DNA from: an uncultured Acidimicrobiales bacterium
GTDB taxonomy: Bacteria; Actinomycetota; Acidimicrobiia; Acidimicrobiales; SZUA-35
Reading direction: 5' to 3'
Length of the DNA stretch: 64,000 nucleotides
NCBI GenBank assembly: GCA_963698395.1
Contig: CAVOQQ010000006.1
Coordinates: 482,098 to 546,097, forward strand
A program made the translations under genes and the position numbers. How positions within the stretch are numbered: position 1 is the stretch's first letter; the number at the start of each line of letters is the position of its first letter. This document shows, one piece after another, positions 1-64,000 of the stretch. The notes under the pieces are model-generated. The model made no database searches. It had not been told where the DNA came from and worked only from the letters and a program-made list of their open reading frames with translations.

Positions 1-781
1 CGTGGGCGAAGATGACGACGCCGCGAGTGTGCTCTGGCACCGTCAGGTGGCCGCAGAGACGGACCTGGCGAATGTGCAGATCCACTTCGTCGTCTCGGGG
101 GCGAGGCTCGCCATCGACCCCCGGCGTTGCTGCCTGCTCGACCATGCGCAGACGGTTCGCCTGTTCCAGGAGGTCGATCACCTCGCCGTCGGTGGTCTGT
201 GAGAAGTCCCGGTAGAACTCTCCGACACCGTGGAAGTGTCGGGGCAGTTTGACCGTGATCATCTCGTCGGCGATGCCGGCCAGTCGGAACTTCCAATCGG
301 AGGGGGCGACCGGAACGGCGAGCACCACCCGTTTGGCGCCACGAGCACGCACGATCTGGCATGCGGCGATGGCCGACGAACCGGTGGCGACACCGTCGTC
401 CACGACGATCACGACCTTGCCCTCGAGCGGTACCGACGCGCCGGCGGAGCGGTACAACGCCGCCCGACGCTCGAGTTCGGCTCGTTCACGAGCCTCGACC
501 TGCGCCAGCTCGTCGGCGCTGGTCTGGGTCCGGTCGATGATGTCCTCGTTCAGTGTGCGAACGCCGTTCTCGCCGATTGCTCCCATCGCCAGCTCGGGCT
601 GGAAGGGGACGCCGAGTTTGCGGACGACGATGACGTCGAGCGGGACACGGAGCGCCGCAGCGACCTCCGCAGCGACGGGCACACCACCCCGAGGCAAGCC
701 GACCACGACGACGTCATCGCCGCGTAGATGGTGCAGCAGCTGGGCGAGCTGCTTCCCGGCATCGGTCCGATCATCGAACAT
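1..781 (-). CDS. Phosphoribosyltransferase-domain protein continuing into a dienelactone-hydrolase-like domain; 3' end runs off the window
   Basis: Not in the ORF track because it is open to the window edge. My minus-strand translation from ATG 781-779 reads MFDDRTDAGKQLAQLLHHLRGDDVVVVGLPRGGVPVAAEV... (PRTase-type VGLPRGG). The stretches I translated (781-661 and 241-2) contain no stop, and the frame ends ...DEVDLHIRQVRLCGHLTVPEHTRGVVIFAH at position 2. AAGGAGAG lies 4 nt upstream of the ATG. Confidence 0.75.
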   Translation of the reverse strand, partial: MFDDRTDAGKQLAQLLHHLRGDDVVVVGLPRGGVPVAAEVAAALRVPLDVIVVRKLGVPFQPELAMGAIGENGVRTLNEDIIDRTQTSADELAQVEARERAELERRAALYRSAGASVPLEGKVVIVVDDGVATGSSAIAACQIVRARGAKRVVLAVPVAPSDWKFRLAGIADEMITVKLPRHFHGVGEFYRDFSQTTDGEVIDLLEQANRLRMVEQAATPGVDGEPRPRDDEVDLHIRQVRLCGHLTVPEHTRGVVIFAH

Positions 782-929
782 CGAGCTCTCCTTTGTACTT
801 CTCCCCATGGTCGCGGCACCCGCCCCGACGCCCTAGAGGCCAACGTCATTCGAGTCGGGAGCGGCCGACGACCCGTGGCGGCGCGATGATCCAGCTCTCG
901 TCGACGGTGACATCGCCTTGGCTGGGCCG

Positions 930-1940
930 TCAGATCGGTCGGCCCCACGTTCGGGCTCGAAGGTCGGTGGCGATCTCGTCGAGTGCACTCACGACCATCA
1001 TCGTGTCGTCGAGGGCCTCGTCGTCGATGAATCGGCGGACTTCGTCGGCCTTGGCTTGGTCGCCCACGTCTCGCAGGTAGGCAGCGGCGATTCGGTCGAG
1101 GTGCTCGAGGATCGTCGAGGAGAACGCCGTTGCGTCTTGCTGTGACGTATCGCCGATCAAGACCACGTGAGCGTTCGGTGCAGCGTCGAGGATGGTGGCG
1201 ATCCCGCTCACCTTGTGGGCACCGTGTGCGCTCGCGAACGTCGAACGGTTCAACCCCATGTCGCGCAACAGGAGCGGGCCGACGGGAAAGCCATGGTGAT
1301 CCATGAAGGCCGTGAGGAAGTCGAAGAGGTTCCACGGACTGCTCGAAACGTAGAACACCGGACAGGGAGGACCGGCCGGATCGCCGATCGTGGTGAGCTG
1401 TCGGTAGAGCTCGGGGGCACCCTCGATCGGCAGGCGTGTGAGATGCGAGCCGGCCATCGTCTGCAGCACCGTGCGAGCCACGTTGCCGGCGCCATTGCTC
1501 AAGATCGTGTCGTCGATATCGGAGATGACGAGCCGTGTCGTCGACTGGTCGACGACGAGCGACGGCAATGTCCAGATCGAGTCGTCGTCGCGGTCGGGAA
1601 GTGAGCCGTGAGCATGGACCCAGCTGCCACTGCGCAGGGTCGGATCATCGATCTCGATGACCGCTTCGAAGTAACCCTCGGCGTCGGTGACGACGTCGCT
1701 TTGCCGATCGCCGATCTCGATCAGTACCGGCTCGTCGGCGATCTGTCGGGTGACGAAACGCTCGGCCATGCGGAGAACGGCCCGAGCGGAGTGTTCCCCC
1801 GGTTCGGCGGTCGAGATCTCGGGATTGGCGAGCACACGGCCGGCGAAGCGCAGCGCCGAGGGTGGCCCGAAGGCTCGGTACGGGTCGATACGCGCCGGCC
1901 CACGTCGGGTGATTCGGTTGATCACGTCGGCGACCACCAC
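930..1940 (-). CDS. App1-family phosphatidate phosphatase-like protein (DUF2183)
   Basis: 336-aa ORF with a HAD-type DxDxT motif (VISDIDDTILSN), plus FYVSSSPWNLF and VLIGDTSQQD blocks typical of the App1/DUF2183 catalytic domain. The start at 1940 is GTG. Confidence 0.7.
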   Translation of the reverse strand: MVVADVINRITRRGPARIDPYRAFGPPSALRFAGRVLANPEISTAEPGEHSARAVLRMAERFVTRQIADEPVLIEIGDRQSDVVTDAEGYFEAVIEIDDPTLRSGSWVHAHGSLPDRDDDSIWTLPSLVVDQSTTRLVISDIDDTILSNGAGNVARTVLQTMAGSHLTRLPIEGAPELYRQLTTIGDPAGPPCPVFYVSSSPWNLFDFLTAFMDHHGFPVGPLLLRDMGLNRSTFASAHGAHKVSGIATILDAAPNAHVVLIGDTSQQDATAFSSTILEHLDRIAAAYLRDVGDQAKADEVRRFIDDEALDDTMMVVSALDEIATDLRARTWGRPI

Positions 1941-2046
1941 GTCAACCTATGCGGCTGGACGCTCCACCAGCACGCGTCGGGCCAGACGCGCTAGACCATG
2001 GCCAGGACCGGTGACGACGTCGCCGAAGATCGAGGAGCAGCACCAC

Positions 2047-2808
2047 ATGGAGATTCCAGGAGTCAAGGCCATTTTGATCGGTGGAGCATCGGGGTTCGCC
2101 CGAGCGACGGCGGAACGCATCGCGGCGGGCGGCGGCGGCGTGGCCATCCTCGATCGTGAAGGGTCGGCCGGCCCCGAGGTCGCAGCCGAACTCGGCGGCA
2201 CCTGGCATCCGTGCAACGTGCTCGATTTCGAAGGCATCGAAATCGTGATCAACGAGGCCGTCGAGGCGCTCGGTGGCCTCCACGTGGCGGTGAACACCGC
2301 TGGTGGTGGCAAGGCCGGTCGCACCCTCAGTCGGAGTGGCCCGTATTCGCTCGACGACTTCCGGGCGACGATCGATCTCAACCTCATCGGCACCTTCAAC
2401 ACGAACCGGCTGTGTGCCGCGCACATGGCCGAGAACGAACCCAACGAAGACGGCGAGCGAGGCGTGCTGATCAACACCGCGTCGATCGCCGCCTTCGAAG
2501 GCCAGATCGGTCAGGTCGCCTACACCGCCGCCAAGGCAGGCATCGCCGGCATGACCCTCACGATGGCTCGGGACCTCGGATCGCTCGGCATTCGCGTGAA
2601 CACGATCGCCCCGAGTCTGTTCGCCACGGGACTGACCGCCGGTGTCACCGAGGAACGGGCACAGAACCTGACCAAGGATGCAGCGTTCCCACGACGCCTC
2701 GGCCGCCCCGATGAGTACGCCCGTCTCGCGATCGCCATGATCGAAAACCCCATGCTCAACGGCGACACGATACGACTCGACGCCGGCACCCGATTCGCAC
2801 CGAAGTAG
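2047..2808 (+). CDS. Short-chain dehydrogenase/reductase (3-hydroxyacyl-CoA dehydrogenase type-2-like)
   Basis: Internal ATG at 2047 (MEIPGVKAILIGGASGFARA) is preceded by GAGGAG. It carries the Rossmann motif GGASGxA and the catalytic YTAAK. The 5' 120 codons of the track ORF (1687..) are Arg/Ser-rich and antisense to the App1-like gene. Confidence 0.85.
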   Translation: MEIPGVKAILIGGASGFARATAERIAAGGGGVAILDREGSAGPEVAAELGGTWHPCNVLDFEGIEIVINEAVEALGGLHVAVNTAGGGKAGRTLSRSGPYSLDDFRATIDLNLIGTFNTNRLCAAHMAENEPNEDGERGVLINTASIAAFEGQIGQVAYTAAKAGIAGMTLTMARDLGSLGIRVNTIAPSLFATGLTAGVTEERAQNLTKDAAFPRRLGRPDEYARLAIAMIENPMLNGDTIRLDAGTRFAPK

Positions 2809-2862
2809 GACCCGACCGGTCCCGGTCTACGCAGACGCCACACGGTCGCTAGCGTCGTTCGA

Positions 2863-3903
2863 GTGACCAATGCATCTGGCCCGCCGTTCATCCTCGGAGA
2901 CCTCACAACGGCCTGTGGCGACAGTCCAGGGCTGTTCTGTGAGGCGATGTACAACTGGACCGGCAGCGAGGCGCTGGCCGAGGTCGTCGACTGGCTTCTC
3001 GATCGCCCCCTTCGCATCGCGTTCATCGTCATGGTGGCTTGGTTGGTCTCGAGGATCGTCGCTCGGTCGATCTCGCGTTTCGTCGAAGGTCTGATTCGTC
3101 CCGCACCCGACGTCGAGCCCACGGAGGACGCCGGTCGGCTCGAGCGCAGCGTTGAGAAACTGCGCTACCTCGGCGACCGGCAGGCCAGGGTACGTCAGCG
3201 TGCGGTCACGCTCGGGGCCGTCCTGCGCAGCGTCGCCGGCGCCGCCATCTGGTTCATCGCCTTCCTCTTGGTCCTCGGCGAGCTCGACATCAACCTGGCG
3301 CCGCTCATTGCCGGCGCCGGGATCGCCGGCGTCGCCATTGGGTTCGGCGCTCAGTCCCTGGTTCGCGACTTCCTGGCCGGCATCTTCATCATCATCGAGG
3401 ACCAATACGGCGTCGGCGACATCGTCGATGTCGGCGAGGCGACCGGCGTCATCGAAGAAGTGACCCTGCGAACCACGCGCCTACGCGATGTGGCCGGCGT
3501 GCTCTGGGTGGTACCCAACGGCGAGATCCGGCGGGTCGGCAACTCGTCGCAGCTGTGGTCGAAGTCGCTGCTCGACATCGAGGTTGCGTATGACACCGAC
3601 GTCGATCACGCCACCACGGTGATCAAGGGTGTGCTCGACCAGCTGTGGCACGACGACCTGGCCGAAGCCACCATCATCGAGGAACCGACCGTGCTCGGGT
3701 TGGAGTCGTTCGGTGCCGATGCGATCGTGATCCGAGCGGTGGTCAAGACCGAGCCGTCGGAGCAGTTCGCCGTTGCCCGAGAGGTTCGGGCGCGACTGAA
3801 GAAGGCCTTCGACGCCGAGGGAATCGAGATTCCGTTCCCGCAGCGAACGGTGTGGTTGAAGAACGAAGACGGTTCGTCGAGTTCTGCCGACCAGTCATCG
3901 TGA
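2863..3903 (+). CDS. MscS-family mechanosensitive ion channel
   Basis: 346 aa with N-terminal TM helices, then the MscS beta-domain signature GDIVDVGEATGVIEEVTLRTTRLRDVAGVLWVVPNGEI. GTG start. Confidence 0.85.
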   Translation: MTNASGPPFILGDLTTACGDSPGLFCEAMYNWTGSEALAEVVDWLLDRPLRIAFIVMVAWLVSRIVARSISRFVEGLIRPAPDVEPTEDAGRLERSVEKLRYLGDRQARVRQRAVTLGAVLRSVAGAAIWFIAFLLVLGELDINLAPLIAGAGIAGVAIGFGAQSLVRDFLAGIFIIIEDQYGVGDIVDVGEATGVIEEVTLRTTRLRDVAGVLWVVPNGEIRRVGNSSQLWSKSLLDIEVAYDTDVDHATTVIKGVLDQLWHDDLAEATIIEEPTVLGLESFGADAIVIRAVVKTEPSEQFAVAREVRARLKKAFDAEGIEIPFPQRTVWLKNEDGSSSSADQSS

Positions 3904-4024
3904 GCGTGGTGTCGCTGCGCCGTACCCCCTGGTGACACGATGACCGTGTTCCCACGAGAGAATCCCGTCCGGAATTGGTCTAGCGTCGTCGTCGACCGTG
4001 CTGTGCGCCTTGATGGAGGGAACC

Positions 4025-4723
4025 ATGAGCGATTCACGAACCGGTGTTGGACGAGCGACGTCGCAAGACAGCGACGGCGACGGCTTGACCGATGCCGATG
4101 AACAACGAATCGGTAGCGACCCGAACAACGTCGATTCTGACGGTGATGGGATCAAAGACGGCGAGGAACGCCGAACGGGTACGGATCCGACCTCGGCTGA
4201 TACCGACGGCGACGGCATCGCCGACGGTGCCGAGTCTCGCTTCGGAACCGATCCGACGGCCGCCGATACCGACGGCGACGGAGTGGCCGACGGTGCCGAA
4301 GTCTCGGCCGGCTCCGATCCTCTCGATGGGAGCGACCAGATCAACTTCGGGAGTGGCAATGTTGTTTCCGATGCCAATGTTTCGACCGACAGCGGCGTGA
4401 CGGCGAGCGGTGATGTCGAGGTCGACGAGGATTTCGGACAGGGAGCGACGACCGTATCGAGTCCTGTACCCAGCGCAATCGACACCGATGGTGATGGACT
4501 CCTCGACGAGGAGGAGCTCAAATTCGGAACCGATCCGATGTCGGCAGACACCGATGGTGACGGACTCGGCGATGCCGACGAGTTGCGGGCCGGCACCGAT
4601 CCGAACGATTTCGACACCGACGGTGATGGCGTCACGGACTACGCCGAACTCAAGTTGGGAACCGATCCCAACGACGCCGACGACACTCCTGATCACGACA
4701 TGCTCGAGGACTTGATGGACTGA
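4025..4723 (+). CDS. Acidic thrombospondin type-3-like (DxDxDG) calcium-binding repeat protein
   Basis: Seven 22-aa units of the form D(S/T)DGDGxxDxxExxxG(T/S)DPxxx. ATG 4025 is preceded by GGAGGG; the track start at 3998 is in the same frame. No signal peptide or TM segment. Confidence 0.7.
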   Translation: MSDSRTGVGRATSQDSDGDGLTDADEQRIGSDPNNVDSDGDGIKDGEERRTGTDPTSADTDGDGIADGAESRFGTDPTAADTDGDGVADGAEVSAGSDPLDGSDQINFGSGNVVSDANVSTDSGVTASGDVEVDEDFGQGATTVSSPVPSAIDTDGDGLLDEEELKFGTDPMSADTDGDGLGDADELRAGTDPNDFDTDGDGVTDYAELKLGTDPNDADDTPDHDMLEDLMD

Positions 4724-4797
4724 GAGCGGTCAAGTGCGTGGTCAGGGCTCGCCACCTGGTCGGCGTGGCCGTCAGCCGGTGCACGCCCATTCGATGA

Positions 4798-5553
4798 TTA
4801 CATGCCGGTCCACTCCGGGGCCCGCTTCTGGGCGAAGGCAGCCGGGCCTTCCTTGGCGTCGTCCGAGGTGAACACCGACTGCTGGAGTGGCGTCTGGACG
4901 GCGTAGAACTCTTCTTCGGAGACGTCGACGGCGGTCCAGATGAGCTTCTTCGATGCCTTGACGCCGAGTGGCGCGTTCTTGGCGATCGTCTCGGCCAGTT
5001 CGACGGCCGCTTCGAGTGCCTCGCCCTTGGGGGCAACTCGGGACACCAGGCCGCTCTGGAGCGCGACGTCGGCCTTGATCGGCTCGGCCGTGAGCGCCAT
5101 CTCCATGGCCCGGCCGAAGCCGACCCGGGAGGGGAGACGTTGGAGGCCGCCGCCGGCGGCGAAGAGCCCGACCTTGACCTCGGGGATGCCGAACGAGGCG
5201 TTCTCGGCGGCGACCAGGAGATCGCAGGTGAGTGCGAGTTCGAGTCCGCCGGCGAGTGCGAATCCTTCGATGGCGCCGATGAGGGGTTTCTCGGAGCCCT
5301 GGCGGATGAACTGCATCATGGGACCGATGTCTTCGCCGGCTGCGAAGGCCTTGAGGTCCATGCCGGCGCAGAAGCCACGACCGTTGCCGGTGAGGACGCC
5401 GGCGGTCAGTGTGTCGTCACCGTCCAGTTCGGCGATGGCGGCGACGAGCCCGGCCGACAGCGCGCCGTTGATCGAGTTCATGGCATCGGGCCGGTTGAGC
5501 GTGATGATCAGCACGCGGTCGCGGCGCTCGGTCAGGACAGCATCGTCGGACAT
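4798..5553 (-). CDS. Enoyl-CoA hydratase/isomerase (crotonase family)
   Basis: 251 aa with crotonase motifs FCAGMDLK and GAIEGFALAGGLELALTCD. AGGAGA lies upstream of ATG 5553. Confidence 0.9.
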   Translation of the reverse strand: MSDDAVLTERRDRVLIITLNRPDAMNSINGALSAGLVAAIAELDGDDTLTAGVLTGNGRGFCAGMDLKAFAAGEDIGPMMQFIRQGSEKPLIGAIEGFALAGGLELALTCDLLVAAENASFGIPEVKVGLFAAGGGLQRLPSRVGFGRAMEMALTAEPIKADVALQSGLVSRVAPKGEALEAAVELAETIAKNAPLGVKASKKLIWTAVDVSEEEFYAVQTPLQQSVFTSDDAKEGPAAFAQKRAPEWTGM

Positions 5554-5676
5554 GGGTTCTTCTCCTGGTGTGGGCGGTGATCGGTCGAATGACCGTGGTG
5601 AGGCGAACGAGAAGCGACGGTAAGGACTCGAGCGGGAAGGTTCAAGTCCGTCGATGTGCGAGGAGGTCTGCCGGTA

Positions 5677-6243
5677 TCAGTTGCCGAACGTCACGTGCGG
5701 CGGTTCGCTCTGTCCGTCGGGAGCTCGATAGAACGACCGCTTGCCGACGTTGGCGATGCCGGAGAAGAACATCCAGGGGACGGTGATCACCAGTTTGTTG
5801 AGGGTGGCGACGGCATCGTTGTAGTACTGGCGGGCGAACGAGATCTGGTTCTCGGTGTCGGCCAGTTGGCGTTGGAGATCGAGGAAGTTCGTGTTGGCCT
5901 TCAGGTCGGGGTAGGCCTCGGCCACGGCGTTCACGTTGACGAGCGCGCTCTCGAGCTGCGCATCGGCTGCCGCCTTGGCCTCGACGTCGTCGCCCTGTGC
6001 CGCGGCCTGGAGGCGGGCTCGGGCTCGGGTGACCTCGTCGAGCACACCCTGCTCGTGACTGGCATAGCCCTTGACCGTCTCGACGAGGTTGGGGATCAGG
6101 TCGGCCCGTCGAGTCAGCTGGACGTCGATGCCACCCAAGGCCTCCTGAGCGCTGACGTCGGCCCGACGGAGGCGGTTGAAGCCGCTGATGCCGAAGGCCA
6201 CGAGGGCGATCAACAGCACGATGATGATGAGGAAGTAGATCAT
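5677..6243 (-). CDS. lemA: LemA family membrane protein
   Basis: Internal ATG 6243 (MIYFLIIIVLLIALVAFGISGFNRL) gives an N-terminal TM helix followed by the LemA body (...RRADLIPNLVETVKGYASHE...FARQYYND). The upstream part of the track ORF is low-complexity. Confidence 0.85.
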   Translation of the reverse strand: MIYFLIIIVLLIALVAFGISGFNRLRRADVSAQEALGGIDVQLTRRADLIPNLVETVKGYASHEQGVLDEVTRARARLQAAAQGDDVEAKAAADAQLESALVNVNAVAEAYPDLKANTNFLDLQRQLADTENQISFARQYYNDAVATLNKLVITVPWMFFSGIANVGKRSFYRAPDGQSEPPHVTFGN

Positions 6244-6331
6244 GAGCGGTGTTCCTTGGTTGCTTGCTGGTGGTGCACGGGGTGGATTGCTGTTCGAACG
6301 GGCGTCGCGATGAGCAGAAGGGGGAGTCGCT

Positions 6332-8080
6332 TCACCATGAGCCGCCTCCGCCTCCGCCGCCGCCGCCGCCTCCGGAGAAGCCGCCGCCGCTGCTCGAGCT
6401 GCGTTGGGTGGCTTCATACGAAGAGATGGCGCTGTCGAGGGTCGAGCGGAAGTCGCGAACCATCGAGTCGACGAACCGGCTGGAGGTCATGCCGACGTGG
6501 CCGGGTCCGAAGTAGATCGGCAGCGGGGGTTCGGTCCCCATCTCGGTGCGATACTTGTCGGCCCACTCGTCGGCACATCCGAAGGCAACGGCCCACGGCA
6601 GGTAGGCCAGGTAGAGCTCCTGGCGCCCGGCGAAGTCGAAGCGCTCCTTGCTCGATGGGGTGGACAACACGCGCTGGAATCCGCCGATTCGAGACCACAG
6701 GTCTCGTCCCTTCGTCGTGCGGATCGTTGCGGCGCCGGGGAAGACCAGCGAGATGGCACCGGCCACGAATCCGCCGGGGATCAGTCCCGTGATCGACATC
6801 GAGAACGGGTTCCACGCACCGAGAACGACCGTGAGCCCGGCGGCGATGATCACGAGCGGAATTCCGAGGTCGCCGAGACCCGCCTTCGCCAAGTTCCCCG
6901 ATTGGAGCGCCCAGTTCCTCACATCGCCTTCGAAGCGTGAGATCTCGGACTGGAGTCGCTTGCCACCATCGACGTCCTTCTTCGCCGCCGTGAAGGCTCC
7001 GCCGCCGAGGAGGTGGCTGGTGCCCTGGGTGATGGCATCGACCTCGGCCCAGGCCGACGGATCGTTGCGGTCGATGATCGTCCAACCATCGTCGTTGCGT
7101 TGCAGGTCGATCGCTCGCTTCTCTGCTGCGTGCATCAGCGTCCCGACGTAGGCGTCTTCACGATTGGTTTCGTGCAGGATGTAGGAAGCCTGTGCGGGTC
7201 CGATGCCGTCGGGCGGGCCGTACATGAGCGGGAACGGAGGGGTCGCCTCCACCGAGCGCCGAGCCGCCTTCAACCCCAGTGCGCTGGTGCCGGCGGTGAG
7301 CAGTGCGACCAGCACCAGGAGCACGGGGTGACTTCCGAGCACCGGGTCGAAACGCGCCGCCCACGGCAGCGCATTGCCCGTTGGTGGCTTCTCGATCGCG
7401 AGCCCGGTGCGCAGCGTGATCGGTGTGTTGGGCGGGAGGTCGGAGGCGACGATGGTCAGATCGGTGGTGCCTGCGCCGGTGAGATCACAGGCCGGCGGCT
7501 CGCTGCCGACGCCGACACCGCACTGCACCGCCTCGGCGTCGGCGGGGAGGTGCACCGTGAGGGTTGCCGACTCGATCCGCTGGGCCCATCCACCGGGGAT
7601 CAGGTTCCAGTAGAACGCCGAAGGTCGGATGCCTTCGCCATCGATGATGACGCCGTCGATCGAGTAGCGGATCTCGTAGGTGTGGATGCCGGGGGTGACG
7701 TACACATCGGGCGAGCCGATCCGGGCGACGGTGTAGCGGCCTCGGTCTTGGCTCGACCGTTCGACCTCGACGGGCCCGCCGTCCATCGTGATCTCGATGT
7801 CGTCGACCTCGCGACGAGCGCGTTGGTCGTTGGTGTCGTAGCGGTCCCAGAAGCGAAAGATGCCGCGTCGTGGCACGTTCGACGGGAACTCGACGCTGAT
7901 CGTCTCGATGACCTCGAGGTCGCCGTTCACATCGAGGTCGAAGTCGGCGACGTACGAGGTGATCGTGGTCGGATCGGCGACGGATCCGGAAGGGTTGGAG
8001 CTGGTGGGGATGATGCCGGGGAGGAACAGTCCGAACGTGATGACGACCAGGCCGAGCAGACACGCCACCAGTCGTTTCAT
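6332..8080 (-). CDS. DUF2207-domain membrane protein with C-terminal poly-Gly tail
   Basis: 582 aa with an N-terminal signal/TM (MKRLVACLLGLVVITFGLF), an extracytoplasmic domain, several TM helices and the tail SSSSGGGFSGGGGGGGGGGGSW. It sits immediately upstream of lemA, the usual pairing. Confidence 0.8.
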   Translation of the reverse strand: MKRLVACLLGLVVITFGLFLPGIIPTSSNPSGSVADPTTITSYVADFDLDVNGDLEVIETISVEFPSNVPRRGIFRFWDRYDTNDQRARREVDDIEITMDGGPVEVERSSQDRGRYTVARIGSPDVYVTPGIHTYEIRYSIDGVIIDGEGIRPSAFYWNLIPGGWAQRIESATLTVHLPADAEAVQCGVGVGSEPPACDLTGAGTTDLTIVASDLPPNTPITLRTGLAIEKPPTGNALPWAARFDPVLGSHPVLLVLVALLTAGTSALGLKAARRSVEATPPFPLMYGPPDGIGPAQASYILHETNREDAYVGTLMHAAEKRAIDLQRNDDGWTIIDRNDPSAWAEVDAITQGTSHLLGGGAFTAAKKDVDGGKRLQSEISRFEGDVRNWALQSGNLAKAGLGDLGIPLVIIAAGLTVVLGAWNPFSMSITGLIPGGFVAGAISLVFPGAATIRTTKGRDLWSRIGGFQRVLSTPSSKERFDFAGRQELYLAYLPWAVAFGCADEWADKYRTEMGTEPPLPIYFGPGHVGMTSSRFVDSMVRDFRSTLDSAISSYEATQRSSSSGGGFSGGGGGGGGGGGSW

Positions 8081-8209
8081 GGCCTGAGCCTACGCGAAGG
8101 GGTCGACACCCTGCTCAACAGCAGCTCAACACCAGATCCATCGCCGGAGTCACGACGAGGTGGTCGAGCCGTTTTCGCCCGCACGACGACGAGCTGGCAG
8201 GCTGACGCC

Positions 8210-9748
8210 GTGGCCACTGACACGACGCAGTCCGGATTGACCCGTTCACAGACGCACCGGATCTTCTTCGGGATGCTGGTTTCGACGTTCCTGTCGTCGC
8301 TCGACGGTACGGCGGTGTCGACCGCGCTGCCGACGATCGCCGGCGATCTCGGCGGTATCGATCAGCTCCCGTGGGTGCTCACCGCCTACCTGCTCGGGTC
8401 GGTTGCGGCCACGCCGCTCTACGGAAAGCTCAGCGATCTGTATGGTCGCCGGGCGCTGACCGAGGCGGCGCTGGCGATCTTCATCATCACGTCGGCCATG
8501 GCCGCGGCTTCCCAGACCATGTGGCAGCTCATCGTGTCTCGTGGTCTGCAGGGCATCGGTGGCGGAGGCTTGATGGCCATGGGTTTCATCGTGATCGGCG
8601 ACATCTTCTCGCCCCGAGAGCGTGGCCGCTACATGGCGTACTACACGATGAACTTCACGTTCGCGGCCATTGTGGGGCCGGTCATCGGTGGTGTCTTCGT
8701 CGAGGTGGCCTCGTGGCGATGGATCTTCCTCATCAACCTCCCATTGGGCGCACTTGCGCTGATGATCATCCACCGCAACCTGACGTTCCGTCTCCCGGTA
8801 CGGGAGCACCGGCTCGATCTCATCGGTGCCACGGTGCTGGTGGTCGCCGTGACGGCACTCATCCTCGGACTGGCTCTGGGGGGCGAGACCTATCCGTGGA
8901 CGTCGGCCCGAGTCATCGGACTGCTCGTCGTGGCCTCGGTGGGCGCCGTTGCGTTCGTGTTCTGGGAGCGGCGGGCGCCCGAACCCATCCTGCCGATGCG
9001 ATTGTTCTCCAATCCCACCTTCGCCATCCTCATCGCCGGCAATGCGATCTATGGGCTCGCCGCCATGGGTGTCCTCGCCTTCTTCCCGCTCTTCTTCCAG
9101 GTTTCGCTGGGCGAGTCCCCGACCAGGGCAGGGCTGATCCTCGCGTCCATGAGCATCTTCGTCACCATCGGTTCCTACACCGCAGGTCGCATCACCACCG
9201 GGACAGGCCGCTACCGCCGGCTGCTCCTGGCCGCGCCCGCCCTGTCGCTGATCGCGCTGATCGCCTTCACCTTCCTCGACGTCGACAGCCGGGCCATCAC
9301 CGCCATTCCGTTCCTTGCCATGCTCGGCGCATCGATGGGAACCGCATTCCCCACGATGACCACGGCCACCCAGAACTCGTTGGCGCTTCCCGATCTCGGA
9401 GCCGGCACCGCCGCGATCAACTTCTTTCGCACGCTCGGGCAAACGATCGGCGTCGGGGCGTTCGGTGCGCTGCTGACCGGCCGAATCAGCAGCGAACTGG
9501 CGAGAACCGAGGCCGGCATCGATCCGGGCGAACTCCTGTCGACCCCCGAGAACATCAAGGCGCTCGACCCTGCGCTGCGAAGCGCCGTCGAGTCGGCCGT
9601 GGCGGTCGCCAGCCACTCGGTCTTCGTCGCTGCCGTACCGATCATGGCCGTCTTCGCCGTCGCCGTGTGGTTCCTGCCCGAACTCGAGCTGCGCACCACC
9701 ACGGCGCTCTCAGCACAAGACCAAACCCCCGAACCGGCCGAGAGCTGA
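8210..9748 (+). CDS. MFS transporter, DHA2 (EmrB/QacA-like, 14-TMS) drug:H+ antiporter family
   Basis: Coding character begins near GTG 8210 (VATDTTQSGLTRSQTHRIFFGMLVSTFLSSLDGTAVSTALPTIAGDLGG). Many hydrophobic segments follow. The 5' 399 codons of the 911-aa track ORF are antisense to the DUF2207 gene. Confidence 0.8.
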   Translation: MATDTTQSGLTRSQTHRIFFGMLVSTFLSSLDGTAVSTALPTIAGDLGGIDQLPWVLTAYLLGSVAATPLYGKLSDLYGRRALTEAALAIFIITSAMAAASQTMWQLIVSRGLQGIGGGGLMAMGFIVIGDIFSPRERGRYMAYYTMNFTFAAIVGPVIGGVFVEVASWRWIFLINLPLGALALMIIHRNLTFRLPVREHRLDLIGATVLVVAVTALILGLALGGETYPWTSARVIGLLVVASVGAVAFVFWERRAPEPILPMRLFSNPTFAILIAGNAIYGLAAMGVLAFFPLFFQVSLGESPTRAGLILASMSIFVTIGSYTAGRITTGTGRYRRLLLAAPALSLIALIAFTFLDVDSRAITAIPFLAMLGASMGTAFPTMTTATQNSLALPDLGAGTAAINFFRTLGQTIGVGAFGALLTGRISSELARTEAGIDPGELLSTPENIKALDPALRSAVESAVAVASHSVFVAAVPIMAVFAVAVWFLPELELRTTTALSAQDQTPEPAES

Positions 9749-9767
9749 GTCGATCGCGATGACGCGG

Positions 9768-11486
9768 TCACCTGGCCAAGGCGCTGATGTACTCCTGCGA
9801 GGGGGTCCGGCGGTCACGCTCGGGACTCGCTGCCTGCCAGCTCCGAATGCCGCCGGTGAGGTTGCGAACGTCGAAGCCGCGTAGGCGAAGCATCCGATAG
9901 GCGAAGTACGAGCGCTGGCCCGAGAAGCAGTGGACGATGATGCGCTTGTGCGGATCGAGCTCGCCGATACGGTTGCGCAGCTCGTCGAGCGGGATGTGGA
10001 TCGAGCCGGGGATGCTGCTGGCGGCGTGCTCGGAGGCACTGCGGACGTCGAGCAGCACCGTGTTCTCGTCGAGCGCATCGACTTCGAACCAGTGGGCGAT
10101 CTCGACATCGTCGTTCACCACATTGCGGGCTGCCATGGCGAGGAGGTTGGCCGGGTCTTTCGGCGCTCCGTAGGCCGGGGCGTAGCAGAGTTCGAGTTGG
10201 GCGACGTCGTCGACCGAGAGCCCGCCCTGGATCGCCGTTGCGAGGACGTCGATGCGCCGAGCTGCCGACGCGTCGCCGACGACCTGCGCACCGTAGATCG
10301 TGCCGTCCTCGGCCGAGAACACGAGCTTCATGTCGAGCATCTCGGCGCCGGGGTAGTAGCTGACGTGCGACAGGGGATGGACGTGCACGGTCTCGAAGGC
10401 GATGCCGGCTCGGCGCAGCAGACGCTCGCTGAGACCGGTGGCGGCAACGGTGAGATCGAAGACCCGCACGACCGACGTGCCCCAGGTGCCGCGGTAACGA
10501 GAGGGTCGGCCCATCACGTTGTCGGCGGCGACTCGGCCCTGGCGGTTGGCGGGACCAGCGAGGGGGATGAGCGACCAGTCCTGGGTGACGGGATTGCGGA
10601 CCTCGATGGCGTCACCGACGGCCCAGATGTGCGGATCGTTGGTTCGCATGTGCTGGTTGACGCGGATGCCGCCGAGTTCACCGACATCGAGCCCGCAGTC
10701 TCGGGCGAGCGTGACCTCGGGCTTCACCCCGAGGCTCAGCATCACGAGGTCGGTCGGCACTCGTTCACCGGTGGACAGCACCACGGTCGATGCTGCGGCG
10801 GTTTCGCCGTCAGCCGGCTCCTCGAACCCGACGACGGTGGTGTTCACTCGCACGTCGATGTCGTGGTCCTCCAGCTGTCGCTGCACCCAGAAGGCCATGT
10901 CTTCGTCGATGGCTCCCATGACCTGCGGGGCGGCTTCGATCAACGTGATCGCCATGCCCATGCTCGTCAGCTGCTCGACCATCTCGAGCCCGATGAAGCC
11001 GGCCCCCACCACGGTGGCGTGCTTGGGCGCGACCGACGCGTTCCACGCGATCACGGCGTCCATGTCGGGGATCCACCGAAGGGCGAAGTGTCCCGGACGG
11101 TCGATGCCGGGAATCGGTGGGTCGACGGCGATGGCGCCGGGCGCGAGCACGAGGTCGTCGTAGCTCTCGGTGTAGGTCTCGTCGGTGAGCAGATTGCGGA
11201 TCTCGACGGTTCGGTGTTCCCGATCGATCGACAGGGCTTCGCATTGCGTGCGAACGTCGAGCCCGAACCGGTTCTTCAGACCTTCCGGTGTCTGGACGAG
11301 CAGGTCTTCGCGATGCTCGATCTCGCCACTGATGTGGAAGGGGAGCCCGCAGTTGGCGTAGGAGACGAAGCTGCCCTTCTCGATCACGATGATGTGGGCT
11401 TCTTCGGACAACCGGCGGGCACGAGCAGCCACGCTGGCTCCTCCGGCAACCCCGCCGATGATGATGAGCTTCTGGTGATCGGGCAT
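9768..11486 (-). CDS. CoA-disulfide reductase-like FAD/NAD(P) oxidoreductase fused to a C-terminal rhodanese domain
   Basis: Motifs are IIIGGVAGG, the redox Cys in SYANCGLPF, a second dinucleotide motif VVGAGFIGLE, and a C-terminal rhodanese active-site loop HCFSGQRS. I prefer ATG 11486 (MPDHQKLIIIGG) over the track's TTG at 11504. Confidence 0.85.
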   Translation of the reverse strand: MPDHQKLIIIGGVAGGASVAARARRLSEEAHIIVIEKGSFVSYANCGLPFHISGEIEHREDLLVQTPEGLKNRFGLDVRTQCEALSIDREHRTVEIRNLLTDETYTESYDDLVLAPGAIAVDPPIPGIDRPGHFALRWIPDMDAVIAWNASVAPKHATVVGAGFIGLEMVEQLTSMGMAITLIEAAPQVMGAIDEDMAFWVQRQLEDHDIDVRVNTTVVGFEEPADGETAAASTVVLSTGERVPTDLVMLSLGVKPEVTLARDCGLDVGELGGIRVNQHMRTNDPHIWAVGDAIEVRNPVTQDWSLIPLAGPANRQGRVAADNVMGRPSRYRGTWGTSVVRVFDLTVAATGLSERLLRRAGIAFETVHVHPLSHVSYYPGAEMLDMKLVFSAEDGTIYGAQVVGDASAARRIDVLATAIQGGLSVDDVAQLELCYAPAYGAPKDPANLLAMAARNVVNDDVEIAHWFEVDALDENTVLLDVRSASEHAASSIPGSIHIPLDELRNRIGELDPHKRIIVHCFSGQRSYFAYRMLRLRGFDVRNLTGGIRSWQAASPERDRRTPSQEYISALAR

Positions 11487-11504
11487 ACCGATCACGGTAG
11501 GCAA

Positions 11505-11518
11505 ATTGTCCGGACAAT
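11505..11518. promoter_or_regulatory. Perfect 14-bp palindrome ATTGTCCGGACAAT, candidate operator upstream of the CoADR-rhodanese gene
   Basis: Read directly from the sequence. It lies 19-32 nt upstream of ATG 11486. A TACCGT (TANNNT-type -10) sits between it and the ATG, 7 nt from the start codon. Confidence 0.5.
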
Positions 11519-11570
11519 GACCAGGGTCTTTGGTCAGGGTCTTCGGTCAGGGTCTTCGGTCAGGGGGTTC
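11519..11570. repeat. Four tandem 13-bp direct repeats (GGTCAGGGTCTTC consensus)
   Basis: gaccagggtcttt / ggtcagggtcttc / ggtcagggtcttc / ggtcagggggttc, contiguous, lying between the stop of the upstream acyl-CoA synthetase gene (11585) and the palindrome. Confidence 0.9.
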
Positions 11571-11584
11571 GCACGGAACGGGGA

Positions 11585-13198
11585 TCAGTTGACGCCGCGT
11601 TCGGTGTCGGACCAGTAGCGGGCGCGTAGGGCCTTCTTGTCGGCCTTGCCGACGGCGGTGATCGGGAGCGAGTCGACGATCTCGACCGTCTTCGGCGCAT
11701 AGACCGGACCCTTGCGTTCCTTCACCAGCGCGATCAGCCCAGCCGGATCGATGGTGGCGCCGGGCTTGGCGACGACGAGCGCAGTCACGGCCTCACCCCA
11801 TTTGTCGTCGGGGACGCCGATCACCGCAGCGGCCGAGACCGAAGGGTCGGAGGTGAGGACGTCTTCGATTTCCCGTGGGAAGACGTTGAACCCGCCCGAC
11901 ACGATCATGTCCTTCTTCCGGTCGACGATGGTGATGAAGCCGTCGTCGTCGACCGTTGCCATGTCGCCGGTGTGAAGCCAGCCATCGATCAGGGTCTCGG
12001 CCGTGAGCTCGGGTTGCTTCCAGTAGCCGGTCATGACCGTCGGCCCCTGCACACAGATCTCTCCGGCAACACCGGGCGACACGGGCTGGTGGTCGTCGTC
12101 GAGCACCTCGACGCGATTGCCCGGCATCGGCATCCCGCAGGAAGTGAGCCGGACGAGGTCGGTGATGTCGTGCTGTGCACGCCACATGGCGGTGGCGGTC
12201 CCCGCACACTCGGTCTGGCCGTAGAGCTGGGAGAAGACCGGACCGATGCGGTCGATGGCTTCGACCAGTCGGGTGGGCGACATCGGCGACGCGCCGTACA
12301 TCACGGTTTCGAGTGTCGACAGCTCGGCGAACTCCAGGTCGGGGTGGTCGAGCACGGCGTAGATCATCGTGGGGACGAGGAGGCTCAGCGTGATCTTCTG
12401 ATCGTCGATGGCCCGCAGCCACTCGGCGGGGTTGAAACCGGCATGGAGGAAGACGGTGCCGCCGGCCATCATCGTGGGCACGACGAGCATGCCGGCGGCA
12501 TGGCTGATCGGAGCGACGGCGAGATAGCGGCGTTCGGCCGGCAGATCCCAACCGACCGACACGCTGAACGTCATCTGGGCCAGGCCACGTTCGGTCAGCA
12601 TGGCCGCCTTCGGCACGCCGGTGGTGCCGCCGGTGTAGAGCAGCCAGGCGATGTCGTCGGGGGTGTGCGGTCCGGCGTCGAGCGGTGCGGAAGCGATGCC
12701 CTCGAGCGCCGCTGCCAGTTCCTCGCCGGTTTCCTGGTCGGTCGGGCCGAGGTAGAAGACCTGCTCGAGGGCGGGGCACCGAGCCAGGAGTTGGGCTCCA
12801 CGCTCGGCGTAGGCCGGGTCGACGAAGAGGAACTTGAGCTCGGCCTCGTCACAGGAATAGACGTGATCATCGAGCGAGCCCAGCGGGTGCAGAGCGGTGT
12901 AGCGGCCGCCGGCAAAAGCAGGAGCCGTCTGGGCGATCCACACCTCGGCCCGGTTCGGCGACAGCACCCCGACACCATCGGCCCGTTGCAGGCCGCGGTT
13001 TCGCAGCAGTGTGATCCACTGGCTCATGGCGTCGGCGGTCTCCCGGTAGGTCCAGGTTCGGTGCGGGTCGACGAAGAGTTCACGATCGGGGAACCGGCGG
13101 ATCGCGTTGAGCACCACTTGGGTGTAGGTCGCCCCCGTCGGCTGCGTCCCCATGGACGGAGCTGCGGTATCTTGCGCAATCTCGTTGGTCATGTCCAT
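11585..13198 (-). CDS. Acyl-CoA synthetase (AMP-forming, FadD-like)
   Basis: 537 aa with the AMP-binding motif LLYTGGTTGVPKAAM and the later TGDMATVDDDGFITIVDRKKD block. Confidence 0.9.
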   Translation of the reverse strand: MDMTNEIAQDTAAPSMGTQPTGATYTQVVLNAIRRFPDRELFVDPHRTWTYRETADAMSQWITLLRNRGLQRADGVGVLSPNRAEVWIAQTAPAFAGGRYTALHPLGSLDDHVYSCDEAELKFLFVDPAYAERGAQLLARCPALEQVFYLGPTDQETGEELAAALEGIASAPLDAGPHTPDDIAWLLYTGGTTGVPKAAMLTERGLAQMTFSVSVGWDLPAERRYLAVAPISHAAGMLVVPTMMAGGTVFLHAGFNPAEWLRAIDDQKITLSLLVPTMIYAVLDHPDLEFAELSTLETVMYGASPMSPTRLVEAIDRIGPVFSQLYGQTECAGTATAMWRAQHDITDLVRLTSCGMPMPGNRVEVLDDDHQPVSPGVAGEICVQGPTVMTGYWKQPELTAETLIDGWLHTGDMATVDDDGFITIVDRKKDMIVSGGFNVFPREIEDVLTSDPSVSAAAVIGVPDDKWGEAVTALVVAKPGATIDPAGLIALVKERKGPVYAPKTVEIVDSLPITAVGKADKKALRARYWSDTERGVN

Positions 13199-13269
13199 TG
13201 TCTAGAACAAGGGACTCGTCGGCGCCAGGAAGCGGCGTCGGCGAAGCGGGCCGCCGACAGGAGTCACCC

Positions 13270-14718
13270 ATGAGCCAGCCGAACTTCGTCGTGATCATCG
13301 CCGATCAGCTTCGAGCCGATGCCGTCGGCGCCTTCGGCTGTGCCTTCGCCTCGACCCCCAACATCGATGCTCTTGCCGAGCGCGGGGCGAGATTCACCAA
13401 CGCCTTCGTCCAGCACACGGTGTGCTCACCGAGTCGCGTGTCGTTCCTCACCGGTTGGTATCCCCACGTTCGAGGGCATCGCAGCCTCGGGCATCTCCTG
13501 CGGCCTGAGGACCCCAACCTGCTGAAGACACTGAAGTCGAGCGGCTACCACGTCGCCCACGCCGGACTTCGCGGTGACACCTGGGCACCAGGTGCAACCG
13601 AGGTGAGCTGTGACGAGTACGGCTGGGCCGAGCCGCCGACCGTCCCGATGATGGGGGCGATGCAGGAGATGGATCACGACGATCCGCTCGCTCGGGCGTT
13701 CTCTGTTGGTGAGCGGTCGTCGGGCGACGACTTCGACGAGGCCGCCGTTCGAGCTGCCGAAGCCTGGCTCGAACGGCGACCCACCGATCAGCCGTGGATG
13801 CTGTACATCCCGCTGATCTTTCCGCACTGCCCGTTCACCGTCGAGGAACCGTGGTTCTCCCTGCACGACCGCGCTGCGCTTCGGCCGCGACGCCCGCCTG
13901 TGCAGACGGGGCACGAGCCCGAGTACATGCAGCATCTGCGTGACACCTATGGAACGGATCGACTCACCGATGAGCAGTGGCGCGAAATCGCCGGGACATA
14001 CCACGGGATGGTCTCGCGTATGGACGGTCACGTCGGCCGGGTGATCGAGGCACTCGGTGAGGAGGACGACACCTACATCATCTTCTTCAGCGATCACGGC
14101 GAGTATCTCGGCGACTACGACCTCATCGAGAAGTGGCCGGCCGGTGTGCACGATTGCCTCGCTCGCGATCCGTTCGTGATCGCCGGTCCGCACGTCATGC
14201 CGGGCACCGTCGTCGATGACATGGTCGAAATGGTCGACCTCGTACCCACCGTGCACGAACTGGCCGGCGTCGAGGCCGACGACACCCACTTCGGGAGGAG
14301 CCTGGTGCCGCTGTTGCAGGCGGAGGGCGGGGAACATCGTCGCTACGCCCTCACCGAGGGCGGGTTCCTCGTCGAGCAGGAGCAGCTCTTCGAGACCTCG
14401 GCATTCCCCTACGATCTGAAGAGTCAGGCCCAGCACGATCGTCCCGAGACGATCGGCAAGGTCGTTGCCATCCGATCCAAAGAGTGGACGTATGTGTGGC
14501 GGCTCTACGAACCGCCTGAGCTGTACGATCGGCGAGCCGATCCTGGCGAACTCCACAACCTGGCCGGGTTGCCGGAGCACGCCGAGCGCGAATCGATGAT
14601 GCGCAACGAACTGCTGCAGTGGATGGTGGCCACGTCCGACGTGATGCCATGGGCGGCCGAACCCCGATTCCCCCACATCGATCTTCCGGCGACCGGCTCG
14701 GTCGAGGTGGCACGATGA
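13270..14718 (+). CDS. Type I sulfatase, Cys-type (CSPSR formylglycine motif)
   Basis: ATG 13270 (MSQPNFVVIIADQLRADAVG), preceded by CAGGAG. Sulfatase signature HTVCSPSRVSFLTGWYPH. No signal peptide. Confidence 0.85.
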   Translation: MSQPNFVVIIADQLRADAVGAFGCAFASTPNIDALAERGARFTNAFVQHTVCSPSRVSFLTGWYPHVRGHRSLGHLLRPEDPNLLKTLKSSGYHVAHAGLRGDTWAPGATEVSCDEYGWAEPPTVPMMGAMQEMDHDDPLARAFSVGERSSGDDFDEAAVRAAEAWLERRPTDQPWMLYIPLIFPHCPFTVEEPWFSLHDRAALRPRRPPVQTGHEPEYMQHLRDTYGTDRLTDEQWREIAGTYHGMVSRMDGHVGRVIEALGEEDDTYIIFFSDHGEYLGDYDLIEKWPAGVHDCLARDPFVIAGPHVMPGTVVDDMVEMVDLVPTVHELAGVEADDTHFGRSLVPLLQAEGGEHRRYALTEGGFLVEQEQLFETSAFPYDLKSQAQHDRPETIGKVVAIRSKEWTYVWRLYEPPELYDRRADPGELHNLAGLPEHAERESMMRNELLQWMVATSDVMPWAAEPRFPHIDLPATGSVEVAR

Positions 14719-16211
14719 CGGCTCCGGAGCGGCGACCGAACATCATCATGATCCTCACCGACGACCACGCCGCGCACTCGGTGGGTTGCTACGGATCGGT
14801 CGTCAACCAGACGCCACGGATCGACGAGATCGCCGAGCAGGGTTGGCGGTTCGACAACTGCTTCGTCACCAACTCCCTCTCCGCGCCATCTCGAGCTTCC
14901 ATCCTCACCGGCACTTACAGCCACGTGAACGGGGTGCTGACCCTGTTCACGCCGATCGACGCCAGTCAGCCCACGTTCATCTCCCAGTTGCGTGCCGCCG
15001 GGTACAAGACCGCCATGATCGGCAAGTGGCACATGGGACATGGTGAGGGGCACGACCCGGAGAACTTCGACCACTGGGACATCGTTCCCGGTCAGGGCGA
15101 GTACTGGAACCCCACGTTCATCAACGCCGAGGGTCGTCGCCAGATCGAGGGCTACGCCACCGACATCATCACCGACCTCGCCACCGATTGGGTCGAGTCG
15201 CTCGACGGCGACGACCCGTGGTGCGTCCTCATCTACCACAAGGCCCCCCATCGCCCCTGGGAACCCAAGCCCGAGCACACGGCCCGCTACGAAGCGCCCG
15301 TCCCGGTGCCGGAAACGTTCTGGGACGACTATTCGACTCGCAGCAGCTCGGCCCGGCGCACGGCGATGCGTGTGGCCGATCACCTCAGCGCCGAAGACCT
15401 CAAGGAAGACCCGCCCGAAGGCCTCTCGTACGAGGACCTGGCGGTGTGGAAGTACCAGCGCTACATGCAGGACTACCTCGCCTGCGTCGAGTCGGTCGAC
15501 GAGAACGTCGGCCGGGTGATCGACTGGCTGCGTGCGCGTGGTGATTTCGATGACACCATGCTGATGTACGCCTCGGATCAGGGGTTCTTCCTCGGTGATC
15601 ACGGCTGGTTCGACAAGCGACTGATGTACGAGGAGTCGCTGCGGATGCCGTTCGTGTTGAGCTATCCGCGTCGCGTCGGCGCCGGGAAGGCGTTCGACGG
15701 CATCGTCACCAACGTCGACATGGCCCAGACCATCCTCGACGCCGCCGGGGTGGAGCACCACCCGCGCATGCAGGGGCGCAGCTTCTGGCCTGATCTCGTC
15801 GAACAGCAGGAGCTGCCGCCGACCGAGGGCATGTACTACCGCTACTGGGAACACGACGACATGATCCACAAGGCGCCGGCGCACTACGGCTACCGGACCG
15901 ATCGGTACAAGCTGATCTACTTCTACAACGAGGGGTTCGGCCTGCCGTGGACATCGTTCTTCACGTACCCCGCCGAATGGGAGCTCTACGATCTCGAGGC
16001 TGATCCAGCGGAGCTGAACAACGTCTATGACGATCCGGCGTATCGAGAGATCCGCGAGGAGCTGAAGACGGCGATGTGGCGAGAGCAGTCACGCCTCGAT
16101 GACGCACCACATGCGTCGCAGCCGGTGCCGGCGGGCGTCGAGGGTGTCCCGGTGGCCGAGCTTCCCAAGCTCCCTCGCTACCGCTGGCTCAACCTCGGGG
16201 GCCAGGGCTGA
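14715..16211 (+). CDS. Type I sulfatase, Ser-type (SAPSR motif)
   Basis: ATG 14715 overlaps the upstream stop (ATGA). Sequence MTAPERRPNIIMILTDDHAAH...NSLSAPSRASILTGTYSH. No signal peptide. Confidence 0.85.
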   Translation: MTAPERRPNIIMILTDDHAAHSVGCYGSVVNQTPRIDEIAEQGWRFDNCFVTNSLSAPSRASILTGTYSHVNGVLTLFTPIDASQPTFISQLRAAGYKTAMIGKWHMGHGEGHDPENFDHWDIVPGQGEYWNPTFINAEGRRQIEGYATDIITDLATDWVESLDGDDPWCVLIYHKAPHRPWEPKPEHTARYEAPVPVPETFWDDYSTRSSSARRTAMRVADHLSAEDLKEDPPEGLSYEDLAVWKYQRYMQDYLACVESVDENVGRVIDWLRARGDFDDTMLMYASDQGFFLGDHGWFDKRLMYEESLRMPFVLSYPRRVGAGKAFDGIVTNVDMAQTILDAAGVEHHPRMQGRSFWPDLVEQQELPPTEGMYYRYWEHDDMIHKAPAHYGYRTDRYKLIYFYNEGFGLPWTSFFTYPAEWELYDLEADPAELNNVYDDPAYREIREELKTAMWREQSRLDDAPHASQPVPAGVEGVPVAELPKLPRYRWLNLGGQG

Positions 16212-16232
16212 TCCATCGATTGCTCTCGTGAC

Positions 16233-18086
16233 TCAGCGGCTCTCGAAGGCGTAGGGGTCGAGCGTGTTCTGGGCCGCGATGCGGTACTTGTGCCAGCGGT
16301 TTCCGCCGTAGTAGGCCAGGCTGCCCGGCTCGGCGTCGCCGTCGCCGTTGTAATAGGAGATGCAGTCTCGTAGCGGCGCCGTTGCGATGTCGGCGGCTCG
16401 ACAGTGCTCGGCGTACTCCTCTTCGGGTTGCTTGTCGATGTCGACGACGTCGGCGCCACGCTCGCGCATCGTGGTGAGCATCCAGGCCACGTAGTCGACG
16501 TGTTGCTCGATGGCGTCGGTGAAGTTGAAGCTGCCGCCGCCCCCCTGCGGACCGGTCACGATGAAGAGGTTCGGGAAGCCGTGGCTGTGGAGGCCGAGGA
16601 ATGTCTTGGTGCCTTCGGTCTGCCACTTCTCGCTCAACGTCTGTCCCCCTCGGCCGGTCACCATGTTGAAGGTCGAGGTGGCCATCCACTGGAAACCCGT
16701 GGCGTAGATGAGGACGTCGAGCGGGTACTCGGTGTCGCCGTGGACCACGCCTCGTTCGTTGATCTTGCTCACGCCGAGTGGAGCGGTATCGACCAGTGTG
16801 ACGTTCGGTCGGTTGAAGGTCGGCAGGAACTCGTCGTGGAACGTCGGGCGCTTGCAGCCGTAGGGGTAGTACGGCTTGAGCGCCTCGGCCGTTTCGGGGT
16901 CTTCGACGATCGCATCGATGCGGGCCCGGATCTGTTCCATGATGCGGAAGTTGGTGTCGAGCTGCTTGTCGACCATCTCCTGCTGCGACAGTTTGCGATC
17001 GTGCTCCTTGCGCTCCTTGAAGTCGGCCACCTTGCCGGCGAGATAGTCGTCGTTGGCCTTGATGGCAGTGCGGCCGGCGGAGATCTTGGAGAATCGGGCC
17101 CGGCGGGCCCGGGCCCAGCCGGGTTCCTTCGCCCACTGCGCCATCTCTTCGGGTGTGGTCGCCCGTTGGTCGCGAACGTCGATGGTCGACGGCGTGCGTT
17201 GGAAGACGAACAGCTCGCCGACGACCTTGGCCAGTTCGGGGATGACCTGCACCGCGGTGGCACCGGTGCCGATGATGCCGACACGCTTGCCCTCGAGATC
17301 GACGTCGTAGTTCCAGCGAGAGGTGTGGAACGCATCGCCCTGGAACGTTTCCATGCCGTCGATCCGGGCCAGCTTCGGGCTCGTGAGGATGCCGTTGGCC
17401 AGAATGACAACCCGAGCCTTCATGGCATCGCCACGGTCGGTGTAGACCGTCCACCGGCCTTCGGACTCGTCCCAATCGGTCTTCTCGACCGTGGTGTGGA
17501 ACAGGCAGTGGTCGTAGAAGCCGAAACGTTCGGCCATCTGTTGGCAGTACTCGAGGATCTCGAATCCCGAGGCGAACTTCATGGCCGGCACGTACTCCAT
17601 CTCCTCCAGCAGGGGGAGATAGCTGTAGGCCTCGACGTCGCAGGCCACGCCGGGATAGCGGTTCCAGTACCAGGTGCCGCCGACGTCGCCGCCTTTCTCG
17701 CAGAACCGCACGTCGGTGAACCCGGCTTCTCGCAGCTTGTACCACAGCATCAGCCCGGCGAATCCGGCGCCGACGACGACGATGTCGCATTCGTCGGTCA
17801 GGGCCTCCCGAGCGACGGGCTCGGCCGAGTAGACGTCTTCGAGATACTTCGAGAACTCGCCCTCCATCGCCATGTAGTCGGCGGCGCCTCGGCGAGCTTC
17901 TTTGAACTCGCGATACTTCGCCTGTTCCTCGGCGTTGAACTTGGCCCCGGCGGGTTGCGGTGGCAGTTCCTTCAATGACTCGTCGTCGATGATCGAGTAG
18001 CCCTTGCCCGCGATGCGATCGTTGGCCTTGGCGGCGCGAGTGGCAAAGATCTTGAGACCGGTTTCCGGGTCGATCGAGATGGACAT
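16233..18086 (-). CDS. Baeyer-Villiger (type I flavin) monooxygenase with ~130-aa N-terminal extension
   Basis: ATG 18086 (MSISIDPETG), preceded by GAGGAG. FAD motif VVVGAGFAGL, BVMO fingerprint FQGDAFHTSRWN, NADP motif GIIGTGATAVQ. Confidence 0.85.
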   Translation of the reverse strand: MSISIDPETGLKIFATRAAKANDRIAGKGYSIIDDESLKELPPQPAGAKFNAEEQAKYREFKEARRGAADYMAMEGEFSKYLEDVYSAEPVAREALTDECDIVVVGAGFAGLMLWYKLREAGFTDVRFCEKGGDVGGTWYWNRYPGVACDVEAYSYLPLLEEMEYVPAMKFASGFEILEYCQQMAERFGFYDHCLFHTTVEKTDWDESEGRWTVYTDRGDAMKARVVILANGILTSPKLARIDGMETFQGDAFHTSRWNYDVDLEGKRVGIIGTGATAVQVIPELAKVVGELFVFQRTPSTIDVRDQRATTPEEMAQWAKEPGWARARRARFSKISAGRTAIKANDDYLAGKVADFKERKEHDRKLSQQEMVDKQLDTNFRIMEQIRARIDAIVEDPETAEALKPYYPYGCKRPTFHDEFLPTFNRPNVTLVDTAPLGVSKINERGVVHGDTEYPLDVLIYATGFQWMATSTFNMVTGRGGQTLSEKWQTEGTKTFLGLHSHGFPNLFIVTGPQGGGGSFNFTDAIEQHVDYVAWMLTTMRERGADVVDIDKQPEEEYAEHCRAADIATAPLRDCISYYNGDGDAEPGSLAYYGGNRWHKYRIAAQNTLDPYAFESR

Positions 18087-18332
18087 GCGTCGGCTCCTCT
18101 GCGGATCGGGAGCAGCGTTCGGCGAGGCCCGCCCCCTGGGCACGCCCGACGCTACAACGCCCCGGTCGTCCGAATCACATTGCTCGGCGCGGGAGCAGGA
18201 GTCGTGGTGTGTGACGTGGACGAAGCCGGCCTCACGTCGCTCACCGACGAGGCCGGAATCATGGATCACTTCCTGCCACTGGGCGAGGTCGGCGACGACA
18301 CCTGGCAGCGGGTGATCGGAGCCGGTGACGCG

Positions 18333-18626
18333 TCAGCTCTTGGCCTCGTCGGCGGTGTCGGTCGCCTCGGTGGCGGCGTCGTCGACGAGGTCGGTTGCGG
18401 CCTTGGCAGCGGCGTCGGTGTCGATGGTTTCGTCGAGGTCGATCTCGGTGTCGGAATCGGCGATGTCGCCGAGCTTGCTCTCGACGGTGGAGGTGACCTT
18501 GGTGATCTTGTCGGTGTACTTGCCGCCGGTCTTCTTGTCGATCATCTCGCTGACGCCTCCGAGTTGGTCGGTGATCTTCGACGAGTTCTTGGAGAGCAGG
18601 GACTTGGCTTGATCGAGGAATTTCAT
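18333..18626 (-). CDS. Rv0909/MT0933-like 'antitoxin' family small protein with acidic C-terminal tail
   Basis: ATG 18626 (MKFLDQAKSLLSKNSSKITDQLGGVSEMIDKKTGGKYTDKITK), preceded by GGAGA. The N-terminal 50 aa match my memory of the MT0933-antitoxin family pattern (...KTGGKY...). Confidence 0.6.
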   Translation of the reverse strand: MKFLDQAKSLLSKNSSKITDQLGGVSEMIDKKTGGKYTDKITKVTSTVESKLGDIADSDTEIDLDETIDTDAAAKAATDLVDDAATEATDTADEAKS

Positions 18627-18755
18627 GGTGGTGTCTCCGATAGTGGCAGGAACGAACACCAACCTAGGTCCGTTCGGTCGCATTGGCGTTCACCCCTGCC
18701 CAGGTGCAACAAGGCGTTCACATGGCTGCCGGCTGTCGAGTCGCTCGCCAGAGGG

Positions 18756-19580
18756 TCAGCCGGCCGGGGCAATGGGTTCGGCATCCCAGACCTGGCGTTG
18801 GGGATCATCGCCGTAGAGCAGCTCGGCCGGACTCATCTTGTCGATGTTGCCGGTGAGCCCCCGGTACATGCCCAGACCGCAGAGCTGGCGGAGTTGGGGA
18901 GTGAAGCGCCTCATGATCTCGGGAGGGATACCGAGTTGCTGGTTCTCCTGCTGACGGATGTAGCCGGCGCAGTAGTTCATGGCGATACCGACACGAACCT
19001 CGTCGCTGGTGTTCGCACCACCCCCGTGCCAGGTGCTGCCGTGCCAGACCAGCACACTGCCCTTTTGCATCTCGGCGGGGATCGTCGGGTGTGATGGCGA
19101 GTCGGCGAAGTAGTCGGGACCGTGATCCCACAGATGGCTACCGGGAACGACGCGGGTGGCGCCATTGGCCTCGGTGAAGTCGGTGAGTGCCCACATCGAG
19201 TTGGCGACCGTCGCAGCATGGGGCTTCGCCAACGGCATGATCTGGTCGTCGGCGTGAATGACCTGTGCCACCTCGCCGGGCGCGATCGAGATGGAGGCCA
19301 GCGACGACACCAGGCATTGGGGTCCGAGCATCGATTCGATGAGCGCCAGCACCTCGGGCTGAACCGGGATCTGCTCGAAGATCTCGCCTCGTGCCAGCAG
19401 GTTGTAGGTGCGGGTGGTTCGACTTCCCTCGAAGCGATTGTTGCTCGGTGCGCTCTGGAACTCGGCTTCGGCCTTGCGTACTGCGTCGAGCAGTGCGTCG
19501 ACGGTCTCCTCGGGGATGACTCGCTCGAGAATGGTGTAGCCGTCGGTCTGCAGCTGGGCGAGTGGTGCGGTCAGATCCAT
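18756..19580 (-). CDS. Phytanoyl-CoA dioxygenase (PhyH) family Fe(II)/2-oxoglutarate oxygenase
   Basis: 274 aa; the N-terminus LQTDGYTILERVIPEETVDAL, then HADD...(H-x-D) and a late WHGGGAN histidine, are typical of PhyH. Confidence 0.8.
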   Translation of the reverse strand: MDLTAPLAQLQTDGYTILERVIPEETVDALLDAVRKAEAEFQSAPSNNRFEGSRTTRTYNLLARGEIFEQIPVQPEVLALIESMLGPQCLVSSLASISIAPGEVAQVIHADDQIMPLAKPHAATVANSMWALTDFTEANGATRVVPGSHLWDHGPDYFADSPSHPTIPAEMQKGSVLVWHGSTWHGGGANTSDEVRVGIAMNYCAGYIRQQENQQLGIPPEIMRRFTPQLRQLCGLGMYRGLTGNIDKMSPAELLYGDDPQRQVWDAEPIAPAG

Positions 19581-19702
19581 GGAGCGAAGTGTCGAGGCGT
19601 CGCTGCAGCTTGGTCAAGTCGAGCGAATCGACGAATGCCGCTGGCCGACGTAGGGTCGCCGTCGGCCCGACAGGCGGGCTCGGACGACCACCGGGGATCA
19701 CC

Positions 19703-20905
19703 GTGAACGTAGACGCCGCAGCAGCAGGGCTCGATGAGAAGCGTTTGGGCAGGATCGGCGACCACCTCCGATCGCGCTACCTCGACTCCGGCAAGATCGC
19801 CGGCGCACAGGTGGCCATCGTGCGCGAGGGAGCGCTCGGCTTCTTCGAGAGCTTCGGGCTCCAAGATCGTGAACGTTCGGTCCCCGTTGGCGACGATGCC
19901 ATCTGGCGTCTCTACTCCATGACCAAGCCGATCACCGGTGTCGCCATGATGACGCTGTACGAGCAGGGGCACTTCCAGCTCGACGATGCGGTCGATCGTT
20001 GGATTCCCGAGTGGAAGAACATGACCGTCGCCGAGCCCGACGGCAACGGAGGCACCAACATCGTGCCGGCGCATCGCGCCCCGACGATTCGTGACATCCT
20101 GACCCACACGTCGGGGATCGGGTACGGCCCGGGGAACAACGACCTCGTTCTCGGCGAACGTGACTGGCTGGCCGATCACGACCTCGAGTCGATGTCGAAG
20201 GAGTTCGGCGCCTGGCCGCTGCGGTTCCAGCCGGGTACCCGTTGGCTCTACTCGCACGGGATGGACATCGCGGCGCGGTTGGTCGAGATCATGTCGGGGA
20301 TGTCCTACGACGACTACCTGAAGATGGCCATCTTCGAGCCGCTGGGCATGGTCGACACCGACTTCTTCGTTCCGGAAGACAAGACCGCTCGATTCGCTGC
20401 CAATTACGGCCGCAACGCACGCAAGGAGTTGGTGCTCATCGACGATCCCGAGCGGAGCACCTACCTTCGCAAGCCGAAGTTGCTCAACGGCGGTGGCGGC
20501 CTCGTCGGCACCACCGCCGACTACGTGCGGTTCGCGTCGATGCTTGCCAACGGGGGAGAGCTCGACGGTGCGCGGATCCTCGGCCGCAAGACCCTCGAGC
20601 TGATGACCAGCAACCATCTGGCGGGCGACGGCGAGATGGCCGACTTCGCCCTCCCGATGGGTTACGGAGAAGTCGGATTCGCCGGTGCCGGGTTCGGGCT
20701 GACCGTTGCGGTGTCGAAGGGCCCGGCAGCGACCGGTGTGGTCGGCTCGGCCGGCGAGTTCATGTGGGGTGGCGCAGCGTCGACGACGTTCTGGGTCGAT
20801 CCGGCCGAACAGCTCGCCGTGGTGTTCATGACCCAGCTGATGCCGTCGGGCACGTTCAACTTCCGGGGACAGCTCAAGACACTGGTGTACGGCGCACTTC
20901 TGTGA
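19703..20905 (+). CDS. Serine hydrolase (class C beta-lactamase/esterase family)
   Basis: SxxK nucleophile motif in YSMTKPITGVAMM, plus later YSHG and GGGGLVGT blocks. I prefer the GTG 19703 start because the track start overlaps the divergent PhyH gene. Confidence 0.8.
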   Translation: MNVDAAAAGLDEKRLGRIGDHLRSRYLDSGKIAGAQVAIVREGALGFFESFGLQDRERSVPVGDDAIWRLYSMTKPITGVAMMTLYEQGHFQLDDAVDRWIPEWKNMTVAEPDGNGGTNIVPAHRAPTIRDILTHTSGIGYGPGNNDLVLGERDWLADHDLESMSKEFGAWPLRFQPGTRWLYSHGMDIAARLVEIMSGMSYDDYLKMAIFEPLGMVDTDFFVPEDKTARFAANYGRNARKELVLIDDPERSTYLRKPKLLNGGGGLVGTTADYVRFASMLANGGELDGARILGRKTLELMTSNHLAGDGEMADFALPMGYGEVGFAGAGFGLTVAVSKGPAATGVVGSAGEFMWGGAASTTFWVDPAEQLAVVFMTQLMPSGTFNFRGQLKTLVYGALL

Positions 20906-20974
20906 CCTCGCATCACGGCAGGCTCGACACGGGGTTCGACGGCACCGGCCAGGCGAGCGCCCAGTCGTCGGTCT

Positions 20975-21202
20975 TCAGCGTCGAGTAGGGCGGACCGGAG
21001 CCCAGGAGCCGAGGCCCGCTCCCGCGATCAGACCCAGCACCGGCACGACGTAGAGCAGCACGCTGTCGATGGGCAGGGTGCCCAAGAGTGCGAGGTCGAG
21101 GGTGAGAAAGAGACCGAAGAGGAGTCCGAAGATGGCTCCACGAATGGGGTGACCGCCACGGTCGCCCGCAGCAGAGGACGCGGCATTCGATCGGTCCGTC
21201 AT
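20975..21202 (-). CDS. Small two-TM membrane protein (hypothetical)
   Basis: 75 aa with two hydrophobic helices (AIFGLLFGLFLTLDLALLG, LLYVVPVLGLIAGAGLG). Its ATG overlaps the stop of the upstream gene (ATGA at 21199-21202). Confidence 0.5.
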   Translation of the reverse strand: MTDRSNAASSAAGDRGGHPIRGAIFGLLFGLFLTLDLALLGTLPIDSVLLYVVPVLGLIAGAGLGSWAPVRPTRR

Positions 21203-21753
21203 GGTTTCGCCACCATCGCTCCTGCCAAACCAACAGCAGACAACACCGAGCCGGCCACCGCAACGTAGCCCACCGGGCTGTCGAAGAAGCCGCCCTCGAG
21301 TTTGACGAGCACGGTGCCCTCGCAGGTGACGACGCCGTTCTCGCTGTGTTGGCCGCTGACTTTCATCTCGATGCCGCGCGGCAGCGCAGCGGGCAGATCC
21401 CAGGACCCGACGCCTGATTTCTCGGTTGAGGTCGCGCTGTCATTCGACCAGGTCCATGCATCGGTGATCTCGATCTCGCCGATGCCCGGGGGACCTTGAA
21501 TCGAAACCTGGCCCGACACCGGGCGAGGGGTCGTCGCCGCAGCGACGCTTCCCTGATATTCCGCAGTGCCGCTGATCGGCATCTCGTAGACGGTGCCGGT
21601 CAACGCCGGGTCGTACGGATCGACGCGGACACCATTCGACAGCGTTGCGCTTGCCGTGCAGGGCCCTGTGGCGTCTTGGGCACCTGCGGGTTGGGCCAGG
21701 AGCAGCAGCGAGCCTACGACAGCACAACCGAGGAGTATCGGTCTCATTGGCAT
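21199..21753 (-). CDS. Secreted/anchored hypothetical protein (signal peptide plus C-terminal hydrophobic anchor)
   Basis: ATG 21753, preceded by GAGAGG. Signal peptide MPMRPILLGCAVVGSLLLLAQPAGAQD, a beta-rich body, and the C-terminal helix VGYVAVAGSVLSAVGLAGAMVAKP. The remainder of the 400-aa track ORF is Arg-rich noise. Confidence 0.6.
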   Translation of the reverse strand: MPMRPILLGCAVVGSLLLLAQPAGAQDATGPCTASATLSNGVRVDPYDPALTGTVYEMPISGTAEYQGSVAAATTPRPVSGQVSIQGPPGIGEIEITDAWTWSNDSATSTEKSGVGSWDLPAALPRGIEMKVSGQHSENGVVTCEGTVLVKLEGGFFDSPVGYVAVAGSVLSAVGLAGAMVAKP

Positions 21754-21860
21754 CCTCTCGAGCCGATCGTTCGATCCGACCGGCCCTGTCGACCGTAGCG
21801 CTATCGGCGCTCCCGGGCCATAGGTCATCGAGACCGATCGGCATTCTTCGTCGATTCCGA

Positions 21861-22670
21861 TCAGCTCGAGCGGTACGCCTCGAGGCGATGCGAGGCGAAC
21901 GGGATCACGTGTGCGCCATCGGGTTCGGCGAAGCTGCTCAGTCTTCGCTCGAGCTCGGTGGACAGCGCCGCCGTTGCGGACTCGCTCAAGGTCGAAAGCA
22001 CCGGGGCCCAAGGGGTGGTCGCCGTCTGGGCGAGGAACCACGAGCGGAGATCGGGAATGCGAACGGTGTGCTCGATCAGTCGGATGCCGGTCGCCGTGAG
22101 ACCCGCACGCTCGGCCATCGATCGCAGGAGTACGTCGGCGTCCTGTGGCGTTGCCCGCTGAACCGAGGGCAGAAGCGACGGCTCGATGGCCGCCAACAAG
22201 TCGAGTTGGTTCTCGATGTAGGGGTTGTGTCCCGGCGTCGCCCAGATCGTCGCAATCAAGGCGCCGCCCGGTCGAAGGACCCGTCGAACCTCGGTGGCAG
22301 CGCGCACCGGGTCGGGAAAGAACTGGAAGCCTTGCTGACAGATGACATGGGTGAACAGGGCATCGTCGAACGGAAGGGCATCGACCGACGCCTGGCACCA
22401 CGTGACGGCGGCAACGGCCGTGCGGGCCACGCCGAGCATCGCCGGGTTGATGTCGGTGCCGATGATCTGACCGGCGGTTCCCACCAAAGCAAGAACCTGT
22501 CGGGCGACGAGTCCCGTGCCGCAGGCCAAGTCGAGCACCACGTCGGTCGGTCCGATTCCTGCTCCTTCGGCCAGGAGCCGAGCAGAGCCATCCATGAAGG
22601 TGCTCGTGAACGACTCGTATCCGGTCGCTTGGTGCATCGCGAGCTGGAACCCTGAGGACCGTGAGGACAT
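21861..22670 (-). CDS. Class I SAM-dependent methyltransferase
   Basis: ATG 22670 (MSSRSSGFQLAMHQ...). SAM motif I is VLDLACGTGLVAR, followed by the LRPGGALIAT post-II block. Confidence 0.8.
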   Translation of the reverse strand: MSSRSSGFQLAMHQATGYESFTSTFMDGSARLLAEGAGIGPTDVVLDLACGTGLVARQVLALVGTAGQIIGTDINPAMLGVARTAVAAVTWCQASVDALPFDDALFTHVICQQGFQFFPDPVRAATEVRRVLRPGGALIATIWATPGHNPYIENQLDLLAAIEPSLLPSVQRATPQDADVLLRSMAERAGLTATGIRLIEHTVRIPDLRSWFLAQTATTPWAPVLSTLSESATAALSTELERRLSSFAEPDGAHVIPFASHRLEAYRSS

Positions 22671-22750
22671 GACGCCCGCCTTCGTTGGTGGTGAGGGGAC
22701 ACTACTCCTCGGCGCAAGGAGGTGAAGGGCAACGACCACGGAAGCCGGAG

Positions 22751-24505
22751 TCAGCCTCGCGAGACCTCACGCGGCGACGCAGCACGCAGGCGACCGACCG
22801 AGCGGCGTCGCAGCTTGGTCTTCCAACTCTCGGTGACGTCAGCCAACCTCGCCTGGGCCGCGGCGTCGCCGATCAGCACCAGGCTGGTACGGGGGCCGAG
22901 CAGCGCGTCACCGCTGGGATTGCCGATGAGCTGGCCGTCGACGTCGATGGCGACGACATTGCATCCGGTCTCGGCCCGGATGTGTGAGTCGGCCAGGGTC
23001 TTGCCCAGCATCGTCGGCGGCACGGGGGCCCGGAAGACGTCGAGACCTTCGGCGACGACGAGGGTGTCGTTGCCACGGAAGTGGTTCCAGATCGCCGCCG
23101 CCCCGATCGATGCATAGGAGAGGACATCGTCGGCCCCGGCTCGGTAGAGCGTCGACACGTTGCGATCGAGGTTGGCCCGAGCAACGATCCGGATGTCCGG
23201 GCGTAGCCGCCGAATGTAGATCGACAGGTAGATGTTGACATCGTCGTCGTGGGTCGTCACCAGCACGCCGGTGGCCGAGCGGATGCCCGCCGACTCGAGC
23301 ACGGCAAGGTCGGCGGCATCACCGATCACGTAGTGGTCACCGTGGATCCGGTCGCTCTGCTGTTCGATGATCCGATGAGCGATGTCGGCCGCATCGAAGG
23401 CCCGACCGGCGGCTCGGCCGACTCGACCGCCGCCGATGATCACCACCGCCCCGGCATGGTCCGAGTTTGTCTCGTACTCACGGTCATACGCCTCCAGCTG
23501 TTGCTCGGAGGCAGCAAGGATCAAGACCGATGATTCGGTGAGCAAGGTCTCGGGAGTGGCGATGGTGAAGACGCCATGGTCCCAGACTCCGATGACGCCA
23601 ACGCCGAGTCTCGACCGCAATGCTGCCTCGGCGAGACGAACACCGACGAGCGGCGTGGCTGCCACTCGAGCTTCGGCGATCAGGACGCCGGCGAATCGTC
23701 CGATGACGTGGCTTCGACCGTCGGGCAGCAGTGTTCGATTCGACATCGACGTCCCCAGCAGTTCGCCGAGACGCAACACCTCGTCGGCCCCGGCCAGCTC
23801 CAGGATGTCGATCGAGGCGGCCTTGGTTGCCGTCGCCACGACGGGGACATCCGGCGAGATCTCTCGCACGGTGAAGATGATGTTGGCGTTGGTCGTGTCG
23901 GGCCAGGTGGCCGGCACCAGAGCAGCGTTGGCCACTCTGGCGGCCCGGTGGGTTGCCGGGTCATCGCTGCTGCCGACCATGACCTGGTAGCCCTGGTCGT
24001 GGAGTTTGAGAGCCTCGGCCAGATCGTCGACGAGGACGACGTACCCGACCCCCGCCTGCTCGGCCCGCCGAATGAGCGCGTCCTCGATCGGTCCCAGACG
24101 GGTGAGGACGAGGTGGCCGCTGGTTTCTTCGGGAAGGCTGCGAGGGGCCCGACTGGCGTCGCGCCGAGTCATCCAGGGAACGAAGACGAACTGGATGAAC
24201 GCGAAGGGCAGGAGGATCAACAAGAACGCCGTTCCGGTCAGGAGGACCACGACCGAGAAGATGCGCCCGACGTCAGAGGTGAAGGTGATGTCGCCGAACC
24301 CCAACGTGGTCATGGTGACGAGCGTCCAGTAGAAACCGGTGGCCCAGCTGTGGTTCTGACCTTCGCGAGCCATCAGCTCGTGGAAGATGACGGTGAAGCT
24401 GACGACGAGCACCACGAAGATGCCGAGCAGGACGAGCACCATGCGGAGGTCTCGGCGACGTAACGGTCCCGCGAGGTAGCTCAGGACGAATGCGAGACTC
24501 TTCAT
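22751..24505 (-). CDS. Potassium channel (2-TM pore) with two RCK/TrkA domains
   Basis: ATG 24505 (MKSLAFVLSYL...). Selectivity filter TTLGFGD, then two Rossmann-like RCK modules (second one VVIIGGGRVGRAAG). This is only the C-terminal 584 codons of the 1445-aa track ORF. Confidence 0.85.
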   Translation of the reverse strand: MKSLAFVLSYLAGPLRRRDLRMVLVLLGIFVVLVVSFTVIFHELMAREGQNHSWATGFYWTLVTMTTLGFGDITFTSDVGRIFSVVVLLTGTAFLLILLPFAFIQFVFVPWMTRRDASRAPRSLPEETSGHLVLTRLGPIEDALIRRAEQAGVGYVVLVDDLAEALKLHDQGYQVMVGSSDDPATHRAARVANAALVPATWPDTTNANIIFTVREISPDVPVVATATKAASIDILELAGADEVLRLGELLGTSMSNRTLLPDGRSHVIGRFAGVLIAEARVAATPLVGVRLAEAALRSRLGVGVIGVWDHGVFTIATPETLLTESSVLILAASEQQLEAYDREYETNSDHAGAVVIIGGGRVGRAAGRAFDAADIAHRIIEQQSDRIHGDHYVIGDAADLAVLESAGIRSATGVLVTTHDDDVNIYLSIYIRRLRPDIRIVARANLDRNVSTLYRAGADDVLSYASIGAAAIWNHFRGNDTLVVAEGLDVFRAPVPPTMLGKTLADSHIRAETGCNVVAIDVDGQLIGNPSGDALLGPRTSLVLIGDAAAQARLADVTESWKTKLRRRSVGRLRAASPREVSRG

Positions 24506-24601
24506 GGCCCAGCATGATGGCACGGCGCCGATGCAGAACCGCCGTTCGGGTTCGGGTGTCTGGGGTATCGTCCGAGACGGCGAGCAGCTCAGGAGGCACT
24601 G

Positions 24602-26218
24602 GTGCACCGTGACGACGCAACGAATTCGACGACCCACGACATCGTCATCATCGGCGCCGGCTTCAACGGTCTCTATCAGCTCTACCGATTGCGGGCCGAA
24701 GGGTTCGATGTCCGCCTGGTCGAGGCCGCGCCGGGGCCTGGTGGCGTCTGGTACAACAACAGCTATCCCGGGGCTCGGGTCGATTCGTACATCCCGGACT
24801 ACGAGTTCTCGATGGAAGCGGTCTGGCGCAACTGGAACTGGTCGGAGCGCTTCCCCGGGGCCGAGGAGCTTCGCCGTTACTTCGTTCACGTCGTCGACAC
24901 CCTCGAACTGCGGGCGAACATCGGTTACGACACTCGCGTCGAGACGGCGACGTTCGATGACGACGCTCGTCGCTGGCTGCTCGCGACGACTGCGGGCGAG
25001 CTCTCGGCCCGGTTCCTGATCCCCTGCCTCGGCTTTGCCTCGAAGCCTTTCATCCCCGCCATCGACGGGTTGGAGAGTTTCGCCGGCGGGTGTCACCACA
25101 CTGCACTGTGGCCGGAGCAGGGCGTCGAGTTCGACGGCAAGCGAGTCGGCGTGATCGGCACCGGTGCCAGCGGGGTCCAGGTGGTGCAAGAAGCGGCCAG
25201 AGTGGCCGATCACCTCGTGGTATTCCAGCGAACGCCGGTCACTGCCTTGCCCATGCAGCAACAGCGTTACTCGATCGCCGAGCACGAGGCGCTCAAGGCG
25301 GACTATCCCGAGATGTTCCGACGCCGCAACTCCCCACCGGGAAGTTTCAGCAACATTCGTCGACTCGACGTCTCCGCCCTCGAGGTGTCGGAAGAGGAGC
25401 GACAGGCCGTCTTCGAGGCGGCATGGCAACGTGGCGGCTTCCACTTCTGGAACGGAACGTTCGCCGACATCATGTCCAGCAGCGAGGCCAACCGCACCGC
25501 CTATGACTTCTGGCGCGACAAGACCAGGGCTCGCATTGCCGACCCGTGTCTGGCCGAGGTGCTCGCGCCGACCGATCCGCCGTATCCGTTCGGCGCCAAG
25601 CGGCCATCGCTCGAGCAGGACTACTACGACGTGTTCAACCAGGACAACGTGGAACTCGTCGACCTGAGCGCCGACCCGATCCTTCGGGTGACGCCGACCT
25701 CGGTGCAAACCGCTACCGGATCGATCGACCTCGACGTGCTGATTCTGGCGACGGGCTTCGATGCCAACACCGGTGGCATCCTCGCCCTCGACCTCCATGA
25801 TCTCGAAGGCGTGTCGCTGTCTGAGCGGTGGGCCGATGGCGTCGACACCCATCTCGGAATGGCGGTTCCCGGGCTTCCCAATCTGGTCTTCCTCTACGGG
25901 CCGCAGAGCCCGACGGCGTTCTGCAACGGTCCGACCTGCGCCGAGGTCCAGGGCGAATGGGTGGTCGGACTCCTGGTGGCCATGCGAGCCAGTGAGCTGA
26001 CTCGCATCGAGGCGGCCGAGGAAGCGGCTGCAGCGTGGACGGCCCAGGTCGAGCGGGTCGGAGCCATGACGCTGTTTCCGCAGGCCGACTCGTGGTACAT
26101 GGGCGCCAACATTCCCGGCAAGAAGCGGCAGTTGCTGAACTATCCGTCGACCGACAGCTACCTCCGACAGCTTCGAGCGAACGCCGCAGCGGGCTACACC
26201 GGATTCGTGCTGACCTGA
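24602..26218 (+). CDS. Baeyer-Villiger monooxygenase (cyclohexanone-MO-like)
   Basis: 538 aa from a GTG start. Motifs IVIIGAGFNGL, fingerprint FAGGCHHTALWP, GVIGTGASGVQ. Confidence 0.9.
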   Translation: MHRDDATNSTTHDIVIIGAGFNGLYQLYRLRAEGFDVRLVEAAPGPGGVWYNNSYPGARVDSYIPDYEFSMEAVWRNWNWSERFPGAEELRRYFVHVVDTLELRANIGYDTRVETATFDDDARRWLLATTAGELSARFLIPCLGFASKPFIPAIDGLESFAGGCHHTALWPEQGVEFDGKRVGVIGTGASGVQVVQEAARVADHLVVFQRTPVTALPMQQQRYSIAEHEALKADYPEMFRRRNSPPGSFSNIRRLDVSALEVSEEERQAVFEAAWQRGGFHFWNGTFADIMSSSEANRTAYDFWRDKTRARIADPCLAEVLAPTDPPYPFGAKRPSLEQDYYDVFNQDNVELVDLSADPILRVTPTSVQTATGSIDLDVLILATGFDANTGGILALDLHDLEGVSLSERWADGVDTHLGMAVPGLPNLVFLYGPQSPTAFCNGPTCAEVQGEWVVGLLVAMRASELTRIEAAEEAAAAWTAQVERVGAMTLFPQADSWYMGANIPGKKRQLLNYPSTDSYLRQLRANAAAGYTGFVLT

Positions 26219-26269
26219 CGGCGCTCCGGCCCGACTGCGCTCTGGCCCCTTGCGAGCTAGGTTCTGCTC

Positions 26270-27154
26270 ATGGACACGATGATCGACTCGTCGGTGTTGT
26301 CGGAAGAACAGCGGGAGTTCTACCGCAACGAGGGGTACCTCCAGCTTCCGGGACTCGTCGACCAGGAATGGTTGGCCGAGCTCCGATCGGTGTCGGCGGC
26401 GTTCGTGGAGCTGAGTCGTGAGATCTCCGCATCCAACAGGGTCCTCGATGTCGAGCCGACGCACCGCGCCGAACAACCGAAGCTTCGGCGTCTCAACTCG
26501 CCGGTCGACAACCACGAGACCTTCCGCCGGTTCTCGTTGGAAGGCCCACCGGCTCAGGTGGCGATGGCGTTGCTCGGTGGACCGGTGCGCTATCACCACT
26601 CGAAGCTCAACTACAAGTGGTCCGACGGCGGTGAAGAGGTCAAGTGGCATCAAGACATCCAGTTCTGGCCGCACACCGACTTCACGCCGTTGACGATCGG
26701 CGTCTACCTCGATGACGTGGATGACGAGATGGGGCCGATGGGTGTCCTGCCCGGCAGTCACACCGGCAAGCTCTACGACCTCTACGACGCCGATGGCTCG
26801 TGGGCCGGCGCCATCGCCGATGACGATCTCGCCTCGATCGACCTGTCGCCGATGGTCTGGCTGAAGGGTCCAGCCGGGTCGATGACCGTGCACAACTGCT
26901 GCATGGTGCACGGGTCGCTGCCGAACCATTCGGCTCGCCCTCGGCCACTCCTCTTGCAGACCTATTCGGCCATCGAGTCGTATCCGGTGGCCGGCATCGG
27001 AGCGAACGGCGTCACGGGTCGCACGAGCGGCGTGATCATCGGCGGGCCGCCAACCCAACAGCTGACGATCGATGGTCGCCGGCTGCACGGCGCGCCCGAC
27101 TGGTCGCGTAGCGGCCCGCCGACCATCTTCGGCTCACAGCAGAAGGATCGCTGA
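26270..27154 (+). CDS. Phytanoyl-CoA dioxygenase (PhyH) family oxygenase
   Basis: 294 aa with FYRNEGYLQLPGLV, WHQDIQFW (H-x-D) and MVHGSLPN. It lies 51 nt downstream of the BVMO on the same strand. Confidence 0.8.
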   Translation: MDTMIDSSVLSEEQREFYRNEGYLQLPGLVDQEWLAELRSVSAAFVELSREISASNRVLDVEPTHRAEQPKLRRLNSPVDNHETFRRFSLEGPPAQVAMALLGGPVRYHHSKLNYKWSDGGEEVKWHQDIQFWPHTDFTPLTIGVYLDDVDDEMGPMGVLPGSHTGKLYDLYDADGSWAGAIADDDLASIDLSPMVWLKGPAGSMTVHNCCMVHGSLPNHSARPRPLLLQTYSAIESYPVAGIGANGVTGRTSGVIIGGPPTQQLTIDGRRLHGAPDWSRSGPPTIFGSQQKDR

Positions 27155-27187
27155 TCGCGGGGGACTCGTGGATGGGTCGGTAGGTGC

Positions 27188-27604
27188 TCAGCCTTGCTCG
27201 GCCGGGGCCTCGGCGCTGACCTGCCACGGGATGCCGAAGCGATCGGTGACCACGCCGAAGAACGGTGACCAGAACGTCTCCTCGGCCGGCATGTGGACGG
27301 TGCCGCCGTCGGCGAGTGCCTCGAAGATCGCACGGGCTCGATCGACCTCGGTGGAGGAGTGGTGCACGAAAATCCCCGACGGCGGCTGGAAGTCGTCGTC
27401 ATAGGAGTCCGACGCCATCAGCACCTCGTCACCGTTGATGAGCGCCGCGTGCATCACGAGGTCGAGCTTGCCGCTCGGGATGCCGGCATCGGGCGGGGCC
27501 TGGGTTCCATCCATGATCTCGAGCCGGCCGCCGAAGATCTCCTGATAGCGGGTGAAGGCTTCGCGGCAGTTGCCACCGAAGTAGAGATACGGATGAAAGG
27601 CCAT
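27188..27604 (-). CDS. VOC/glyoxalase-fold protein (PhnB-like)
   Basis: ATG 27604 (MAFHPYLYFGGNCREAFTRYQEIFGG...FGIPWQV), the typical PhnB/3-demethylubiquinone-MT-domain pattern. Confidence 0.75.
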   Translation of the reverse strand: MAFHPYLYFGGNCREAFTRYQEIFGGRLEIMDGTQAPPDAGIPSGKLDLVMHAALINGDEVLMASDSYDDDFQPPSGIFVHHSSTEVDRARAIFEALADGGTVHMPAEETFWSPFFGVVTDRFGIPWQVSAEAPAEQG

Positions 27605-27706
27605 GACGAGCTCCTTGGGTTGCCCTGTCTCGTCGAGTCTCCTCTCATCGGGTGCGGTGCGCAATGGTGTGTCGCCGGCGATGTCCGTGCGAGGAAGCGG
27701 CGATGA

Positions 27707-28267
27707 TCAGGTGTTGCCGAGGCTGGCCAGCGCAGAGCGGAACTGCTCGGCGAGATCGGCGTTTCTGAAGTTGCCCGAATGGGTGTCGAAGTTCTCGTGG
27801 AAGCTCGGCACCGAGAGGCTGGCTTTCACGTCGTAGCCGAAGAACTGGCCTGACATGACGGCAGTGTCGAGCACGTTGGCACCACCGCGCGAACCGAGCG
27901 AGCTCGAGAACAGCACCGCCGGCTTGTCCTGATACACGCGCCTGTTGATGCGAGACGCCCAGTCGAAGAGGTTCTTGTAGGCGACGGTGTAGAAGCCGTT
28001 GTGCTCGGCGAAGGAGATGATGACGGCGTCCGCCGCCCCGATGGTGTCGTAGAAGTCCTGAGCGAGCTGGGGCACGCCGCCTTCGTTTTGGCGGTCGATG
28101 CTGTAGATCGGCATCTCGTAGTCATTGAGGTCGATCGTCTCGACCGCCACATCGCCGATGAGGCCGCCTTCGAGCAGCCGACCTGCGTGGTCGATGAGCT
28201 GTCGGTTGATCGACTGACTGCTGTTCGAAGCGGCAAAGGCGAGGATGTTCATGGGAGCAGGGGACAT
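27707..28267 (-). CDS. NAD(P)H-dependent FMN reductase
   Basis: Sequence (MSPAP)MNILAFAASNSSQSINRQL...AVIISFAEHNGFYTVAYKNLFDW. The start is either ATG 28267 or ATG 28252. Confidence 0.8.
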   Translation of the reverse strand: MSPAPMNILAFAASNSSQSINRQLIDHAGRLLEGGLIGDVAVETIDLNDYEMPIYSIDRQNEGGVPQLAQDFYDTIGAADAVIISFAEHNGFYTVAYKNLFDWASRINRRVYQDKPAVLFSSSLGSRGGANVLDTAVMSGQFFGYDVKASLSVPSFHENFDTHSGNFRNADLAEQFRSALASLGNT

Positions 28268-28299
28268 CGCCCGAAGTGTTGCAGATCGGCGTCCGCCGG

Positions 28300-29255
28300 T
28301 CAGCTCTTCATCTGAGACAGATGCCGATCGGTTGCGTCTTGGACCGCCCGCTCGACGCGATCGCCGAGTTCCTCCCATTCGCCGATGGCCGTTTGTTCGG
28401 CCAGTTCCAACCGATGGGCGGTGCCTTGAAACCTGGGCTTGACGTGTTGCGCGATCAATTCGTAACTGCGCTGCACAGCGGCTGGTCGTGCCCACTCGTG
28501 GTGCATGAACAGGTAGCTGCCGAATCCGCCGTTCGACTGCTTCATGAGTCGGTCGATCTGATCGATGGCCATGTCTGGCGTACCGATGACACCGAGTCCG
28601 GACTCGTTGACCCAGTCGACCCGCTCCTCGAACGTCTCACCCGCTGCTCGGAAATGCGGCACAGCAAGAATCTTCTGTGTGTAGTGAGCCCAGTCGTCGA
28701 GGCCGTACTTCACGTCTTCGATCGCCTGTTCCTTGGTCTCGGCGATGTGCATCGGACCGACGAGTCGCCACTTGTCGCGGTTGGCGACCATGTCGAACTC
28801 CTGGGCGCGGGCCTCCATCACATCCCAATGGTGAGCGAGCGCATCGAAGCCGCCGGCGGCCGTCGCGCCGATCGACAACAGACCGACCCCATGCTTGCCG
28901 GCGATTCTTGGCCCCGTCGGCGACGCGATGGCGGCGACGGCGATGTCGAAATCGCTGTAGGCGGAGTACTGCGACCGGGCGTTTCGCAACCGATAGCGTG
29001 GTGTCTCGACCGTCAGTGGTTCGTCACTTCGCAGGAGATGCATCAGGACATCGGTGTCCTCCTCCAGTGCGGTTCGCTGCTCCTCGACCTCGATGCCGAT
29101 CCTGCGGAGTGGTGTTCGCCGACCCAGACCTCGTCGTAGCCCAGCCGGTCGAGGAGCTGGATCACCTCGAGGTCACGTTGGTAGGCGGAGATGGGGTCCT
29201 GCCCCGCCAGCGAGTGGAACGGGGCCATGAAGATTCCGAATTTCAGACCAGGCAT
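28300..29255 (-). pseudogene. Luciferase-like (LLM class) flavin monooxygenase, disrupted by an internal deletion plus frameshift
   Basis: The N-terminal 52 aa (MPGLKFGIFMAPFH...LGYDEVWVGEHHSAG, ORF 29043..29255) change frame near 29100-29105. They join directly to ...IGIEVEEQRTALEEDTDVLMHLLRSDEPLTVETP... (ORF 28300..29043). About 70 residues of the TIM-barrel core expected between these blocks are absent. Confidence 0.75.
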
Positions 29256-29346
29256 GCGTACGTCTCCTTCAGAGTGACCGATGTCATTGCGAATGATGCG
29301 CTGCCGCCGACGGGCGCGGATGTCCGAATTCGAGACACCTGAGGTC

Positions 29347-30942
29347 TCAGGCCGAGTCGATCTGGAAGGCGCGCAGCTTGCGGTAGAGGGTGGAGCGAGC
29401 GAGGCCGAGTGCGGCAGCAGCGGCCACCTTGTTGCCTTCGTGTTCGCTCAGGGCCCGCACGATCGCTTCACGCTCGGCCAGTTCGATCCTCGTCCAACGC
29501 TCGGCTGGGTCGACGGCGTGGAACGTTTCGGGGAGATGGAACAGCGACAGGTCGCCTCGCCCCGCAGCGGCGAGCCCGACGGACAGGACGGCTCGGAGCT
29601 CTGCGACGTTGCCCGGCCAGTCATGGCGGAGGAGTGCTTCGACAGCGTCGCGGCGAAGGCGCGGCGGCGGTTCGAGGCCGGCCAATTCCATGAGCAGCCG
29701 GCGTGACAGCTCGGGGATGTCGTCGGTTCGACGCTCGAGCCGGGGAACCTCGACGCGGTGCCCGAAGCGGCGAACGACGGTGGGGACAGGGGTGGCGTCG
29801 CCGGCAGTCGCCACGATGCGAGTCGTGGCCGCATCGGCTGCTGACAGCAACGCGTCGACCTCCTCGGGGCTCCATCGGTCGATGTTGCGCACCACTGCGT
29901 CCCGGGCATCGGCCGGCCAGTCGTCGGGAACGCCGAGCAGCTGCGGAACGGGAACATCGGCCCGACCGCCGGTGGCAATCGCTCGGGCCACCAGGGCGCG
30001 GCCGACACCAGGCGAGCCGGTCACCACGACGTGGGCCCGGTCGGCCGAGGCCAGGCGCATCGCCCGACGGAGCCGACGAGCAGCCGTCGATCGCCCGTGG
30101 ATGATGTGCTCGAACGGGTCGTGGTGACGCGGCGGCGGTTGGAGGCGATCGACGGTGTGCTTTCGCAGTTCGATCAGGGCGCCGATCGGCGGCCGGGCGT
30201 CACCGATCGGCGTCGCAGTCGCCGTGACCTCACCTTCGGCGCCTTGATCGAAGGTGCGGATGGCCTGGCTGCGCGTTGTCAGGGCGTCCTGAGCCCACTG
30301 CCAGAGCACCTGACGCTCGGCCGAGGACAGCAACCCCTCGGCCAGCGGGTTGGCCATGACGATCTCGGCACTCATGGCGACCACTGCGTTGGCGGTCTTT
30401 CTCGTTCGTGAGAGGTAGGCATCGAGAACGAGCCGTTCTCGTACCGATGCCGCCCCGAGCATCTGTCGTTCGATGTCGGCGATTGCTCCGAGCAGCAACG
30501 GACGGAGGTAGGTGTTCGCCTCGTCGACGGTGCACGTGACATTGAGAACGCCATGGACGGTGTTCGTGGTGGGGAGGACGATCGGTGCGGCGACGCAGAC
30601 CAGGGATTGCAGACACTCTCGGAAGTGTTCCGGGCCGCGCACCTCGAACAGGCGCTTCTCTTCGGCCGCACATCCGATCCCGTTCGTGCCCACCCCGTGC
30701 TCGGAGAACGAGAATCCCGGCGCAACGTTGAACCGATCGAGCGTGGGGAGAAACGACCGACAGGCCCAACGTCGGACGATCCGAGCGTCGCTGTTCGCGA
30801 GGAGGATGCTCGCCGACGTGTCGGTCAGTTGGGAGGCAAGACGGTCGATGACCGGCACGGCGACGTTGAGCAGTCGGCGCAGCGCCGGCGAGGAACGCCT
30901 CTCGTCGAGCCTTGACGATCGAGCTCCCGCCCTCGTTGGCAC
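29347..30942 (-). CDS. GAF-domain / degenerate AAA+ / Fis-type HTH transcriptional regulator (EBP- or AcoR-like)
   Basis: 531 aa. The C-terminal HTH is GNKVAAAAALGLARSTLYRKLRAF, and the EBP blocks VEVPRLERRTDDIPEL and WPGNVAELRAVL are present. Walker A is GSPGVGRA with no Lys, and I find no GAFTGA loop. The GTG start at 30942 is uncertain. Confidence 0.75.
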   Translation of the reverse strand: MPTRAGARSSRLDERRSSPALRRLLNVAVPVIDRLASQLTDTSASILLANSDARIVRRWACRSFLPTLDRFNVAPGFSFSEHGVGTNGIGCAAEEKRLFEVRGPEHFRECLQSLVCVAAPIVLPTTNTVHGVLNVTCTVDEANTYLRPLLLGAIADIERQMLGAASVRERLVLDAYLSRTRKTANAVVAMSAEIVMANPLAEGLLSSAERQVLWQWAQDALTTRSQAIRTFDQGAEGEVTATATPIGDARPPIGALIELRKHTVDRLQPPPRHHDPFEHIIHGRSTAARRLRRAMRLASADRAHVVVTGSPGVGRALVARAIATGGRADVPVPQLLGVPDDWPADARDAVVRNIDRWSPEEVDALLSAADAATTRIVATAGDATPVPTVVRRFGHRVEVPRLERRTDDIPELSRRLLMELAGLEPPPRLRRDAVEALLRHDWPGNVAELRAVLSVGLAAAGRGDLSLFHLPETFHAVDPAERWTRIELAEREAIVRALSEHEGNKVAAAAALGLARSTLYRKLRAFQIDSA

Positions 30943-31079
30943 TCAGTTCAGACCTGTGTGATCCCTGCACAGCGTCCCTCCCCAGGAGAAGTCGAGCGCA
31001 CGTTAGCGGCAACTCGCTCCCGGGTCAGAGTGGTTCCTCGGCGGGCCCGCCGACGGGTCGAGTCCGGCGGATCGCGTGT

Positions 31080-31089
31080 CGACATGTCG
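31080..31089. promoter_or_regulatory. 10-bp perfect palindrome CGACATGTCG in the regulator/ACAD divergent intergenic region
   Basis: Read directly from the sequence; it lies 48 nt upstream of the ACAD ATG (31137). A TGTG-N9-CACA inverted repeat is also present at 30955-30971. Confidence 0.35.
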
Positions 31090-31136
31090 GTGATCATCTG
31101 GCAGGCTCGGCGCGTCGCCGACGAGGAGGAGTGATC

Positions 31137-32441
31137 ATGGGGTGGGACTTCGAAACCGATGCCGAGTTCCAGGCGGAGCTCGATTGGATGGAGGAGTTCG
31201 TGCGCGAGGAGATCGAGCCGCTCGACTTCATCGTCAAGAGCCCCTACGACATCAACGATCCGATCCGGGCCGAGGTCATTCCGCCTCTCCAGCGCCAGGT
31301 ACAAGAACGTGGCCTCTGGGCCTGCCACCTCGGCCCTGATCTCGGTGGTCTCGGGTACGGACAGGTGAAGCTGGCCCTCATGAACGAGATTCTGGGGCGG
31401 GCGCGATCGGCGCCCACGATCTTTGGTTGCCAGGCCCCCGACACGGGCAATTCCGAGATCCTCGCTCACTTCGGCACGCCCGGACAGAAGGAGCAGTTCC
31501 TGGAGCCGCTGCTGCGCAACGAGATCGTGTCGTGCTATTCGATGACCGAGGTGCAGGGCGGGGCCGATCCCAAGGTCTTCACCACCACTGCTGTCCAAGA
31601 CGGCGACGAGTGGGTCATCAACGGTGAGAAGTGGTTCTCCTCCAATGCTCGCTACGCATCGTTCCTCATCGCCATGGTGGTGACCGATCCCGACAACGCT
31701 CCGCTGCAACGGTTCTCCATGTTCCTGGTCCCTTCTGACACGCCCGGCCTCGAGATCGTCCGCAACGTCGGACTCGGGTACGAGTCGGAGAGCGACGACC
31801 ACGGCAGTCACGCCTATGTGCGCTACGACAACGTTCGGGTGCCGGCGGAGAACTTGTTGGGGGAGCGAGGTGGCGGTTTCGTCGTCGCGCAGACTCGGCT
31901 CGGTGGCGGGCGAATCCACCATGCCATGCGCACCAGCGGTCGGGTCCAACGGTTGTTCGACATGATGTGCGAGCGTTCGATCAGCCGGACCACGCAGGGC
32001 GAACTGCTGTCTCGTAAACAGATGGTGCAGGAGATGATCGCCGACTCCTGGATCGAGATGGAGATGTTCCGTCTGCTCGTGCTCCGCACGGCGTGGCGTA
32101 TCGACAAGTACCAGGACTACAAGAGGGTGCGCCGCGACATCTCGGCGGTGAAGGCCGCCATGCCCGGCGTCTACCGCAACGTGGCCAGTCGAGCCCTGCA
32201 GATCCACGGCTCGCTCGGTGCCTCATGGGAGATGCCCTTCGCCAAGGAGGTCATCGAGTCGTTCCACATGGGGCTGGCCGATGGGCCGACCGAGGTGCAC
32301 AAGGTACAGGTGGCTCGCCGAGTCCTCGACGACTACGTCCCCTGCGACGACCTCTTCCCGACCAGCCACCTTCCCAAGCGTCGGGCCGCAGCCGAGGCCA
32401 AGTACGCCGACGTTCTCGAACGCCACCTCGAAACCCAGTGA
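31137..32441 (+). CDS. Acyl-CoA dehydrogenase family protein
   Basis: ATG 31137, preceded by GAGGAGGAG. MGWDFETDAEFQAELDWMEEFVREEI..., then CYSMTEVQGGADP and the C-terminal IHGSLG...GPTEVH blocks. Confidence 0.9.
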   Translation: MGWDFETDAEFQAELDWMEEFVREEIEPLDFIVKSPYDINDPIRAEVIPPLQRQVQERGLWACHLGPDLGGLGYGQVKLALMNEILGRARSAPTIFGCQAPDTGNSEILAHFGTPGQKEQFLEPLLRNEIVSCYSMTEVQGGADPKVFTTTAVQDGDEWVINGEKWFSSNARYASFLIAMVVTDPDNAPLQRFSMFLVPSDTPGLEIVRNVGLGYESESDDHGSHAYVRYDNVRVPAENLLGERGGGFVVAQTRLGGGRIHHAMRTSGRVQRLFDMMCERSISRTTQGELLSRKQMVQEMIADSWIEMEMFRLLVLRTAWRIDKYQDYKRVRRDISAVKAAMPGVYRNVASRALQIHGSLGASWEMPFAKEVIESFHMGLADGPTEVHKVQVARRVLDDYVPCDDLFPTSHLPKRRAAAEAKYADVLERHLETQ

Positions 32442-32467
32442 CACGAAACGACGAGTGAGGCCTGATC

Positions 32468-33592
32468 ATGACGACTGATGACGAGACGCCGGTCGATCCC
32501 TTTGCTGATGAGACCCCGCCGGAGATGGCCGAAGTCCGCCCGGGCGAGGCACTCGATTGGGATCAAATCGAGACCTACCTGCGTGCCGAGCTGCCGGCGG
32601 AGCTCGACCTGTCCGGCCCGTTCGAGGTTCTTCAGTTCCCGAACGGCGCGGCCAACCTGACCTACATGATCCGGTTCGGCGACACCGAGCTCGTGCTCCG
32701 CCGCCCACCGTTCGGCACCATCGCTCCGGGCGCACACGACATGAAGCGGGAACACAAGGTGTTGTCACGCCTGTGGGAGTTCTTCGACAAGGCACCCCAG
32801 GCCTACCTGTTCTGCCAGGACCATGGGATCGCCGGGTCCGACTTCTTCGTGATGGAACGGCGCCGAGGGGAGGTCGTGCGTGGTGTGCTTCCCGAATCGA
32901 TGCGTCACCTTCCCGACGTCGGCCATCGGATGGGTCTCGCCCTGGTCGATGCCATCGCCGAGTTCCACCTCCTCGATCCCGAGGCCTGCGGCCTGGGCGA
33001 CCTCGGCCGGCCCGATGGTTTCGTCGAGCGCCAGGTGAGTGGCTGGAAGAAGCGTTGGGACCTGGTTGCCGACCCGACCCACGACGCCCAGATGACCGAG
33101 ATCCATGCTCGCCTTGCTGCGTCGATGCCCGAGAGCCAGCGGGTGTCGTTCGTGCACAACGACCTGAAGCTCGACAACGCGATGTTCGAGCCCGGCAACC
33201 CCGACCGGGTGGTGGCGTTCTTCGACTGGGACATGACCACCATCGGTGACCCGCTGATCGATCTCGGCACGCTGCTGAACTATTGGCCGAACCCCGATGA
33301 CACCGAGGAAGTCCGTCGAGGAAGCCACGACGGCATGACCCGCATGGGGCTACCGACCCGGGCCGAGGTGGCGACGCGGTACGGCGAGCAGACCGGGCTC
33401 GATGTGTCGGCCATCGGGTGGTACGAGGCGTTCGCCCAGTGGAAGACCGCCGTCGTCGTGCAGCAGCTCCACCACCGGTGGAAGATGGGTGACTCGACCG
33501 ATGAGCGTATGGAGACCATCGCCGACCGCGTTCCCGCTCTGATGCGCACCGCATCGGAGCTTCTCGAATCGGCCGATGAGGCAACGCGGTGA
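32468..33592 (+). CDS. Phosphotransferase (APH/choline-kinase fold) enzyme family protein
   Basis: 374 aa with the kinase catalytic loop FVHNDLKLDNAMF and the Mg-binding FFDWDMTTIGDPLIDL. It starts 26 nt after the ACAD stop. Confidence 0.85.
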   Translation: MTTDDETPVDPFADETPPEMAEVRPGEALDWDQIETYLRAELPAELDLSGPFEVLQFPNGAANLTYMIRFGDTELVLRRPPFGTIAPGAHDMKREHKVLSRLWEFFDKAPQAYLFCQDHGIAGSDFFVMERRRGEVVRGVLPESMRHLPDVGHRMGLALVDAIAEFHLLDPEACGLGDLGRPDGFVERQVSGWKKRWDLVADPTHDAQMTEIHARLAASMPESQRVSFVHNDLKLDNAMFEPGNPDRVVAFFDWDMTTIGDPLIDLGTLLNYWPNPDDTEEVRRGSHDGMTRMGLPTRAEVATRYGEQTGLDVSAIGWYEAFAQWKTAVVVQQLHHRWKMGDSTDERMETIADRVPALMRTASELLESADEATR

Positions 33593-33594
33593 AC

Positions 33595-33627
33595 CTCGGG
33601 TTCGTCCTGTCGAACAACCGGCCCGAG
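33595..33627. terminator. GC-rich hairpin between convergent genes (possible terminator)
   Basis: CTCGGG (33595-33600) pairs with CCCGAG (33622-33627), and an inner TTCG/CGAA stem is present. It begins 3 nt after the kinase stop. There is no U-tract. Confidence 0.3.
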
Positions 33628-33715
33628 CCACCATCGATCAGCTGAGCAGAGGCGACGCCCAAGACCGGGTCGTCGACGAGTTCGGAGTGGTTGCGGCTGA
33701 GACCGAGCGTGCTGG

Positions 33716-33895
33716 TCAGTACTCGCCGCGCAGCCCGAATCGGTTCTTCCCGTCGCCTTCGTCGGGGTCATTCGGGATGTTCGGGTTCTGCTCGATCTCG
33801 TGTTCCATCAGCGCCAGGCTGCCCGCCATCACGGTGCCCCACACCGTGAGCGCGAAGACGGCCACCCCCACGATGAAGATCACCGTATTGCTCAT
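33716..33895 (-). CDS. 59-aa small membrane protein (hypothetical), below the ORF-track size cutoff
   Basis: My translation is MSNTVIFIVGVAVFALTVWGTVMAGSLALMEHEIEQNPNIPNDPDEGDGKNRFGLRGEY*. ATG 33895 overlaps the stop of the upstream small gene (ATGA). GC3 bias is good. Confidence 0.5.
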   Translation of the reverse strand: MSNTVIFIVGVAVFALTVWGTVMAGSLALMEHEIEQNPNIPNDPDEGDGKNRFGLRGEY

Positions 33896-34110
33896 GATCG
33901 CACCGCGTTCTCGGTGCCGGCAGTGGGTGTCTGGACCGGGGTGAGCAGAAGGGTACCGAGCGAGTGGATCGACGGAACCCAGAGTCCGACGAAGATCCCG
34001 GCCATCGTTTCGTCCTGGATGAAGTACAACCAGACGGAGAACAAGAAGGAGGCGAACCCGGCGATCATGAAGGGAAGCTTCAGTCGAATCGATTGGGGAA
34101 GGGCGGGCAT
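33892..34110 (-). CDS. 72-aa small two-TM membrane protein (hypothetical)
   Basis: ATG 34110, preceded by GAGGAG. MPALPQSIRLKLPFMIAGFASFLFSVWLYFIQDETMAGIFVGLWVPSIHSLGTLLLTP... This is the 3' tail of the composite 490-aa track ORF. Confidence 0.55.
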   Translation of the reverse strand: MPALPQSIRLKLPFMIAGFASFLFSVWLYFIQDETMAGIFVGLWVPSIHSLGTLLLTPVQTPTAGTENAVRS

Positions 34111-34349
34111 CGGGACTCCTCGGGTCGTGGTCTCCACCAATGCTTCGCTGCGGCGACGCTTCGAGATGCGTTCGGTCGAAACAATTTGCGAGAGGGTCGT
34201 GCCATCGGCGTCATCGCAGCGAAGGTTTCGACCTCGAGGTCGGGATCTCATCGTCTGAGGTCGCGTTCGGCTCGGCGCTCCGTGGATGGACGCGAGCTCA
34301 GTCGGTGGTCGAGCAGTTCGGCGCGCCGTACGGGCGAGCCGGGAACGGC

Positions 34350-35235
34350 TCAACCGAGTTCGGGATCGAGCGTCCGGGGTGTGAGCTTGCGGATCAACGC
34401 TTCCTGGGTCATCGAGGCCACCAACCTGCCATCGATATCGAAGATCGTTCCCCGTACCAGGCCCCGTGAGTTCTGGTTGCTCACGGCCTGAACGTCGAAG
34501 TACAACCACTCGTCGACTCGCACCGGCCGATGGAACCACACCGCATGGTCGAGGCTGGCCGACATCGTCTGGGTGATCGCCGTCTGCCAGCGCTCGCCCA
34601 GGGTCGGGACTGCGGCGGCGGTCACCGCTCCCATGTCGGTGGCGTAGGTGAGCGCGGCAGGCATGGAGCAGACGGTCGTCGGGAAGTGGTGATTTCGCCT
34701 TGACCCACACGCGCCGAGTCGACGGGTAGACCCCATCGGGCCCCGGTGTCGCCGGGCCGAGTTCTCGGGAGTGGAAGGGGGAACGTGCCAACCACTCGGC
34801 GTGGAGATCGTCGCGCGGAACCCGATCGGCGGCGTCGTCGGGATGCCCGGCATCGGTCGGGAGGCTGAGCTGGTAGTCGGTTTCGTCTTCTTCGAACTTG
34901 TGGAAGCTGGCGGTGAGGTTGAAGATCGCTTCGCCGAACTGCACGGCGACGACCCGGCGCGTCGTGAACGAACGACCGTTGCGAATGCGATCGACATGGA
35001 ACACGATCGGTCGTCCTGGGACACCGCCGCGCAGGAAGTAGCCGTGCAGCGAGTGGGGCTGGTGTTCGACGTCGATCGTGAGGGTGGCAGCCCGCAGGGC
35101 CTGCGCCGCCACCAGTCCGCCGAACACCCGCTGATTGTGACGCTCGGCCGGATTGTGTCCCCGGTACAGATTGACGTCGAGTTCTTCCAGCTCGAGCTGG
35201 TCGAGAAGGAGGTCGACCTGGGAGGTGTCGGTCAT
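34350..35235 (-). pseudogene. tesB: Acyl-CoA thioesterase II, frameshifted (886 nt, +1)
   Basis: The N-terminal part (MTDTSQVDLLLDQLELEELDVNLYRGHN...DDRLLHAC) is in one frame. The C-terminal part (AALTYATDMGAV...MSASLDHAVWFHRPVRVDEWLYFD...RGLVRGTIFDIDGRLVASMTQEALIR) is in another. The junction is at TGCCGCG, 34653-34659, and GC3 bias follows the frame switch. Confidence 0.8.
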
Positions 35236-35366
35236 GCCTCTGTGTACCTCCAATCCCGGAACGGCTGCAACCGGCCCTGCTGCCGCTCGCTGCATGTGAC
35301 CGCTCGAACGAGCCCGAGTAGCGTCGCCGTCAGCCAGCACGCACGAGCGCACAACGGGAGCCAAGC

Positions 35367-36557
35367 ATGTCGATCACCGAAGCCGAGATCCGCCAACGCA
35401 CCACCGACGCCATCGAGTCGGTCGGCATCGACGCCGACGAGGTGACGTTCCGAGGCGCACTGTGGGACGCCGGGCTCGCCAGGGTGCAGTTCCCCGAGGG
35501 CAAGGGCGGGCTCGGTCTGTCACCCAAGATGCAACTGGTCGTCGATCAGACCATCCGAGACGCCGGTCGCGACTACAACGCTCTCGCCATCAACACGATC
35601 GGGATCGGCATGGGCTTGCCGACGGTGCTGACCTACGGCTCCGAAGAGCACCACGCCAAGCATCTCAAGCGGATCTTCACCGGCGAAGACATCTGGTGTC
35701 AGATGTTCAGCGAGCCGAGCCATGGCTCCGACGTGGCCGGCCTTTCGTCGCGGGCCACACGCGACGGTGACGAGTGGATCGTCAACGGCCAGAAGGTCTG
35801 GACGAGCGGAGCCCACGTGTCGTCCTACGGGATGCTGCTCGTGCGCACCGACCCTGACGTGCCCAAGCATCGGGGGATGTCGTACTTCATCCTCGACATG
35901 AAGGCACCCGGGGTCGAGATCCGACCCCTGTTCCAGATCACCGGAGACGCCGAGTTCAACGAGGTGTTCTTCACCGACGTCCGCGTGCCGCACGAGAACC
36001 TGCTGGGTTCGGTCGGTGACGGCTGGCGGGTGGCCACCACCACGTTGATGAACGAGCGGGTCGCTCTCGGCGGCAGCACCGGCGATCGGGGCAAGGGCAA
36101 CATCGCCACGCTGGTGAAGGTGTGGCAGGAACACAAGGACCGCTTCGGTGATGCCGAGCGGGCGGCGCTCCTCGATCAGGTGGCCAAGCTCTGGATCGAC
36201 GCCGAGGTGATGCGACTGACCACGCTGCGGGCCAGTGCCCAGGCAGGGTCGGGCAACCCCGGCCCCGAAGGGTCGGTGGGCAAGCTGGCGTCGGCCGAAC
36301 TCAACCTCAAGCTGTGGAGCCTGGCGATCGACCTGCTCGGACCCGAGGGCATGCTGCACGAGCCGGGCTATCCACTGGTTCGCACCGAAGGTCGTGGCGA
36401 CTACACGGTGTCGAAGAGCTTCCTGCGGTCGCGAGCCAACACCATCGAGGGCGGCACCTCCGAGATCATGCGCAACATCCTGGGCGAGCGAGTGCTCGGT
36501 CTGCCCGGTGATGTGCGGGTCGACAAAGACGTCGCCTGGAAGGACATCCCCGGCTGA
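35367..36557 (+). CDS. Acyl-CoA dehydrogenase (FadE-like)
   Basis: 396 aa with the blocks WCQMFSEPSHGSDVAGL and DGDEWIVNGQKVWTSGAH, and a C-terminal GGTSEIMRNILGERVLGLP. Confidence 0.9.
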   Translation: MSITEAEIRQRTTDAIESVGIDADEVTFRGALWDAGLARVQFPEGKGGLGLSPKMQLVVDQTIRDAGRDYNALAINTIGIGMGLPTVLTYGSEEHHAKHLKRIFTGEDIWCQMFSEPSHGSDVAGLSSRATRDGDEWIVNGQKVWTSGAHVSSYGMLLVRTDPDVPKHRGMSYFILDMKAPGVEIRPLFQITGDAEFNEVFFTDVRVPHENLLGSVGDGWRVATTTLMNERVALGGSTGDRGKGNIATLVKVWQEHKDRFGDAERAALLDQVAKLWIDAEVMRLTTLRASAQAGSGNPGPEGSVGKLASAELNLKLWSLAIDLLGPEGMLHEPGYPLVRTEGRGDYTVSKSFLRSRANTIEGGTSEIMRNILGERVLGLPGDVRVDKDVAWKDIPG

Positions 36558-36561
36558 GCCT

Positions 36562-37527
36562 TCAGGGGCCGCGAAACGTTCGAGTGGGCGACGCGGTGTG
36601 GCGGGCGCCGACGATCGCGCGCGCCCGGCGACGGATGAACTCGACGCCGTCCTCGAGGTGGTAGAGCGGGAGGACGGCGAAGCCGAGTCCGTTGTAGGAG
36701 AAGAAGACGAACATCGTGGTGAGCGTCCCCAGGTGGAAGAGCAACACGCTGGGCACCCAGACCCGGCGGAACCAGCCACCGAGCAAGGCGAGCGGCGCAA
36801 GCAGTTCGATGCCGAGGCTGGCGAGCGCCATCGGCTGGATGAGCCAGTCGTTGCGGATCACGAGGGCCGAGAGGGGCGGCCGCGGTTCGCCGAGGAGATC
36901 GAGACGGGTGGCCGAGTAGCCGATGTGATTGGCCAGGGTCGTGCCATCGGCCCACGTCCAGCCGCTGACACGGATCTTGGCCACCGCCGCCAGCATGTAG
37001 GTCACGACGGTGATGATGGCGAGCAGCCGAATCGGCCAGCCGTAGCAGACGGCCGAGGGCCGATCGGTCGGGCCCCGTCGCCGGGCGTCCCAGCTCAGTG
37101 CGTCGGCGGCGGGGGAGAAGCCGAGCACCAACAGGTGCAGGGTCACGAGGTGTTCGAAGTGCAGCATCTGACCCCATGACGCGTGGTAGGTCGCCCACGC
37201 CAAGGTGGCGAGCGCGAAGACCGGTCCGGCAACGCGATAGGCGGCTCCGGCGACGAAGCCCGCCCCGCTGAGGATCGAGACGGCGAACAACGCCCACACG
37301 ATCGACGCAGCGACCGGACCATCGAGGAAGCCGGCGAGCCCGACCGGTTCGAACTCGTTCGCCGGCCGATCCGCAAGGCGTGCGAACTCACCGGTGCTGA
37401 TGAACACGTTGACGAAGGCGTAGCCACCCATGGCGACACGGAGCAACGCCAGGCGCTGCGCAGGTGCAGGGGCGAGAACCCATTGATCGACTCGTCGGGC
37501 GATCGAGGCAGCCGAGGAGCGCATCAT
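36562..37527 (-). CDS. HTTM-like (vitamin-K-carboxylase-related) polytopic membrane protein
   Basis: The N-terminal pattern LAPAPAQRLALLRVAMGGYAFVNVF is followed by 7 or more hydrophobic helices. ATG 37527 overlaps the upstream stop (ATGA). Family assignment is from memory of the HTTM N-terminal pattern. Confidence 0.5.
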   Translation of the reverse strand: MMRSSAASIARRVDQWVLAPAPAQRLALLRVAMGGYAFVNVFISTGEFARLADRPANEFEPVGLAGFLDGPVAASIVWALFAVSILSGAGFVAGAAYRVAGPVFALATLAWATYHASWGQMLHFEHLVTLHLLVLGFSPAADALSWDARRRGPTDRPSAVCYGWPIRLLAIITVVTYMLAAVAKIRVSGWTWADGTTLANHIGYSATRLDLLGEPRPPLSALVIRNDWLIQPMALASLGIELLAPLALLGGWFRRVWVPSVLLFHLGTLTTMFVFFSYNGLGFAVLPLYHLEDGVEFIRRRARAIVGARHTASPTRTFRGP

Positions 37528-38000
37528 CGCGTGACCTCGCACGACGCATGTACCTCGCGTTCGAGGAGCGACGCATCGCCGTTCAGTCGGGCGATCGTGT
37601 CGTGGCGTTCGGTGGCGATCTCCACGGCGGCGAGCTCGGGGTCGACCCGTTCGGCGATCTCGACGCAGATGCGAGCGGCGTCGCCGCGCCGGACGGCGTC
37701 GTTGAGAAACGACTGGGCGATCAGCCGATCACGGCTTCCTGCGATGGTCAGTGCCGAAAGGGTCGACGCCTGTCGGTCTTGGTCGACCGCGGTGGCGGTG
37801 ACGTAGCTGCTCACGTTGGTTCGTGTGCTCGAGTACATCGGATAGGTCGAGAGCGGCAGGCTGTCTTGGTCGCGAATGGCGGGTGAAACGAGGGCAGCGA
37901 CGAGGCCGAGGGTGACGAGCCGGCGGATCCACGACGACCATGCGGACGGTTCGGCTGTTTGCTTGACGCTCGGTTGCTGATCGACTGGTCGGTGGTTCAT
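37524..38000 (-). CDS. Membrane-anchored hypothetical protein (partner of the HTTM-like gene)
   Basis: 158 aa with one N-terminal TM (WIRRLVTLGLVAALVSPAI) and a ~110-aa extracytoplasmic domain. It is translationally coupled to the downstream gene. Confidence 0.5.
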   Translation of the reverse strand: MNHRPVDQQPSVKQTAEPSAWSSWIRRLVTLGLVAALVSPAIRDQDSLPLSTYPMYSSTRTNVSSYVTATAVDQDRQASTLSALTIAGSRDRLIAQSFLNDAVRRGDAARICVEIAERVDPELAAVEIATERHDTIARLNGDASLLEREVHASCEVTR

Positions 38001-38082
38001 CTCGGCTCGGTTCCGCTGAATCGGTCGCGTAAATACACCTTCTTGAATGGGCCTATTGTAGATTCTGTGTTAGTTTCTGGCG

Positions 38083-38967
38083 ATGCAGCGCTTTCGGAAA
38101 ATACTGATCGTGCCCATCACCAACGGACCGGAGGCTCCTCCCGGGCTCTTCGAAGCTGTCGAGTTGGCAGAACGATCCGGTGCGCAACTCTCCATGCTGG
38201 CACACCTCGACAGTCAGCCCGAAGCGTTGCTCGGCGAACGACACGGCGAGCTGTTGTCGACCCTGAAGCGGCTGAGCCGCGAAGCCGCCATCGCTCGCCT
38301 GGCGGGCTGGGCGGCTCTCGCCGGCCGTCCCGAGATCGACACGGAGGTCGTCGGTGGATCGCTTCACCGGGGTGTGCACGACGCCGTCGAGGCAGCCGGC
38401 CACGACCTGGTGATCATCGCCACCGACGGCACGGGCGTCGCCAACACGTCGGCCAGAAGGATCGTCGATGCGTGCCACTGCCCGGTCTGGTTGCTGCGTC
38501 CGGGGTTTCGTGGTGCCAGCGTGCTTGCCGCGGTCGATCCGTCCCACGATCGCGAACACAATGCCCGCATCCTGGAACTGGCCCGATCACAGGCCGAGGT
38601 GCACGGGGGGTCCCTTCGGGTCATGCACGCCTGGCGCTTCTTCGGCGCCGATCTCCTGGCCGGTACGTCCATCGCCGGCGTCAGCACCGAGCAACTGGCG
38701 GCCCTGGCCGACGAGGTCGAGGCGGCGCACCGCGACTGGCTGGACGATCTGGCGGGTGGCGCCGATCTGCCCGCCGGGACCACCGTGCATCTCATCGACG
38801 GACCGCCGGTGACGGCCATCGAGGGTCTGGCGGTGCTGTACGGTGTCGATCTCGTCGTGCTCGGCGCCGGCAGGAGTCGATCCGACCGTGCAGCGATCGG
38901 ATCGACGACCGACGGTGCACTCTCTGATCTCCGCTACTCGACCCTGGCCGTCAGCCCACCGGCGTAG
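38083..38967 (+). CDS. Universal stress protein, tandem Usp domains
   Basis: 294 aa; two halves each begin with an (K)ILIVP/VLAAVD-type strand and end with G(S/A)xxxxxxGS-type ATP-loop remnants (VVLGAGRSRSDRAAIGSTTD). An AT-rich putative promoter region lies at 38010-38080. Confidence 0.75.
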   Translation: MQRFRKILIVPITNGPEAPPGLFEAVELAERSGAQLSMLAHLDSQPEALLGERHGELLSTLKRLSREAAIARLAGWAALAGRPEIDTEVVGGSLHRGVHDAVEAAGHDLVIIATDGTGVANTSARRIVDACHCPVWLLRPGFRGASVLAAVDPSHDREHNARILELARSQAEVHGGSLRVMHAWRFFGADLLAGTSIAGVSTEQLAALADEVEAAHRDWLDDLAGGADLPAGTTVHLIDGPPVTAIEGLAVLYGVDLVVLGAGRSRSDRAAIGSTTDGALSDLRYSTLAVSPPA

Positions 38968-39018
38968 CCGGCATCACACGCTGAACACCCAACCGCCAAC
39001 GACGGCGGGATGGGTCGG

Positions 39019-39531
39019 TCACGAAGGGGTGGGGACGAACAGGAGCTCCATCGCCTCGGGCTCGAGCCCGAGCGCGATGAGCTGTTTGGAGTAGCCGATG
39101 AAGCAGCCGATGGCGTAGGTCAACTCGACGAGTTGGGCGTTGTCGAAGTGGGCCCGCAACCGGGCCTCGAGTTCTGCCTCGGGCGCATGCCCGCCGCTGA
39201 GCAGCACATCGGCCCACGCCAGGGCTGCCTTGTAGTGCTCGGGCAGATCGCTGTTCTGATGGTCGTCATCGATCTCGGTGACCAGGGCTTCACTGAGTCC
39301 GGCCTCACGGGCCGCGATGAATCGGACCTGTCGTCACAATCCGCAGTCGGTGATCCGAGCATTGCGAAGGCGGACGAGTTCCTTGACGTCTTCGCCCACG
39401 GTTCCGCCGGTCCACAGGGTGGCATAGAGACGGTCGAAGCATTCCCGGAGCTCCGGTGCGTGCGACCACGTCGAACGGATCGAGGCAGCGGTGCCCGGTG
39501 TTGGTGCAGGTAATCGGGGAGTGGTGGTCAT
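39019..39531 (-). CDS. Carboxymuconolactone decarboxylase/AhpD-like family protein with one in-frame TGA (39336-39334) at the second Cys position of CxxC: candidate selenoprotein or nonsense allele
   Basis: Track ORFs 39334..39531 and 39019..39207 are in the same frame. My translation is ...KELVRLRNARITDCGL[TGA]RQVRFIAAREAGLSEALVTEIDDDHQNSDLPEHYKAALAWADVLLSGGHAPEAELE.... The total is 170 codons with this one stop only. Confidence 0.6.
39296..39328 (-). other. Hairpin 8 nt downstream of the in-frame UGA (candidate bacterial SECIS)
   Basis: The lower stem is GGUCCG (39328-39323) paired with CGGACU (39301-39296), with G-U closing. The upper stem is UCA(U)CG / CGUGA. The apical loop CGGCC (39314-39310) carries GG about 21 nt after the UGA. 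Confidence 0.35.
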
Positions 39532-40031
39532 CAGAGCGACTCCGTCTTCGGTGCGCTCGCCGGCGCCGTATCGAGCAGCGAATTGTCAAAGCGATGCATG
39601 AGTTCCCATAGGGCCAGGGCAGTGGTGAGGGTGACGACGCCATCGGCTCCAACCGCGGCAGTGACCCGGTCGACCATCTCGTCGGTCACGCCGTGCACAT
39701 CGAGTACGTACTGTTCGGAGAGTGCGATGCAGGCTCGATCGGTTTCGCTGAATCGTTCATCGGTCGGCCACGCCGCAAGGGCGGCGATGGTCGCCTCGTC
39801 GAGGTCGTCGATTCCAGCGGTCCGTTCGGCGAGCCCAGTCTGATTGCGGAGCAGCTTCGCTGTTCGGAGGCGGCACAGCTCGAGCGTTCGGAGGGCGACC
39901 GGGCCGGCCCAGATGGCATCGACGACACGGTGATGATCGGCAGCGAGCGGCGGCCGAAGTTGGAGCAGGCTGTCCCGGCTGGCAGCGTCGCCGGTGATCC
40001 AGCTCATGGGGTTCGACTGATCGGTGTCCAC
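39531..40031 (-). CDS. Carboxymuconolactone decarboxylase/AhpD-like family protein (paralogue lacking CxxC)
   Basis: 166 aa; LELCRLRTAKLLRNQTGLAERTAG aligns with the CxxC region of its neighbour but has no Cys pair. Its stop overlaps the next start (TGATG at 39533-39529). Confidence 0.65.
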   Translation of the reverse strand: MDTDQSNPMSWITGDAASRDSLLQLRPPLAADHHRVVDAIWAGPVALRTLELCRLRTAKLLRNQTGLAERTAGIDDLDEATIAALAAWPTDERFSETDRACIALSEQYVLDVHGVTDEMVDRVTAAVGADGVVTLTTALALWELMHRFDNSLLDTAPASAPKTESL

Positions 40032-40059
40032 CCGATGACCGTAGTCTGGCGGTGCGAAG

Positions 40060-40380
40060 CTAGTAGCGGTCGTTCGACTTCTTCTTCGGCGGAACCTTGA
40101 ACGGCGCCTCGATCAGGGATTCGAATCGAGCGTCATCGGGCTGCTTCGGCTCGTTGAGGTTGCGAAGGAAGTCCTTGAGTGCGGCGCGAGCGGTTGCGAC
40201 GTGGTCGCCCTTGATGCCGACCGAACGGCTGAGGGCATCCTTCGCCTTCTCGACGCGTTCCTTGCGGACGGCCTTCTCGGCGTCGGTACGCACGACGGTC
40301 TTCTTGTTCTTCTTTGCTTCCTCGGCCGCGATCCGGCGAGCTTCTGACTCTTGCAGCGAAGTGAGCTTGTTTGCGGCCAT
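40060..40380 (-). CDS. Small Lys/Glu-rich helical protein (hypothetical)
   Basis: 106 aa. AGGAGA lies upstream of ATG 40380. I recognise no family. Confidence 0.5.
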   Translation of the reverse strand: MAANKLTSLQESEARRIAAEEAKKNKKTVVRTDAEKAVRKERVEKAKDALSRSVGIKGDHVATARAALKDFLRNLNEPKQPDDARFESLIEAPFKVPPKKKSNDRY

Positions 40381-40507
40381 ATCGTCGGATCTCCTGGAGG
40401 TCGGGGGGCGAAGCCTATCGGTTGCCGTCCTCCGACCAGGACGATCGATGAGCAGTGCTCCCTAGCACCCCGATGCCGTCGCCCCGTCTGCTGAGGATTT
40501 TCGCTCT

Positions 40508-42547
40508 GTGAGCGACGGTCAGCGGCCCGTACTCTCCGTCATCGTGGGCAACCTGAACCAGGACCAGACCGGCGACCTCGATTCGGGCGTACAACTTCGA
40601 CATGAGGCCGGCCTCACGGCCGGTCTGATCATGCCGCTCGGCACCGGGTCGTTTCAGTTCGGGCCGCAACACACCGCCTCGGAGGGTCTGGGATCCGGAG
40701 AACCCGAAGCAACGAGCTTCCAACTGACGGTCGAAGGAGCAGACCGGATCTTCGCCGCCCGCGGTGACGAGCCGCTTGCCGTCGAGGGAACGCCCGTCCT
40801 CGATCGCGTGCAGGTGCGTCCAGGCGAAGTCCTGCAACTTGCGACCGACCATTTCATGGTCGACAGCACGGCAAGCACAAAGGACACATCGCCGCCAACC
40901 CAGCTTCGGGTGCCGCCCCTGCCGAAGGTCAACGACGCCGGTGAGCAACGCTGGGGCCTGCTCCTGGGGTTGGTGGCCGTCATCGGGCTCGCCCTCGTCC
41001 TTGCTCTTGCCGGAGTCGGGATCGTCAGGCTCGCCATCGTCGTCGTTCTGGGGCTCTCCATCGTCGCCGTCGCTCGGTACCTGCTTTCGAAGCGAGCCGA
41101 CGAGAAGCGAAGGGAGCAACGTGCCATCGTCACCGAATCGTTCACGACAGACCTGCGGGCTGCCCGATCCGCAGCCGCTCGGGAGCTTCGCCACGCCCAT
41201 CCTGGGCCGGCAGGCGTCTCGGATCTTGCCGCCGGCCGGCGGTCGCTCGTCGGCGCGTTCGACGGCCAGGTGTCGATTGCCTCCGGCGACCTCGGCTGGC
41301 AGCCACGCATCGACGACGGAGCCACTGCCGGCTGGAACCACGACGCCATCGTCACCCAGCACGACTTCCTGCCCGCCGTCCCGTTCACCGTCGATATCGA
41401 TCATGACACGATCGGGATCGTCGGGAACCGGCGGTCGGTGCTTGCGGTTGCCCGTCACTTGTTGACGGCCACGATGGTTCAGGCCGATCGCTCCGAGCTT
41501 CGCATCACCATTTCGGCCGCCGATGATCGCCAGGCCGACTGGGCCTGGTTGGACGGCTTTTGCTCGGCCGGCCGGTGGACCCACGAGATCAACGTGTTCG
41601 ATGGGGTCGTGCCGCCGCGGAGCGGGCCCGGCTTCGTCATCCTCGCCGAGGCGGACGACGAGCTGGTCGTCGACTGTGGAACCACACTGATCGTTCGTGA
41701 CGATGGTGTCGCGATGGCCGAGACCCAGAGTGGATCGGCAACGGGCCTGGTACCTCACGGCATCACCGAGACCCACGCCCAGTCGATCGTGGCCGCTCTG
41801 GCAGAGGTCACACAGAAAGACGCAGCCATCGGTGACACCCCGCCGGTCGTCGTGCCGCCCGACGATCATGCGCCGATTGCTCCGCTGACCGAGATGCCCG
41901 CCGATGCTCCCACCATCGACCTCACACCCGAGCGTCGTGCGAGTGCGGGTGTCGCGCAGCGCCTGATGGTGGTCGGGGAGCCAGGAGAAGATGTCGTATC
42001 GCTCGTTGCCTCTGCCGTTCTGGATCATGCAAGCGAGCACCCCGACCGGCCCATGTTCGTGCTCGATCGCGGCGACCGGTCACTGATCCGTTTGGCCCAA
42101 TTGCCGTCATGTCACGGCTATGCGGCCATCGATGACGTTCCGGCAGCGACCGAGATGATGGAGCGGTTGGAGGAGTTCGTGGCGTCGGGCCGGGAGATCC
42201 CTGCGCTGCTGGTCGTCTCCGATCTCGGTCGAGCACTCGAGTTCTACCGTCGAGCCGGATTGGCTGACCCGCTTGGGCGTCTCGAATCGCTGCTCGACCA
42301 ACGCTCGCGACTCGTGTGCGCCACTGCCTCGACTCGCCCCGGAACCGAGGGACTCGAGCAACTGGTTCATCGTTTTCCTGTGTTCGTGTTTGCCTCTGCC
42401 GACGATCAAGGCGCGGCCGAAGGGCTTCTCGTCCTCGACTCGAGCGGCGAGCACCGCGTGCACGATTTCTCCGTCGCCGGTCTCGATCTGACCGACAAGG
42501 TTGCGAGGATGACCTTCGCATCCTCGAACGCACGAAGGGCATCATGA
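40508..42547 (+). CDS. Hypothetical membrane protein with FHA-like N-terminus, two TM helices and two P-loop-like domains with degenerate Walker A (FtsK/EssC-like architecture)
   Basis: 679 aa from a GTG start. The N-terminus FQLTVEGADRIFAARGDEPLAVEGTPVLDRVQVRPGEVLQLATDHFMV resembles the C-terminal half of an FHA fold. The TM pair is WGLLLGLVAVIGLALVLALAG / LAIVVVLGLSIVAVARYLL. IGIVGNRRSVLAVARHLL and RLMVVGEPGEDVVSLVASAVL sit where GxxGxGKS/T would be. Confidence 0.45.
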   Translation: MSDGQRPVLSVIVGNLNQDQTGDLDSGVQLRHEAGLTAGLIMPLGTGSFQFGPQHTASEGLGSGEPEATSFQLTVEGADRIFAARGDEPLAVEGTPVLDRVQVRPGEVLQLATDHFMVDSTASTKDTSPPTQLRVPPLPKVNDAGEQRWGLLLGLVAVIGLALVLALAGVGIVRLAIVVVLGLSIVAVARYLLSKRADEKRREQRAIVTESFTTDLRAARSAAARELRHAHPGPAGVSDLAAGRRSLVGAFDGQVSIASGDLGWQPRIDDGATAGWNHDAIVTQHDFLPAVPFTVDIDHDTIGIVGNRRSVLAVARHLLTATMVQADRSELRITISAADDRQADWAWLDGFCSAGRWTHEINVFDGVVPPRSGPGFVILAEADDELVVDCGTTLIVRDDGVAMAETQSGSATGLVPHGITETHAQSIVAALAEVTQKDAAIGDTPPVVVPPDDHAPIAPLTEMPADAPTIDLTPERRASAGVAQRLMVVGEPGEDVVSLVASAVLDHASEHPDRPMFVLDRGDRSLIRLAQLPSCHGYAAIDDVPAATEMMERLEEFVASGREIPALLVVSDLGRALEFYRRAGLADPLGRLESLLDQRSRLVCATASTRPGTEGLEQLVHRFPVFVFASADDQGAAEGLLVLDSSGEHRVHDFSVAGLDLTDKVARMTFASSNARRAS

Positions 42548-43443
42548 ATCAGCCACCAACCTGGGCAGCTCGGTCACTTCCCGAAGGAGGAGACCCCGGT
42601 CCTGTCACACCCAAGAACGACGAGCCGAAGCGGTCACTGCTCCTTCCCGTCCTCGGCGCAGGGGCACTCGCTCTGCTGGTCGGCGCTGCGGGATTCGCCA
42701 TCGGTCGTGGCGACAACGGCAACGATGCGGCCGCCACCGGTGACGAGATCACGACGACGAGCGACTCGTCGGCGACACCCGCCACGACGACCACCACTGC
42801 CTCACCAACGACGACCGAAGCACCGACCACGACCCAGGCGCCGACCACGACCGAAGCACCGACCACGACGCAAGCGCCAACCACACTGCCCGACGCAGCT
42901 GATGAGGCCGGCGCGCAGGAGGTCGATACCGAACGGCGTGCGGTGCTGAAAGGGGGCAAGCTGTATTTGCGTGGTCGCATCCCCAGCGAGGAAATCGCGG
43001 CTGCCATCGTCGAACGGGCTGCTGCCGTTGTCGGAGCCGACAACGTCGTCGACGAATATGTCATCGACCCCGCGGCGGCGTTCCCCGAAAGCGCACCCCT
43101 CTATGTCGAAGACCTCGTGCTGTTCGCCTACGGCTCGGATCAGATCAATCCTGCCTTCGTTCCGCTGCTCGACCTCGGAACGGCTCTGCTGTCCCAGAAT
43201 CCCCAGGTGATCATCACCATCGTCAGCCACACCGATGCCGACGGCTCCGAAGAGTTCAACCTCGATCTCTCCGAACGGCGAGGCGCGGCGGTCAAGAAGT
43301 ACTGGACCGATCTCGGGATCGATCCCGACCAGATCGTCATCGAGGCCCGCGGCGAGTCGTCGCCGATCGGCGACAACGACACCGACGAGGGCGCTCAGCT
43401 GAACCGTCGTGCCGAGTTCGTGATCGCGAATCTCCTGGGATAG
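42544..43443 (+). CDS. OmpA/MotB-family peptidoglycan-binding protein with N-terminal TM anchor and Thr/Pro-rich linker
   Basis: ATG 42544 overlaps the upstream stop (ATGA). The TM is LLLPVLGAGALALLVGAAGFAIG. The OmpA_C signature is SHTDADGSEEFNLDLSERRGAAVKKYW...NRRAEFV. Confidence 0.8.
   Translation: MNQPPTWAARSLPEGGDPGPVTPKNDEPKRSLLLPVLGAGALALLVGAAGFAIGRGDNGNDAAATGDEITTTSDSSATPATTTTTASPTTTEAPTTTQAPTTTEAPTTTQAPTTLPDAADEAGAQEVDTERRAVLKGGKLYLRGRIPSEEIAAAIVERAAAVVGADNVVDEYVIDPAAAFPESAPLYVEDLVLFAYGSDQINPAFVPLLDLGTALLSQNPQVIITIVSHTDADGSEEFNLDLSERRGAAVKKYWTDLGIDPDQIVIEARGESSPIGDNDTDEGAQLNRRAEFVIANLLG
42811..42882 (+). repeat. 2 x 36-bp in-frame tandem repeat (TTEAPTTTQAPT) in the OmpA-like linker
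   Basis: acgaccgaagcaccgaccacgacccaggcgccgacc / acgaccgaagcaccgaccacgacgcaagcgccaacc, identical at 33 of 36 positions. Confidence 0.9.
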
Positions 43444-43459
43444 GACACGACGACGTCGC

Positions 43460-43906
43460 TCAGCTTCCGCCGATGTCGACGTTGTAGCCGTCGTAGACCA
43501 GGTCCGATCCCCGCTGGCGATGTCGAGCGACCGCAGCCAACGTCTCGAGGACCCCGGACCGCAGGTCGATCACGTCTTCGCGGTCTCGCACATCCACGAT
43601 GTTCTGCTCGATTCGATGAGTCAGCTCGCCATGCTCGGTGCGCATGCTCTCGATCTGATTGGCCAATCGGGGAGCCTCGGTCAAGATCTCGTGGAGGAGG
43701 CCGTCCTCGGCTTCGACCTCGTCGATGTGTTCGAGCAGAGCCTGTCTGAGCTTCTCCAATTCCTCGAGGAGTCGGTCTCGCCAACCTGCTGCCGCTGACG
43801 GCGACGCAGCGACTCGCTCGACCTGCGAGAGCGCTTCCTTCAGTTCGATCCTCTTCGCCGCTGCCGCTTCGAGGGCGTCGGTCCGGCTCTTGCTCTGATC
43901 ACTCAT
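43460..43906 (-). CDS. Coiled-coil hypothetical protein
   Basis: ATG 43906, preceded by GGAGGTG. 148 aa, helical and Glu/Leu/Arg-rich (…LLEHIDEVEAEDGLLHEILTEAPRLANQIESMRTEHGELTHRI…). The upstream part of the 273-aa track ORF is Arg-rich noise. Confidence 0.55.
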   Translation of the reverse strand: MSDQSKSRTDALEAAAAKRIELKEALSQVERVAASPSAAAGWRDRLLEELEKLRQALLEHIDEVEAEDGLLHEILTEAPRLANQIESMRTEHGELTHRIEQNIVDVRDREDVIDLRSGVLETLAAVARHRQRGSDLVYDGYNVDIGGS

Positions 43907-44046
43907 GTTGTGCACCTCCGGCAATAGCTTCTCGCGTTCGATCGACCGCCGCCACGGGCCAAGGTCATCTGCACACCCACCAGGGATGATGTCGAAGGTT
44001 CTCGGTTGTGCTGATGTATTCACAGGGACCGAAGGAGAACGAACAG

Positions 44047-45204
44047 ATGACTGAGCAAGCGACCACCTTCGTCGGCTACGGCGAACAGCAGGCTGCCATG
44101 GATGCCTATCGAGCCGACGGCGAAGCCCGCGCCATGACGCTTGGCAACCGCGGGCCGATCCGATACGACACCAACGGGCAGTTGGCCGGCGACATCCTCG
44201 AGGCGTACTGGCGCACCGGCTTCTATGTCTTCGAAGGGGTCGTCGGCGAAGAAGAGCTCGCCGACATCGAACGCGACGCACTCGACATCCTCGATCGCAG
44301 CCCGCTCGAGCCGCAGGGCACGGTCGATCGTCATGGCCGCCCTGCTCTCGGTGCCGACGGCCGTGGCGGCGGCATGGGCATGGTGCGTCCGCTGTCGGAC
44401 TCGCTGGGCGGCACCACCAAGAACAACGGTCGCCACCCGTTCAAGATGTTCGAGCCATCCGCCGCCGAGGATGCGCCCGAGTGGGTGCCCCAGGTATTGG
44501 GCGGCTCGCTCCAGTTCTCCGACGCGGCACTTCGGCTCTACGCCCACCCCGACCTCCTGAGGGTCGCCGAGGCGATCAACGGTCCGGACTTCTCACCGTT
44601 CAACGAGGTCATGTGGTTCAAGGCCCCGAGGCTCGGCGGGGCGGTGTCGTGGCATCAAGATGGCACCACCCACTGGAACACCCCGAAGTTCCACCGCGGG
44701 AGCCATGGGTTCAATTTCATGGCGCAGCTCTATGGCTGCAACTCGGCGAACGGTCTGTGGATCGTCCCTGGTTCTCACCTCGAACTCGCTGACATCAAGG
44801 CGTGGTGCGAAGACGCCGGGTCCGACCGGTTGCCCGGCGCCGTGCCGATGCTGTGCGGCCCAGGAGACGTCGGGATCACCAACCGCCAGGCCGTTCACGG
44901 TTCGTTCCCCAACACGAGCGACGAATGGCGCATCACGGTCAACTTCGGCTTTCACCCGAGGGACTGTGTTGTCGGGTCACGCGGCAACGGCATCCATGCG
45001 CCCGGCAGCGATCAGTTGATCTACGACGAGGAGCGAGTGGTGCAGCGCTCACGTGTGCTCGGGCTGGCGATCGCCGCTCGTTGCCAACGCTTTCCCGACG
45101 AGAACCCTTACGCCTATGCCCCTCAGGTCGGGCAGACCTTCGAGTGGAACGACGAAGCCCGGGAGTCGCTACGGGGCTACAACGCGCTCGATCTCGGTAT
45201 CTAG
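44047..45204 (+). CDS. PhyH-like Fe(II)/2-oxoglutarate dioxygenase family protein
   Basis: ATG 44047, preceded by AAGGAGAA. WRTGFYVFEGVV, WHQDGTTHW (H-x-D) and AVHGSFPNTS. It is larger (385 aa) than the other two PhyH paralogues. Confidence 0.7.
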   Translation: MTEQATTFVGYGEQQAAMDAYRADGEARAMTLGNRGPIRYDTNGQLAGDILEAYWRTGFYVFEGVVGEEELADIERDALDILDRSPLEPQGTVDRHGRPALGADGRGGGMGMVRPLSDSLGGTTKNNGRHPFKMFEPSAAEDAPEWVPQVLGGSLQFSDAALRLYAHPDLLRVAEAINGPDFSPFNEVMWFKAPRLGGAVSWHQDGTTHWNTPKFHRGSHGFNFMAQLYGCNSANGLWIVPGSHLELADIKAWCEDAGSDRLPGAVPMLCGPGDVGITNRQAVHGSFPNTSDEWRITVNFGFHPRDCVVGSRGNGIHAPGSDQLIYDEERVVQRSRVLGLAIAARCQRFPDENPYAYAPQVGQTFEWNDEARESLRGYNALDLGI

Positions 45205-45215
45205 AGCGCGCCGGT

Positions 45216-45229
45216 GCCCCGCTTGGGGC
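45216..45229. terminator. Short GC hairpin between convergent genes (possible terminator)
   Basis: GCCCC-GCTT-GGGGC, 12 nt after the PhyH-like stop. There is no U-tract. Confidence 0.25.
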
Positions 45230-45274
45230 GGAGGGTGGCGGGGTCTTGGAGGAACGAACGGGCAACCGGTTGAG

Positions 45275-46603
45275 CTAGGGCCCGGGTGGCCAGAGTCCGA
45301 GGTTTTCGAGTCGGGTTTTGTGGCGGTGACATGGTCCGCATCTGGGTTCGCCGTTGGTGGGGACGGTTTGCCCGCCCTCGCAATGGCGAATGGTGTGGTC
45401 GGTGTCGCAGTGCCAGGCTCGGGTGTCGCAGCCGAGGCCTTGGCAGTGCCGGTCGCGGATCATGATGCCGAGCCGTTGGGCCCCGGTGAACAGCCGGGTT
45501 TTGGCTGATGCTTCGAAGTTGCGGGTCTTGGTGTTCATGACGAAGAGGCGGACGTGGCCGGCGATGGCGATGTCGAGTGCGTCGGCGGGGGAGATCGGGC
45601 GGCCGGACTCGGTTTCGCAGCGGCGGGTGGCGGCCCGTCGGCAGGCCTCTTCGGTAGTCAAGGTGCACGGCGTGAAGGTTTCGCCTCGGGCTTCGGCGTC
45701 TCGTCGTTCGGCTTGTTCGTCGAGTGTGTCGTTGTCGACGACGACGTTGGCGACGAGGTTGGCGGTGGCAGGGTCGGCGCCGATGCCGTTGCGGATGAGG
45801 CGGAACAGGGCGTCGTGACGGCGTTGGGTGTCGGAGCGGTGGAGGTCTTCCATGGTGGCGCCGTCACCGATGCGTGCCCGTGCTTCGGCCCAGTCGGCTT
45901 CGAACAGTTCGTCGGTCAGGACCTTGATCGCCGGTTCGACGAAGGCGAACGCGGCGGTGGTGGTGAGGATCTCCATGATCACGTGCTGTTGCACAGGGCT
46001 GGTGAAGGTGAGTGACCGGTCGGTGTGGGCCCGTTCGGCGTATTCGTTCGGATCGACCGGGTCGACGAGGATTTCCCAGCTCTGGAACAAGGAGTTGCAG
46101 GTGGGCCAGTCGTTGCGGGTGAACCCGATGAGTGCGGTGAGGTCTCGGGTGAGGAAGGAGCGCAGTGCGGGTTTGTTCCAGATGCGGGCGAATAGGTCGA
46201 GGTGTTCGTCTCTGATGGTGCCGGCCCGGTAGGCGTCGCCGAGTTCGGTGTGGATGCTGAACATGAGGGCGCCGCGTTTGAGGACACCGCCGGCGGTGCC
46301 TTTGGCGATGCGGAGCGAGTCGGCAAGCCACAGGGTCTCGTTGCGGTACTGATCGGCCGATGGGCCTTTGCGACGTTTCGCCTCGGCGCAGAGCTGGTAG
46401 TAGTCGGCCTTGGCCTGCCGTGCCCGGTGCTCGGATTCGAGGATCAGCTCGTGCAGCTGCGTCTTCGACAGGTCGGTCGGATCGATCGTGGCGAGATCGA
46501 CGCCGGCGAACGGCCGCTCATCGAGAGGCGTTGTCGTTCCGCCGATGGTTGGTTCGTGTGGCGAGTCTCTGAGTACTCCACCGATGCTCCCGCCCAGGAC
46601 CAT
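45275..46603 (-). CDS. DUF222 / HNH endonuclease domain protein (REP13E12-like family)
   Basis: ATG 46603 (MVLGGSIGGV...). The C-terminal HNH/Zn-ribbon is DRHCQGLGCDTRAWHCDTDHTIRHCEGGQTVPTNGEPRCGPCHRHK. The body resembles actinobacterial DUF222 proteins. Confidence 0.8.
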   Translation of the reverse strand: MVLGGSIGGVLRDSPHEPTIGGTTTPLDERPFAGVDLATIDPTDLSKTQLHELILESEHRARQAKADYYQLCAEAKRRKGPSADQYRNETLWLADSLRIAKGTAGGVLKRGALMFSIHTELGDAYRAGTIRDEHLDLFARIWNKPALRSFLTRDLTALIGFTRNDWPTCNSLFQSWEILVDPVDPNEYAERAHTDRSLTFTSPVQQHVIMEILTTTAAFAFVEPAIKVLTDELFEADWAEARARIGDGATMEDLHRSDTQRRHDALFRLIRNGIGADPATANLVANVVVDNDTLDEQAERRDAEARGETFTPCTLTTEEACRRAATRRCETESGRPISPADALDIAIAGHVRLFVMNTKTRNFEASAKTRLFTGAQRLGIMIRDRHCQGLGCDTRAWHCDTDHTIRHCEGGQTVPTNGEPRCGPCHRHKTRLENLGLWPPGP

Positions 46604-46609
46604 GGTGGA

Positions 46610-46638
46610 AGAATAGCGAACAGATGTACGTAAATCAA
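46610..46638 (-). promoter_or_regulatory. Sigma-70-type promoter TTGATT-17 nt-TATTCT, positioned for a leaderless transcript of the HNH/DUF222 gene
   Basis: The minus strand reads TTGATT (46638-46633), a 17-nt spacer, TATTCT (46615-46610), then 6 nt (TCCACC) and ATG 46603. No Shine-Dalgarno is present. It sits within a ~65-bp AT-rich island (46608-46672). Confidence 0.5.
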
Positions 46639-46648
46639 AAGCTTTTGA
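46635..46648. promoter_or_regulatory. Perfect 14-bp palindrome TCAAAAGCTTTTGA overlapping the -35 element
   Basis: Read directly from the sequence; it is centred on AAGCTT. Confidence 0.5.
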
Positions 46649-46998
46649 AATTAAAAAAGTCAGTATGATGAGAGTCTGGCGCCAAGCAGCAGCGAAGCGG
46701 TCGCCGCGGTCAGGATGGCCATGGTCCGCCGAGTAGGAGCCCGATGATCCACGAACCTCGACAGCACCAGCAGCGCACCGATCAACAGCGGCATCGCAAG
46801 GGCGGCTACGCCCGCCGCGGTCAACCCTCCGGAACCCTCGAGCCAGCGAGCGCCAGACCAGCAAGTCGGACTTGACGGCCACGAAGTCCAGGAGGTGGTG
46901 GTCGAGGTGGTGGCGGCACGCTGGTCGGGTGGTCGAGTGTCATGTCTCGAACTAGCGTCGGATGCGAAGCCGTTGAACATCACTCCGAGGGGGAAGCG

Positions 46999-48327
46999 AT
47001 GACCGACACCCAGATCGACCGCGAGACGTGGCTGGCCCGCAAGCCGGTGAGAAGTCCCGAGATGGAGCAGGCCATCTTCGGGGGTGATGTCGGCGAGGCC
47101 GCCGATCTGACGCTCGACGAGATCAACCCGATGAATCCCCACCTGTTCCGGGAGCATCGTTGGCACGACCACTTCGCTCGGCTGCGACACGAAGACCCCG
47201 TGCACTTCAACGAGCTCGGATCAGCCGGTCGCTATTGGTCGGTCACTCGCTACGAAGACGTGCGCGCCGTCGACAGCGACTGGAAGACTTACTCCTCGGC
47301 CAATGGCATCACCATCGGTCCGCCGGTTGGCGCACCCATTCCCGAATCACTCGGCAACGCCTCCTCCTTCATCGCCATGGATCCGCCGGAACAAACGGCA
47401 CAGCGCAAGACGGTCCGTGGGATCTCGGCGCCGAGCAGCCTTCGCAACCTCGACGATCTCATCCGGGAACGTACCGTCGGTGTGCTCGACCGCCTTCCCG
47501 AGGGTGAGCCCTTCGATTGGGTCGAGACCGTTTCGATCGAGCTGACCACGCTGCTGCTGGCGACCCTGTTCGACTTCCCGCTCGAAGATCGACACAAGCT
47601 CACCCGATGGTCCGACGTCGCCACCTCGATTCCCCAACCCGGCGGGGTGGTCGAATCGGGAGCGCAGCAACGAGCCGAGATCCAGGAGTGCCTCGAGTAC
47701 TTCGAGCAACTCTGGGTCGAGCGTGAGGCGAACCCTGGCTTCGACCTCGTCTCGATGTTGGTTCACGGGGAAGCCACCAAGGGCATGCCGGCGGCGGCCC
47801 ACCTCGGCAATGTGTTCCTGCTGATCGTCGGCGGGAACGACACCACCCGCAACTCGATGTCGGGCAGCGTCTACGGGCTGAATCGGTATCCCGATCAATA
47901 CACGAAGCTGATCGCCGACCCGTCGCTCGTCGCGAACCTCGTTCCCGAGATCATTCGCTGGCAGACGCCGTTGGCCTACATGCGGCGCACCGCCACCTGC
48001 GACACCGAACTCGGCGGCAAGCAGATTCGCAAAGACGACCAGGTGCTGATGTGGTACCTCTCGGCCAATCGAGACGAGTCCGTCTTCGGTGACAACGCCG
48101 ATGCCATCGACCTCGACCGGCCGAACGCCGAACGTCACCTGTCGTTCGGCTACGGCATCCACTTCTGTATGGGCAGCCGTCTGGCCGAGCTCCAGCTGCG
48201 CATCCTGTGGGAAGAGATCCTGCAGCGATTCGAGCGCATCGAGGTCGTTGGCGAACCCGAGCGCACCCTCTCGTCGTTCGTCAATGGCTACACACGCCTC
48301 CCGGTCCAGCTCACTCGCAAACGCTGA
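46999..48327 (+). CDS. Cytochrome P450 (CYP153-like soluble class)
   Basis: ATG 46999, preceded by GAGGGGGA. Heme loop FGYGIHFCMGSRLA and ExxR in EIIRWQTP. The N-terminal region (YWSVTRYEDVRAVD...FIAMDPPEQTAQRK) resembles CYP153 alkane/terpene hydroxylases as I remember them. Confidence 0.8.
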   Translation: MTDTQIDRETWLARKPVRSPEMEQAIFGGDVGEAADLTLDEINPMNPHLFREHRWHDHFARLRHEDPVHFNELGSAGRYWSVTRYEDVRAVDSDWKTYSSANGITIGPPVGAPIPESLGNASSFIAMDPPEQTAQRKTVRGISAPSSLRNLDDLIRERTVGVLDRLPEGEPFDWVETVSIELTTLLLATLFDFPLEDRHKLTRWSDVATSIPQPGGVVESGAQQRAEIQECLEYFEQLWVEREANPGFDLVSMLVHGEATKGMPAAAHLGNVFLLIVGGNDTTRNSMSGSVYGLNRYPDQYTKLIADPSLVANLVPEIIRWQTPLAYMRRTATCDTELGGKQIRKDDQVLMWYLSANRDESVFGDNADAIDLDRPNAERHLSFGYGIHFCMGSRLAELQLRILWEEILQRFERIEVVGEPERTLSSFVNGYTRLPVQLTRKR

Positions 48328-48357
48328 CTCCCGCCGGTCCGGCCACCGCCCTCCACA

Positions 48358-48401
48358 CTGCCGCAAGACTTCCGCAAGACTGCCGCAAGGCTGCGGCAAG
48401 A
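48358..48401. repeat. Four tandem 11-bp direct repeats (CTGCCGCAAGA consensus)
   Basis: ctgccgcaaga / cttccgcaaga / ctgccgcaagg / ctgcggcaaga, located 31 nt after the P450 stop and 227 nt upstream of the PFK start. Confidence 0.9.
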
Positions 48402-48627
48402 CCCGACGAACGAACATGAGCACCGGCCACCGAGCCCAACGGTCACCTCGACAACGCCGGTGACGCAGTTGTGCCGATTGACCTTCGGCCACCGGGGCGG
48501 ATGCGCGGTCGAACCGGCACAATGAAGCGCCTCGATCCCGCGTCCACGCCAGCGTCCCCTCTGGCCTTCGCCCCGGCACGGGGGGATGCATCTCGACCCG
48601 ACCCGACCGTGTTATCAAGGTGGGAAC

Positions 48628-50874
48628 ATGACAAAGGAACCGGCAATGCCGAGCACATCACGACGGCTCGCCAAGTTGGCCGTGTTGACGAGCGGCGGGG
48701 ATGCCGCCGGGATGAACGCTGCGGTACGTGCCGTCGTCCGGACCGGGTTGGACCTGGGCATCGAGATGTTCGTGGTCTTCGAAGGGCTGCGGGGTCTGGT
48801 CGAGGGCGGTGATCTGATACGACCGGCGACCTCGGACGACGTCGGCGGCATCATGCATCGCGGGGGGACCGTGCTCGGCACCGCTCGTTCCGAGGCGTTT
48901 CGAACCCGCGACGGTCGGCGGCAGGCAGCACGAAATCTGGTTGAGCATGGCATCGATGCGCTGGTGGTCGTCGGCGGTGACGGCAGCCTCACCGGGGCCG
49001 ACCTCTTCCGGGAGGAATGGTCGGAGCTGCTCGACGAGTTGGTCGAGCAGAATGAGCTCGAACGGGCACAAGCCGACGCCCACGGCCGCCTGACGCTGGC
49101 CGGCCTGGTCGGATCGATCGACAACGACATGTTCGGCACCGACATGACGATCGGCGCCGACACTGCGCTTCATCGCATCACCGAGGCAATCGACGCGATC
49201 CAGAGCACGGCGTCCAGCCACCAACGGTCCTTCGTCATCGAGGTGATGGGACGCCATTGTGGCTACCTGGCGTTGATGAGCGCGCTCGCCACGGGAGCCA
49301 ACTTCGTACTGATCCCGGAGAACCCACCCGATACCGACGAGTGGGCGCCGTCGATGTGTCGAGCGCTGGAAGCCGGCCGGGCGATCGGGCGCCGCTCCAA
49401 CATCGTGATCGTCGCCGAGGGTGCGCAGGACATGCACGGCAACCCGATCACCGCTCAGCAGGTCAAGAAAGTCCTCGAGGAACTCAGCGGAGAGGACACC
49501 CGTGTCACCAGCCTTGGTCATGTGCAGCGAGGCGGCGCTCCGAGTGCGTTCGACCGGTACCTCGGCACCGTGTTCGGTCACGCCGCGGTCCAGCACCTTG
49601 CCGCGTCGCCCGACGCCGAGCCGCAACTGGTCGGAATCAGAGGCCACCAGATCGTCAACTCGCCACTGATGGAGAGCGTGGCGAAGACGAGGTCGGTCGC
49701 CGACGTCATCGCCAGGCACGACTACGACGCAGCGATGGCGATGCGAGGCGGCAGCTTTCGCGATTCGTTCCGGATGATGCGCACGATGGTGCGCGCCCAA
49801 CCGCACGTGCCGGCGCCCGGTCAGCGAAGGCTTCGGCTCGCCGTGTTGCACGGCGGTGGCCCAGCGCCGGGAATGAACACCGTCGTCCGAGTTGCGGTCC
49901 GGGCCGGAATGGACCTCGGACACACCGTGCTCGGGGTCCGACGCGGGTTCCGCGGGCTGGGCCGAGGCGAGGTCGAAGAGATGGACTGGATGAGCGTGTC
50001 CGGCTGGGTCGGGCGCGGCGGAGCCGAACTCGGTACGAGCCGATCGGTCGCCAGCCCCGAGATGCTCGCCGACGTCGCGGCGCAGATCCAGGCTCACGGC
50101 ATCGATGGGATCCTCGTGGCCGGCGGCTGGCCCGGGTATCAGTCTGCCCATGCAATGCAGATGCTGGCCGAGGTCCATCCGGCGCTGAAGATCCCGATCG
50201 TCTGCCTCCCCGCGTCGATCAACAACGATCTCCCCGGGTCGGAGCTGAGCATCGGCGCCGACACCGCGCTCAACAGCATCGTGAGCGACGTCGACAAGAT
50301 CAAGCAGTCGGCCGTGGCCTCTCGGAGGATCTTCATCGTCGAGGTGATGGGCTACGACTGCGGGTACCTGGCTCTGGTCAGCGGACTCGCCAGCGGTGCC
50401 GAACGCGTCTACGTCCCGGAGGAGGGGATCTCACTGCGCGATCTCGAGACCGACCTCGACGCGTTGAAGGACGGGTTCGAACACGGCAAACGGCTGGGCC
50501 TCGTCATTCGGAGCGAACACGCCGACGAGACCTACACCACCGACTTCATCAAGGCGCTCTTCGAGCGCGAGGGAGAGGGTTTGTTCGATGTTCGCGGCGC
50601 AATCCTCGGCCACGTGCAGCAGGGCGGGAATCCGTCGCCGTTCGATCGGATCCAGGCGACCCGGCTGGCGTGGGAGAGCGTCCATCATCTCGTCGAGCAA
50701 GTTGTTGCCGAAAGCCCGACCAACGCAATGATCGGGCTGCGGCATGGCAAGATCCGATTCACACCGCTGGCTGCGTTCCCGACACTCGTCGATGCGGATG
50801 TCCATCGGCCGCTCGAGCAGGATTGGATGTCGCTGGCACCCATCGCCGAGGTGATGGCCCGATCGGTCCGGTAG
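48628..50874 (+). CDS. pfk: ATP-dependent 6-phosphofructokinase, duplicated/fused (eukaryote-type, ~748 aa)
   Basis: ATG 48628, preceded by AAGGTGGG. The N-half has LTSGGDAAGMNAAVRAVVR, VVVGGDGSLTGA, GSIDNDMFGTDMTIGADTAL, VMGRHCGYLAL and LGHVQRGGAPSAFDR. The C-half repeats the fold with LHGGGPAPGMNTVVR, LVAGGWPGYQSA, PASINNDLPGSELSIGADTALN, VMGYDCGYLAL and LGHVQQGGNPSPFDR. Confidence 0.9.
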   Translation: MTKEPAMPSTSRRLAKLAVLTSGGDAAGMNAAVRAVVRTGLDLGIEMFVVFEGLRGLVEGGDLIRPATSDDVGGIMHRGGTVLGTARSEAFRTRDGRRQAARNLVEHGIDALVVVGGDGSLTGADLFREEWSELLDELVEQNELERAQADAHGRLTLAGLVGSIDNDMFGTDMTIGADTALHRITEAIDAIQSTASSHQRSFVIEVMGRHCGYLALMSALATGANFVLIPENPPDTDEWAPSMCRALEAGRAIGRRSNIVIVAEGAQDMHGNPITAQQVKKVLEELSGEDTRVTSLGHVQRGGAPSAFDRYLGTVFGHAAVQHLAASPDAEPQLVGIRGHQIVNSPLMESVAKTRSVADVIARHDYDAAMAMRGGSFRDSFRMMRTMVRAQPHVPAPGQRRLRLAVLHGGGPAPGMNTVVRVAVRAGMDLGHTVLGVRRGFRGLGRGEVEEMDWMSVSGWVGRGGAELGTSRSVASPEMLADVAAQIQAHGIDGILVAGGWPGYQSAHAMQMLAEVHPALKIPIVCLPASINNDLPGSELSIGADTALNSIVSDVDKIKQSAVASRRIFIVEVMGYDCGYLALVSGLASGAERVYVPEEGISLRDLETDLDALKDGFEHGKRLGLVIRSEHADETYTTDFIKALFEREGEGLFDVRGAILGHVQQGGNPSPFDRIQATRLAWESVHHLVEQVVAESPTNAMIGLRHGKIRFTPLAAFPTLVDADVHRPLEQDWMSLAPIAEVMARSVR

Positions 50875-51007
50875 CAACCGGGGCAAGCGTCCGACGCGGC
50901 CCAAAGAACAGCCGACGGCCCAAAGAACAACGTGTGTTGCCTTGCGCTCGGCGAAGCGGGGGACCTTCGGCTCTTTGCTCGGGCCGCGGACCAATCGACG
51001 ATCGTAG

Positions 51008-52474
51008 GTGATGGCTGACTGGCGCACTTCCACCGAGTTGCCCGGGCGGTTGTCCCCCGATTCGACGGAGGTGGCAACCGGTCGGATTGGTGCTGGCGCG
51101 GTGGTCACCGAGCTGGACCGCCTTGGGGTCTGGGTTCGTGTGCGGGCCGCTGACGGGGATGTCTGGTGGGTTGATGGCCGGCGACTCGAGCCGGTCGACC
51201 GTTTCGCCGCTGAGGCTGATCCTCAGGGAGCGTTGTCACTGCCTCCGCAGGATGCAGCGTTGTTCTCGGGGCAGGTTCCTCACCGCAGGGGGCCGCCGTT
51301 GGTCCTCGTCGCGACTGCGCTCGTCGGCGTGGGGTTGCTGTTCGCCGGTCTGGCGTCACTGGCGATGAACCGGCCGAGCGGCGACACGAGAACGGCGGTC
51401 GAGGGTACGACAACCTCGACCGAGGATGTCTCTCCTGTGCCCTCCCCAACATCCGCGCCATTGGCAATGACGAGCACCACGACTCCGGCTCCGACCACGA
51501 CCGAGGTCCACGTGACCAGGACCGACATCCGACTGGGGGAAGGTGTCGACCCGGAGCTTGAATTCCTACGACCGAGAGTGACCGCGCTCGCAGTCAGCCC
51601 GAGGGCTGTCTGGGCCGTTCGGTCCGACACCGGGGTCCTCTACCGGGTCGACCCGACCGTAAACGACGTCTCGCTATCGGTCGCGCTGTCGGACCGAGGC
51701 ACGAGCGGTACCAGCTACGCCCTCGATGTCGGATTCGGTTCGGTATGGGTGACCCGCAACGATCGGATCGAGGTGTTTCGGGTCGATGAGCAGTCGGGTG
51801 AGGTGATGGCGCGGATCGAGGCCGGCTTCTACGACACGATGGTGCGCGGCGACCACGGTGGTACCGACATCGCCGTCACCCCCGAAGGCGTGTGGGTCCT
51901 ACTGGAGGGGTTCCTGGGTGTCGAACTCGTACGGATCGATGAGGCCACCGATGAGGTGGTGGCTCGCTATCGGGTGAACGATGGCGCTTCCTCGGGTGGC
52001 GGTGTCGTTGCGGCACACGGAGCGCTGTGGGTCTGGAACTCCTGGAGTAGCGACGGGTGGGTCGCTCGCCTCGAACCGACGACCGGCGAGGTGACCGCGG
52101 TGGCCGAGGTGTCCTGTCTCGCCGGCCTGGCGGCGTACCGCTCCGGGATCCTCGCCGTCGACTCGTGCCCCGGAGACGGCGGTCTGCATCTGGTCGAAAT
52201 CGACTCGGTGACCGGCCAGATCATCGAGCAACACGATGTCGCGTTGGCAGGCCGGATCGCCAGCGCCGAAGATCGGTTGGCGATGGCCACAACGATCCAG
52301 GGCACCCCGGCGGTGGTGTGGTGGCCTGGCCGGATTGGCGACACCCCGGTCTACCGCGCGCTCGCCGACCTCGGAAGAATCGCTGATCTGGTCGTCGCCG
52401 ACGAAACAGTCTGGCTCGGCACGTTCGAGTCGCCGCTGCTCGTTCGGCTGGACGGAATGTGGGGTGGAGCATGA
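51008..52474 (+). CDS. Hypothetical bitopic protein with an SH3-like cytoplasmic N-terminus, one TM, a Thr/Pro linker and an extracytoplasmic beta-propeller-like repeat domain
   Basis: 488 aa. GVWVRVRAADGDVWWVDGRRLEPV is SH3b-like. The TM is PLVLVATALVGVGLLFAGLASLA. Recurring (G)xVWV strands (GSVWVTR, EGVWVLL, GALWVWN, ETVWLGT) are spaced ~45-60 aa apart. The start is GTG 51008 or ATG 51011. Confidence 0.55.
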   Translation: MMADWRTSTELPGRLSPDSTEVATGRIGAGAVVTELDRLGVWVRVRAADGDVWWVDGRRLEPVDRFAAEADPQGALSLPPQDAALFSGQVPHRRGPPLVLVATALVGVGLLFAGLASLAMNRPSGDTRTAVEGTTTSTEDVSPVPSPTSAPLAMTSTTTPAPTTTEVHVTRTDIRLGEGVDPELEFLRPRVTALAVSPRAVWAVRSDTGVLYRVDPTVNDVSLSVALSDRGTSGTSYALDVGFGSVWVTRNDRIEVFRVDEQSGEVMARIEAGFYDTMVRGDHGGTDIAVTPEGVWVLLEGFLGVELVRIDEATDEVVARYRVNDGASSGGGVVAAHGALWVWNSWSSDGWVARLEPTTGEVTAVAEVSCLAGLAAYRSGILAVDSCPGDGGLHLVEIDSVTGQIIEQHDVALAGRIASAEDRLAMATTIQGTPAVVWWPGRIGDTPVYRALADLGRIADLVVADETVWLGTFESPLLVRLDGMWGGA

Positions 52475-54803
52475 TCGTCGCCGTCGAGTGGGACCTGCAA
52501 CGGATCCTCGCTGCGGGATCGATCGTGCTCACCGTGGTCTTCGTTGCCATCGCAATCGTGACGGCCCGCCGGCCCCGCCCGGTTCGGGTCGGGTTCGACC
52601 TGGCGCGGCTCGCGGTGTCGATCGTGTCGGTCGCAGCGATGACCGCGATCGTCGGTGTCTCGAGCGAACTCGGGTGGGTCTTGCTCGCACTCGGCGGCGG
52701 CCTACTCCTCGGGACCGGTCAAGGGTGGTTCACGAAGATCAATTGGCGAGACGGTAGGGCGCTCGCATCCCGAACCGTCACGGGAATCGTCGTGTGGGCC
52801 GCTGGCGTGGTGGTGATGCAGGTGGCCGGGGTGTTGGCGCAAAGCAGGGCCTTGCAGATCGGTCAGGCCGTTTCGTGGTTCGGTGTCGGTGTCATGGCAG
52901 GCACGATCGCCGGACGCCAACCTCGTATCGAGCGGAGCGCACTCGGCGCCCGGGCGGGAAGTGTCGTGGCTGCCGTCTTGGTCGTTGCCGTTCCGGCAAT
53001 GTTCGGAGTTGCGCAATCGGGCGAGGCCTCTGCCCAGGCCGATGCCGAGTGGGTACTCGTCGAGACACAGGTCAATCCGGATGGGGACGCGGACCCGGTG
53101 AACTGGGTGGTCACGGCAACGGACCGCTCGCTGACCGTCGTCGAGTCGTTCGGACCCGACGACCTGATCGGTGCCGAGGCGTTGTTCGAGGCATCGTGGA
53201 CCGCGCCCCCGACCGGCTCGAGCCCGGCGCTTCGCTTTCCATCCCGGTCACGGTGTCGGGTCGCAACACGGGCAACCTGAACACGCAGTACTTCTTCGGG
53301 CTCAACGTGATCATGCTGGTCGACCACCGATGGAACGACCAGGCGGTCGGAGCCGGGGCGAGCTGCGTCCAGACGACGGTGATCAGTGGTGAGTACGTGT
53401 GTAGCGATCCGGAGACGAACTCCGGGGTGCTTCAGACCACGGTGCCGACCAGCGGCGAGTCGTACACGATCGGGATCAGCGCGCTGAACTGCGGCAACGC
53501 CTGCTACGTGATCTGGACCTACCGACTCGTATCGGCATCGACCGTGACTCAGGCTCCAGCCACCCCGGTGCCCTCGAGCGTTCCGGCCACCGGTTCGACG
53601 CTGGCCCCGACCAGTGAGCCTCCGCCAGGCGAGGACAGCGGGCTCGTGACGCCGCTGACTCCGGTCGCGACTCCGGACGAGATCGACTCCGATGCGGCGA
53701 TCGGGCAGGCCATCGGCGGTTTGATCGCAGCGGTGGCCATCGGACTCATCTCGGCCGCCGACGCCGGTGTGCTGATCAGCTCGATCCTCGGACAGGGTCC
53801 GCTGAGCCCGGACGAGGCCATGACCCAAATCGATCGCGTCTTCGAGCCGGTCGAGCCGGTCGAGCCGGTCCAACCGGTCCAACCGGTCGAACCCCATGAG
53901 CCCCCTGAGCCCCCTGAGCTCGTTTCGTCCCTCCCCGTAGAGCCGCCCGCGCCCCCGGCGCCCTCCCTCGTGCCGCCGCTGCCGCCCCAACCGCCGTCTC
54001 GTCCCGTCCGCGATTCGCATCGGACGAGTCAGGTGGATTCGAGCGATCCATGTGGAGCGCTGGTCAGCAACTATCGGGATTCGCTTCGGAAGTGGATGGA
54101 CATCCAGAACCGAATTCTCCCCCTGGAGAACGAGCGCTGGGCGCTCACCCAATACATCGAAAAGGACGCAGAGTCCGATTTCTGGGGCGCAGCTTCCTAC
54201 CTCGCGACACTCGGATTCGACACGCTCGCGGGCCCGACCACCTCGTCGGGCACGCTCGACGCAATGGTGTCGGCGTTCGAGCAGAGCTTGCGGCGCAGCG
54301 TCATGACACAAGCACTTCAGGCTGCGTTCATGGGGGAGGAGTTCGACCCCGACGAGGTCGCCCAGAAGGCAGTGACGGACGCAATCGGCTTCCGATCAGC
54401 GGAGCAGGGCGATCCTACCCAGGCTGCGTTCGGCGCCTTCCTCAAGGAGAGTCTCACCGGCCTGGCAGCCCAGATCGCCGGCTCCAAGGCGCTCCGGACG
54501 GTGAAGGCGTCGGTCGAAGCGGGAGTGTTGAGCGCCGCCGACGCCCAGCGTTTGGAAGCGACGGTGCAGGGATCCTTCGCTCGCGACATCGGGCCGGTGC
54601 TCGGCGTCGGGTTCAAGGCCTATGAGCTCTGGTCGAAGAACAGCGAGTGGGGTGAGGGGGCCGAGCGGAGGGCCCACATGCGGAATCATCTCGTCGACCT
54701 CGGCACCAGAATCCACGAGCTCGAGCTCGACCGGGCCGAGGTCGAGCTGAGCCGCAATGTCGATCGCCAGCAGCTTGCTCGATGCCGAGCGGAGAACCCA
54801 TGA
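52471..54803 (+). pseudogene. Large hypothetical envelope-spanning protein, reading frame broken at a C5 run (53206-53210); a frameshifted gene or an assembly indel
   Basis: ATG 52471 overlaps the upstream stop (ATGA). Frame 1 (polytopic membrane N-terminus ...LFEASWTAPP) loses GC3 bias after ~53210. Frame 0 gains it from ~53190 (...DRLEPGASLSIPVTVSGRNTGNLNTQYFFGLN...). One added C would give a continuous ~777-aa protein: multi-TM, Cys-containing beta domain, TM, (EPV)n Pro-rich tract, ~260-aa helical domain. Confidence 0.6.
53844..53915 (+). repeat. 8 x 9-bp in-frame tandem repeat encoding EPVEPVEPVQPVQPVEPHEPPEPP
   Basis: gagccggtc x3, caaccggtc x2, gaaccccat, gagccccct x2, all contiguous. 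Confidence 0.9.
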
Positions 54804-55483
54804 CCCACGCGATGCTCGCCTGGTATGGACCCGAAGCCCTTGATGAGGTCACACGTCACGTGGTGCTCGATCCAGCGTTCGAGGCGGACGAGGACGTCAG
54901 TTATCGCGATCGCAGCGGTGGTTGGTGGCGTCCCCAGCGCGACGGTTCGTGGGTCTTCCGCAGCGACACGGGCTGGCAGCGGGCAAGGCGGCCGCAGTGG
55001 CTCGAGGGTGTGGCGCCGTTGCCCGCGGGGACGGCCGCGACCACCAGCTCCGAGGCCGTCGGGCAGCCCTCGGAACCGCAGGGCGACATCGGGGCGGTCG
55101 CCGGACTCGTTCGCTGCGTCGAGCGCGTCAGACGTTCCTATCGATTGGGCGAGGTGGTGTCGACGATGGCGGAACTCGTGCTGTCGGATTGGATGTTGCT
55201 CACACGTGACGGGCGACCGTGGACCGTTGGTGTGCGGTCGGGGTCCTGGTACGCCTATGGCCGGCACGGATGGGAATCGGCAGACGGCCCACCCGAGGGA
55301 CCGTTCGAATCGGGTGTCGAGGCCGAAGCGATCGTTCGCGATGTGGCGAGCTGGGCCCAGCTCTGGGCAGTGCACGGGCCGCACCTTCCCGAGTCCGTGA
55401 CATCGGAGTGGATCGTGCCCGACCCGCCAACCTCATTCGTGTCGCCGCCGGCGCCACCGATCGACGAGCAGGCACCGCCGTAG
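54800..55483 (+). CDS. Trp-rich cytoplasmic hypothetical protein
   Basis: ATG 54800 overlaps the upstream stop (ATGA). 227 aa, no TM. It has repeated RDG(x)W...G(S)W...GW motifs (RDGSWVFRSDTGWQRA; RDGRPWTVGVRSGSWYAYGRHGWESA). Confidence 0.55.
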   Translation: MTHAMLAWYGPEALDEVTRHVVLDPAFEADEDVSYRDRSGGWWRPQRDGSWVFRSDTGWQRARRPQWLEGVAPLPAGTAATTSSEAVGQPSEPQGDIGAVAGLVRCVERVRRSYRLGEVVSTMAELVLSDWMLLTRDGRPWTVGVRSGSWYAYGRHGWESADGPPEGPFESGVEAEAIVRDVASWAQLWAVHGPHLPESVTSEWIVPDPPTSFVSPPAPPIDEQAPP

Positions 55484-55500
55484 CTGGGCTGGCGTTCGCG

Positions 55501-56310
55501 ATGAGCTGGGCGGTTTGGGGGTCGGCGATCATGCTTCCGGGCTTGGCGGATGCAACGAGCCTGATCGTCATTCTCGGCTCCTATGGGCCATTCGTGTCTG
55601 CCTTGGTCGTTGCCAGACAGTCAGAAGGGGCGTGGTCCTGGTTCCGCCGGGTCGCATGGCCGAACCGACGATGGCGGTTCGTCATGCTCGGCGTACTCAT
55701 CTTGCCTCTGCTGATCGCGACGGCTCATCTGGTGGTGTACGTGCTGTTCGTCGGCTCGGCGTCGCTGTCTGATGATCCAGCTTGGTATTGGGTGGCTGCG
55801 GCTGCGCCGATCAACGTCGGACTGCTGTTCTGGCTGGGAAGTGGAATGGAGGAATTCGGATGGCAAGGGGTGGGTGTGCCGGCCCTGGTCGCGAGGTTCG
55901 GTCCTTTCGTGGCAGCGGTGGTTCACGGTCTGCTTTGGGGGACCTGGCACCTCCCGCTGTATCTGATCGATGCATGGAGTGGTCGCGGCCAATCCGTGCC
56001 GGCGTTGTACGGCATCACACTCACACTCAGCCCGATCATGATCTGGTTGACCCGCAGCGCTGCCGGTTGTGTGATTCCAGCGGTCTTGTTCCACACGGCG
56101 ACCAATCATTACTCGGAGCTCTACACCGATGAAGTGAATCGCCGACTGTTCGACCCACCCATCGGCGATTCCTTCGACCTCATCAAGATCGGCATCTATC
56201 TGACGATCGCCACCACCATCGTGGCCGCAACAGGGCGGCGGCTCTCGAATCGGTCCGTCGGTGTCACTCCAGCAGAGATCGATGAGCCGCCTGAGAGCCG
56301 TCGCCATTGA
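55501..56310 (+). CDS. CPBP-family intramembrane glutamic endopeptidase (CAAX protease / Abi family)
   Basis: ATG 55501. Multiple TM helices. CPBP motifs are MEEFGWQG (EExxxR-like), LLWGTWH (FxxxH-like) and FHTATN (HxxxN). The 5' part of the 363-aa track ORF overlaps the upstream gene in another frame. Confidence 0.75.
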   Translation: MSWAVWGSAIMLPGLADATSLIVILGSYGPFVSALVVARQSEGAWSWFRRVAWPNRRWRFVMLGVLILPLLIATAHLVVYVLFVGSASLSDDPAWYWVAAAAPINVGLLFWLGSGMEEFGWQGVGVPALVARFGPFVAAVVHGLLWGTWHLPLYLIDAWSGRGQSVPALYGITLTLSPIMIWLTRSAAGCVIPAVLFHTATNHYSELYTDEVNRRLFDPPIGDSFDLIKIGIYLTIATTIVAATGRRLSNRSVGVTPAEIDEPPESRRH

Positions 56311-56339
56311 ACCTCACCGGTCGCCGGCGACAGATCCTC

Positions 56340-56466
56340 GCCATCCTGGCTCTGTCTATGGTCGCCATCCTGGCTCTGTCCATGGTCGCCATCCTGGCTC
56401 TGTCATGGTCGCCATCCTGGCTCGGCGCCATCCTGGCTCTGTCCATGGTCGCCATCCTGGCGGTGT
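56340..56466. repeat. Minisatellite of about 5.5 tandem copies of a 24-bp unit (GCCATCCTGGCTCTGTCCATGGTC) between convergent genes
   Basis: Units start at 56340 (24 bp), 56364 (24), 56388 (23, 1-nt deletion), 56411 (16, truncated), 56427 (24) and 56451 (partial). Each unit contains the mini-hairpin GCCA-TCC-TGGC, and most contain CCATGG. Confidence 0.9.
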
Positions 56467-56484
56467 CGTTGGGCGGCTCTTCCC

Positions 56485-58047
56485 TCAGTTGACGGCGCGA
56501 TCTCGGCCCTCCCAGTAGGGCTTGCGCATCTCGACCTTCAGGATCTTGCCCGAGGGGTTGCGGGGAATCTCGTCGACCCGCTCCACCCGGGACGGGAGCT
56601 TGAAGCGGGCGAGCCGTTCGGCGCAGTGGGCGATGATGTCTTCCTCGCTGGGTTCTTCACCCGGCTTGGGGATGATGAGCGCCAACGGCGTCTCACCCCA
56701 ACGATCGCTGGGGATCCCGATCACGGCCACATCGGCGATGGCCGGGTGGGCCATGATGGCGTTCTCGATTTCGGCCGGGTACACGTTCTCGCCGCCCGAG
56801 ACGATCATGTCCTTCACCCGGTCGTGGATGAACAGGTAGCCGTCTTCGGTGTAGCCGGCGTCGCCGGTGCGGAACCAGCCGAGGCCGTCGGCGTCTCGCC
56901 CTTCGGGGAAGACCTCCTCGGTGGCGCCTTCGTTGCGCCAGTAGCTCTTCATGTTCTGCTGCGTGCGGGCCCAGATCTCGCCGACCTCGCCGTCGCCGAG
57001 CGACTGGCCGTCGTCTCCAACGATACGAAGCTCGACACCAGGAACTGGCTTGCCTGCCGATCGGAGCAGCTTGGCCCGAGGCCCCGCCGGATCATGATCT
57101 TCGGGTGGCAGCCAGGTGATCACGCCGGTGGTTTCGGTCAATCCGTAGGCCTGGGCGTGGGGGCACTTGAGCAGCGCCATCGAAGCGACGAGGACCTCCT
57201 CGGTGATCGGGGACGCTCCGTAGAAGATCGACTGCAGCGACGAGAAGTCGACGTCGGATGCGCCGGGAATCATGGGGAGCACCTGGAGGAGCGCGGGGAC
57301 CATGAACGCCGTGGTCACGCCTCGGCCGGGAATGTCGGCGAAGATCCGACCGGGGTCGACGTCTCGGTGCACCACGTTGGTGGCGCCGTTGGCGAGGCCG
57401 ACAGTTGCGACGCCACTTCCGCCGATGTGGAAGAGCGGGAGCACGTGCAGCACCACACTGTCGGCACTCATCCCGATCATCTCGCTGATCGGTCCGACGA
57501 TCGCCTCGAAGTTGCGATTGCTGAGTTCGGCGCCCTTGGGGAGTCCGGTGGTTCCGGAGGTGTAGAGCTGCACACCGGTGTCGTCGAGGTCGGTCGGGTA
57601 GTTGGGGTCATCGGTCGAGCGACCGCTGATCCAGTCGGCATACGAGCGGTGCTCGGAGTCTTCACCGACCACGACGATCAACGGGGCTTGCGGCAGGTCC
57701 ATCTTGGCGAGGTGGTCGAGGAACTCGGCCTCGACGAGCACCACCTTGGCCTCGGCGTTGTCGAGAATGTACGCCATCTCCGGTGGGGCGAGGCGCCAGT
57801 TGACCGCAACGGTGACGGCGTTGATCTTGGCGGCGCCGAAGAAGAGTGTGAAGTACTCGGCGATGTTCTTGCCGACGAATCCGACCCGATCCTGCGAACC
57901 GACCCCCGACTCGATGAGAGCGTTGGCGACCTGGGAGCTCTCGGCGTCGAGTTCGGCATAGGTCAGCGTCCGGTCATCACAGATCAGCGCCGGCTTGTCG
58001 GGGCGCTCGGCCGCTTGGGTTCGGCAGATATCGGCGAGGCAGAACAT
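56485..58047 (-). CDS. Acyl-CoA synthetase (long/medium-chain fatty-acid-CoA ligase)
   Basis: ATG 58047, preceded by AAGGAGA (MFCLADICRTQAAERPDKPALI...). AMP motif LYTSGTTGLPKGAEL, plus TGDAGYTEDGYLFIHDRVKD. Confidence 0.9.
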   Translation of the reverse strand: MFCLADICRTQAAERPDKPALICDDRTLTYAELDAESSQVANALIESGVGSQDRVGFVGKNIAEYFTLFFGAAKINAVTVAVNWRLAPPEMAYILDNAEAKVVLVEAEFLDHLAKMDLPQAPLIVVVGEDSEHRSYADWISGRSTDDPNYPTDLDDTGVQLYTSGTTGLPKGAELSNRNFEAIVGPISEMIGMSADSVVLHVLPLFHIGGSGVATVGLANGATNVVHRDVDPGRIFADIPGRGVTTAFMVPALLQVLPMIPGASDVDFSSLQSIFYGASPITEEVLVASMALLKCPHAQAYGLTETTGVITWLPPEDHDPAGPRAKLLRSAGKPVPGVELRIVGDDGQSLGDGEVGEIWARTQQNMKSYWRNEGATEEVFPEGRDADGLGWFRTGDAGYTEDGYLFIHDRVKDMIVSGGENVYPAEIENAIMAHPAIADVAVIGIPSDRWGETPLALIIPKPGEEPSEEDIIAHCAERLARFKLPSRVERVDEIPRNPSGKILKVEMRKPYWEGRDRAVN

Positions 58048-58245
58048 CGGTGGTCTCCTTGAGTGTCGGTTCGTGATGGCTGGGTCTTGCTCGCTGGGTC
58101 GAGCGACGAGTGGCCGTGAACTTAGTCCGAGTCGGCCGGCGGCCACCGAGATTCGGGCTCAAAGCCAAGGGCCTCGCTGCAGGAAGTGCTGGAAGCCTCT
58201 GAGCTTTCACTGGAGACTTGGGCGACCATCGGATTACGGTGCCCT

Positions 58246-59040
58246 ATGACTCGCTTGACTTCTCGTTCTCGCTCGGTTGCCGGCAAACGGGTGATCGTCA
58301 CCGGCGCCGCCTCGGGCATGGGGCGGGCGACCGCCCACCTCTTTGCCGACGAGGGTGCCCGAGTGGCGGTCGTCGACCTCGACGCCGAAGGTGTGCTCAC
58401 GGTCGTCGATGAGATTCGTGACGCTCATGGCAACGACGTCGCCGAAGGGTTCACGTGTGACGTGAGCGATCACGCCGCCGTCAAGCAATTGGTTCGCGAC
58501 GTGCGTGAGCGACTGGGCGGCATCGACGTCTTGATCAACAACGCCGGCGTCGCCCTGCCGACCTCGGCCATGCAAGACGAGGAATCCTACGAGGCCAACT
58601 GGGCGAAGACCATCGCCGTGAACCTCACCGCCCACTCGTGGTTGGTCAGGGAATGCCTGCCCGACCTCCAGGCTGCCGAGGGAGGTGGACGGGTCGTGAA
58701 CATCGCGTCGACCGAGGCCATCGTCACCACGGCGGGAATGGCTGCGTACACCGCAACCAAGTCCGGTGTCGTCGGACTCACCAAGAGCCTGGCGGTGGAA
58801 CTCGGTCGGACGGGGATCACCGTCAACTGCATCTGTCCCGGCCCGATCAACACCGGGATGACGGCCGGACTCGACGACGAGTCGAAAGAGATCTACGCCA
58901 AGCGGCGCGTGCCGCTTCGCCGGTACGGCGATCCGGAGGAGGTCGCCCACATCACGCTCAGCATGTGCATGCCGGCGGCCAGCTACCTGAACGGTGCGAT
59001 CGTCCCGGTCGACGGTGGCATGAGCATCCGTCACACCTGA
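58246..59040 (+). CDS. Short-chain dehydrogenase/reductase (FabG-like)
   Basis: ATG 58246 (MTRLTSRSRSVAGKRVIVTGAASGMGRATA). NNAG motif, catalytic YTATK, and the C-terminal GAIVPVDGG. Confidence 0.85.
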   Translation: MTRLTSRSRSVAGKRVIVTGAASGMGRATAHLFADEGARVAVVDLDAEGVLTVVDEIRDAHGNDVAEGFTCDVSDHAAVKQLVRDVRERLGGIDVLINNAGVALPTSAMQDEESYEANWAKTIAVNLTAHSWLVRECLPDLQAAEGGGRVVNIASTEAIVTTAGMAAYTATKSGVVGLTKSLAVELGRTGITVNCICPGPINTGMTAGLDDESKEIYAKRRVPLRRYGDPEEVAHITLSMCMPAASYLNGAIVPVDGGMSIRHT

Positions 59041-59090
59041 CCGACAACCGGCCTCGCACGCTTCGGCCGGCGCAACGAGAAGAGGGAACC

Positions 59091-59909
59091 ATGTCGACAG
59101 TGAAGGTGACGGCTCGCAACACCTCGCCGGACTCGAAGAACCCGATCCACACCGATGCAGCGCTACGGCACGGTTTCTCCGGTGCCATCGTCCCTGGTCT
59201 CACCCTGTTCGCCTATGCGTTTGCCGAACCGCACGAGCGATGGGGCGACGAGTGGTTGGGGCGAGGTGAGGCGTCCATGCGTTTCAAGCGGCCCGTCTAC
59301 GACGGTGACTCGCTCCTGATCACGTGCACGGAACGAGCCGAGTCCGGTGGGGCCGACCATGAAGCCGATGCCGTCGCTGATGACGTGCTCGACGTCGAAG
59401 TGCACGTCGAGGGTCGAGGTCTATGCGCCGATGGCAGCTTCCGGCGTCGGACCGATACCGCTCGCCCGTACGCCATCTCGTTCCCTGGTGGTCCGACACC
59501 AACGGATCCGCCACCGGTCGACGAGCAGCGATTGCGCAACGCCGGGCCGCTGCCGGTCCTGCCGATCGACACCTCACCGGCGTCGGTGACGTCGTGGCTC
59601 GCTGCCCACGAGATCGAGGATCCGATCTATCGCCGAGTGCTCCATCCGGCGATGCTGTCTCGGGTCTCGGCCCACGTGCTTCCGCTGCGTTTTCGCTTCG
59701 ATGATCCGCGTGTCCATCGCGGACTGCGGGCGTCGTTCTTCGGGACTCGTCCCATCGGCACCCCGATGTCGGCCCGGGGCCGGGTCATGCGGGTGTGGGA
59801 CCACCGTGGACACGGGTACGTGTCGAGTGAGTTCGTCGTGATCGACGACCGGACCGACGACGTCGTCGTGCATCTCGAGAGCGAGTCGATCTTTCGGTTG
59901 CGGTCATGA
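59091..59909 (+). CDS. MaoC-like / double hot-dog fold (de)hydratase family protein
   Basis: ATG 59091, preceded by GAGAAGAGGGA. N-terminal NPIHTDAALRHGFSGAIVPG (MaoC hydratase motif). 272 aa, consistent with two hot-dog halves. Confidence 0.7.
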   Translation: MSTVKVTARNTSPDSKNPIHTDAALRHGFSGAIVPGLTLFAYAFAEPHERWGDEWLGRGEASMRFKRPVYDGDSLLITCTERAESGGADHEADAVADDVLDVEVHVEGRGLCADGSFRRRTDTARPYAISFPGGPTPTDPPPVDEQRLRNAGPLPVLPIDTSPASVTSWLAAHEIEDPIYRRVLHPAMLSRVSAHVLPLRFRFDDPRVHRGLRASFFGTRPIGTPMSARGRVMRVWDHRGHGYVSSEFVVIDDRTDDVVVHLESESIFRLRS

Positions 59910-62354
59910 TCAGCGACCGCGGTGCACTCGCCGGGTTGGTCGTCCTCGACGCGAGCGATCACGTTGCCGGGCGTTATGCCGCTCGTCTCTTCGCCGACCA
60001 CGGCGCCGAGGTCGAACTCCTCGAGGGACGTCCGGGTCACCAGACCCTCGGTCGTCACGCCTACCAGCCAGGGGAAGCGCCGAGCGGTGAATCGGCCCTG
60101 TTCCGCCACCTCGACACCGGCAAGTACGTGACCGGTCGGAGCGGTCTCGACGAGGCAAACCCCGCTGACCACCCCGACATCGTGTCGGCAGCCGGGCGGG
60201 TCGATGTGGTCGTCGTTTCCAATCCGGCACTGGCCGACGCCATCGTCGATCGGACCAGCGGTGGCACCGGCAGTGGACCGTTGGTCGGACTCGTCACCGA
60301 GTTCGGACGCGAAGGCCCGTACGTGAACTGGCAGGGGAGCGAGCTGGTGCACCAGGCGCTGTCGGGCTCGATGTTCATGAATGGGTTGGTCGGGCAACCT
60401 CCGCTCTATGGCTATGGCATGCGCACGTCCTACGCCGCAGGCAGCTATCTCTACGCAGGATTGGTGGCCGGCTTGATCGCTGCGCATGCGAGCCGGCGAG
60501 AAGCCGCCGGCGATGGTCGAAGTCACCGTGCACGAGTGCGCGGCCGCCATGGAGCAGAACTTTTCCGGCCAGTGGAACTACAACCGAACCCTGACCTTCC
60601 GAGATGAGATGGCCAGGCCGAAGGGGCGGGTGCAGTGCTCCGACGGCTGGGTCGTCTACTTCCTGCGGCCGGACCAATGGACCACGTACTGCCGGCTGCT
60701 GGACCGCGTCGATCTCATCGACGATCCACGGTTCGCCGAGTGGTCGAGCCTGTCGGTTCGCTGGCGTGAGGCCGAAGGCGAACTTCGCAACAGCGGCCGA
60801 CACTTGCGTGTGGTTGACATGGTGGAGGGCGCCGCCGAGCATGGCTTGATCCTCGCCCCGCTCCGCGAACCGGCAAGCCAATTCGACGACCCGCAGCTCG
60901 CCGCCCGTGGCTACTGGCAGTGGGTGGAGTGGCCCGAGGCGGGGCGTCAGCGTGCGCTCGGACCGTTGTACCGAATGAGCCGAACGCCGATGATCGCACC
61001 GGCTCCGGTCCTCGAACGCAACGCCGCCCGGGAAGTCGAGACACCGTGGACGCACACCGCCAAGGGTCTCGGTTTCCTCGGATCACTCGACGCCGAGGCC
61101 AAACCGTTGGTCGGGGTGCGGGTCCTCGATCTGACGGTGGCGTGGGCAGGTCCGATGGCCGGAAGGCATCTGGCGATGCTCGGTGCCGACGTCATCAAGG
61201 TCGAGGGCCCGACTCGGGTCGACACGTGGCGTGGCGAGGTCGAGTCTCCGTCTCGTACCCACCTCTATCCGCATGGCGTACCGGGCGACCGTCCCTACGA
61301 CCGGAGTTGCTGGTTCAACTCGCAGAATCACGACAAGTCGACCGTCGTGGTCGACACGAAGACCGCCGACGGGCTTGCGCTCGTTCGGCGCTTGGGTGAA
61401 AAGGCCGACATCGTGCTCGTGAACTACACCCCGGGTGCGCTCGACCGCATGGGGCTTGGCTACGCAGAGCTGGTGACCACCAATCCCGAGGTCATCGTCG
61501 TCGAGATGCCGGCCTTCGGTACCGGCGGGCCGCAGTCGTCGTTGAAGGGGCTCGGTCCCACGATGGAGGCGATGGCGGGGCTGGCGTCGCTCATCGGGTA
61601 TCCCGACTCCGGGCCACTCGGTTCGGGCAGCGCCTACCTCGATCCGGTCGGCGGTCTTCACGGGGCGGCCGCCTGCCTCACGGCGTTGGCCGCGAGGATC
61701 AAGTCCGGTGGGGGACAGCACGTCGAGGTCGCCCAGCGGGAAGCGGCCATGCACTGGGCGGGCGAGGTCTTCTTGGCTGCCGATCGTGGCGCATCCCCAC
61801 CGGTTGCCGTCGGCAACGATCGTCCGGAGCGGGCACCCCATGGCGCCTATCCGACCCGGGGAATCGACGAGTGGATTGCGATCGAGGCGTCAGACGACGC
61901 ATCGTTTGCCGCACTGTGTCGTCAGCTCGGAGTACCGGCGGTCTCGAGCGACCAACGCTACGACTCGGCGGACTCGCGATGGGCGAATCGGCGAGCGCTG
62001 GATGCGGACCTTGCTGCCGAAACCGCTCGGTTCGACCGGCACGAGCTCGCAAGCCGACTCCAGGCCGCCGGTGTGCCTGCCGCCCCTGTCCAGCACGGTG
62101 GCGACCTCGTCGGCGATCCACACCTGAACGCCAACGGCTGGTTCACTCCACTCGACCATCCCAGCGTCGGCCGCTACAGCTATCCGGGCCTTCCCTACGT
62201 CTTCGATGGCAAGCGGCTGACCCACCGGCGTGCGTCGCCGACCTACGGGCAACACAATCACGACGTCATCGTCGGCTTTCTCGGCCGCAGCGAGGCCGAG
62301 TACCAGGGCCTCGTCGATCGCGGCGTCGTCAGCGACGTACCACGAGCGGGTTGA
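59906..62354 (+). pseudogene. Tandem (double) family III CoA-transferase (CaiB/BaiF), frameshifted near 60491-60497
   Basis: ATG 59906 overlaps the upstream stop (ATGA). Domain 1 starts LAGLVVLDASDHVAGRYAARLFADHGAEV and changes frame at AGCCGGC (...LIAAHAS | GEKPPAMVEVTVHECAAAMEQNF...). Domain 2 starts LVGVRVLDLTVAWAGPMAGRHLAMLGADVIKVE. Track ORFs 59906..60607 and 60486..62354 overlap in different frames. Confidence 0.7.
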
Positions 62355-62426
62355 TCGTACGTCCAGGCCATGCAGCACGCTGCTGGCCGGCCGCGTCTCG
62401 CCCTGATCGGTCTTGGCGTGGTTCGT

Positions 62427-63068
62427 TCAACGACGCACGCTGTCGGTCAGGACCGGCCAGGGAATCAGGCCCAGGCGTGGAATCCTGCGTTGGTGGGTGA
62501 CGTCGAATCCGCCGCGTCGGAGCAGGGAACGGAGTCGGTGGGGCGGAAGCGCCCGAATCGGCCGTCGTCCGATCGAGGAGAGGTGACGGAGGGCGTCGTC
62601 GCCGATGCTGCTCGTCGTCGCAATCGATGCGATCAGCAGCCGGCCCCCGGGTCGGATCACGTCAGCAAGCCCCCGGAGCGTTTCCCTCTGATCCTCGTAC
62701 CAGTGGAACGACTCGGTGCACACGACGACGTCGACCGACCCCGGTCGGAGGGGCAGCCGCTGGGCGTCGGCTCGAACGAGTCCGGTACCCGGTGTCGCTG
62801 TTCGACCGAGACGCGTTGCCGCCGCCGACAGCATGCCGGGGGAGAGGTCGAGGCCGACGACCGCGCACTCGGGGAATCGCTCGACCAGCCGCTGCGTGAG
62901 CTGACCCGTGCCACACCCGAGGTCGACGATCACCTTCGGCTCGACCGAGCTCAGGCGATCGAGGATGGCATCGTGGATCGGACGGTACGTGAGCGCCTGG
63001 AGGCCGACCTGGTCGTACGTCGAGGACCACTGATCGAAGAACGAGGGGGACGGGGACGTCGTTGCCAT
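62427..63068 (-). CDS. Class I SAM-dependent methyltransferase
   Basis: ATG 63068 (MATTSPSPSFFDQWSSTYD...). SAM motif VIVDLGCGTGQLTQ, followed by IRPGGRLLIAS. Confidence 0.8.
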   Translation of the reverse strand: MATTSPSPSFFDQWSSTYDQVGLQALTYRPIHDAILDRLSSVEPKVIVDLGCGTGQLTQRLVERFPECAVVGLDLSPGMLSAAATRLGRTATPGTGLVRADAQRLPLRPGSVDVVVCTESFHWYEDQRETLRGLADVIRPGGRLLIASIATTSSIGDDALRHLSSIGRRPIRALPPHRLRSLLRRGGFDVTHQRRIPRLGLIPWPVLTDSVRR

Positions 63069-63128
63069 GACCGCACCATGGCACAACGCTCAGGTGTCGA
63101 GCTGGTCGACGCGGCGAAGAGAGGCCGA

Positions 63129-63992
63129 TCAGGGGTCGAGCTGGTCGACGCGACGGATGCCCTTGCGGCTCAACACCACTCGGGCGGCGTTCCACGGCGT
63201 GCTCGCTCCCGTTGGAGACAGGCGGTGGAGAATCGTGACGTCGTAGGCCCGGGGGAGCGTCGACTTGATCAGCTTCCCGGATTCCGGGTCGGCCAGGGTG
63301 ACGCTCCTCGATGGGTCGTCGGTGTGCGTCAGCCACCGGGCGACGTCGAGGCGAAGGATTTCGGTGAGCGAATCGAAGCGAGGGTCGATCGCCCTCACGA
63401 GCGCAGCATCGACGGTCGTCACCTTGCGGTGATGGAGGATCGAATCGAGTTCGAGAATCTCGCCGAGCGAATCTCGCTGGAGATCGCGGCGGAAATCTGC
63501 CACCTCTGGTGGGAGGCCATCAGGCTGGACGAACTGATACTTCTCCTCGGCAGCGGCGACCTGCTCGCCGGCGGCGCCTCGTCGGACGATCCACTTTCGG
63601 TTTGGGTAGCGGCGCTCGATGAAGCCATCGGAGCGCTCCTGGAGTGTCGCCTTGATCCGGTCCTTGCCTATGTACGCCAACACGACCAGGCCACCCCAGA
63701 CCCACACATCGGCCGCATCGTTCGGCGCGCCGTAGAGCAGCGCAGCGACGACGGCGAAGGTCATCGCGAGGCCGGCAGCGATCGAGTGGAGCGCGTGTTC
63801 GGCGTTTCGCCTGGCGTCGCCGGGCTTCGAGTCGAGCCACAGCACCGAGGAGGTCAACCGCTTCAACGCGTGCCGATGGCGCTCGACCTGTTCGAGTTCG
63901 AAGGTGCTGCTGTCGGATGACACACTCGGACCCTCTCCCTCCACCGCTCGGTGTCGAGCCTCAGCGACGGCGGCGAGCCTGACCCGTTCCAC
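63129..63992 (-). CDS. Hypothetical membrane-associated protein (5' end may lie beyond the window)
   Basis: 287-aa ORF with two central hydrophobic helices (IAAGLAMTFAVVAALLYG, VWVWGGLVVLAYIG). The frame stays open upstream to position 64000. I recognise no family. Confidence 0.4.
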   Translation of the reverse strand: MERVRLAAVAEARHRAVEGEGPSVSSDSSTFELEQVERHRHALKRLTSSVLWLDSKPGDARRNAEHALHSIAAGLAMTFAVVAALLYGAPNDAADVWVWGGLVVLAYIGKDRIKATLQERSDGFIERRYPNRKWIVRRGAAGEQVAAAEEKYQFVQPDGLPPEVADFRRDLQRDSLGEILELDSILHHRKVTTVDAALVRAIDPRFDSLTEILRLDVARWLTHTDDPSRSVTLADPESGKLIKSTLPRAYDVTILHRLSPTGASTPWNAARVVLSRKGIRRVDQLDP

Positions 63993-64000
63993 CGCCGGAG

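What the first reader, a model, noticed from the sequence alone, without database searches (positions are those of the whole stretch)
39019..39531. In-frame TGA exactly at the second cysteine of the CxxC motif of an AhpD/CMD-family gene: candidate CxxU selenoprotein
The ORF track shows two fragments (39334..39531 and 39019..39207), but they lie in one frame separated by a single TGA at 39336-39334. The minus strand reads ...DVKELVRLRNARITDCGL-TGA-RQVRFIAAREAGLSEALVTEIDDDHQNSDLPEHYKAALAWADVLLSGGHAPEAELEARLRAHFDNAQLVELTYAIGCFIGYSK.... After the TGA about 105 codons stay open with unchanged GC3 bias. The total of 170 codons is normal for this family. In AhpD/CMD (COG2128-like) proteins the helix L-x-x-L-R-x-A-x-x-x-x-C-x-x-C carries the redox pair, and the TGA sits where the second Cys belongs (C-G-L-U). 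UGA replacing a catalytic redox Cys is the classical signature of selenocysteine. As far as I recall, AhpD-like/CMD-domain proteins are among the families reported with Sec forms in bacterial and marine selenoproteome surveys. A hairpin begins 8 nt after the UGA. Its lower stem is GGUCCG (39328-39323) with CGGACU (39301-39296), its upper stem is UCA(U)CG/CGUGA, and its apical loop CGGCC carries GG about 21 nt from the UGA, a geometry compatible with bacterial SECIS elements. The competing explanation is a plain TGC/TGT to TGA nonsense mutation, since this window contains four other disrupted genes. A random nonsense hit landing on this particular codon would be a notable coincidence.
Basis: partly seen in the sequence, partly recalled or inferred. 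Interest (0 to 1): 0.78.

Follow-up and report, generated by a model that had tools for sequence, protein, structure and literature searches.

The report
Missed selenoprotein gene, AhpD-like family
The "broken" gene is almost certainly an intact selenoprotein gene whose internal TGA encodes selenocysteine; that is real biology, but it belongs to the AhpD-like CxxU kind of bacterial selenoprotein known since 2005.

Summary
Window 39019..39531 (-) is one 170-codon frame with a single TGA at 39334-39336, at the second Cys position of the redox motif (C63-G-L-U66).

The selenoprotein reading is strongly supported by comparison:
- All 15 closest relatives (53-82% identity) keep TGA at this codon. 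So do 11 more distant ones. Only 3 of 25 loci from a scan blind to that codon have TGC.
- dN/dS is about 0.13-0.29 on both sides of the TGA.
- A hairpin 15-36 nt after the TGA, with an invariant CGUGA loop, shows compensatory changes at three pairs. It is absent from Cys forms.
- TGA is the normal stop codon in this genome.

The profile matches solved AhpD-like/CMD structures (PA0269, E 4e-27). The gene is always paired with a Cys-less paralogue just upstream (39531..40031), and the two are fused in other lineages.

The host resembles Ilumatobacter (Acidimicrobiia). selA/B/C/D could not be checked.

AhpD-like CxxU selenoproteins have been known since 2005, so this is a new, uncurated member of a known kind. 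Interest is modest.

The parts
39019..39531 (-). Complete selenoprotein gene of 170 codons, AhpD-like/CMD fold. The ATG is at 39529-39531, the terminal TGA at 39019-21 and Sec at codon 66.
   Evidence: Searches give the frame; a profile of the family matches the solved AhpD-like/CMD structures PA0269 (2ijc/2o4d) at E 4e-27, Atu0492 at 2e-20 and Bmp8 at 1e-12; dN/dS against L087 is 0.148 before the TGA and 0.126 after it; the nearest Cys form found, P0151, is 48% identical over 169 ungapped residues, with Cys aligned to codon 66.
39334..39336 (-). In-frame UGA, read as selenocysteine (U66).
   Evidence: TGA sits at the homologous codon in L001, L003, L005 and L006 and in 22 of 25 loci from a metagenome scan whose patterns did not include this codon. 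The exact N-terminal fragment is also on record from a second assembly, Logan ERR12037370.
39334..39345 (-). Redox motif C63-G-L-U66. It follows E51 at the AhpD spacing, E-x11-C-x2-U-x3-R70.
   Evidence: E51, R54, C63 and position 66 are invariant across Sec and Cys forms. One search aligns the motif to the GCayC motif of PA0269. In PMC3141380 the proton relay of PA0269 is Glu36, Cys48, Tyr50, Cys51 and His55.
39297..39318 (-). SECIS-type hairpin. In the family the pairs are 19-22 with 37-40, a bulge at 23, and 24-27 with 33-36, counting T of TGA as position 1. In the window the core stem is 39314-39310 with 39304-39300, and the apical loop CGUGA is 39309-39305, starting 25 nt after the UGA.
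   Evidence: the 14-nt block GCCCGTGAGGCCGG is identical in 14 of the 16 members of the CGL-U clade (position 24 differs in L001 and L005), synonymous positions included; 89.8% of cells pair; pairs 20/39 (AU 12, CG 3, UA 2), 24/36 (GC 14, CG 4, UG 1) and 27/33 (CG 21, UA 1) change on both sides; no shuffle of 500 reaches the covariation score; slid controls pair at 26-52%. Cys forms keep a mean of 3.2 of the 8 pairs, and the Arg codon in the loop is CGT in 22 of 22 Sec forms against 1 of 11 Cys forms.
39531..40031 (-). Partner gene: a CMD-fold paralogue without the Cys/Sec pair ('LLRNQTGL' in place of 'ITDCGLU'). Its stop overlaps the Sec gene's start (TGATG). The true start is probably the Met at 40007, giving 158 aa, as in orthologues that begin MSW(L/I).
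   Evidence: it lies directly upstream (1-nt overlap, abutting, or a 4-nt gap) in every CGL-U locus with enough sequence, and it is the only conserved neighbour; hhalign against the Sec family gives probability 99.5%, E 2.6e-23. Fused forms are shown.

Best explanation
This is an intact gene for a 170-residue AhpD-like/CMD-fold selenoprotein. It is not a pseudogene.

How the codon is read (inferred): the UGA at codon 66 is decoded as selenocysteine by the bacterial SelB pathway. SelB carrying Sec-tRNA(Sec) binds the hairpin that lies 15-36 nt after the UGA, whose apical CGUGA loop offers a G-U. This delivers Sec to the ribosome in place of termination.

What the product does (inferred): it carries a C63-x-x-U66 centre at the start of a helix, at the same spacing from a conserved Glu as in AhpD. 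It most likely cycles between a selenol/thiol and a selenenylsulfide, acting as a small reductase for a peroxide, a sulfenic acid or another electrophile. The substrate is unknown.

The partner (inferred from adjacency and fusions): the protein probably works as a hetero-oligomer with the Cys-less paralogue encoded immediately upstream and translationally coupled to it. Together the two equal a split form of two-domain proteins found elsewhere.

Shown here: conservation of the UGA, selection on the downstream coding sequence, covariation in the RNA, fold-family membership, and partner adjacency and fusions.

Inferred only: actual Sec insertion, the redox chemistry, the hetero-oligomer and the substrate.
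For: 1. One frame with a single TGA at the second Cys position of the motif.
2. The four nearest database homologues are 102-104-aa C-terminal fragments. Their contigs show the same 65-aa plus about 102-aa split around an in-frame TGA in CGL*RQVRF.
3. A metagenome scan used patterns taken only from the part after the TGA. It returned 25 loci, 22 with TGA and 3 with TGC. The motifs are CGL-U, CGY-U, CPY/CHY-U and CSY-U.
4. All complete Sec forms read on to a stop at the homologous C-terminus. dN/dS is 0.13-0.29 on both sides of the TGA, with dS about 0.8-1.1 to the closest relative.
5. It stays GC-rich in relatives from 42% GC genomes.
6. TGA ends 43 of 52 crude gene calls in the window, so there is no change of genetic code.
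7. The family profile matches solved AhpD-like/CMD structures, with the CxxC aligned.
8. Among the 150 best representatives of 1.84 billion proteins, 35 are full-length CxxC forms. At least 18 are roughly 90-120-aa fragments that begin a few residues after the U position, which is what gene callers make of Sec forms.
9. AhpD-like COG2128 CxxU is an established and abundant marine selenoprotein family (PMC1088965; PMC2398784 counts 299 Sec and 902 Cys forms in GOS). A related Acidimicrobiia order is reported to carry selA, selB, selC and selD in all its genomes (bioRxiv 10.64898/2026.04.03.716425).
Against: The Sec machinery was not seen. The window has no tRNA and no selA/B/D among the roughly 40 proteins scanned. 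The rest of the 580-kb source contig and genome could not be read.

In the window itself the lower part of the family hairpin is weakened (A19.C40 and G22.G37 do not pair). A competing fold is 3.6 kcal/mol more stable. Single-sequence fold energies are no better than those of shuffles.

Pfam CMD and every NCBIfam model score below their curated cut-offs for this protein.

Two of the five AhpD proton-relay residues are replaced (L65 and R70), so peroxidase-type chemistry is not assured.

There is no experimental evidence of selenium incorporation.
Confidence: 0.92

Rival explanations
1. Nonsense pseudogene: a TGC/TGT to TGA mutation inactivated an ordinary CxxC AhpD-like gene in this strain.
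For: The window was said to hold other disrupted genes; I did not verify this. Long open stretches after a TGA are common by chance here, at 16%. The Sec machinery was not seen.
Against: The same TGA is present in all 15 other members of the closest clade and in 11 more distant relatives. The frame stays intact to the homologous stop. dN/dS after the TGA is 0.13-0.29. A covarying hairpin follows the TGA only in the TGA-bearing forms.
Confidence: 0.02
2. Sequencing or assembly error at 39334-39336.
For: The source is probably a metagenome-derived contig. Raw reads were not available.
Against: The identical 65-aa fragment and the same split are on record from a second assembly, Logan ERR12037370. 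That assembly may rest on the same reads. The same codon is TGA in relatives from many unrelated samples.
Confidence: 0.01
3. UGA is recoded, but not by the Sec pathway. Possibilities are near-cognate read-through (Trp or Cys), or two separate polypeptides with re-initiation after the stop.
For: Gene callers start the C-terminal fragment of several relatives at a GTG or ATG two or three codons after the TGA. The Sec machinery was not verified.
Against: That start codon is not conserved. In the window V69 is GTC, and the first possible start lies 43 codons after the TGA. The position is a catalytic Cys in homologues, which is the classical Cys/Sec pair. The conserved stem-loop, with a G-U in its apical loop 25 nt after the UGA, fits SelB-dependent decoding as I recall the bacterial SECIS consensus. 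It has no role in plain read-through.
Confidence: 0.04

Closest known systems
[quoted passage not shown]
   Same: The fold family, Sec at the second position of CxxC, a bacterial SECIS just after the UGA with a G in the apical loop, many Cys homologues, and a partly marine distribution.
   Different: I could not compare sequences directly with the published examples. This clade (motif CGL-U, 170 aa, high GC, probably Acidimicrobiia) reaches no curated model cut-off. It is tied to a Cys-less paralogue, a feature I did not find mentioned in the passages of those papers that I read.
NCBIfam NF053654 'YciW-related (seleno)protein' (GroundWater_YciW)
   Same: It is the best NCBIfam match, E 3.3e-11 over residues 36-142, and is likewise a small CMD-type protein with optional Sec.
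   Different: The score is 43 bits against a cut-off of 310, so the protein is not a member of that equivalog. The same is true of TIGR01926, at 18.5 bits against 81.8.
PA0269 of Pseudomonas aeruginosa (PDB 2ijc, 2o4d) and Atu0492 (2gmy), AhpD-like proteins
   Same: The profile match covers nearly the whole length, at E 4e-27 and 2e-20, with Glu and CxxC aligned. PA0269 forms hexamers and shows weak thiol-dependent H2O2 reduction (PMC3141380).
   Different: They carry Cys rather than Sec. Their relay residues Tyr50 and His55 correspond here to Leu65 and Arg70. PA0269 is a homo-oligomer with no paralogous partner described.
Mycobacterium tuberculosis AhpD
   Same: The active-site spacing E-x11-C-x2-C (PMC3141380). 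From memory (Koshkin et al. 2003), the second Cys, Cys133, is the nucleophile, which is the position that holds Sec here.
   Different: In AhpD the motif lies in the C-terminal half of a larger protein, His132 and His137 are present, and the gene is linked to ahpC. No ahpC was found among the proteins scanned around this gene.
Bmp8 tetrabromopyrrole debrominase (PDB 6ohi)
   Same: A CMD-fold protein whose profile match is E 1e-12 over residues 21-163. As I recall, it uses a Cys pair for reductive dehalogenation. It shows that the fold supports chemistry other than peroxide reduction.
   Different: It is distant in sequence, carries Cys only, and nothing in this gene's surroundings links it to halogenated metabolites.
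Bacterial SECIS elements (E. coli fdhF type)
   Same: A stem-loop inside the coding sequence just after the UGA, a small apical loop with G-U, and a bulged nucleotide in the stem. This is from my recollection of the bSECISearch consensus and the SelB-SECIS structures.
   Different: There is no Rfam family for it: no match scored better than E 6. The loop sequence CGUGA and the palindromic GGCC/GGCC stem are specific to this gene family.

Membership tests
Bacterial selenoprotein gene | In-frame UGA aligned with a Cys in homologues | tested here: met
   U66 aligns with the second Cys of CxxC in P0003-P0006, P0151 and 79 Cys-form loci.
Bacterial selenoprotein gene | UGA conserved in independent orthologues, with the reading frame and selection kept downstream | tested here: met
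   26 relatives carry TGA. Frames are intact. dN/dS after the TGA is 0.13-0.29.
Bacterial selenoprotein gene | SECIS stem-loop shortly after the UGA, with G in a small apical loop | tested here: met
   The hairpin occupies positions 19-40 counting from the T of TGA. Its CGUGA loop starts 25 nt after the UGA. It covaries and is absent from Cys forms. The numerical limits of the consensus are from memory. In the window itself only a 5-bp core is solid.
Bacterial selenoprotein gene | selA, selB, selC (tRNA-Sec) and selD in the same genome | not testable with these tools
   None is in the 64-kb window. The rest of the 580-kb contig could not be fetched.
Bacterial selenoprotein gene | Selenium in the protein | not testable with these tools
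   This needs 75Se labelling or mass spectrometry.
CMD / AhpD-like superfamily (Pfam PF02627, COG2128) | Sequence membership in the family | tested here: met
   The single sequence scores below the Pfam cut-off, 18.1 bits against 23. The family profile matches solved CMD/AhpD-like chains at E 4e-27 to 1e-5 over residues 22-159. Cys homologues carry PF02627.
AhpD-like peroxidase-related proteins (PA0269 / M. tuberculosis AhpD type) | Five-residue proton relay: Glu, Cys, His/Tyr, Cys, His (PMC3141380) | tested here: not met
   E51, C63 and U66 are in place. The His/Tyr position is Leu65 (Tyr in the CGY-U clade). The final His is Arg70, which is nearly invariant in this family.
NCBIfam NF053654 YciW-related (seleno)protein; TIGR01926 peroxidase-related enzyme | Score above the curated cut-off | tested here: not met
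   43.3 bits against 310, and 18.5 against 81.8. Relatives also fall below the cut-offs.

The most novel reading that the evidence does not exclude
The Sec subunit and its Cys-less paralogue may form an obligate heteromeric selenoenzyme, a split form of two-domain relatives. Its altered active site (Leu and Arg in place of the AhpD His/Tyr and His) would serve a chemistry other than peroxide reduction, for example reductive dehalogenation or organosulfur/organoselenium reduction. It would also document selenocysteine use in Ilumatobacter-like Acidimicrobiia, where I found no report of it.
Probability: 0.25. Interest if true: 0.5.

Novelty: new member of a known kind. Interest (0 to 1): 0.3.

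Why it matters
For annotation: the gene, and every close relative in the public protein collections I searched, is recorded as two short unnamed ORFs. No curated model reaches its cut-off for it. A model that covers this clade would recover a small selenoprotein family and mark its hosts as users of selenocysteine.

For biology, it adds three things:
- a clean example of a SECIS element whose covariation is visible across clades of 42% to 71% GC;
- a conserved pairing, and in other lineages a fusion, of a catalytic Sec subunit with an inactive paralogue;
- indirect evidence for Sec use in Ilumatobacter-like marine actinobacteria.

None of this changes what is known about selenoproteins.

Tried and rejected
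1. My genome-contig scan used an alignment in which I had written C for U. The derived pattern therefore required TGY and returned only Cys forms (Erythrobacter, Porphyrobacter, Tepidiforma; at most 45% identity). It served as a Cys-form control, but it cost the one chance to find the source genome and its sel genes.

2. Attempts to reach the 580-kb source contig through exact protein look-ups returned only short Logan contigs without DNA, or nothing.

3. Rfam has no family for this element.

4. Single-sequence folding gives no significant z-scores.

I relied on the profile match to the PDB instead.

6. A second candidate in-frame TGA at 18335 proved to be two adjacent genes, a 116-aa ORF and a Baeyer-Villiger-type monooxygenase.

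7. No second copy of the hairpin core exists in the window.

8. No neighbour other than the partner is conserved, so context gives no clue to the substrate.

9. No tRNA-Sec lies in any of the 16 related loci scanned with ARAGORN.

10. An earlier count said that 39 of 52 gene calls end in TGA. The correct count is 43 of 52.

Full report
**Observation.** The minus strand of 39019..39531 is a single frame of 170 codons. Its only internal stop is TGA at 39334-39336, in ...KELVRLRNARITDCGL-TGA-RQVRFIAAREAGL.... An open frame after the TGA means little here, because 16% of all TGA triplets in this 65% GC window are followed by at least 104 open codons. GC by codon position is 0.60/0.62/0.69 before the TGA and 0.72/0.40/0.84 after it, so the 'unchanged bias' is only roughly true. 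TGA is the normal stop codon in this genome: 43 of 52 crude gene calls end in it.

**Family.** With C written for U, the protein gives a sub-threshold Pfam CMD match (E 0.0026, 18.1 bits against 23). Its best NCBIfam match is NF053654 'YciW-related (seleno)protein' at E 3.3e-11, far below that model's cut-off. A profile of the family matches solved AhpD-like/CMD structures over almost the whole length, with the CxxC aligned:
- PA0269 (2ijc/2o4d), E 4e-27
- 7xw1, 6e-27
- Atu0492, 2e-20
- debrominase Bmp8, 1e-12
- several chains named AhpD

The active-site spacing is that of AhpD and PA0269: E51-x11-C63-x2-U66. Two of the five proton-relay residues described for PA0269 and AhpD (PMC3141380) are replaced, by Leu65 and by the nearly invariant Arg70.

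**Is the TGA conserved?** The four nearest proteins in the 5.8-billion-protein collection are fragments of 102-104 aa that cover only the part after the TGA. On their contigs each is preceded by a 65-aa ORF (a shorter piece on L006, where the contig end cuts it off) in the same frame, separated by TGA in CGL*RQVRF.

I then scanned metagenome contigs with an alignment of the C-terminal part only. The search patterns (AREAGL[TS]E....ALAWA) could not select for or against the codon in question. Of the 25 loci returned, 22 have TGA and 3 have TGC.

The TGA-bearing sequences fall into four groups:
- CGL-U: 16 sequences including the window, 53-82% identical to it, 60-71% GC
- CGY-U: 7 sequences, some from 42% GC genomes
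- CPY/CHY-U: 2 sequences
- CSY-U: 2 sequences

All complete ones run on to a stop at the homologous C-terminus. Against the closest relative, L087, dS is 0.78 before the TGA and 1.09 after it, with dN/dS of 0.148 and 0.126. Five other comparisons give 0.16-0.29. The nearest full-length Cys form found, P0151, has CGLC and is 48% identical without gaps. A nonsense pseudogene or a base-calling error cannot produce this pattern. The exact 65-aa fragment is also on record from a second assembly.

**SECIS.** Positions are counted with the T of TGA as 1. The 14-nt block GCCCGTGAGGCCGG (positions 24-37) is identical in 14 of the 16 CGL-U sequences (position 24 differs in L001 and L005), including synonymous third positions. 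It forms the stem GGCC/GGCC around the loop CGUGA. In most members the stem is extended by GACC/GGUC across a bulged base.

On 22 Sec-form sequences this structure pairs in 89.8% of cells. Three pairs change on both sides:
- 20/39: A-U 12, C-G 3, U-A 2
- 24/36: G-C 14, C-G 4, U-G 1
- 27/33: C-G 21, U-A 1

No shuffle of 500 reaches the observed covariation score, and sliding the 3' partners drops pairing to 26-52%. Several of these changes pair an amino-acid replacement on one side with a synonymous change on the other, for example Asp, Ile or Ala at 19-21 with GGT, GGA or GGG at 37-39.

In 79 distinct Cys-form sequences the same columns pair at a mean of 3.2 of 8. The Arg codon in the loop is CGT in 22 of 22 Sec forms but in 1 of 11 Cys forms that have Arg there.

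Across relatives it pairs in only 66% of cells, with no covariation beyond shuffles. The loop starts 25 nt after the UGA and carries G-U. As I recall the bacterial SECIS consensus and the SelB-SECIS structures, that is the expected geometry. Rfam has no matching family.

**Partner.** The gene just upstream (39531..40031, its stop overlapping the start in TGATG) is a full-length paralogue of the Sec protein (hhalign probability 99.5%, E 2.6e-23). It lacks both redox residues. It lies directly upstream, with a 1-nt overlap, abutting, or with a 4-nt gap, in every CGL-U locus that has enough sequence, and it also precedes three Cys-form genes. It is the only conserved neighbour.

Two kinds of fusion exist:
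- The 289-aa CGY-U proteins carry a partner-like domain after the Sec domain (probability 97.4%, E 1e-11).
- Proteins of about 330-360 aa, such as P0152, carry a partner domain before a CxxC domain (probability 99.9%, E 5e-33).

This argues that the two products act together. No experiment supports it yet.

**Host and machinery.** The window's phosphofructokinase is 84% identical to one named as from Ilumatobacter sp., and 75-79% identical to several from Ilumatobacter and Acidimicrobiales MAGs. The window has no tRNA gene and no selA/B/D among the roughly 40 proteins scanned. I could not read the rest of the source contig. My one genome scan was wasted on a Cys-only pattern. A 2026 preprint reports selA, selB, selC and selD in all 84 complete genomes of Actinomarina, a related Acidimicrobiia lineage (10.64898/2026.04.03.716425). 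Sec use in this class is therefore plausible, but it is unproven for this organism.

**What is known.** AhpD-like (COG2128/YciW) CxxU proteins were described as selenoproteins in the Sargasso Sea survey, with 27 sequences (PMC1088965). They were the fourth most abundant selenoprotein family in GOS, with 299 Sec and 902 Cys forms (PMC2398784). Reviews list AhpD-like, CMD-like and AhpD-related CxxU families (PMC9312934, PMC13188914).

In a search of 1.84 billion representatives, the 150 best matches to the C-terminal part include 35 full-length CxxC forms. At least 18 are fragments that begin a few residues after the U position, which is the trace left by unrecognised Sec forms. No NCBIfam model reaches its cut-off for the window protein, for its nearest Cys form or for the fused forms.

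**Verdict.** This is a genuine selenoprotein gene (confidence about 0.92), mis-called as two ORFs. It is a new and uncurated member of a well-known class. The points worth keeping are the covarying SECIS, the obligate Cys-less partner with its fusions, the altered relay residues, and the implication that Ilumatobacter-like bacteria use selenocysteine.

Noticed in passing
window 39531-40031 (-): A CMD-fold paralogue lacking the Cys/Sec pair lies just upstream and is translationally coupled to the Sec gene. It is always adjacent in relatives. In other lineages it is fused to the catalytic domain, in either order.
   Followed up: yes
L099, L100, L102, L103 (genes at about 4839-5714): Low-GC (42-43%) marine relatives encode 289-aa proteins in which a Sec domain (CGY-U) is followed by a partner-like domain. 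The GC-rich SECIS stem is kept against the genomic composition.
   Followed up: partly
window 9768-11504 (-): A 578-aa protein combines a pyridine-nucleotide-disulfide oxidoreductase with a rhodanese domain, resembling CoA-disulfide reductase. Reviews list Sec forms of that family elsewhere. Here the frame is uninterrupted.
   Followed up: no
window 16233-18683 (-): A 116-aa ORF and a 678-aa flavin monooxygenase-like ORF share a frame and are separated by a TGA at 18335. The translation shows two unrelated adjacent genes, not a selenoprotein.
   Followed up: yes
window 48586-50874 (+): A 762-aa double-length phosphofructokinase has two PFK stretches. Its closest named relatives are in Ilumatobacter and Acidimicrobiales, which gives the likely taxon of the window.
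   Followed up: partly
window 33892-35364 (-): In a 490-aa ORF with a TTG start, only residues 77-155 match a known domain (acyl-CoA thioesterase, N-terminal). The ORF failed my crude codon-position filter, so it may be over-extended or disrupted.
   Followed up: no
window 22751-27088 (-): A very large 1445-aa protein has an ion-channel domain and duplicated TrkA-N/TrkA-C domains in its C-terminal third. The first 890 or so residues match no Pfam family.
   Followed up: no
window 40508-42547 (+), 52794-54803 (+), 13426-14676 (-): Several sizeable ORFs with coding-like composition (679, 669 and 416 aa) have no Pfam match.
   Followed up: no
L106, L107, L110, L111: More distant Sec forms (CPY/CHY-U and CSY-U) have different downstream hairpins: a CGGGA loop in one pair, and a GCUUC/GAAGC stem with a GGC loop in the other. 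The SECIS has therefore been remodelled within the wider family.
   Followed up: partly

What the first reader, a model, noticed from the sequence alone, without database searches (positions are those of the whole stretch)
40508..43443. FHA-like / 2-TM / FtsK-like protein with both Walker A sites degenerate, translationally coupled to an OmpA-family peptidoglycan binder
The 679-aa product has the domain order of EssC/FtsK-type translocases: a forkhead-associated-like N-terminus, two adjacent TM helices, then P-loop-type domains. Where GxxGxGK(S/T) is expected it has IGIVGNRRSVLA and VVGEPGEDVVSL, with no Lys in either. There are only two such domains, and I see no WXG100-like substrate or other type VII components nearby. 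Its stop overlaps the ATG (ATGA, 42544-42547) of a membrane-anchored OmpA_C protein, whose Thr/Pro linker contains a 2 x 36-bp tandem repeat. A catalytically dead FtsK-like scaffold tied to a cell-wall anchor is not a system I can name. It could be a divisome or envelope scaffold regulated by Ser/Thr phosphorylation through the FHA-like domain. My homology assignment comes from visual motif comparison only.
Basis: inference. Interest (0 to 1): 0.6.

Follow-up and report, generated by a model that had tools for sequence, protein, structure and literature searches.

The report
Motor-less EssC-like protein with wall anchor
An Acidimicrobiia gene pair encodes a relative of the type VII secretion ATPase that lacks the motor domain, always next to a membrane protein that binds the cell wall; this undescribed pair probably acts as an ATP-independent envelope scaffold.

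Summary
The 679-aa ORF (40508-42547) has an FHA fold, a two-helix membrane hairpin and two RecA/FtsK-fold domains without a Walker A lysine. Its stop overlaps (ATGA) the start of a 299-aa protein with a membrane helix, a Thr/Pro linker and an OmpA_C domain.

Profile and fold searches place it in the EccC/EssC (type VII secretion ATPase) superfamily. The first P-loop-like domain is the "DUF" pseudo-ATPase that all EccC/EssC proteins carry. The second is most like their D2 domain. D2 also lacks the lysine in every full-length relative that the domain profile matched.

So the dead sites themselves are not unusual. What is unusual is that the catalytic D1 (and D3) are absent. No type VII genes lie nearby. 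The canonical phosphothreonine-binding residues of the FHA domain are all replaced.

About 24 clusters share the four-domain architecture, and all eight genome hits are Acidimicrobiia. The OmpA partner is adjacent in all 13 loci that are long enough to show it. That includes a lineage with the gene order flipped, usually between clpC and lysS. The partner has a conserved cytoplasmic tail (PTWAGRS).

Best reading: a type VII-derived, ATP-independent membrane scaffold tethered to peptidoglycan. It is a new variant of a known kind, and its physiological role is unknown.

The parts
40493..40497 (+). Shine-Dalgarno-like GAGGA, 10 nt before the GTG start of the 679-aa gene
   Evidence: Read directly from the sequence.
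40508..42547 (+). Gene for the 679-aa motor-less EssC/EccC-like protein (called X in this report)
   Evidence: ORF listing. Orthologues at E=0 to 1e-79. A family profile finds 690 relatives.
40571..40879 (+). Non-canonical FHA-fold domain (residues 22-124). The phosphothreonine-binding residues are replaced: G52-P53, E67, S70, E88-P89.
   Evidence: AF2 model with pLDDT 72.5. All top 50 Foldseek PDB hits are FHA domains. hhalign against canonical FHA domains of full-length ATPases gives 93% probability, E 2.6e-7.
40952..41086 (+). Hairpin of two membrane helices (residues 149-171 and 175-193) joined by a 3-residue turn
   Evidence: Hydropathy. AF2 helices 146-167 and 170-230. The NCBIfam EccCa model aligns to residues 152-348.
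41087..41197 (+). Cytoplasmic stalk helix (residues 194-230) that continues the second membrane helix
   Evidence: AF2 secondary structure. The family profile aligns to YukB (9qks) residues 257-480.
41258..41818 (+). DUF-type pseudo-ATPase domain (residues 251-437). The Walker-A-like string GNRRSVL lies at 41423-41443. R308 and D365 are invariant.
   Evidence: Foldseek hits to EccC5 DUF 8rin, ESX-5 7np7 and ESX-3 6umm. Profile hits to YukB and EccC5. The domain HMM hits positions ~340-550 of full-length ATPases. EccC5 has GEREQVL and an R227-D328 pair (PMC11154593).
41819..41944 (+). Disordered, length-variable linker (residues 438-479) carrying the short motif TIDLT (41912-41926)
   Evidence: pLDDT below 50. 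Linker length is 7-170 aa in the family, and 11 of 24 members match [VILMA][VILT]D[LP][RTE] (mostly VIDLR or VIDLT).
41945..42538 (+). D2-like degenerate FtsK/RecA-fold domain (residues 480-677). The P-loop position reads VVGEPGEDVVSL (41969-42004). The Walker B position reads LLVVSDL, with no Glu. The most conserved motif is VLDRGDRSLIRLAQL (42059-42103).
   Evidence: Profile hits to EssC D2 (5fv0, 4lya; E 3e-4) and EccCb1 (9jv8). Foldseek hits to EccC D2-D3 4n1a at 5e-11. The domain HMM hits positions ~950-1100 of 1300-1450-aa FtsK_SpoIIIE proteins.
42544..42547 (+). ATGA stop/start overlap, implying translational coupling
   Evidence: A 4-nt overlap is found in all 9 first-tier loci (8 ATGA, 1 GTGA) and in L020.
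42544..43443 (+). Gene for the 299-aa partner: cytoplasmic tail, membrane helix, Thr/Pro linker, BON-like domain, OmpA_C domain
42547..42582 (+). Conserved cytoplasmic N-terminal tail motif NQPPTWAARSLP (family consensus P-x-W-A/S-x-x-S/P-V/L-P)
   Evidence: Alignment of 9 partner proteins. Second-tier partners read MSSPQWSSQSVP and MTSPEWSNHPLP.
42637..42705 (+). Single membrane helix of the partner (residues 32-54)
   Evidence: Hydropathy. K29-R30 precede the helix, which fits an N-terminus inside the cell.
42706..42912 (+). Thr/Pro-rich low-complexity linker, including the 36-bp x 2.2 tandem repeat at 42805-42884
   Evidence: TRF. The linker varies in length and sequence among orthologues.
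42934..43065 (+). Conserved BON-like segment (residues 131-174)
   Evidence: Pfam BON E 0.015, below the cut-off. The segment is strongly conserved among orthologues.
43120..43407 (+). OmpA_C peptidoglycan-binding domain (residues 193-288) with the HTDADGSEEFNLDLSERRG and NRRAEF motifs
   Evidence: Pfam OmpA 1.7e-17. PDB sequence hits to Pal, PA0833, Rv0899 and YiaD.

Best explanation
X is a membrane protein derived from the type VII secretion ATPase lineage (EccC/EssC). It keeps the N-terminal module: an FHA-fold domain, a hairpin of two membrane helices, the stalk helix and the DUF pseudo-ATPase. It also keeps one D2-like RecA-fold domain. It has lost the catalytic D1 domain and D3, so it cannot hydrolyse ATP and cannot power secretion.

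X is made together with a single-pass membrane protein; the coupling through the 4-nt overlap is inferred from the sequence. That partner's extracytoplasmic BON-like and OmpA_C domains bind peptidoglycan through a long Thr/Pro linker.

Inferred mechanism: the partner's conserved cytoplasmic tail (PTWAGRS) and membrane helix dock onto X, either on its phospho-independent FHA domain or on its membrane hairpin. X then oligomerises through its two RecA-fold domains, as EccC DUF domains are proposed to do. The result would be a static, wall-tethered platform in the cytoplasmic membrane.

The pair is a vertically inherited core module of Acidimicrobiia. It is not part of a secretion or defence island.

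Shown here: the homology, the domain order, the loss of catalytic and phosphothreonine-binding residues, and the conserved pairing and synteny. Inferred only: physical contact between the two proteins, oligomerisation, and the physiological role.
For: EccC/EssC relationship:
- NCBIfam EssC 1.4e-9 and EccCa 6.9e-6, both over the membrane and DUF region.
- The family profile hits PDB sequences YukB, EssC D2, EccCb1 and EccC5.
- Foldseek top hits are EccC D2-D3, EssC, YukB with DUF, ESX-5 and ESX-3 EccC, and the EccC5 DUF crystal structure.
- The profile finds 1300-1500-aa FtsK_SpoIIIE proteins whose first ~550 residues align to X residues 14-425.

No motor:
- No Pfam FtsK_SpoIIIE or AAA hit in any of 15 family members.
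- No Walker A lysine in any member.
- GNRRSVL with R308 and D365 mirrors EccC5-DUF GEREQVL with R227 and D328. That domain does not bind ATP.

FHA domain:
- The fold is FHA.
- The phosphothreonine-binding residues are replaced.

Pairing:
- The OmpA partner is adjacent in all 13 loci long enough to show it.
- A 4-nt overlap is present in 10 of them.
- In 3 distinct places (L015, L016 and L018/L019) the gene order is flipped, yet the genes remain adjacent.
- The partner's N-terminal tail motif is conserved across both tiers.

Synteny and context:
- The pair lies near lysS in L004, L005, L015, L018 and L020, and between clpC/polyprenyl synthase and lysS in L004, L018 and L020.
- No type VII genes occur in any flank or in the window.
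Against: There is no direct evidence for contact between X and the partner, for oligomerisation, or for any phenotype. The full-length AF2 model is poor (pLDDT 55.7, built from 4 sequences), so domain packing and the detail of the nucleotide pockets are unreliable. Only 64 kb of this genome and flanks of 20 kb or less elsewhere were seen, so a complete type VII system elsewhere in the genome cannot be excluded. Nucleotide binding without hydrolysis was not tested. Adjacency shows functional linkage, not a physical complex.
Confidence: 0.6

Rival explanations
1. X is an accessory or regulatory subunit of a genuine type VII secretion system encoded elsewhere in the genome. It would mix into the ring of a full-length FHA-bearing ATPase (T7SSd-like TsdC), or gate it. 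The OmpA partner would fix the machine to the wall.
For: X shares FHA, membrane, DUF and D2 modules with full-length ATPases. The closest of these (P0025, P0031) have similarly degenerate D2 domains. EccC is naturally split into EccCa and EccCb in ESX-1 (one search hit to EccCb1). T7SSd occurs in Actinomycetota (PMC11217815).
Against: No type VII gene lies within the window or within 16-20 kb around five other loci. The pair sits in a housekeeping neighbourhood and is inherited as a two-gene unit. X's FHA domain has lost the phosphothreonine pocket that one search reports as well conserved in T7SSd TsdC and that 20 of the profile-matched relatives (most 980-1570 aa) carry.
Confidence: 0.2
2. 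This is the first reader's model: a divisome or envelope scaffold switched by Ser/Thr phosphorylation that is read by the FHA domain.
For: The FHA fold is confirmed. The partner's tail contains a conserved Thr in the first tier (PTWAGRS).
Against: The canonical Arg, Ser, His and Asn are replaced by Pro, Glu, Ser and Glu throughout the family. The tail Thr becomes Gln or Glu in the second tier. No kinase or phosphatase is conserved nearby. No division genes lie in the neighbourhood.
Confidence: 0.1
3. X is a decaying remnant of an EssC/EccC gene, a pseudogene in progress, and its adjacency to the OmpA gene is accidental.
For: The catalytic domains are absent and the linker between the two RecA-fold domains is disordered and variable in length.
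Against: Intact ORFs with the same four domains occur in about 24 clusters at 50% identity or less. They keep more than 20 invariant residues and long conserved motifs. The partner is adjacent even after the gene order flipped. The 4-nt overlap is conserved.
Confidence: 0.03
4. The pair is an anti-phage defence module with a MotB/ZorB-like wall anchor.
For: PADLOC gives weak hits: X to LeoBC at 7.9e-6, and the partner to ZorB at 2e-7.
Against: The LeoBC hit covers only the membrane hairpin and stalk. The ZorB hit covers only the shared OmpA_C domain. There is no ZorA/MotA-like channel gene. The core-genome synteny is unlike a defence island.
Confidence: 0.03

Closest known systems
EssC/YukB (T7SSb) and FHA-bearing TsdC-type ATPases (T7SSd, Actinomycetota)
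   Same: X has the same order of FHA fold, two membrane helices, stalk and DUF pseudo-ATPase, followed by an FtsK/RecA-fold domain. Homology is significant at both profile and fold level. Like the EssC FHA domains, X's FHA domain lacks the phosphothreonine site (for EssC; for X).
   Different: X has one FHA domain and only one post-DUF domain, which is D2-like. Catalytic D1 and D3 are absent. No WXG100, YukD or EssB genes lie nearby. X has an obligate OmpA_C partner. It scores 36 bits against the 778-bit EssC cut-off.
EccC5 DUF domain (PDB 8rin; PMC11154593)
   Same: Both are RecA-like folds with a helical, lysine-less Walker-A-like segment: G-x-R-x-x-x-L (GNRRSVL in X, GEREQVL in EccC5). Both have an Arg-Asp pair at the equivalent positions, and in X these (R308, D365) are invariant.
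   Different: In EccC the DUF domain is followed by the active D1 motor and contacts EccD. No EccD was found in the window or in the flanks examined.
ArfA / Rv0899 (OmpATb) of Mycobacterium tuberculosis
   Same: The partner shares the architecture: N-terminal membrane helix, BON-type domain and OmpA_C peptidoglycan-binding domain. The sequence hit to 2l26 is 9e-11.
   Different: The partner has a conserved cytoplasmic PTWAGRS tail and a long Thr/Pro linker, and it is coupled to an EssC-like gene rather than to arfB/arfC. The BON match is below the Pfam cut-off.
Type VI secretion membrane complex (TssM/IcmF NTPase, TssL/DotU with OmpA-like extension, Fha scaffold)
   Same: This is an analogy only. 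Both combine a membrane protein carrying a cytoplasmic P-loop-fold domain, an FHA module and an OmpA_C wall anchor. The partner hits the 'type_VI_ompA' model at 1.4e-15 through its OmpA domain.
   Different: There is no homology outside the OmpA_C domain, and no sheath, tube or baseplate genes are present.

Membership tests
EccC/EssC (type VII secretion FtsK/SpoIIIE-type ATPase) | N-terminal pair of membrane helices followed by a stalk helix | tested here: met
   Hydropathy and AF2 helices. The EccCa model aligns to residues 152-348.
EccC/EssC (type VII secretion FtsK/SpoIIIE-type ATPase) | DUF pseudo-ATPase domain after the stalk | tested here: met
   Foldseek hits to 8rin, 7np7 and 6umm. The domain HMM maps to positions ~340-550 of full-length ATPases. 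The GxRxxxL and Arg/Asp pair match EccC5.
EccC/EssC (type VII secretion FtsK/SpoIIIE-type ATPase) | Three FtsK/SpoIIIE ATPase domains, including a catalytic D1 with GxxGxGK[ST] and hhhhDE | tested here: not met
   Only one post-DUF domain is present. No family member has a Pfam FtsK_SpoIIIE hit. There is no Walker A lysine and no Walker B glutamate.
EccC/EssC (type VII secretion FtsK/SpoIIIE-type ATPase) | Curated NCBIfam score cut-off (EssC 778 bits; EccCa 509 bits) | tested here: not met
   X scores 36.2 and 25.1 bits.
EccC/EssC (type VII secretion FtsK/SpoIIIE-type ATPase) | Genomic association with WXG100 (EsxA) and other type VII components | tested here: not met
   None in the window or in the flanks of L001, L004, L005, L018 and L020. 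The rest of each genome was not seen.
FHA domain (phosphothreonine reader) | 11-stranded beta-sandwich FHA fold | tested here: met
   AF2 model with pLDDT 72.5. The top 50 PDB matches are all FHA domains, with target-normalised TM-scores of 0.66-0.77 among the top dozen. hhalign gives 93% probability.
FHA domain (phosphothreonine reader) | Conserved GR, SxxH and NG phosphothreonine-binding residues | tested here: not met
   They are replaced by G52-P53, E67, S70 and E88-P89, and the replacements are conserved in the family. X scores below the Pfam FHA threshold.
OmpA_C-like peptidoglycan-binding proteins (partner protein) | Pfam OmpA domain above the gathering score, with the TDxxG...NxxLSxxRA and NRR motifs | tested here: met
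   64 bits against a 27.2-bit cut-off. HTDADGSEEFNLDLSERRG and NRRAEF are read in the sequence. PDB hits are Pal, PA0833 and Rv0899. Actual peptidoglycan binding cannot be tested here.
ArfA/Rv0899-type architecture (membrane helix, BON, OmpA_C) | BON domain between the membrane helix and OmpA_C | tested here: inconclusive
   Pfam BON scores 16 bits against a 27-bit cut-off, E 0.015. The segment is strongly conserved among orthologues.
FtsK/SpoIIIE DNA translocases | Active alpha/beta motor with Walker A/B, plus a gamma DNA-binding domain | tested here: not met
   No FtsK_SpoIIIE or FtsK_gamma Pfam hit, and the P-loop is degenerate.

The most novel reading that the evidence does not exclude
The pair forms a previously unknown, ATP-independent, wall-anchored ring or pore in the cytoplasmic membrane of Acidimicrobiia. 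It would be an exapted type VII 'chassis' (FHA, membrane hairpin, DUF and D2) serving as a core envelope structure. Together with the much larger family of FHA/DUF-only proteins, it would show that the N-terminal module of EccC/EssC has a function of its own, independent of secretion.
Probability: 0.3. Interest if true: 0.7.

Novelty: new variant of a known kind. Interest (0 to 1): 0.55.

Why it matters
What the DUF domain and the degenerate D2/D3 domains of type VII ATPases do is still debated. The current proposal is a structural, oligomerising role (PMC11154593).

This family is a natural experiment on that question. Evolution kept FHA, membrane hairpin, DUF and a D2-like domain, discarded the motor, and tied the product to a peptidoglycan anchor. 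If the pair forms a complex, it offers a minimal system for studying how this module assembles. It would also assign a core envelope component to Acidimicrobiia, a class for which no paper in the library linked the class to type VII secretion or EccC.

The family has no Pfam or NCBIfam model and no name in the databases searched.

Tried and rejected
- Two homologous-protein searches were poor value. The word-index search with the 15-sequence alignment returned only the same four proteins. The search with P0013 added only three. That kept the alignments for structure prediction shallow.
- The afdb50 fold library was not available.
- P0001 itself is not indexed for contig look-up.
- The single-sequence PDB search gave only chance hits (GspM).
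- The promoter/terminator scan and the Rfam scan around the pair found nothing useful.
- The PADLOC hits were judged to come from composition or a shared domain.
- The long antisense ORF 40415-42040 was rejected as a mirror-frame artefact of high GC content.
- The pseudogene reading was rejected because of family-wide conservation.
- A literature search found no paper linking Acidimicrobiia to type VII secretion or EccC. One search failed on term syntax.
Full report
**Observation**

The window has about 65% GC throughout. The ORF at 40508-42547 (+) encodes 679 aa. It starts at GTG, with GAGGA 10 nt upstream. Its TGA overlaps the ATG of a 299-aa ORF (42544-43443) in an ATGA.

The strings IGIVGNRRSVLA (residues 302-313) and VVGEPGEDVVSL (488-499) are present and contain no lysine. 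The downstream protein has a clear OmpA_C domain (Pfam 1.7e-17, 64 bits against 27.2) and one N-terminal membrane helix. Its Thr/Pro linker contains a 36-bp x 2.2 tandem repeat at 42805-42884. Every factual element of the finding is confirmed. I call the 679-aa protein X below.

**What X is**

Pfam has no model for X or for any of 15 family members. NCBIfam gives sub-threshold hits to EssC (1.4e-9) and EccCa (6.9e-6) over residues 152-348.

A four-sequence profile searched against 1.84 billion representative proteins found 690 relatives. About 24 clusters share the full architecture. Many hits are 1300-1500-aa proteins that Pfam recognises as FtsK_SpoIIIE multi-ATPases, some with an N-terminal FHA domain. 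X residues 14-425 align to their first ~550 residues.

I built HMMs for each domain of X. In those long proteins the HMMs map as follows:
- FHA at positions ~90-180.
- DUF at positions ~340-550.
- The C-terminal domain of X at positions ~950-1100, which is the second ATPase domain (D2). D1 lies at ~575-790.

A 15-sequence profile against PDB sequences hit four relevant structures:
- YukB (9qks) over the membrane and DUF region, E 8.7e-5.
- EssC D2 (5fv0 and 4lya), E 3e-4. X's most conserved motif fVLDRGDRsLIRLAQLp aligns to yyIFDFGNSALLPLRQLPH.
- EccCb1 (9jv8).
- EccC5 (7b9f).

Foldseek with the full-length AF2 model returned type VII ATPases as its best matches. These were T. curvata EccC D2-D3 (5e-11), EssC, YukB with DUF, ESX-5 and ESX-3 EccC, and the EccC5 DUF crystal structure (target-normalised TM-score 0.48). 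The model itself is poor (pLDDT 55.7).

The N-terminal 135 residues were modelled separately from an 8-sequence alignment (pLDDT 72.5). All top 50 PDB matches for that model were FHA domains.

X is therefore FHA fold / two membrane helices plus stalk / DUF pseudo-ATPase / disordered linker / D2-like RecA-fold domain.

**The dead sites in context**

The EccC5 DUF domain has the Walker-A-like string GEREQVL. That string folds as a helix and does not bind ATP, and its Arg227 pairs with Asp328 (PMC11154593). X has GNRRSVL at the same place. R308 and D365 are invariant in all 15 aligned members. Domain 1 is thus degenerate in the same way as in genuine secretion ATPases.

For domain 2, no X-family member has a P-loop lysine. 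The D2 domains of the full-length relatives also lack it. Some read GxxGSG[T/V/L][S/T]T. Others, including the closest ones (P0025, P0031, P0118, P0122), are fully degenerate. Published work likewise describes D2 and D3 as degenerate.

None exist, so this test is passed. The real anomaly is not that the two sites are dead. It is that the only domain that is active in EccC/EssC, D1, is missing, together with D3.

**The FHA domain**

hhalign of the X FHA alignment against the canonical FHA domains of 20 of the profile-matched relatives gave 93% probability, E 2.6e-7. These relatives are mostly full-length and carry the GR...SxxH...S/TxNG motifs.

The equivalences are Arg to Pro53, Ser to Glu67, His to Ser70 and Asn-Gly to Glu88-Pro89. 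These replacements are conserved across the family. This resembles the EssC FHA domains, which bind EssB without phosphorylation (PMC11217815).

**The partner and the pairing**

All eight hits in the species-level genome collection are Acidimicrobiia metagenome-assembled genomes. In every locus with enough downstream sequence the OmpA gene follows X directly. A 4-nt overlap is present in all 9 first-tier loci (8 ATGA, 1 GTGA).

A second tier of the family has about 28% identity to X (P0013, P0017). It keeps the linkage but not always the order:
- In L015, L016 and L018/L019 the partner lies about 250 nt upstream of the X-like gene.
- In L020 the partner follows the X-like gene with a 4-nt overlap.

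Adjacency that survives a change of gene order is strong evidence of functional coupling.

The partners share five elements:
- A conserved cytoplasmic N-terminal tail. It reads M-N-Q-P-P-T-W-A-G-R-S-V-P in the first tier, and MSSPQWSSQSVP or MTSPEWSNHPLP in the second.
- A membrane helix.
- A Thr/Pro-rich linker of variable length.
- A conserved BON-like segment.
- An OmpA_C domain.

This architecture matches that of M. tuberculosis ArfA/Rv0899.

In L018 a 72-aa ORF overlaps the stop of the X-like gene. It encodes only a tail and a membrane helix. This suggests that the tail plus helix is the part that matters for X.

**Genomic context**

In five lineages the pair lies near lysS (L004, L005, L015, L018, L020). 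In L004, L018 and L020 it sits between clpC/polyprenyl synthase and lysS, with fol genes and tilS beyond. This is a housekeeping neighbourhood.

In the window the pair lies among unrelated genes: a universal stress protein, hypothetical proteins, PhyH, DUF222 and a P450. No other window neighbour is conserved with the pair.

No type VII component, Ser/Thr kinase or PP2C phosphatase is conserved next to the pair in any locus. L001 alone has a SpoIIE-domain sensor about 2 kb downstream. None was found among the window ORFs scanned. The window holds no second copy of X. A histidine kinase and a LuxR-type response regulator precede the pair in L004 and lie a few kb upstream of it in L005.

**Mechanism**

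Shown:
- X is a motor-less derivative of EccC/EssC.
- By analogy with EccC/EssC, both of its termini are cytoplasmic.
- It lacks the residues for ATP hydrolysis and for phosphothreonine binding.
- It is co-inherited and co-encoded with a wall-binding single-pass membrane protein.

Inferred:
- The partner's tail and membrane helix dock to X's FHA domain or membrane hairpin.
- X oligomerises through its RecA-fold domains.
- The Thr/Pro linker lets the BON-like and OmpA_C domains reach peptidoglycan, which would give a static wall-tethered membrane platform.

I put about 0.6 on this scaffold-plus-anchor reading. The main rival, at about 0.2, is that X is an accessory subunit of a type VII system encoded elsewhere. 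The phospho-switch, pseudogene and defence readings are unlikely, for the reasons given above.

**Novelty**

All domains are of known kinds. The family has no Pfam or NCBIfam model and no source annotation. No paper in the library connects Acidimicrobiia with type VII secretion or EccC. I rate it a new variant of a known kind, of moderate interest (0.55).

Noticed in passing
Protein hits P0027-P0151 (for example P0028, P0030, P0039, P0042); not in the window: About 80 of the 150 best profile hits are 350-650-aa proteins with only the FHA-like domain and the DUF-type pseudo-ATPase. They have no further ATPase-like domain, and the two that were scanned (P0028, P0030) have no Pfam hit. This looks like a large undescribed family made of just the N-terminal module of EssC. 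Some may be truncated gene calls on short contigs.
   Followed up: partly
window 41819-41944 (X residues 438-479; motif TIDLT at 41912-41926): The disordered linker between the DUF and D2-like domains varies from 7 to 170 aa across the family. In 11 of 24 members it carries one or two copies of a short motif matching [VILMA][VILT]D[LP][RTE], mostly VIDLR or VIDLT. This may be a docking motif, by analogy with EccC linker 2.
   Followed up: partly
L018 11872-12090: A 72-aa ORF overlaps the stop of the X-like gene. It encodes only a partner-like N-terminal tail and a membrane helix, while the full OmpA partner lies upstream. It looks like a remnant of an ancestral downstream partner gene.
   Followed up: partly
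window 40415-42040 (-): A 541-aa ORF runs antisense to X. Its codon-position GC pattern (0.75/0.49/0.74) is almost the same as that of X. It is a mirror-frame artefact of a high-GC gene and has no homologue support.
   Followed up: yes
L004 8036-9889; L005 4759-8299: A histidine kinase and a LuxR/GerE-type response regulator lie directly upstream of the pair in L004 and a few kb upstream in L005, but not in the window. They may regulate the pair in some lineages.
   Followed up: no
window 45275-46882 (-): A 535-aa DUF222 protein (Pfam 1.6e-6) lies two genes downstream of the pair. The pair here is away from the clpC-lysS position seen in other lineages, which may reflect a local rearrangement.
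   Followed up: no
window 22751-27088 (-) versus 24602-27154 (+): A 1445-aa minus-strand ORF has TrkA and ion-channel domains only in its C-terminal third. It overlaps plus-strand ORFs with good Pfam hits: a flavin monooxygenase at 24602-26218 and a PhyH protein at 26270-27154. The long ORF is probably over-extended at its 5' end.
   Followed up: no
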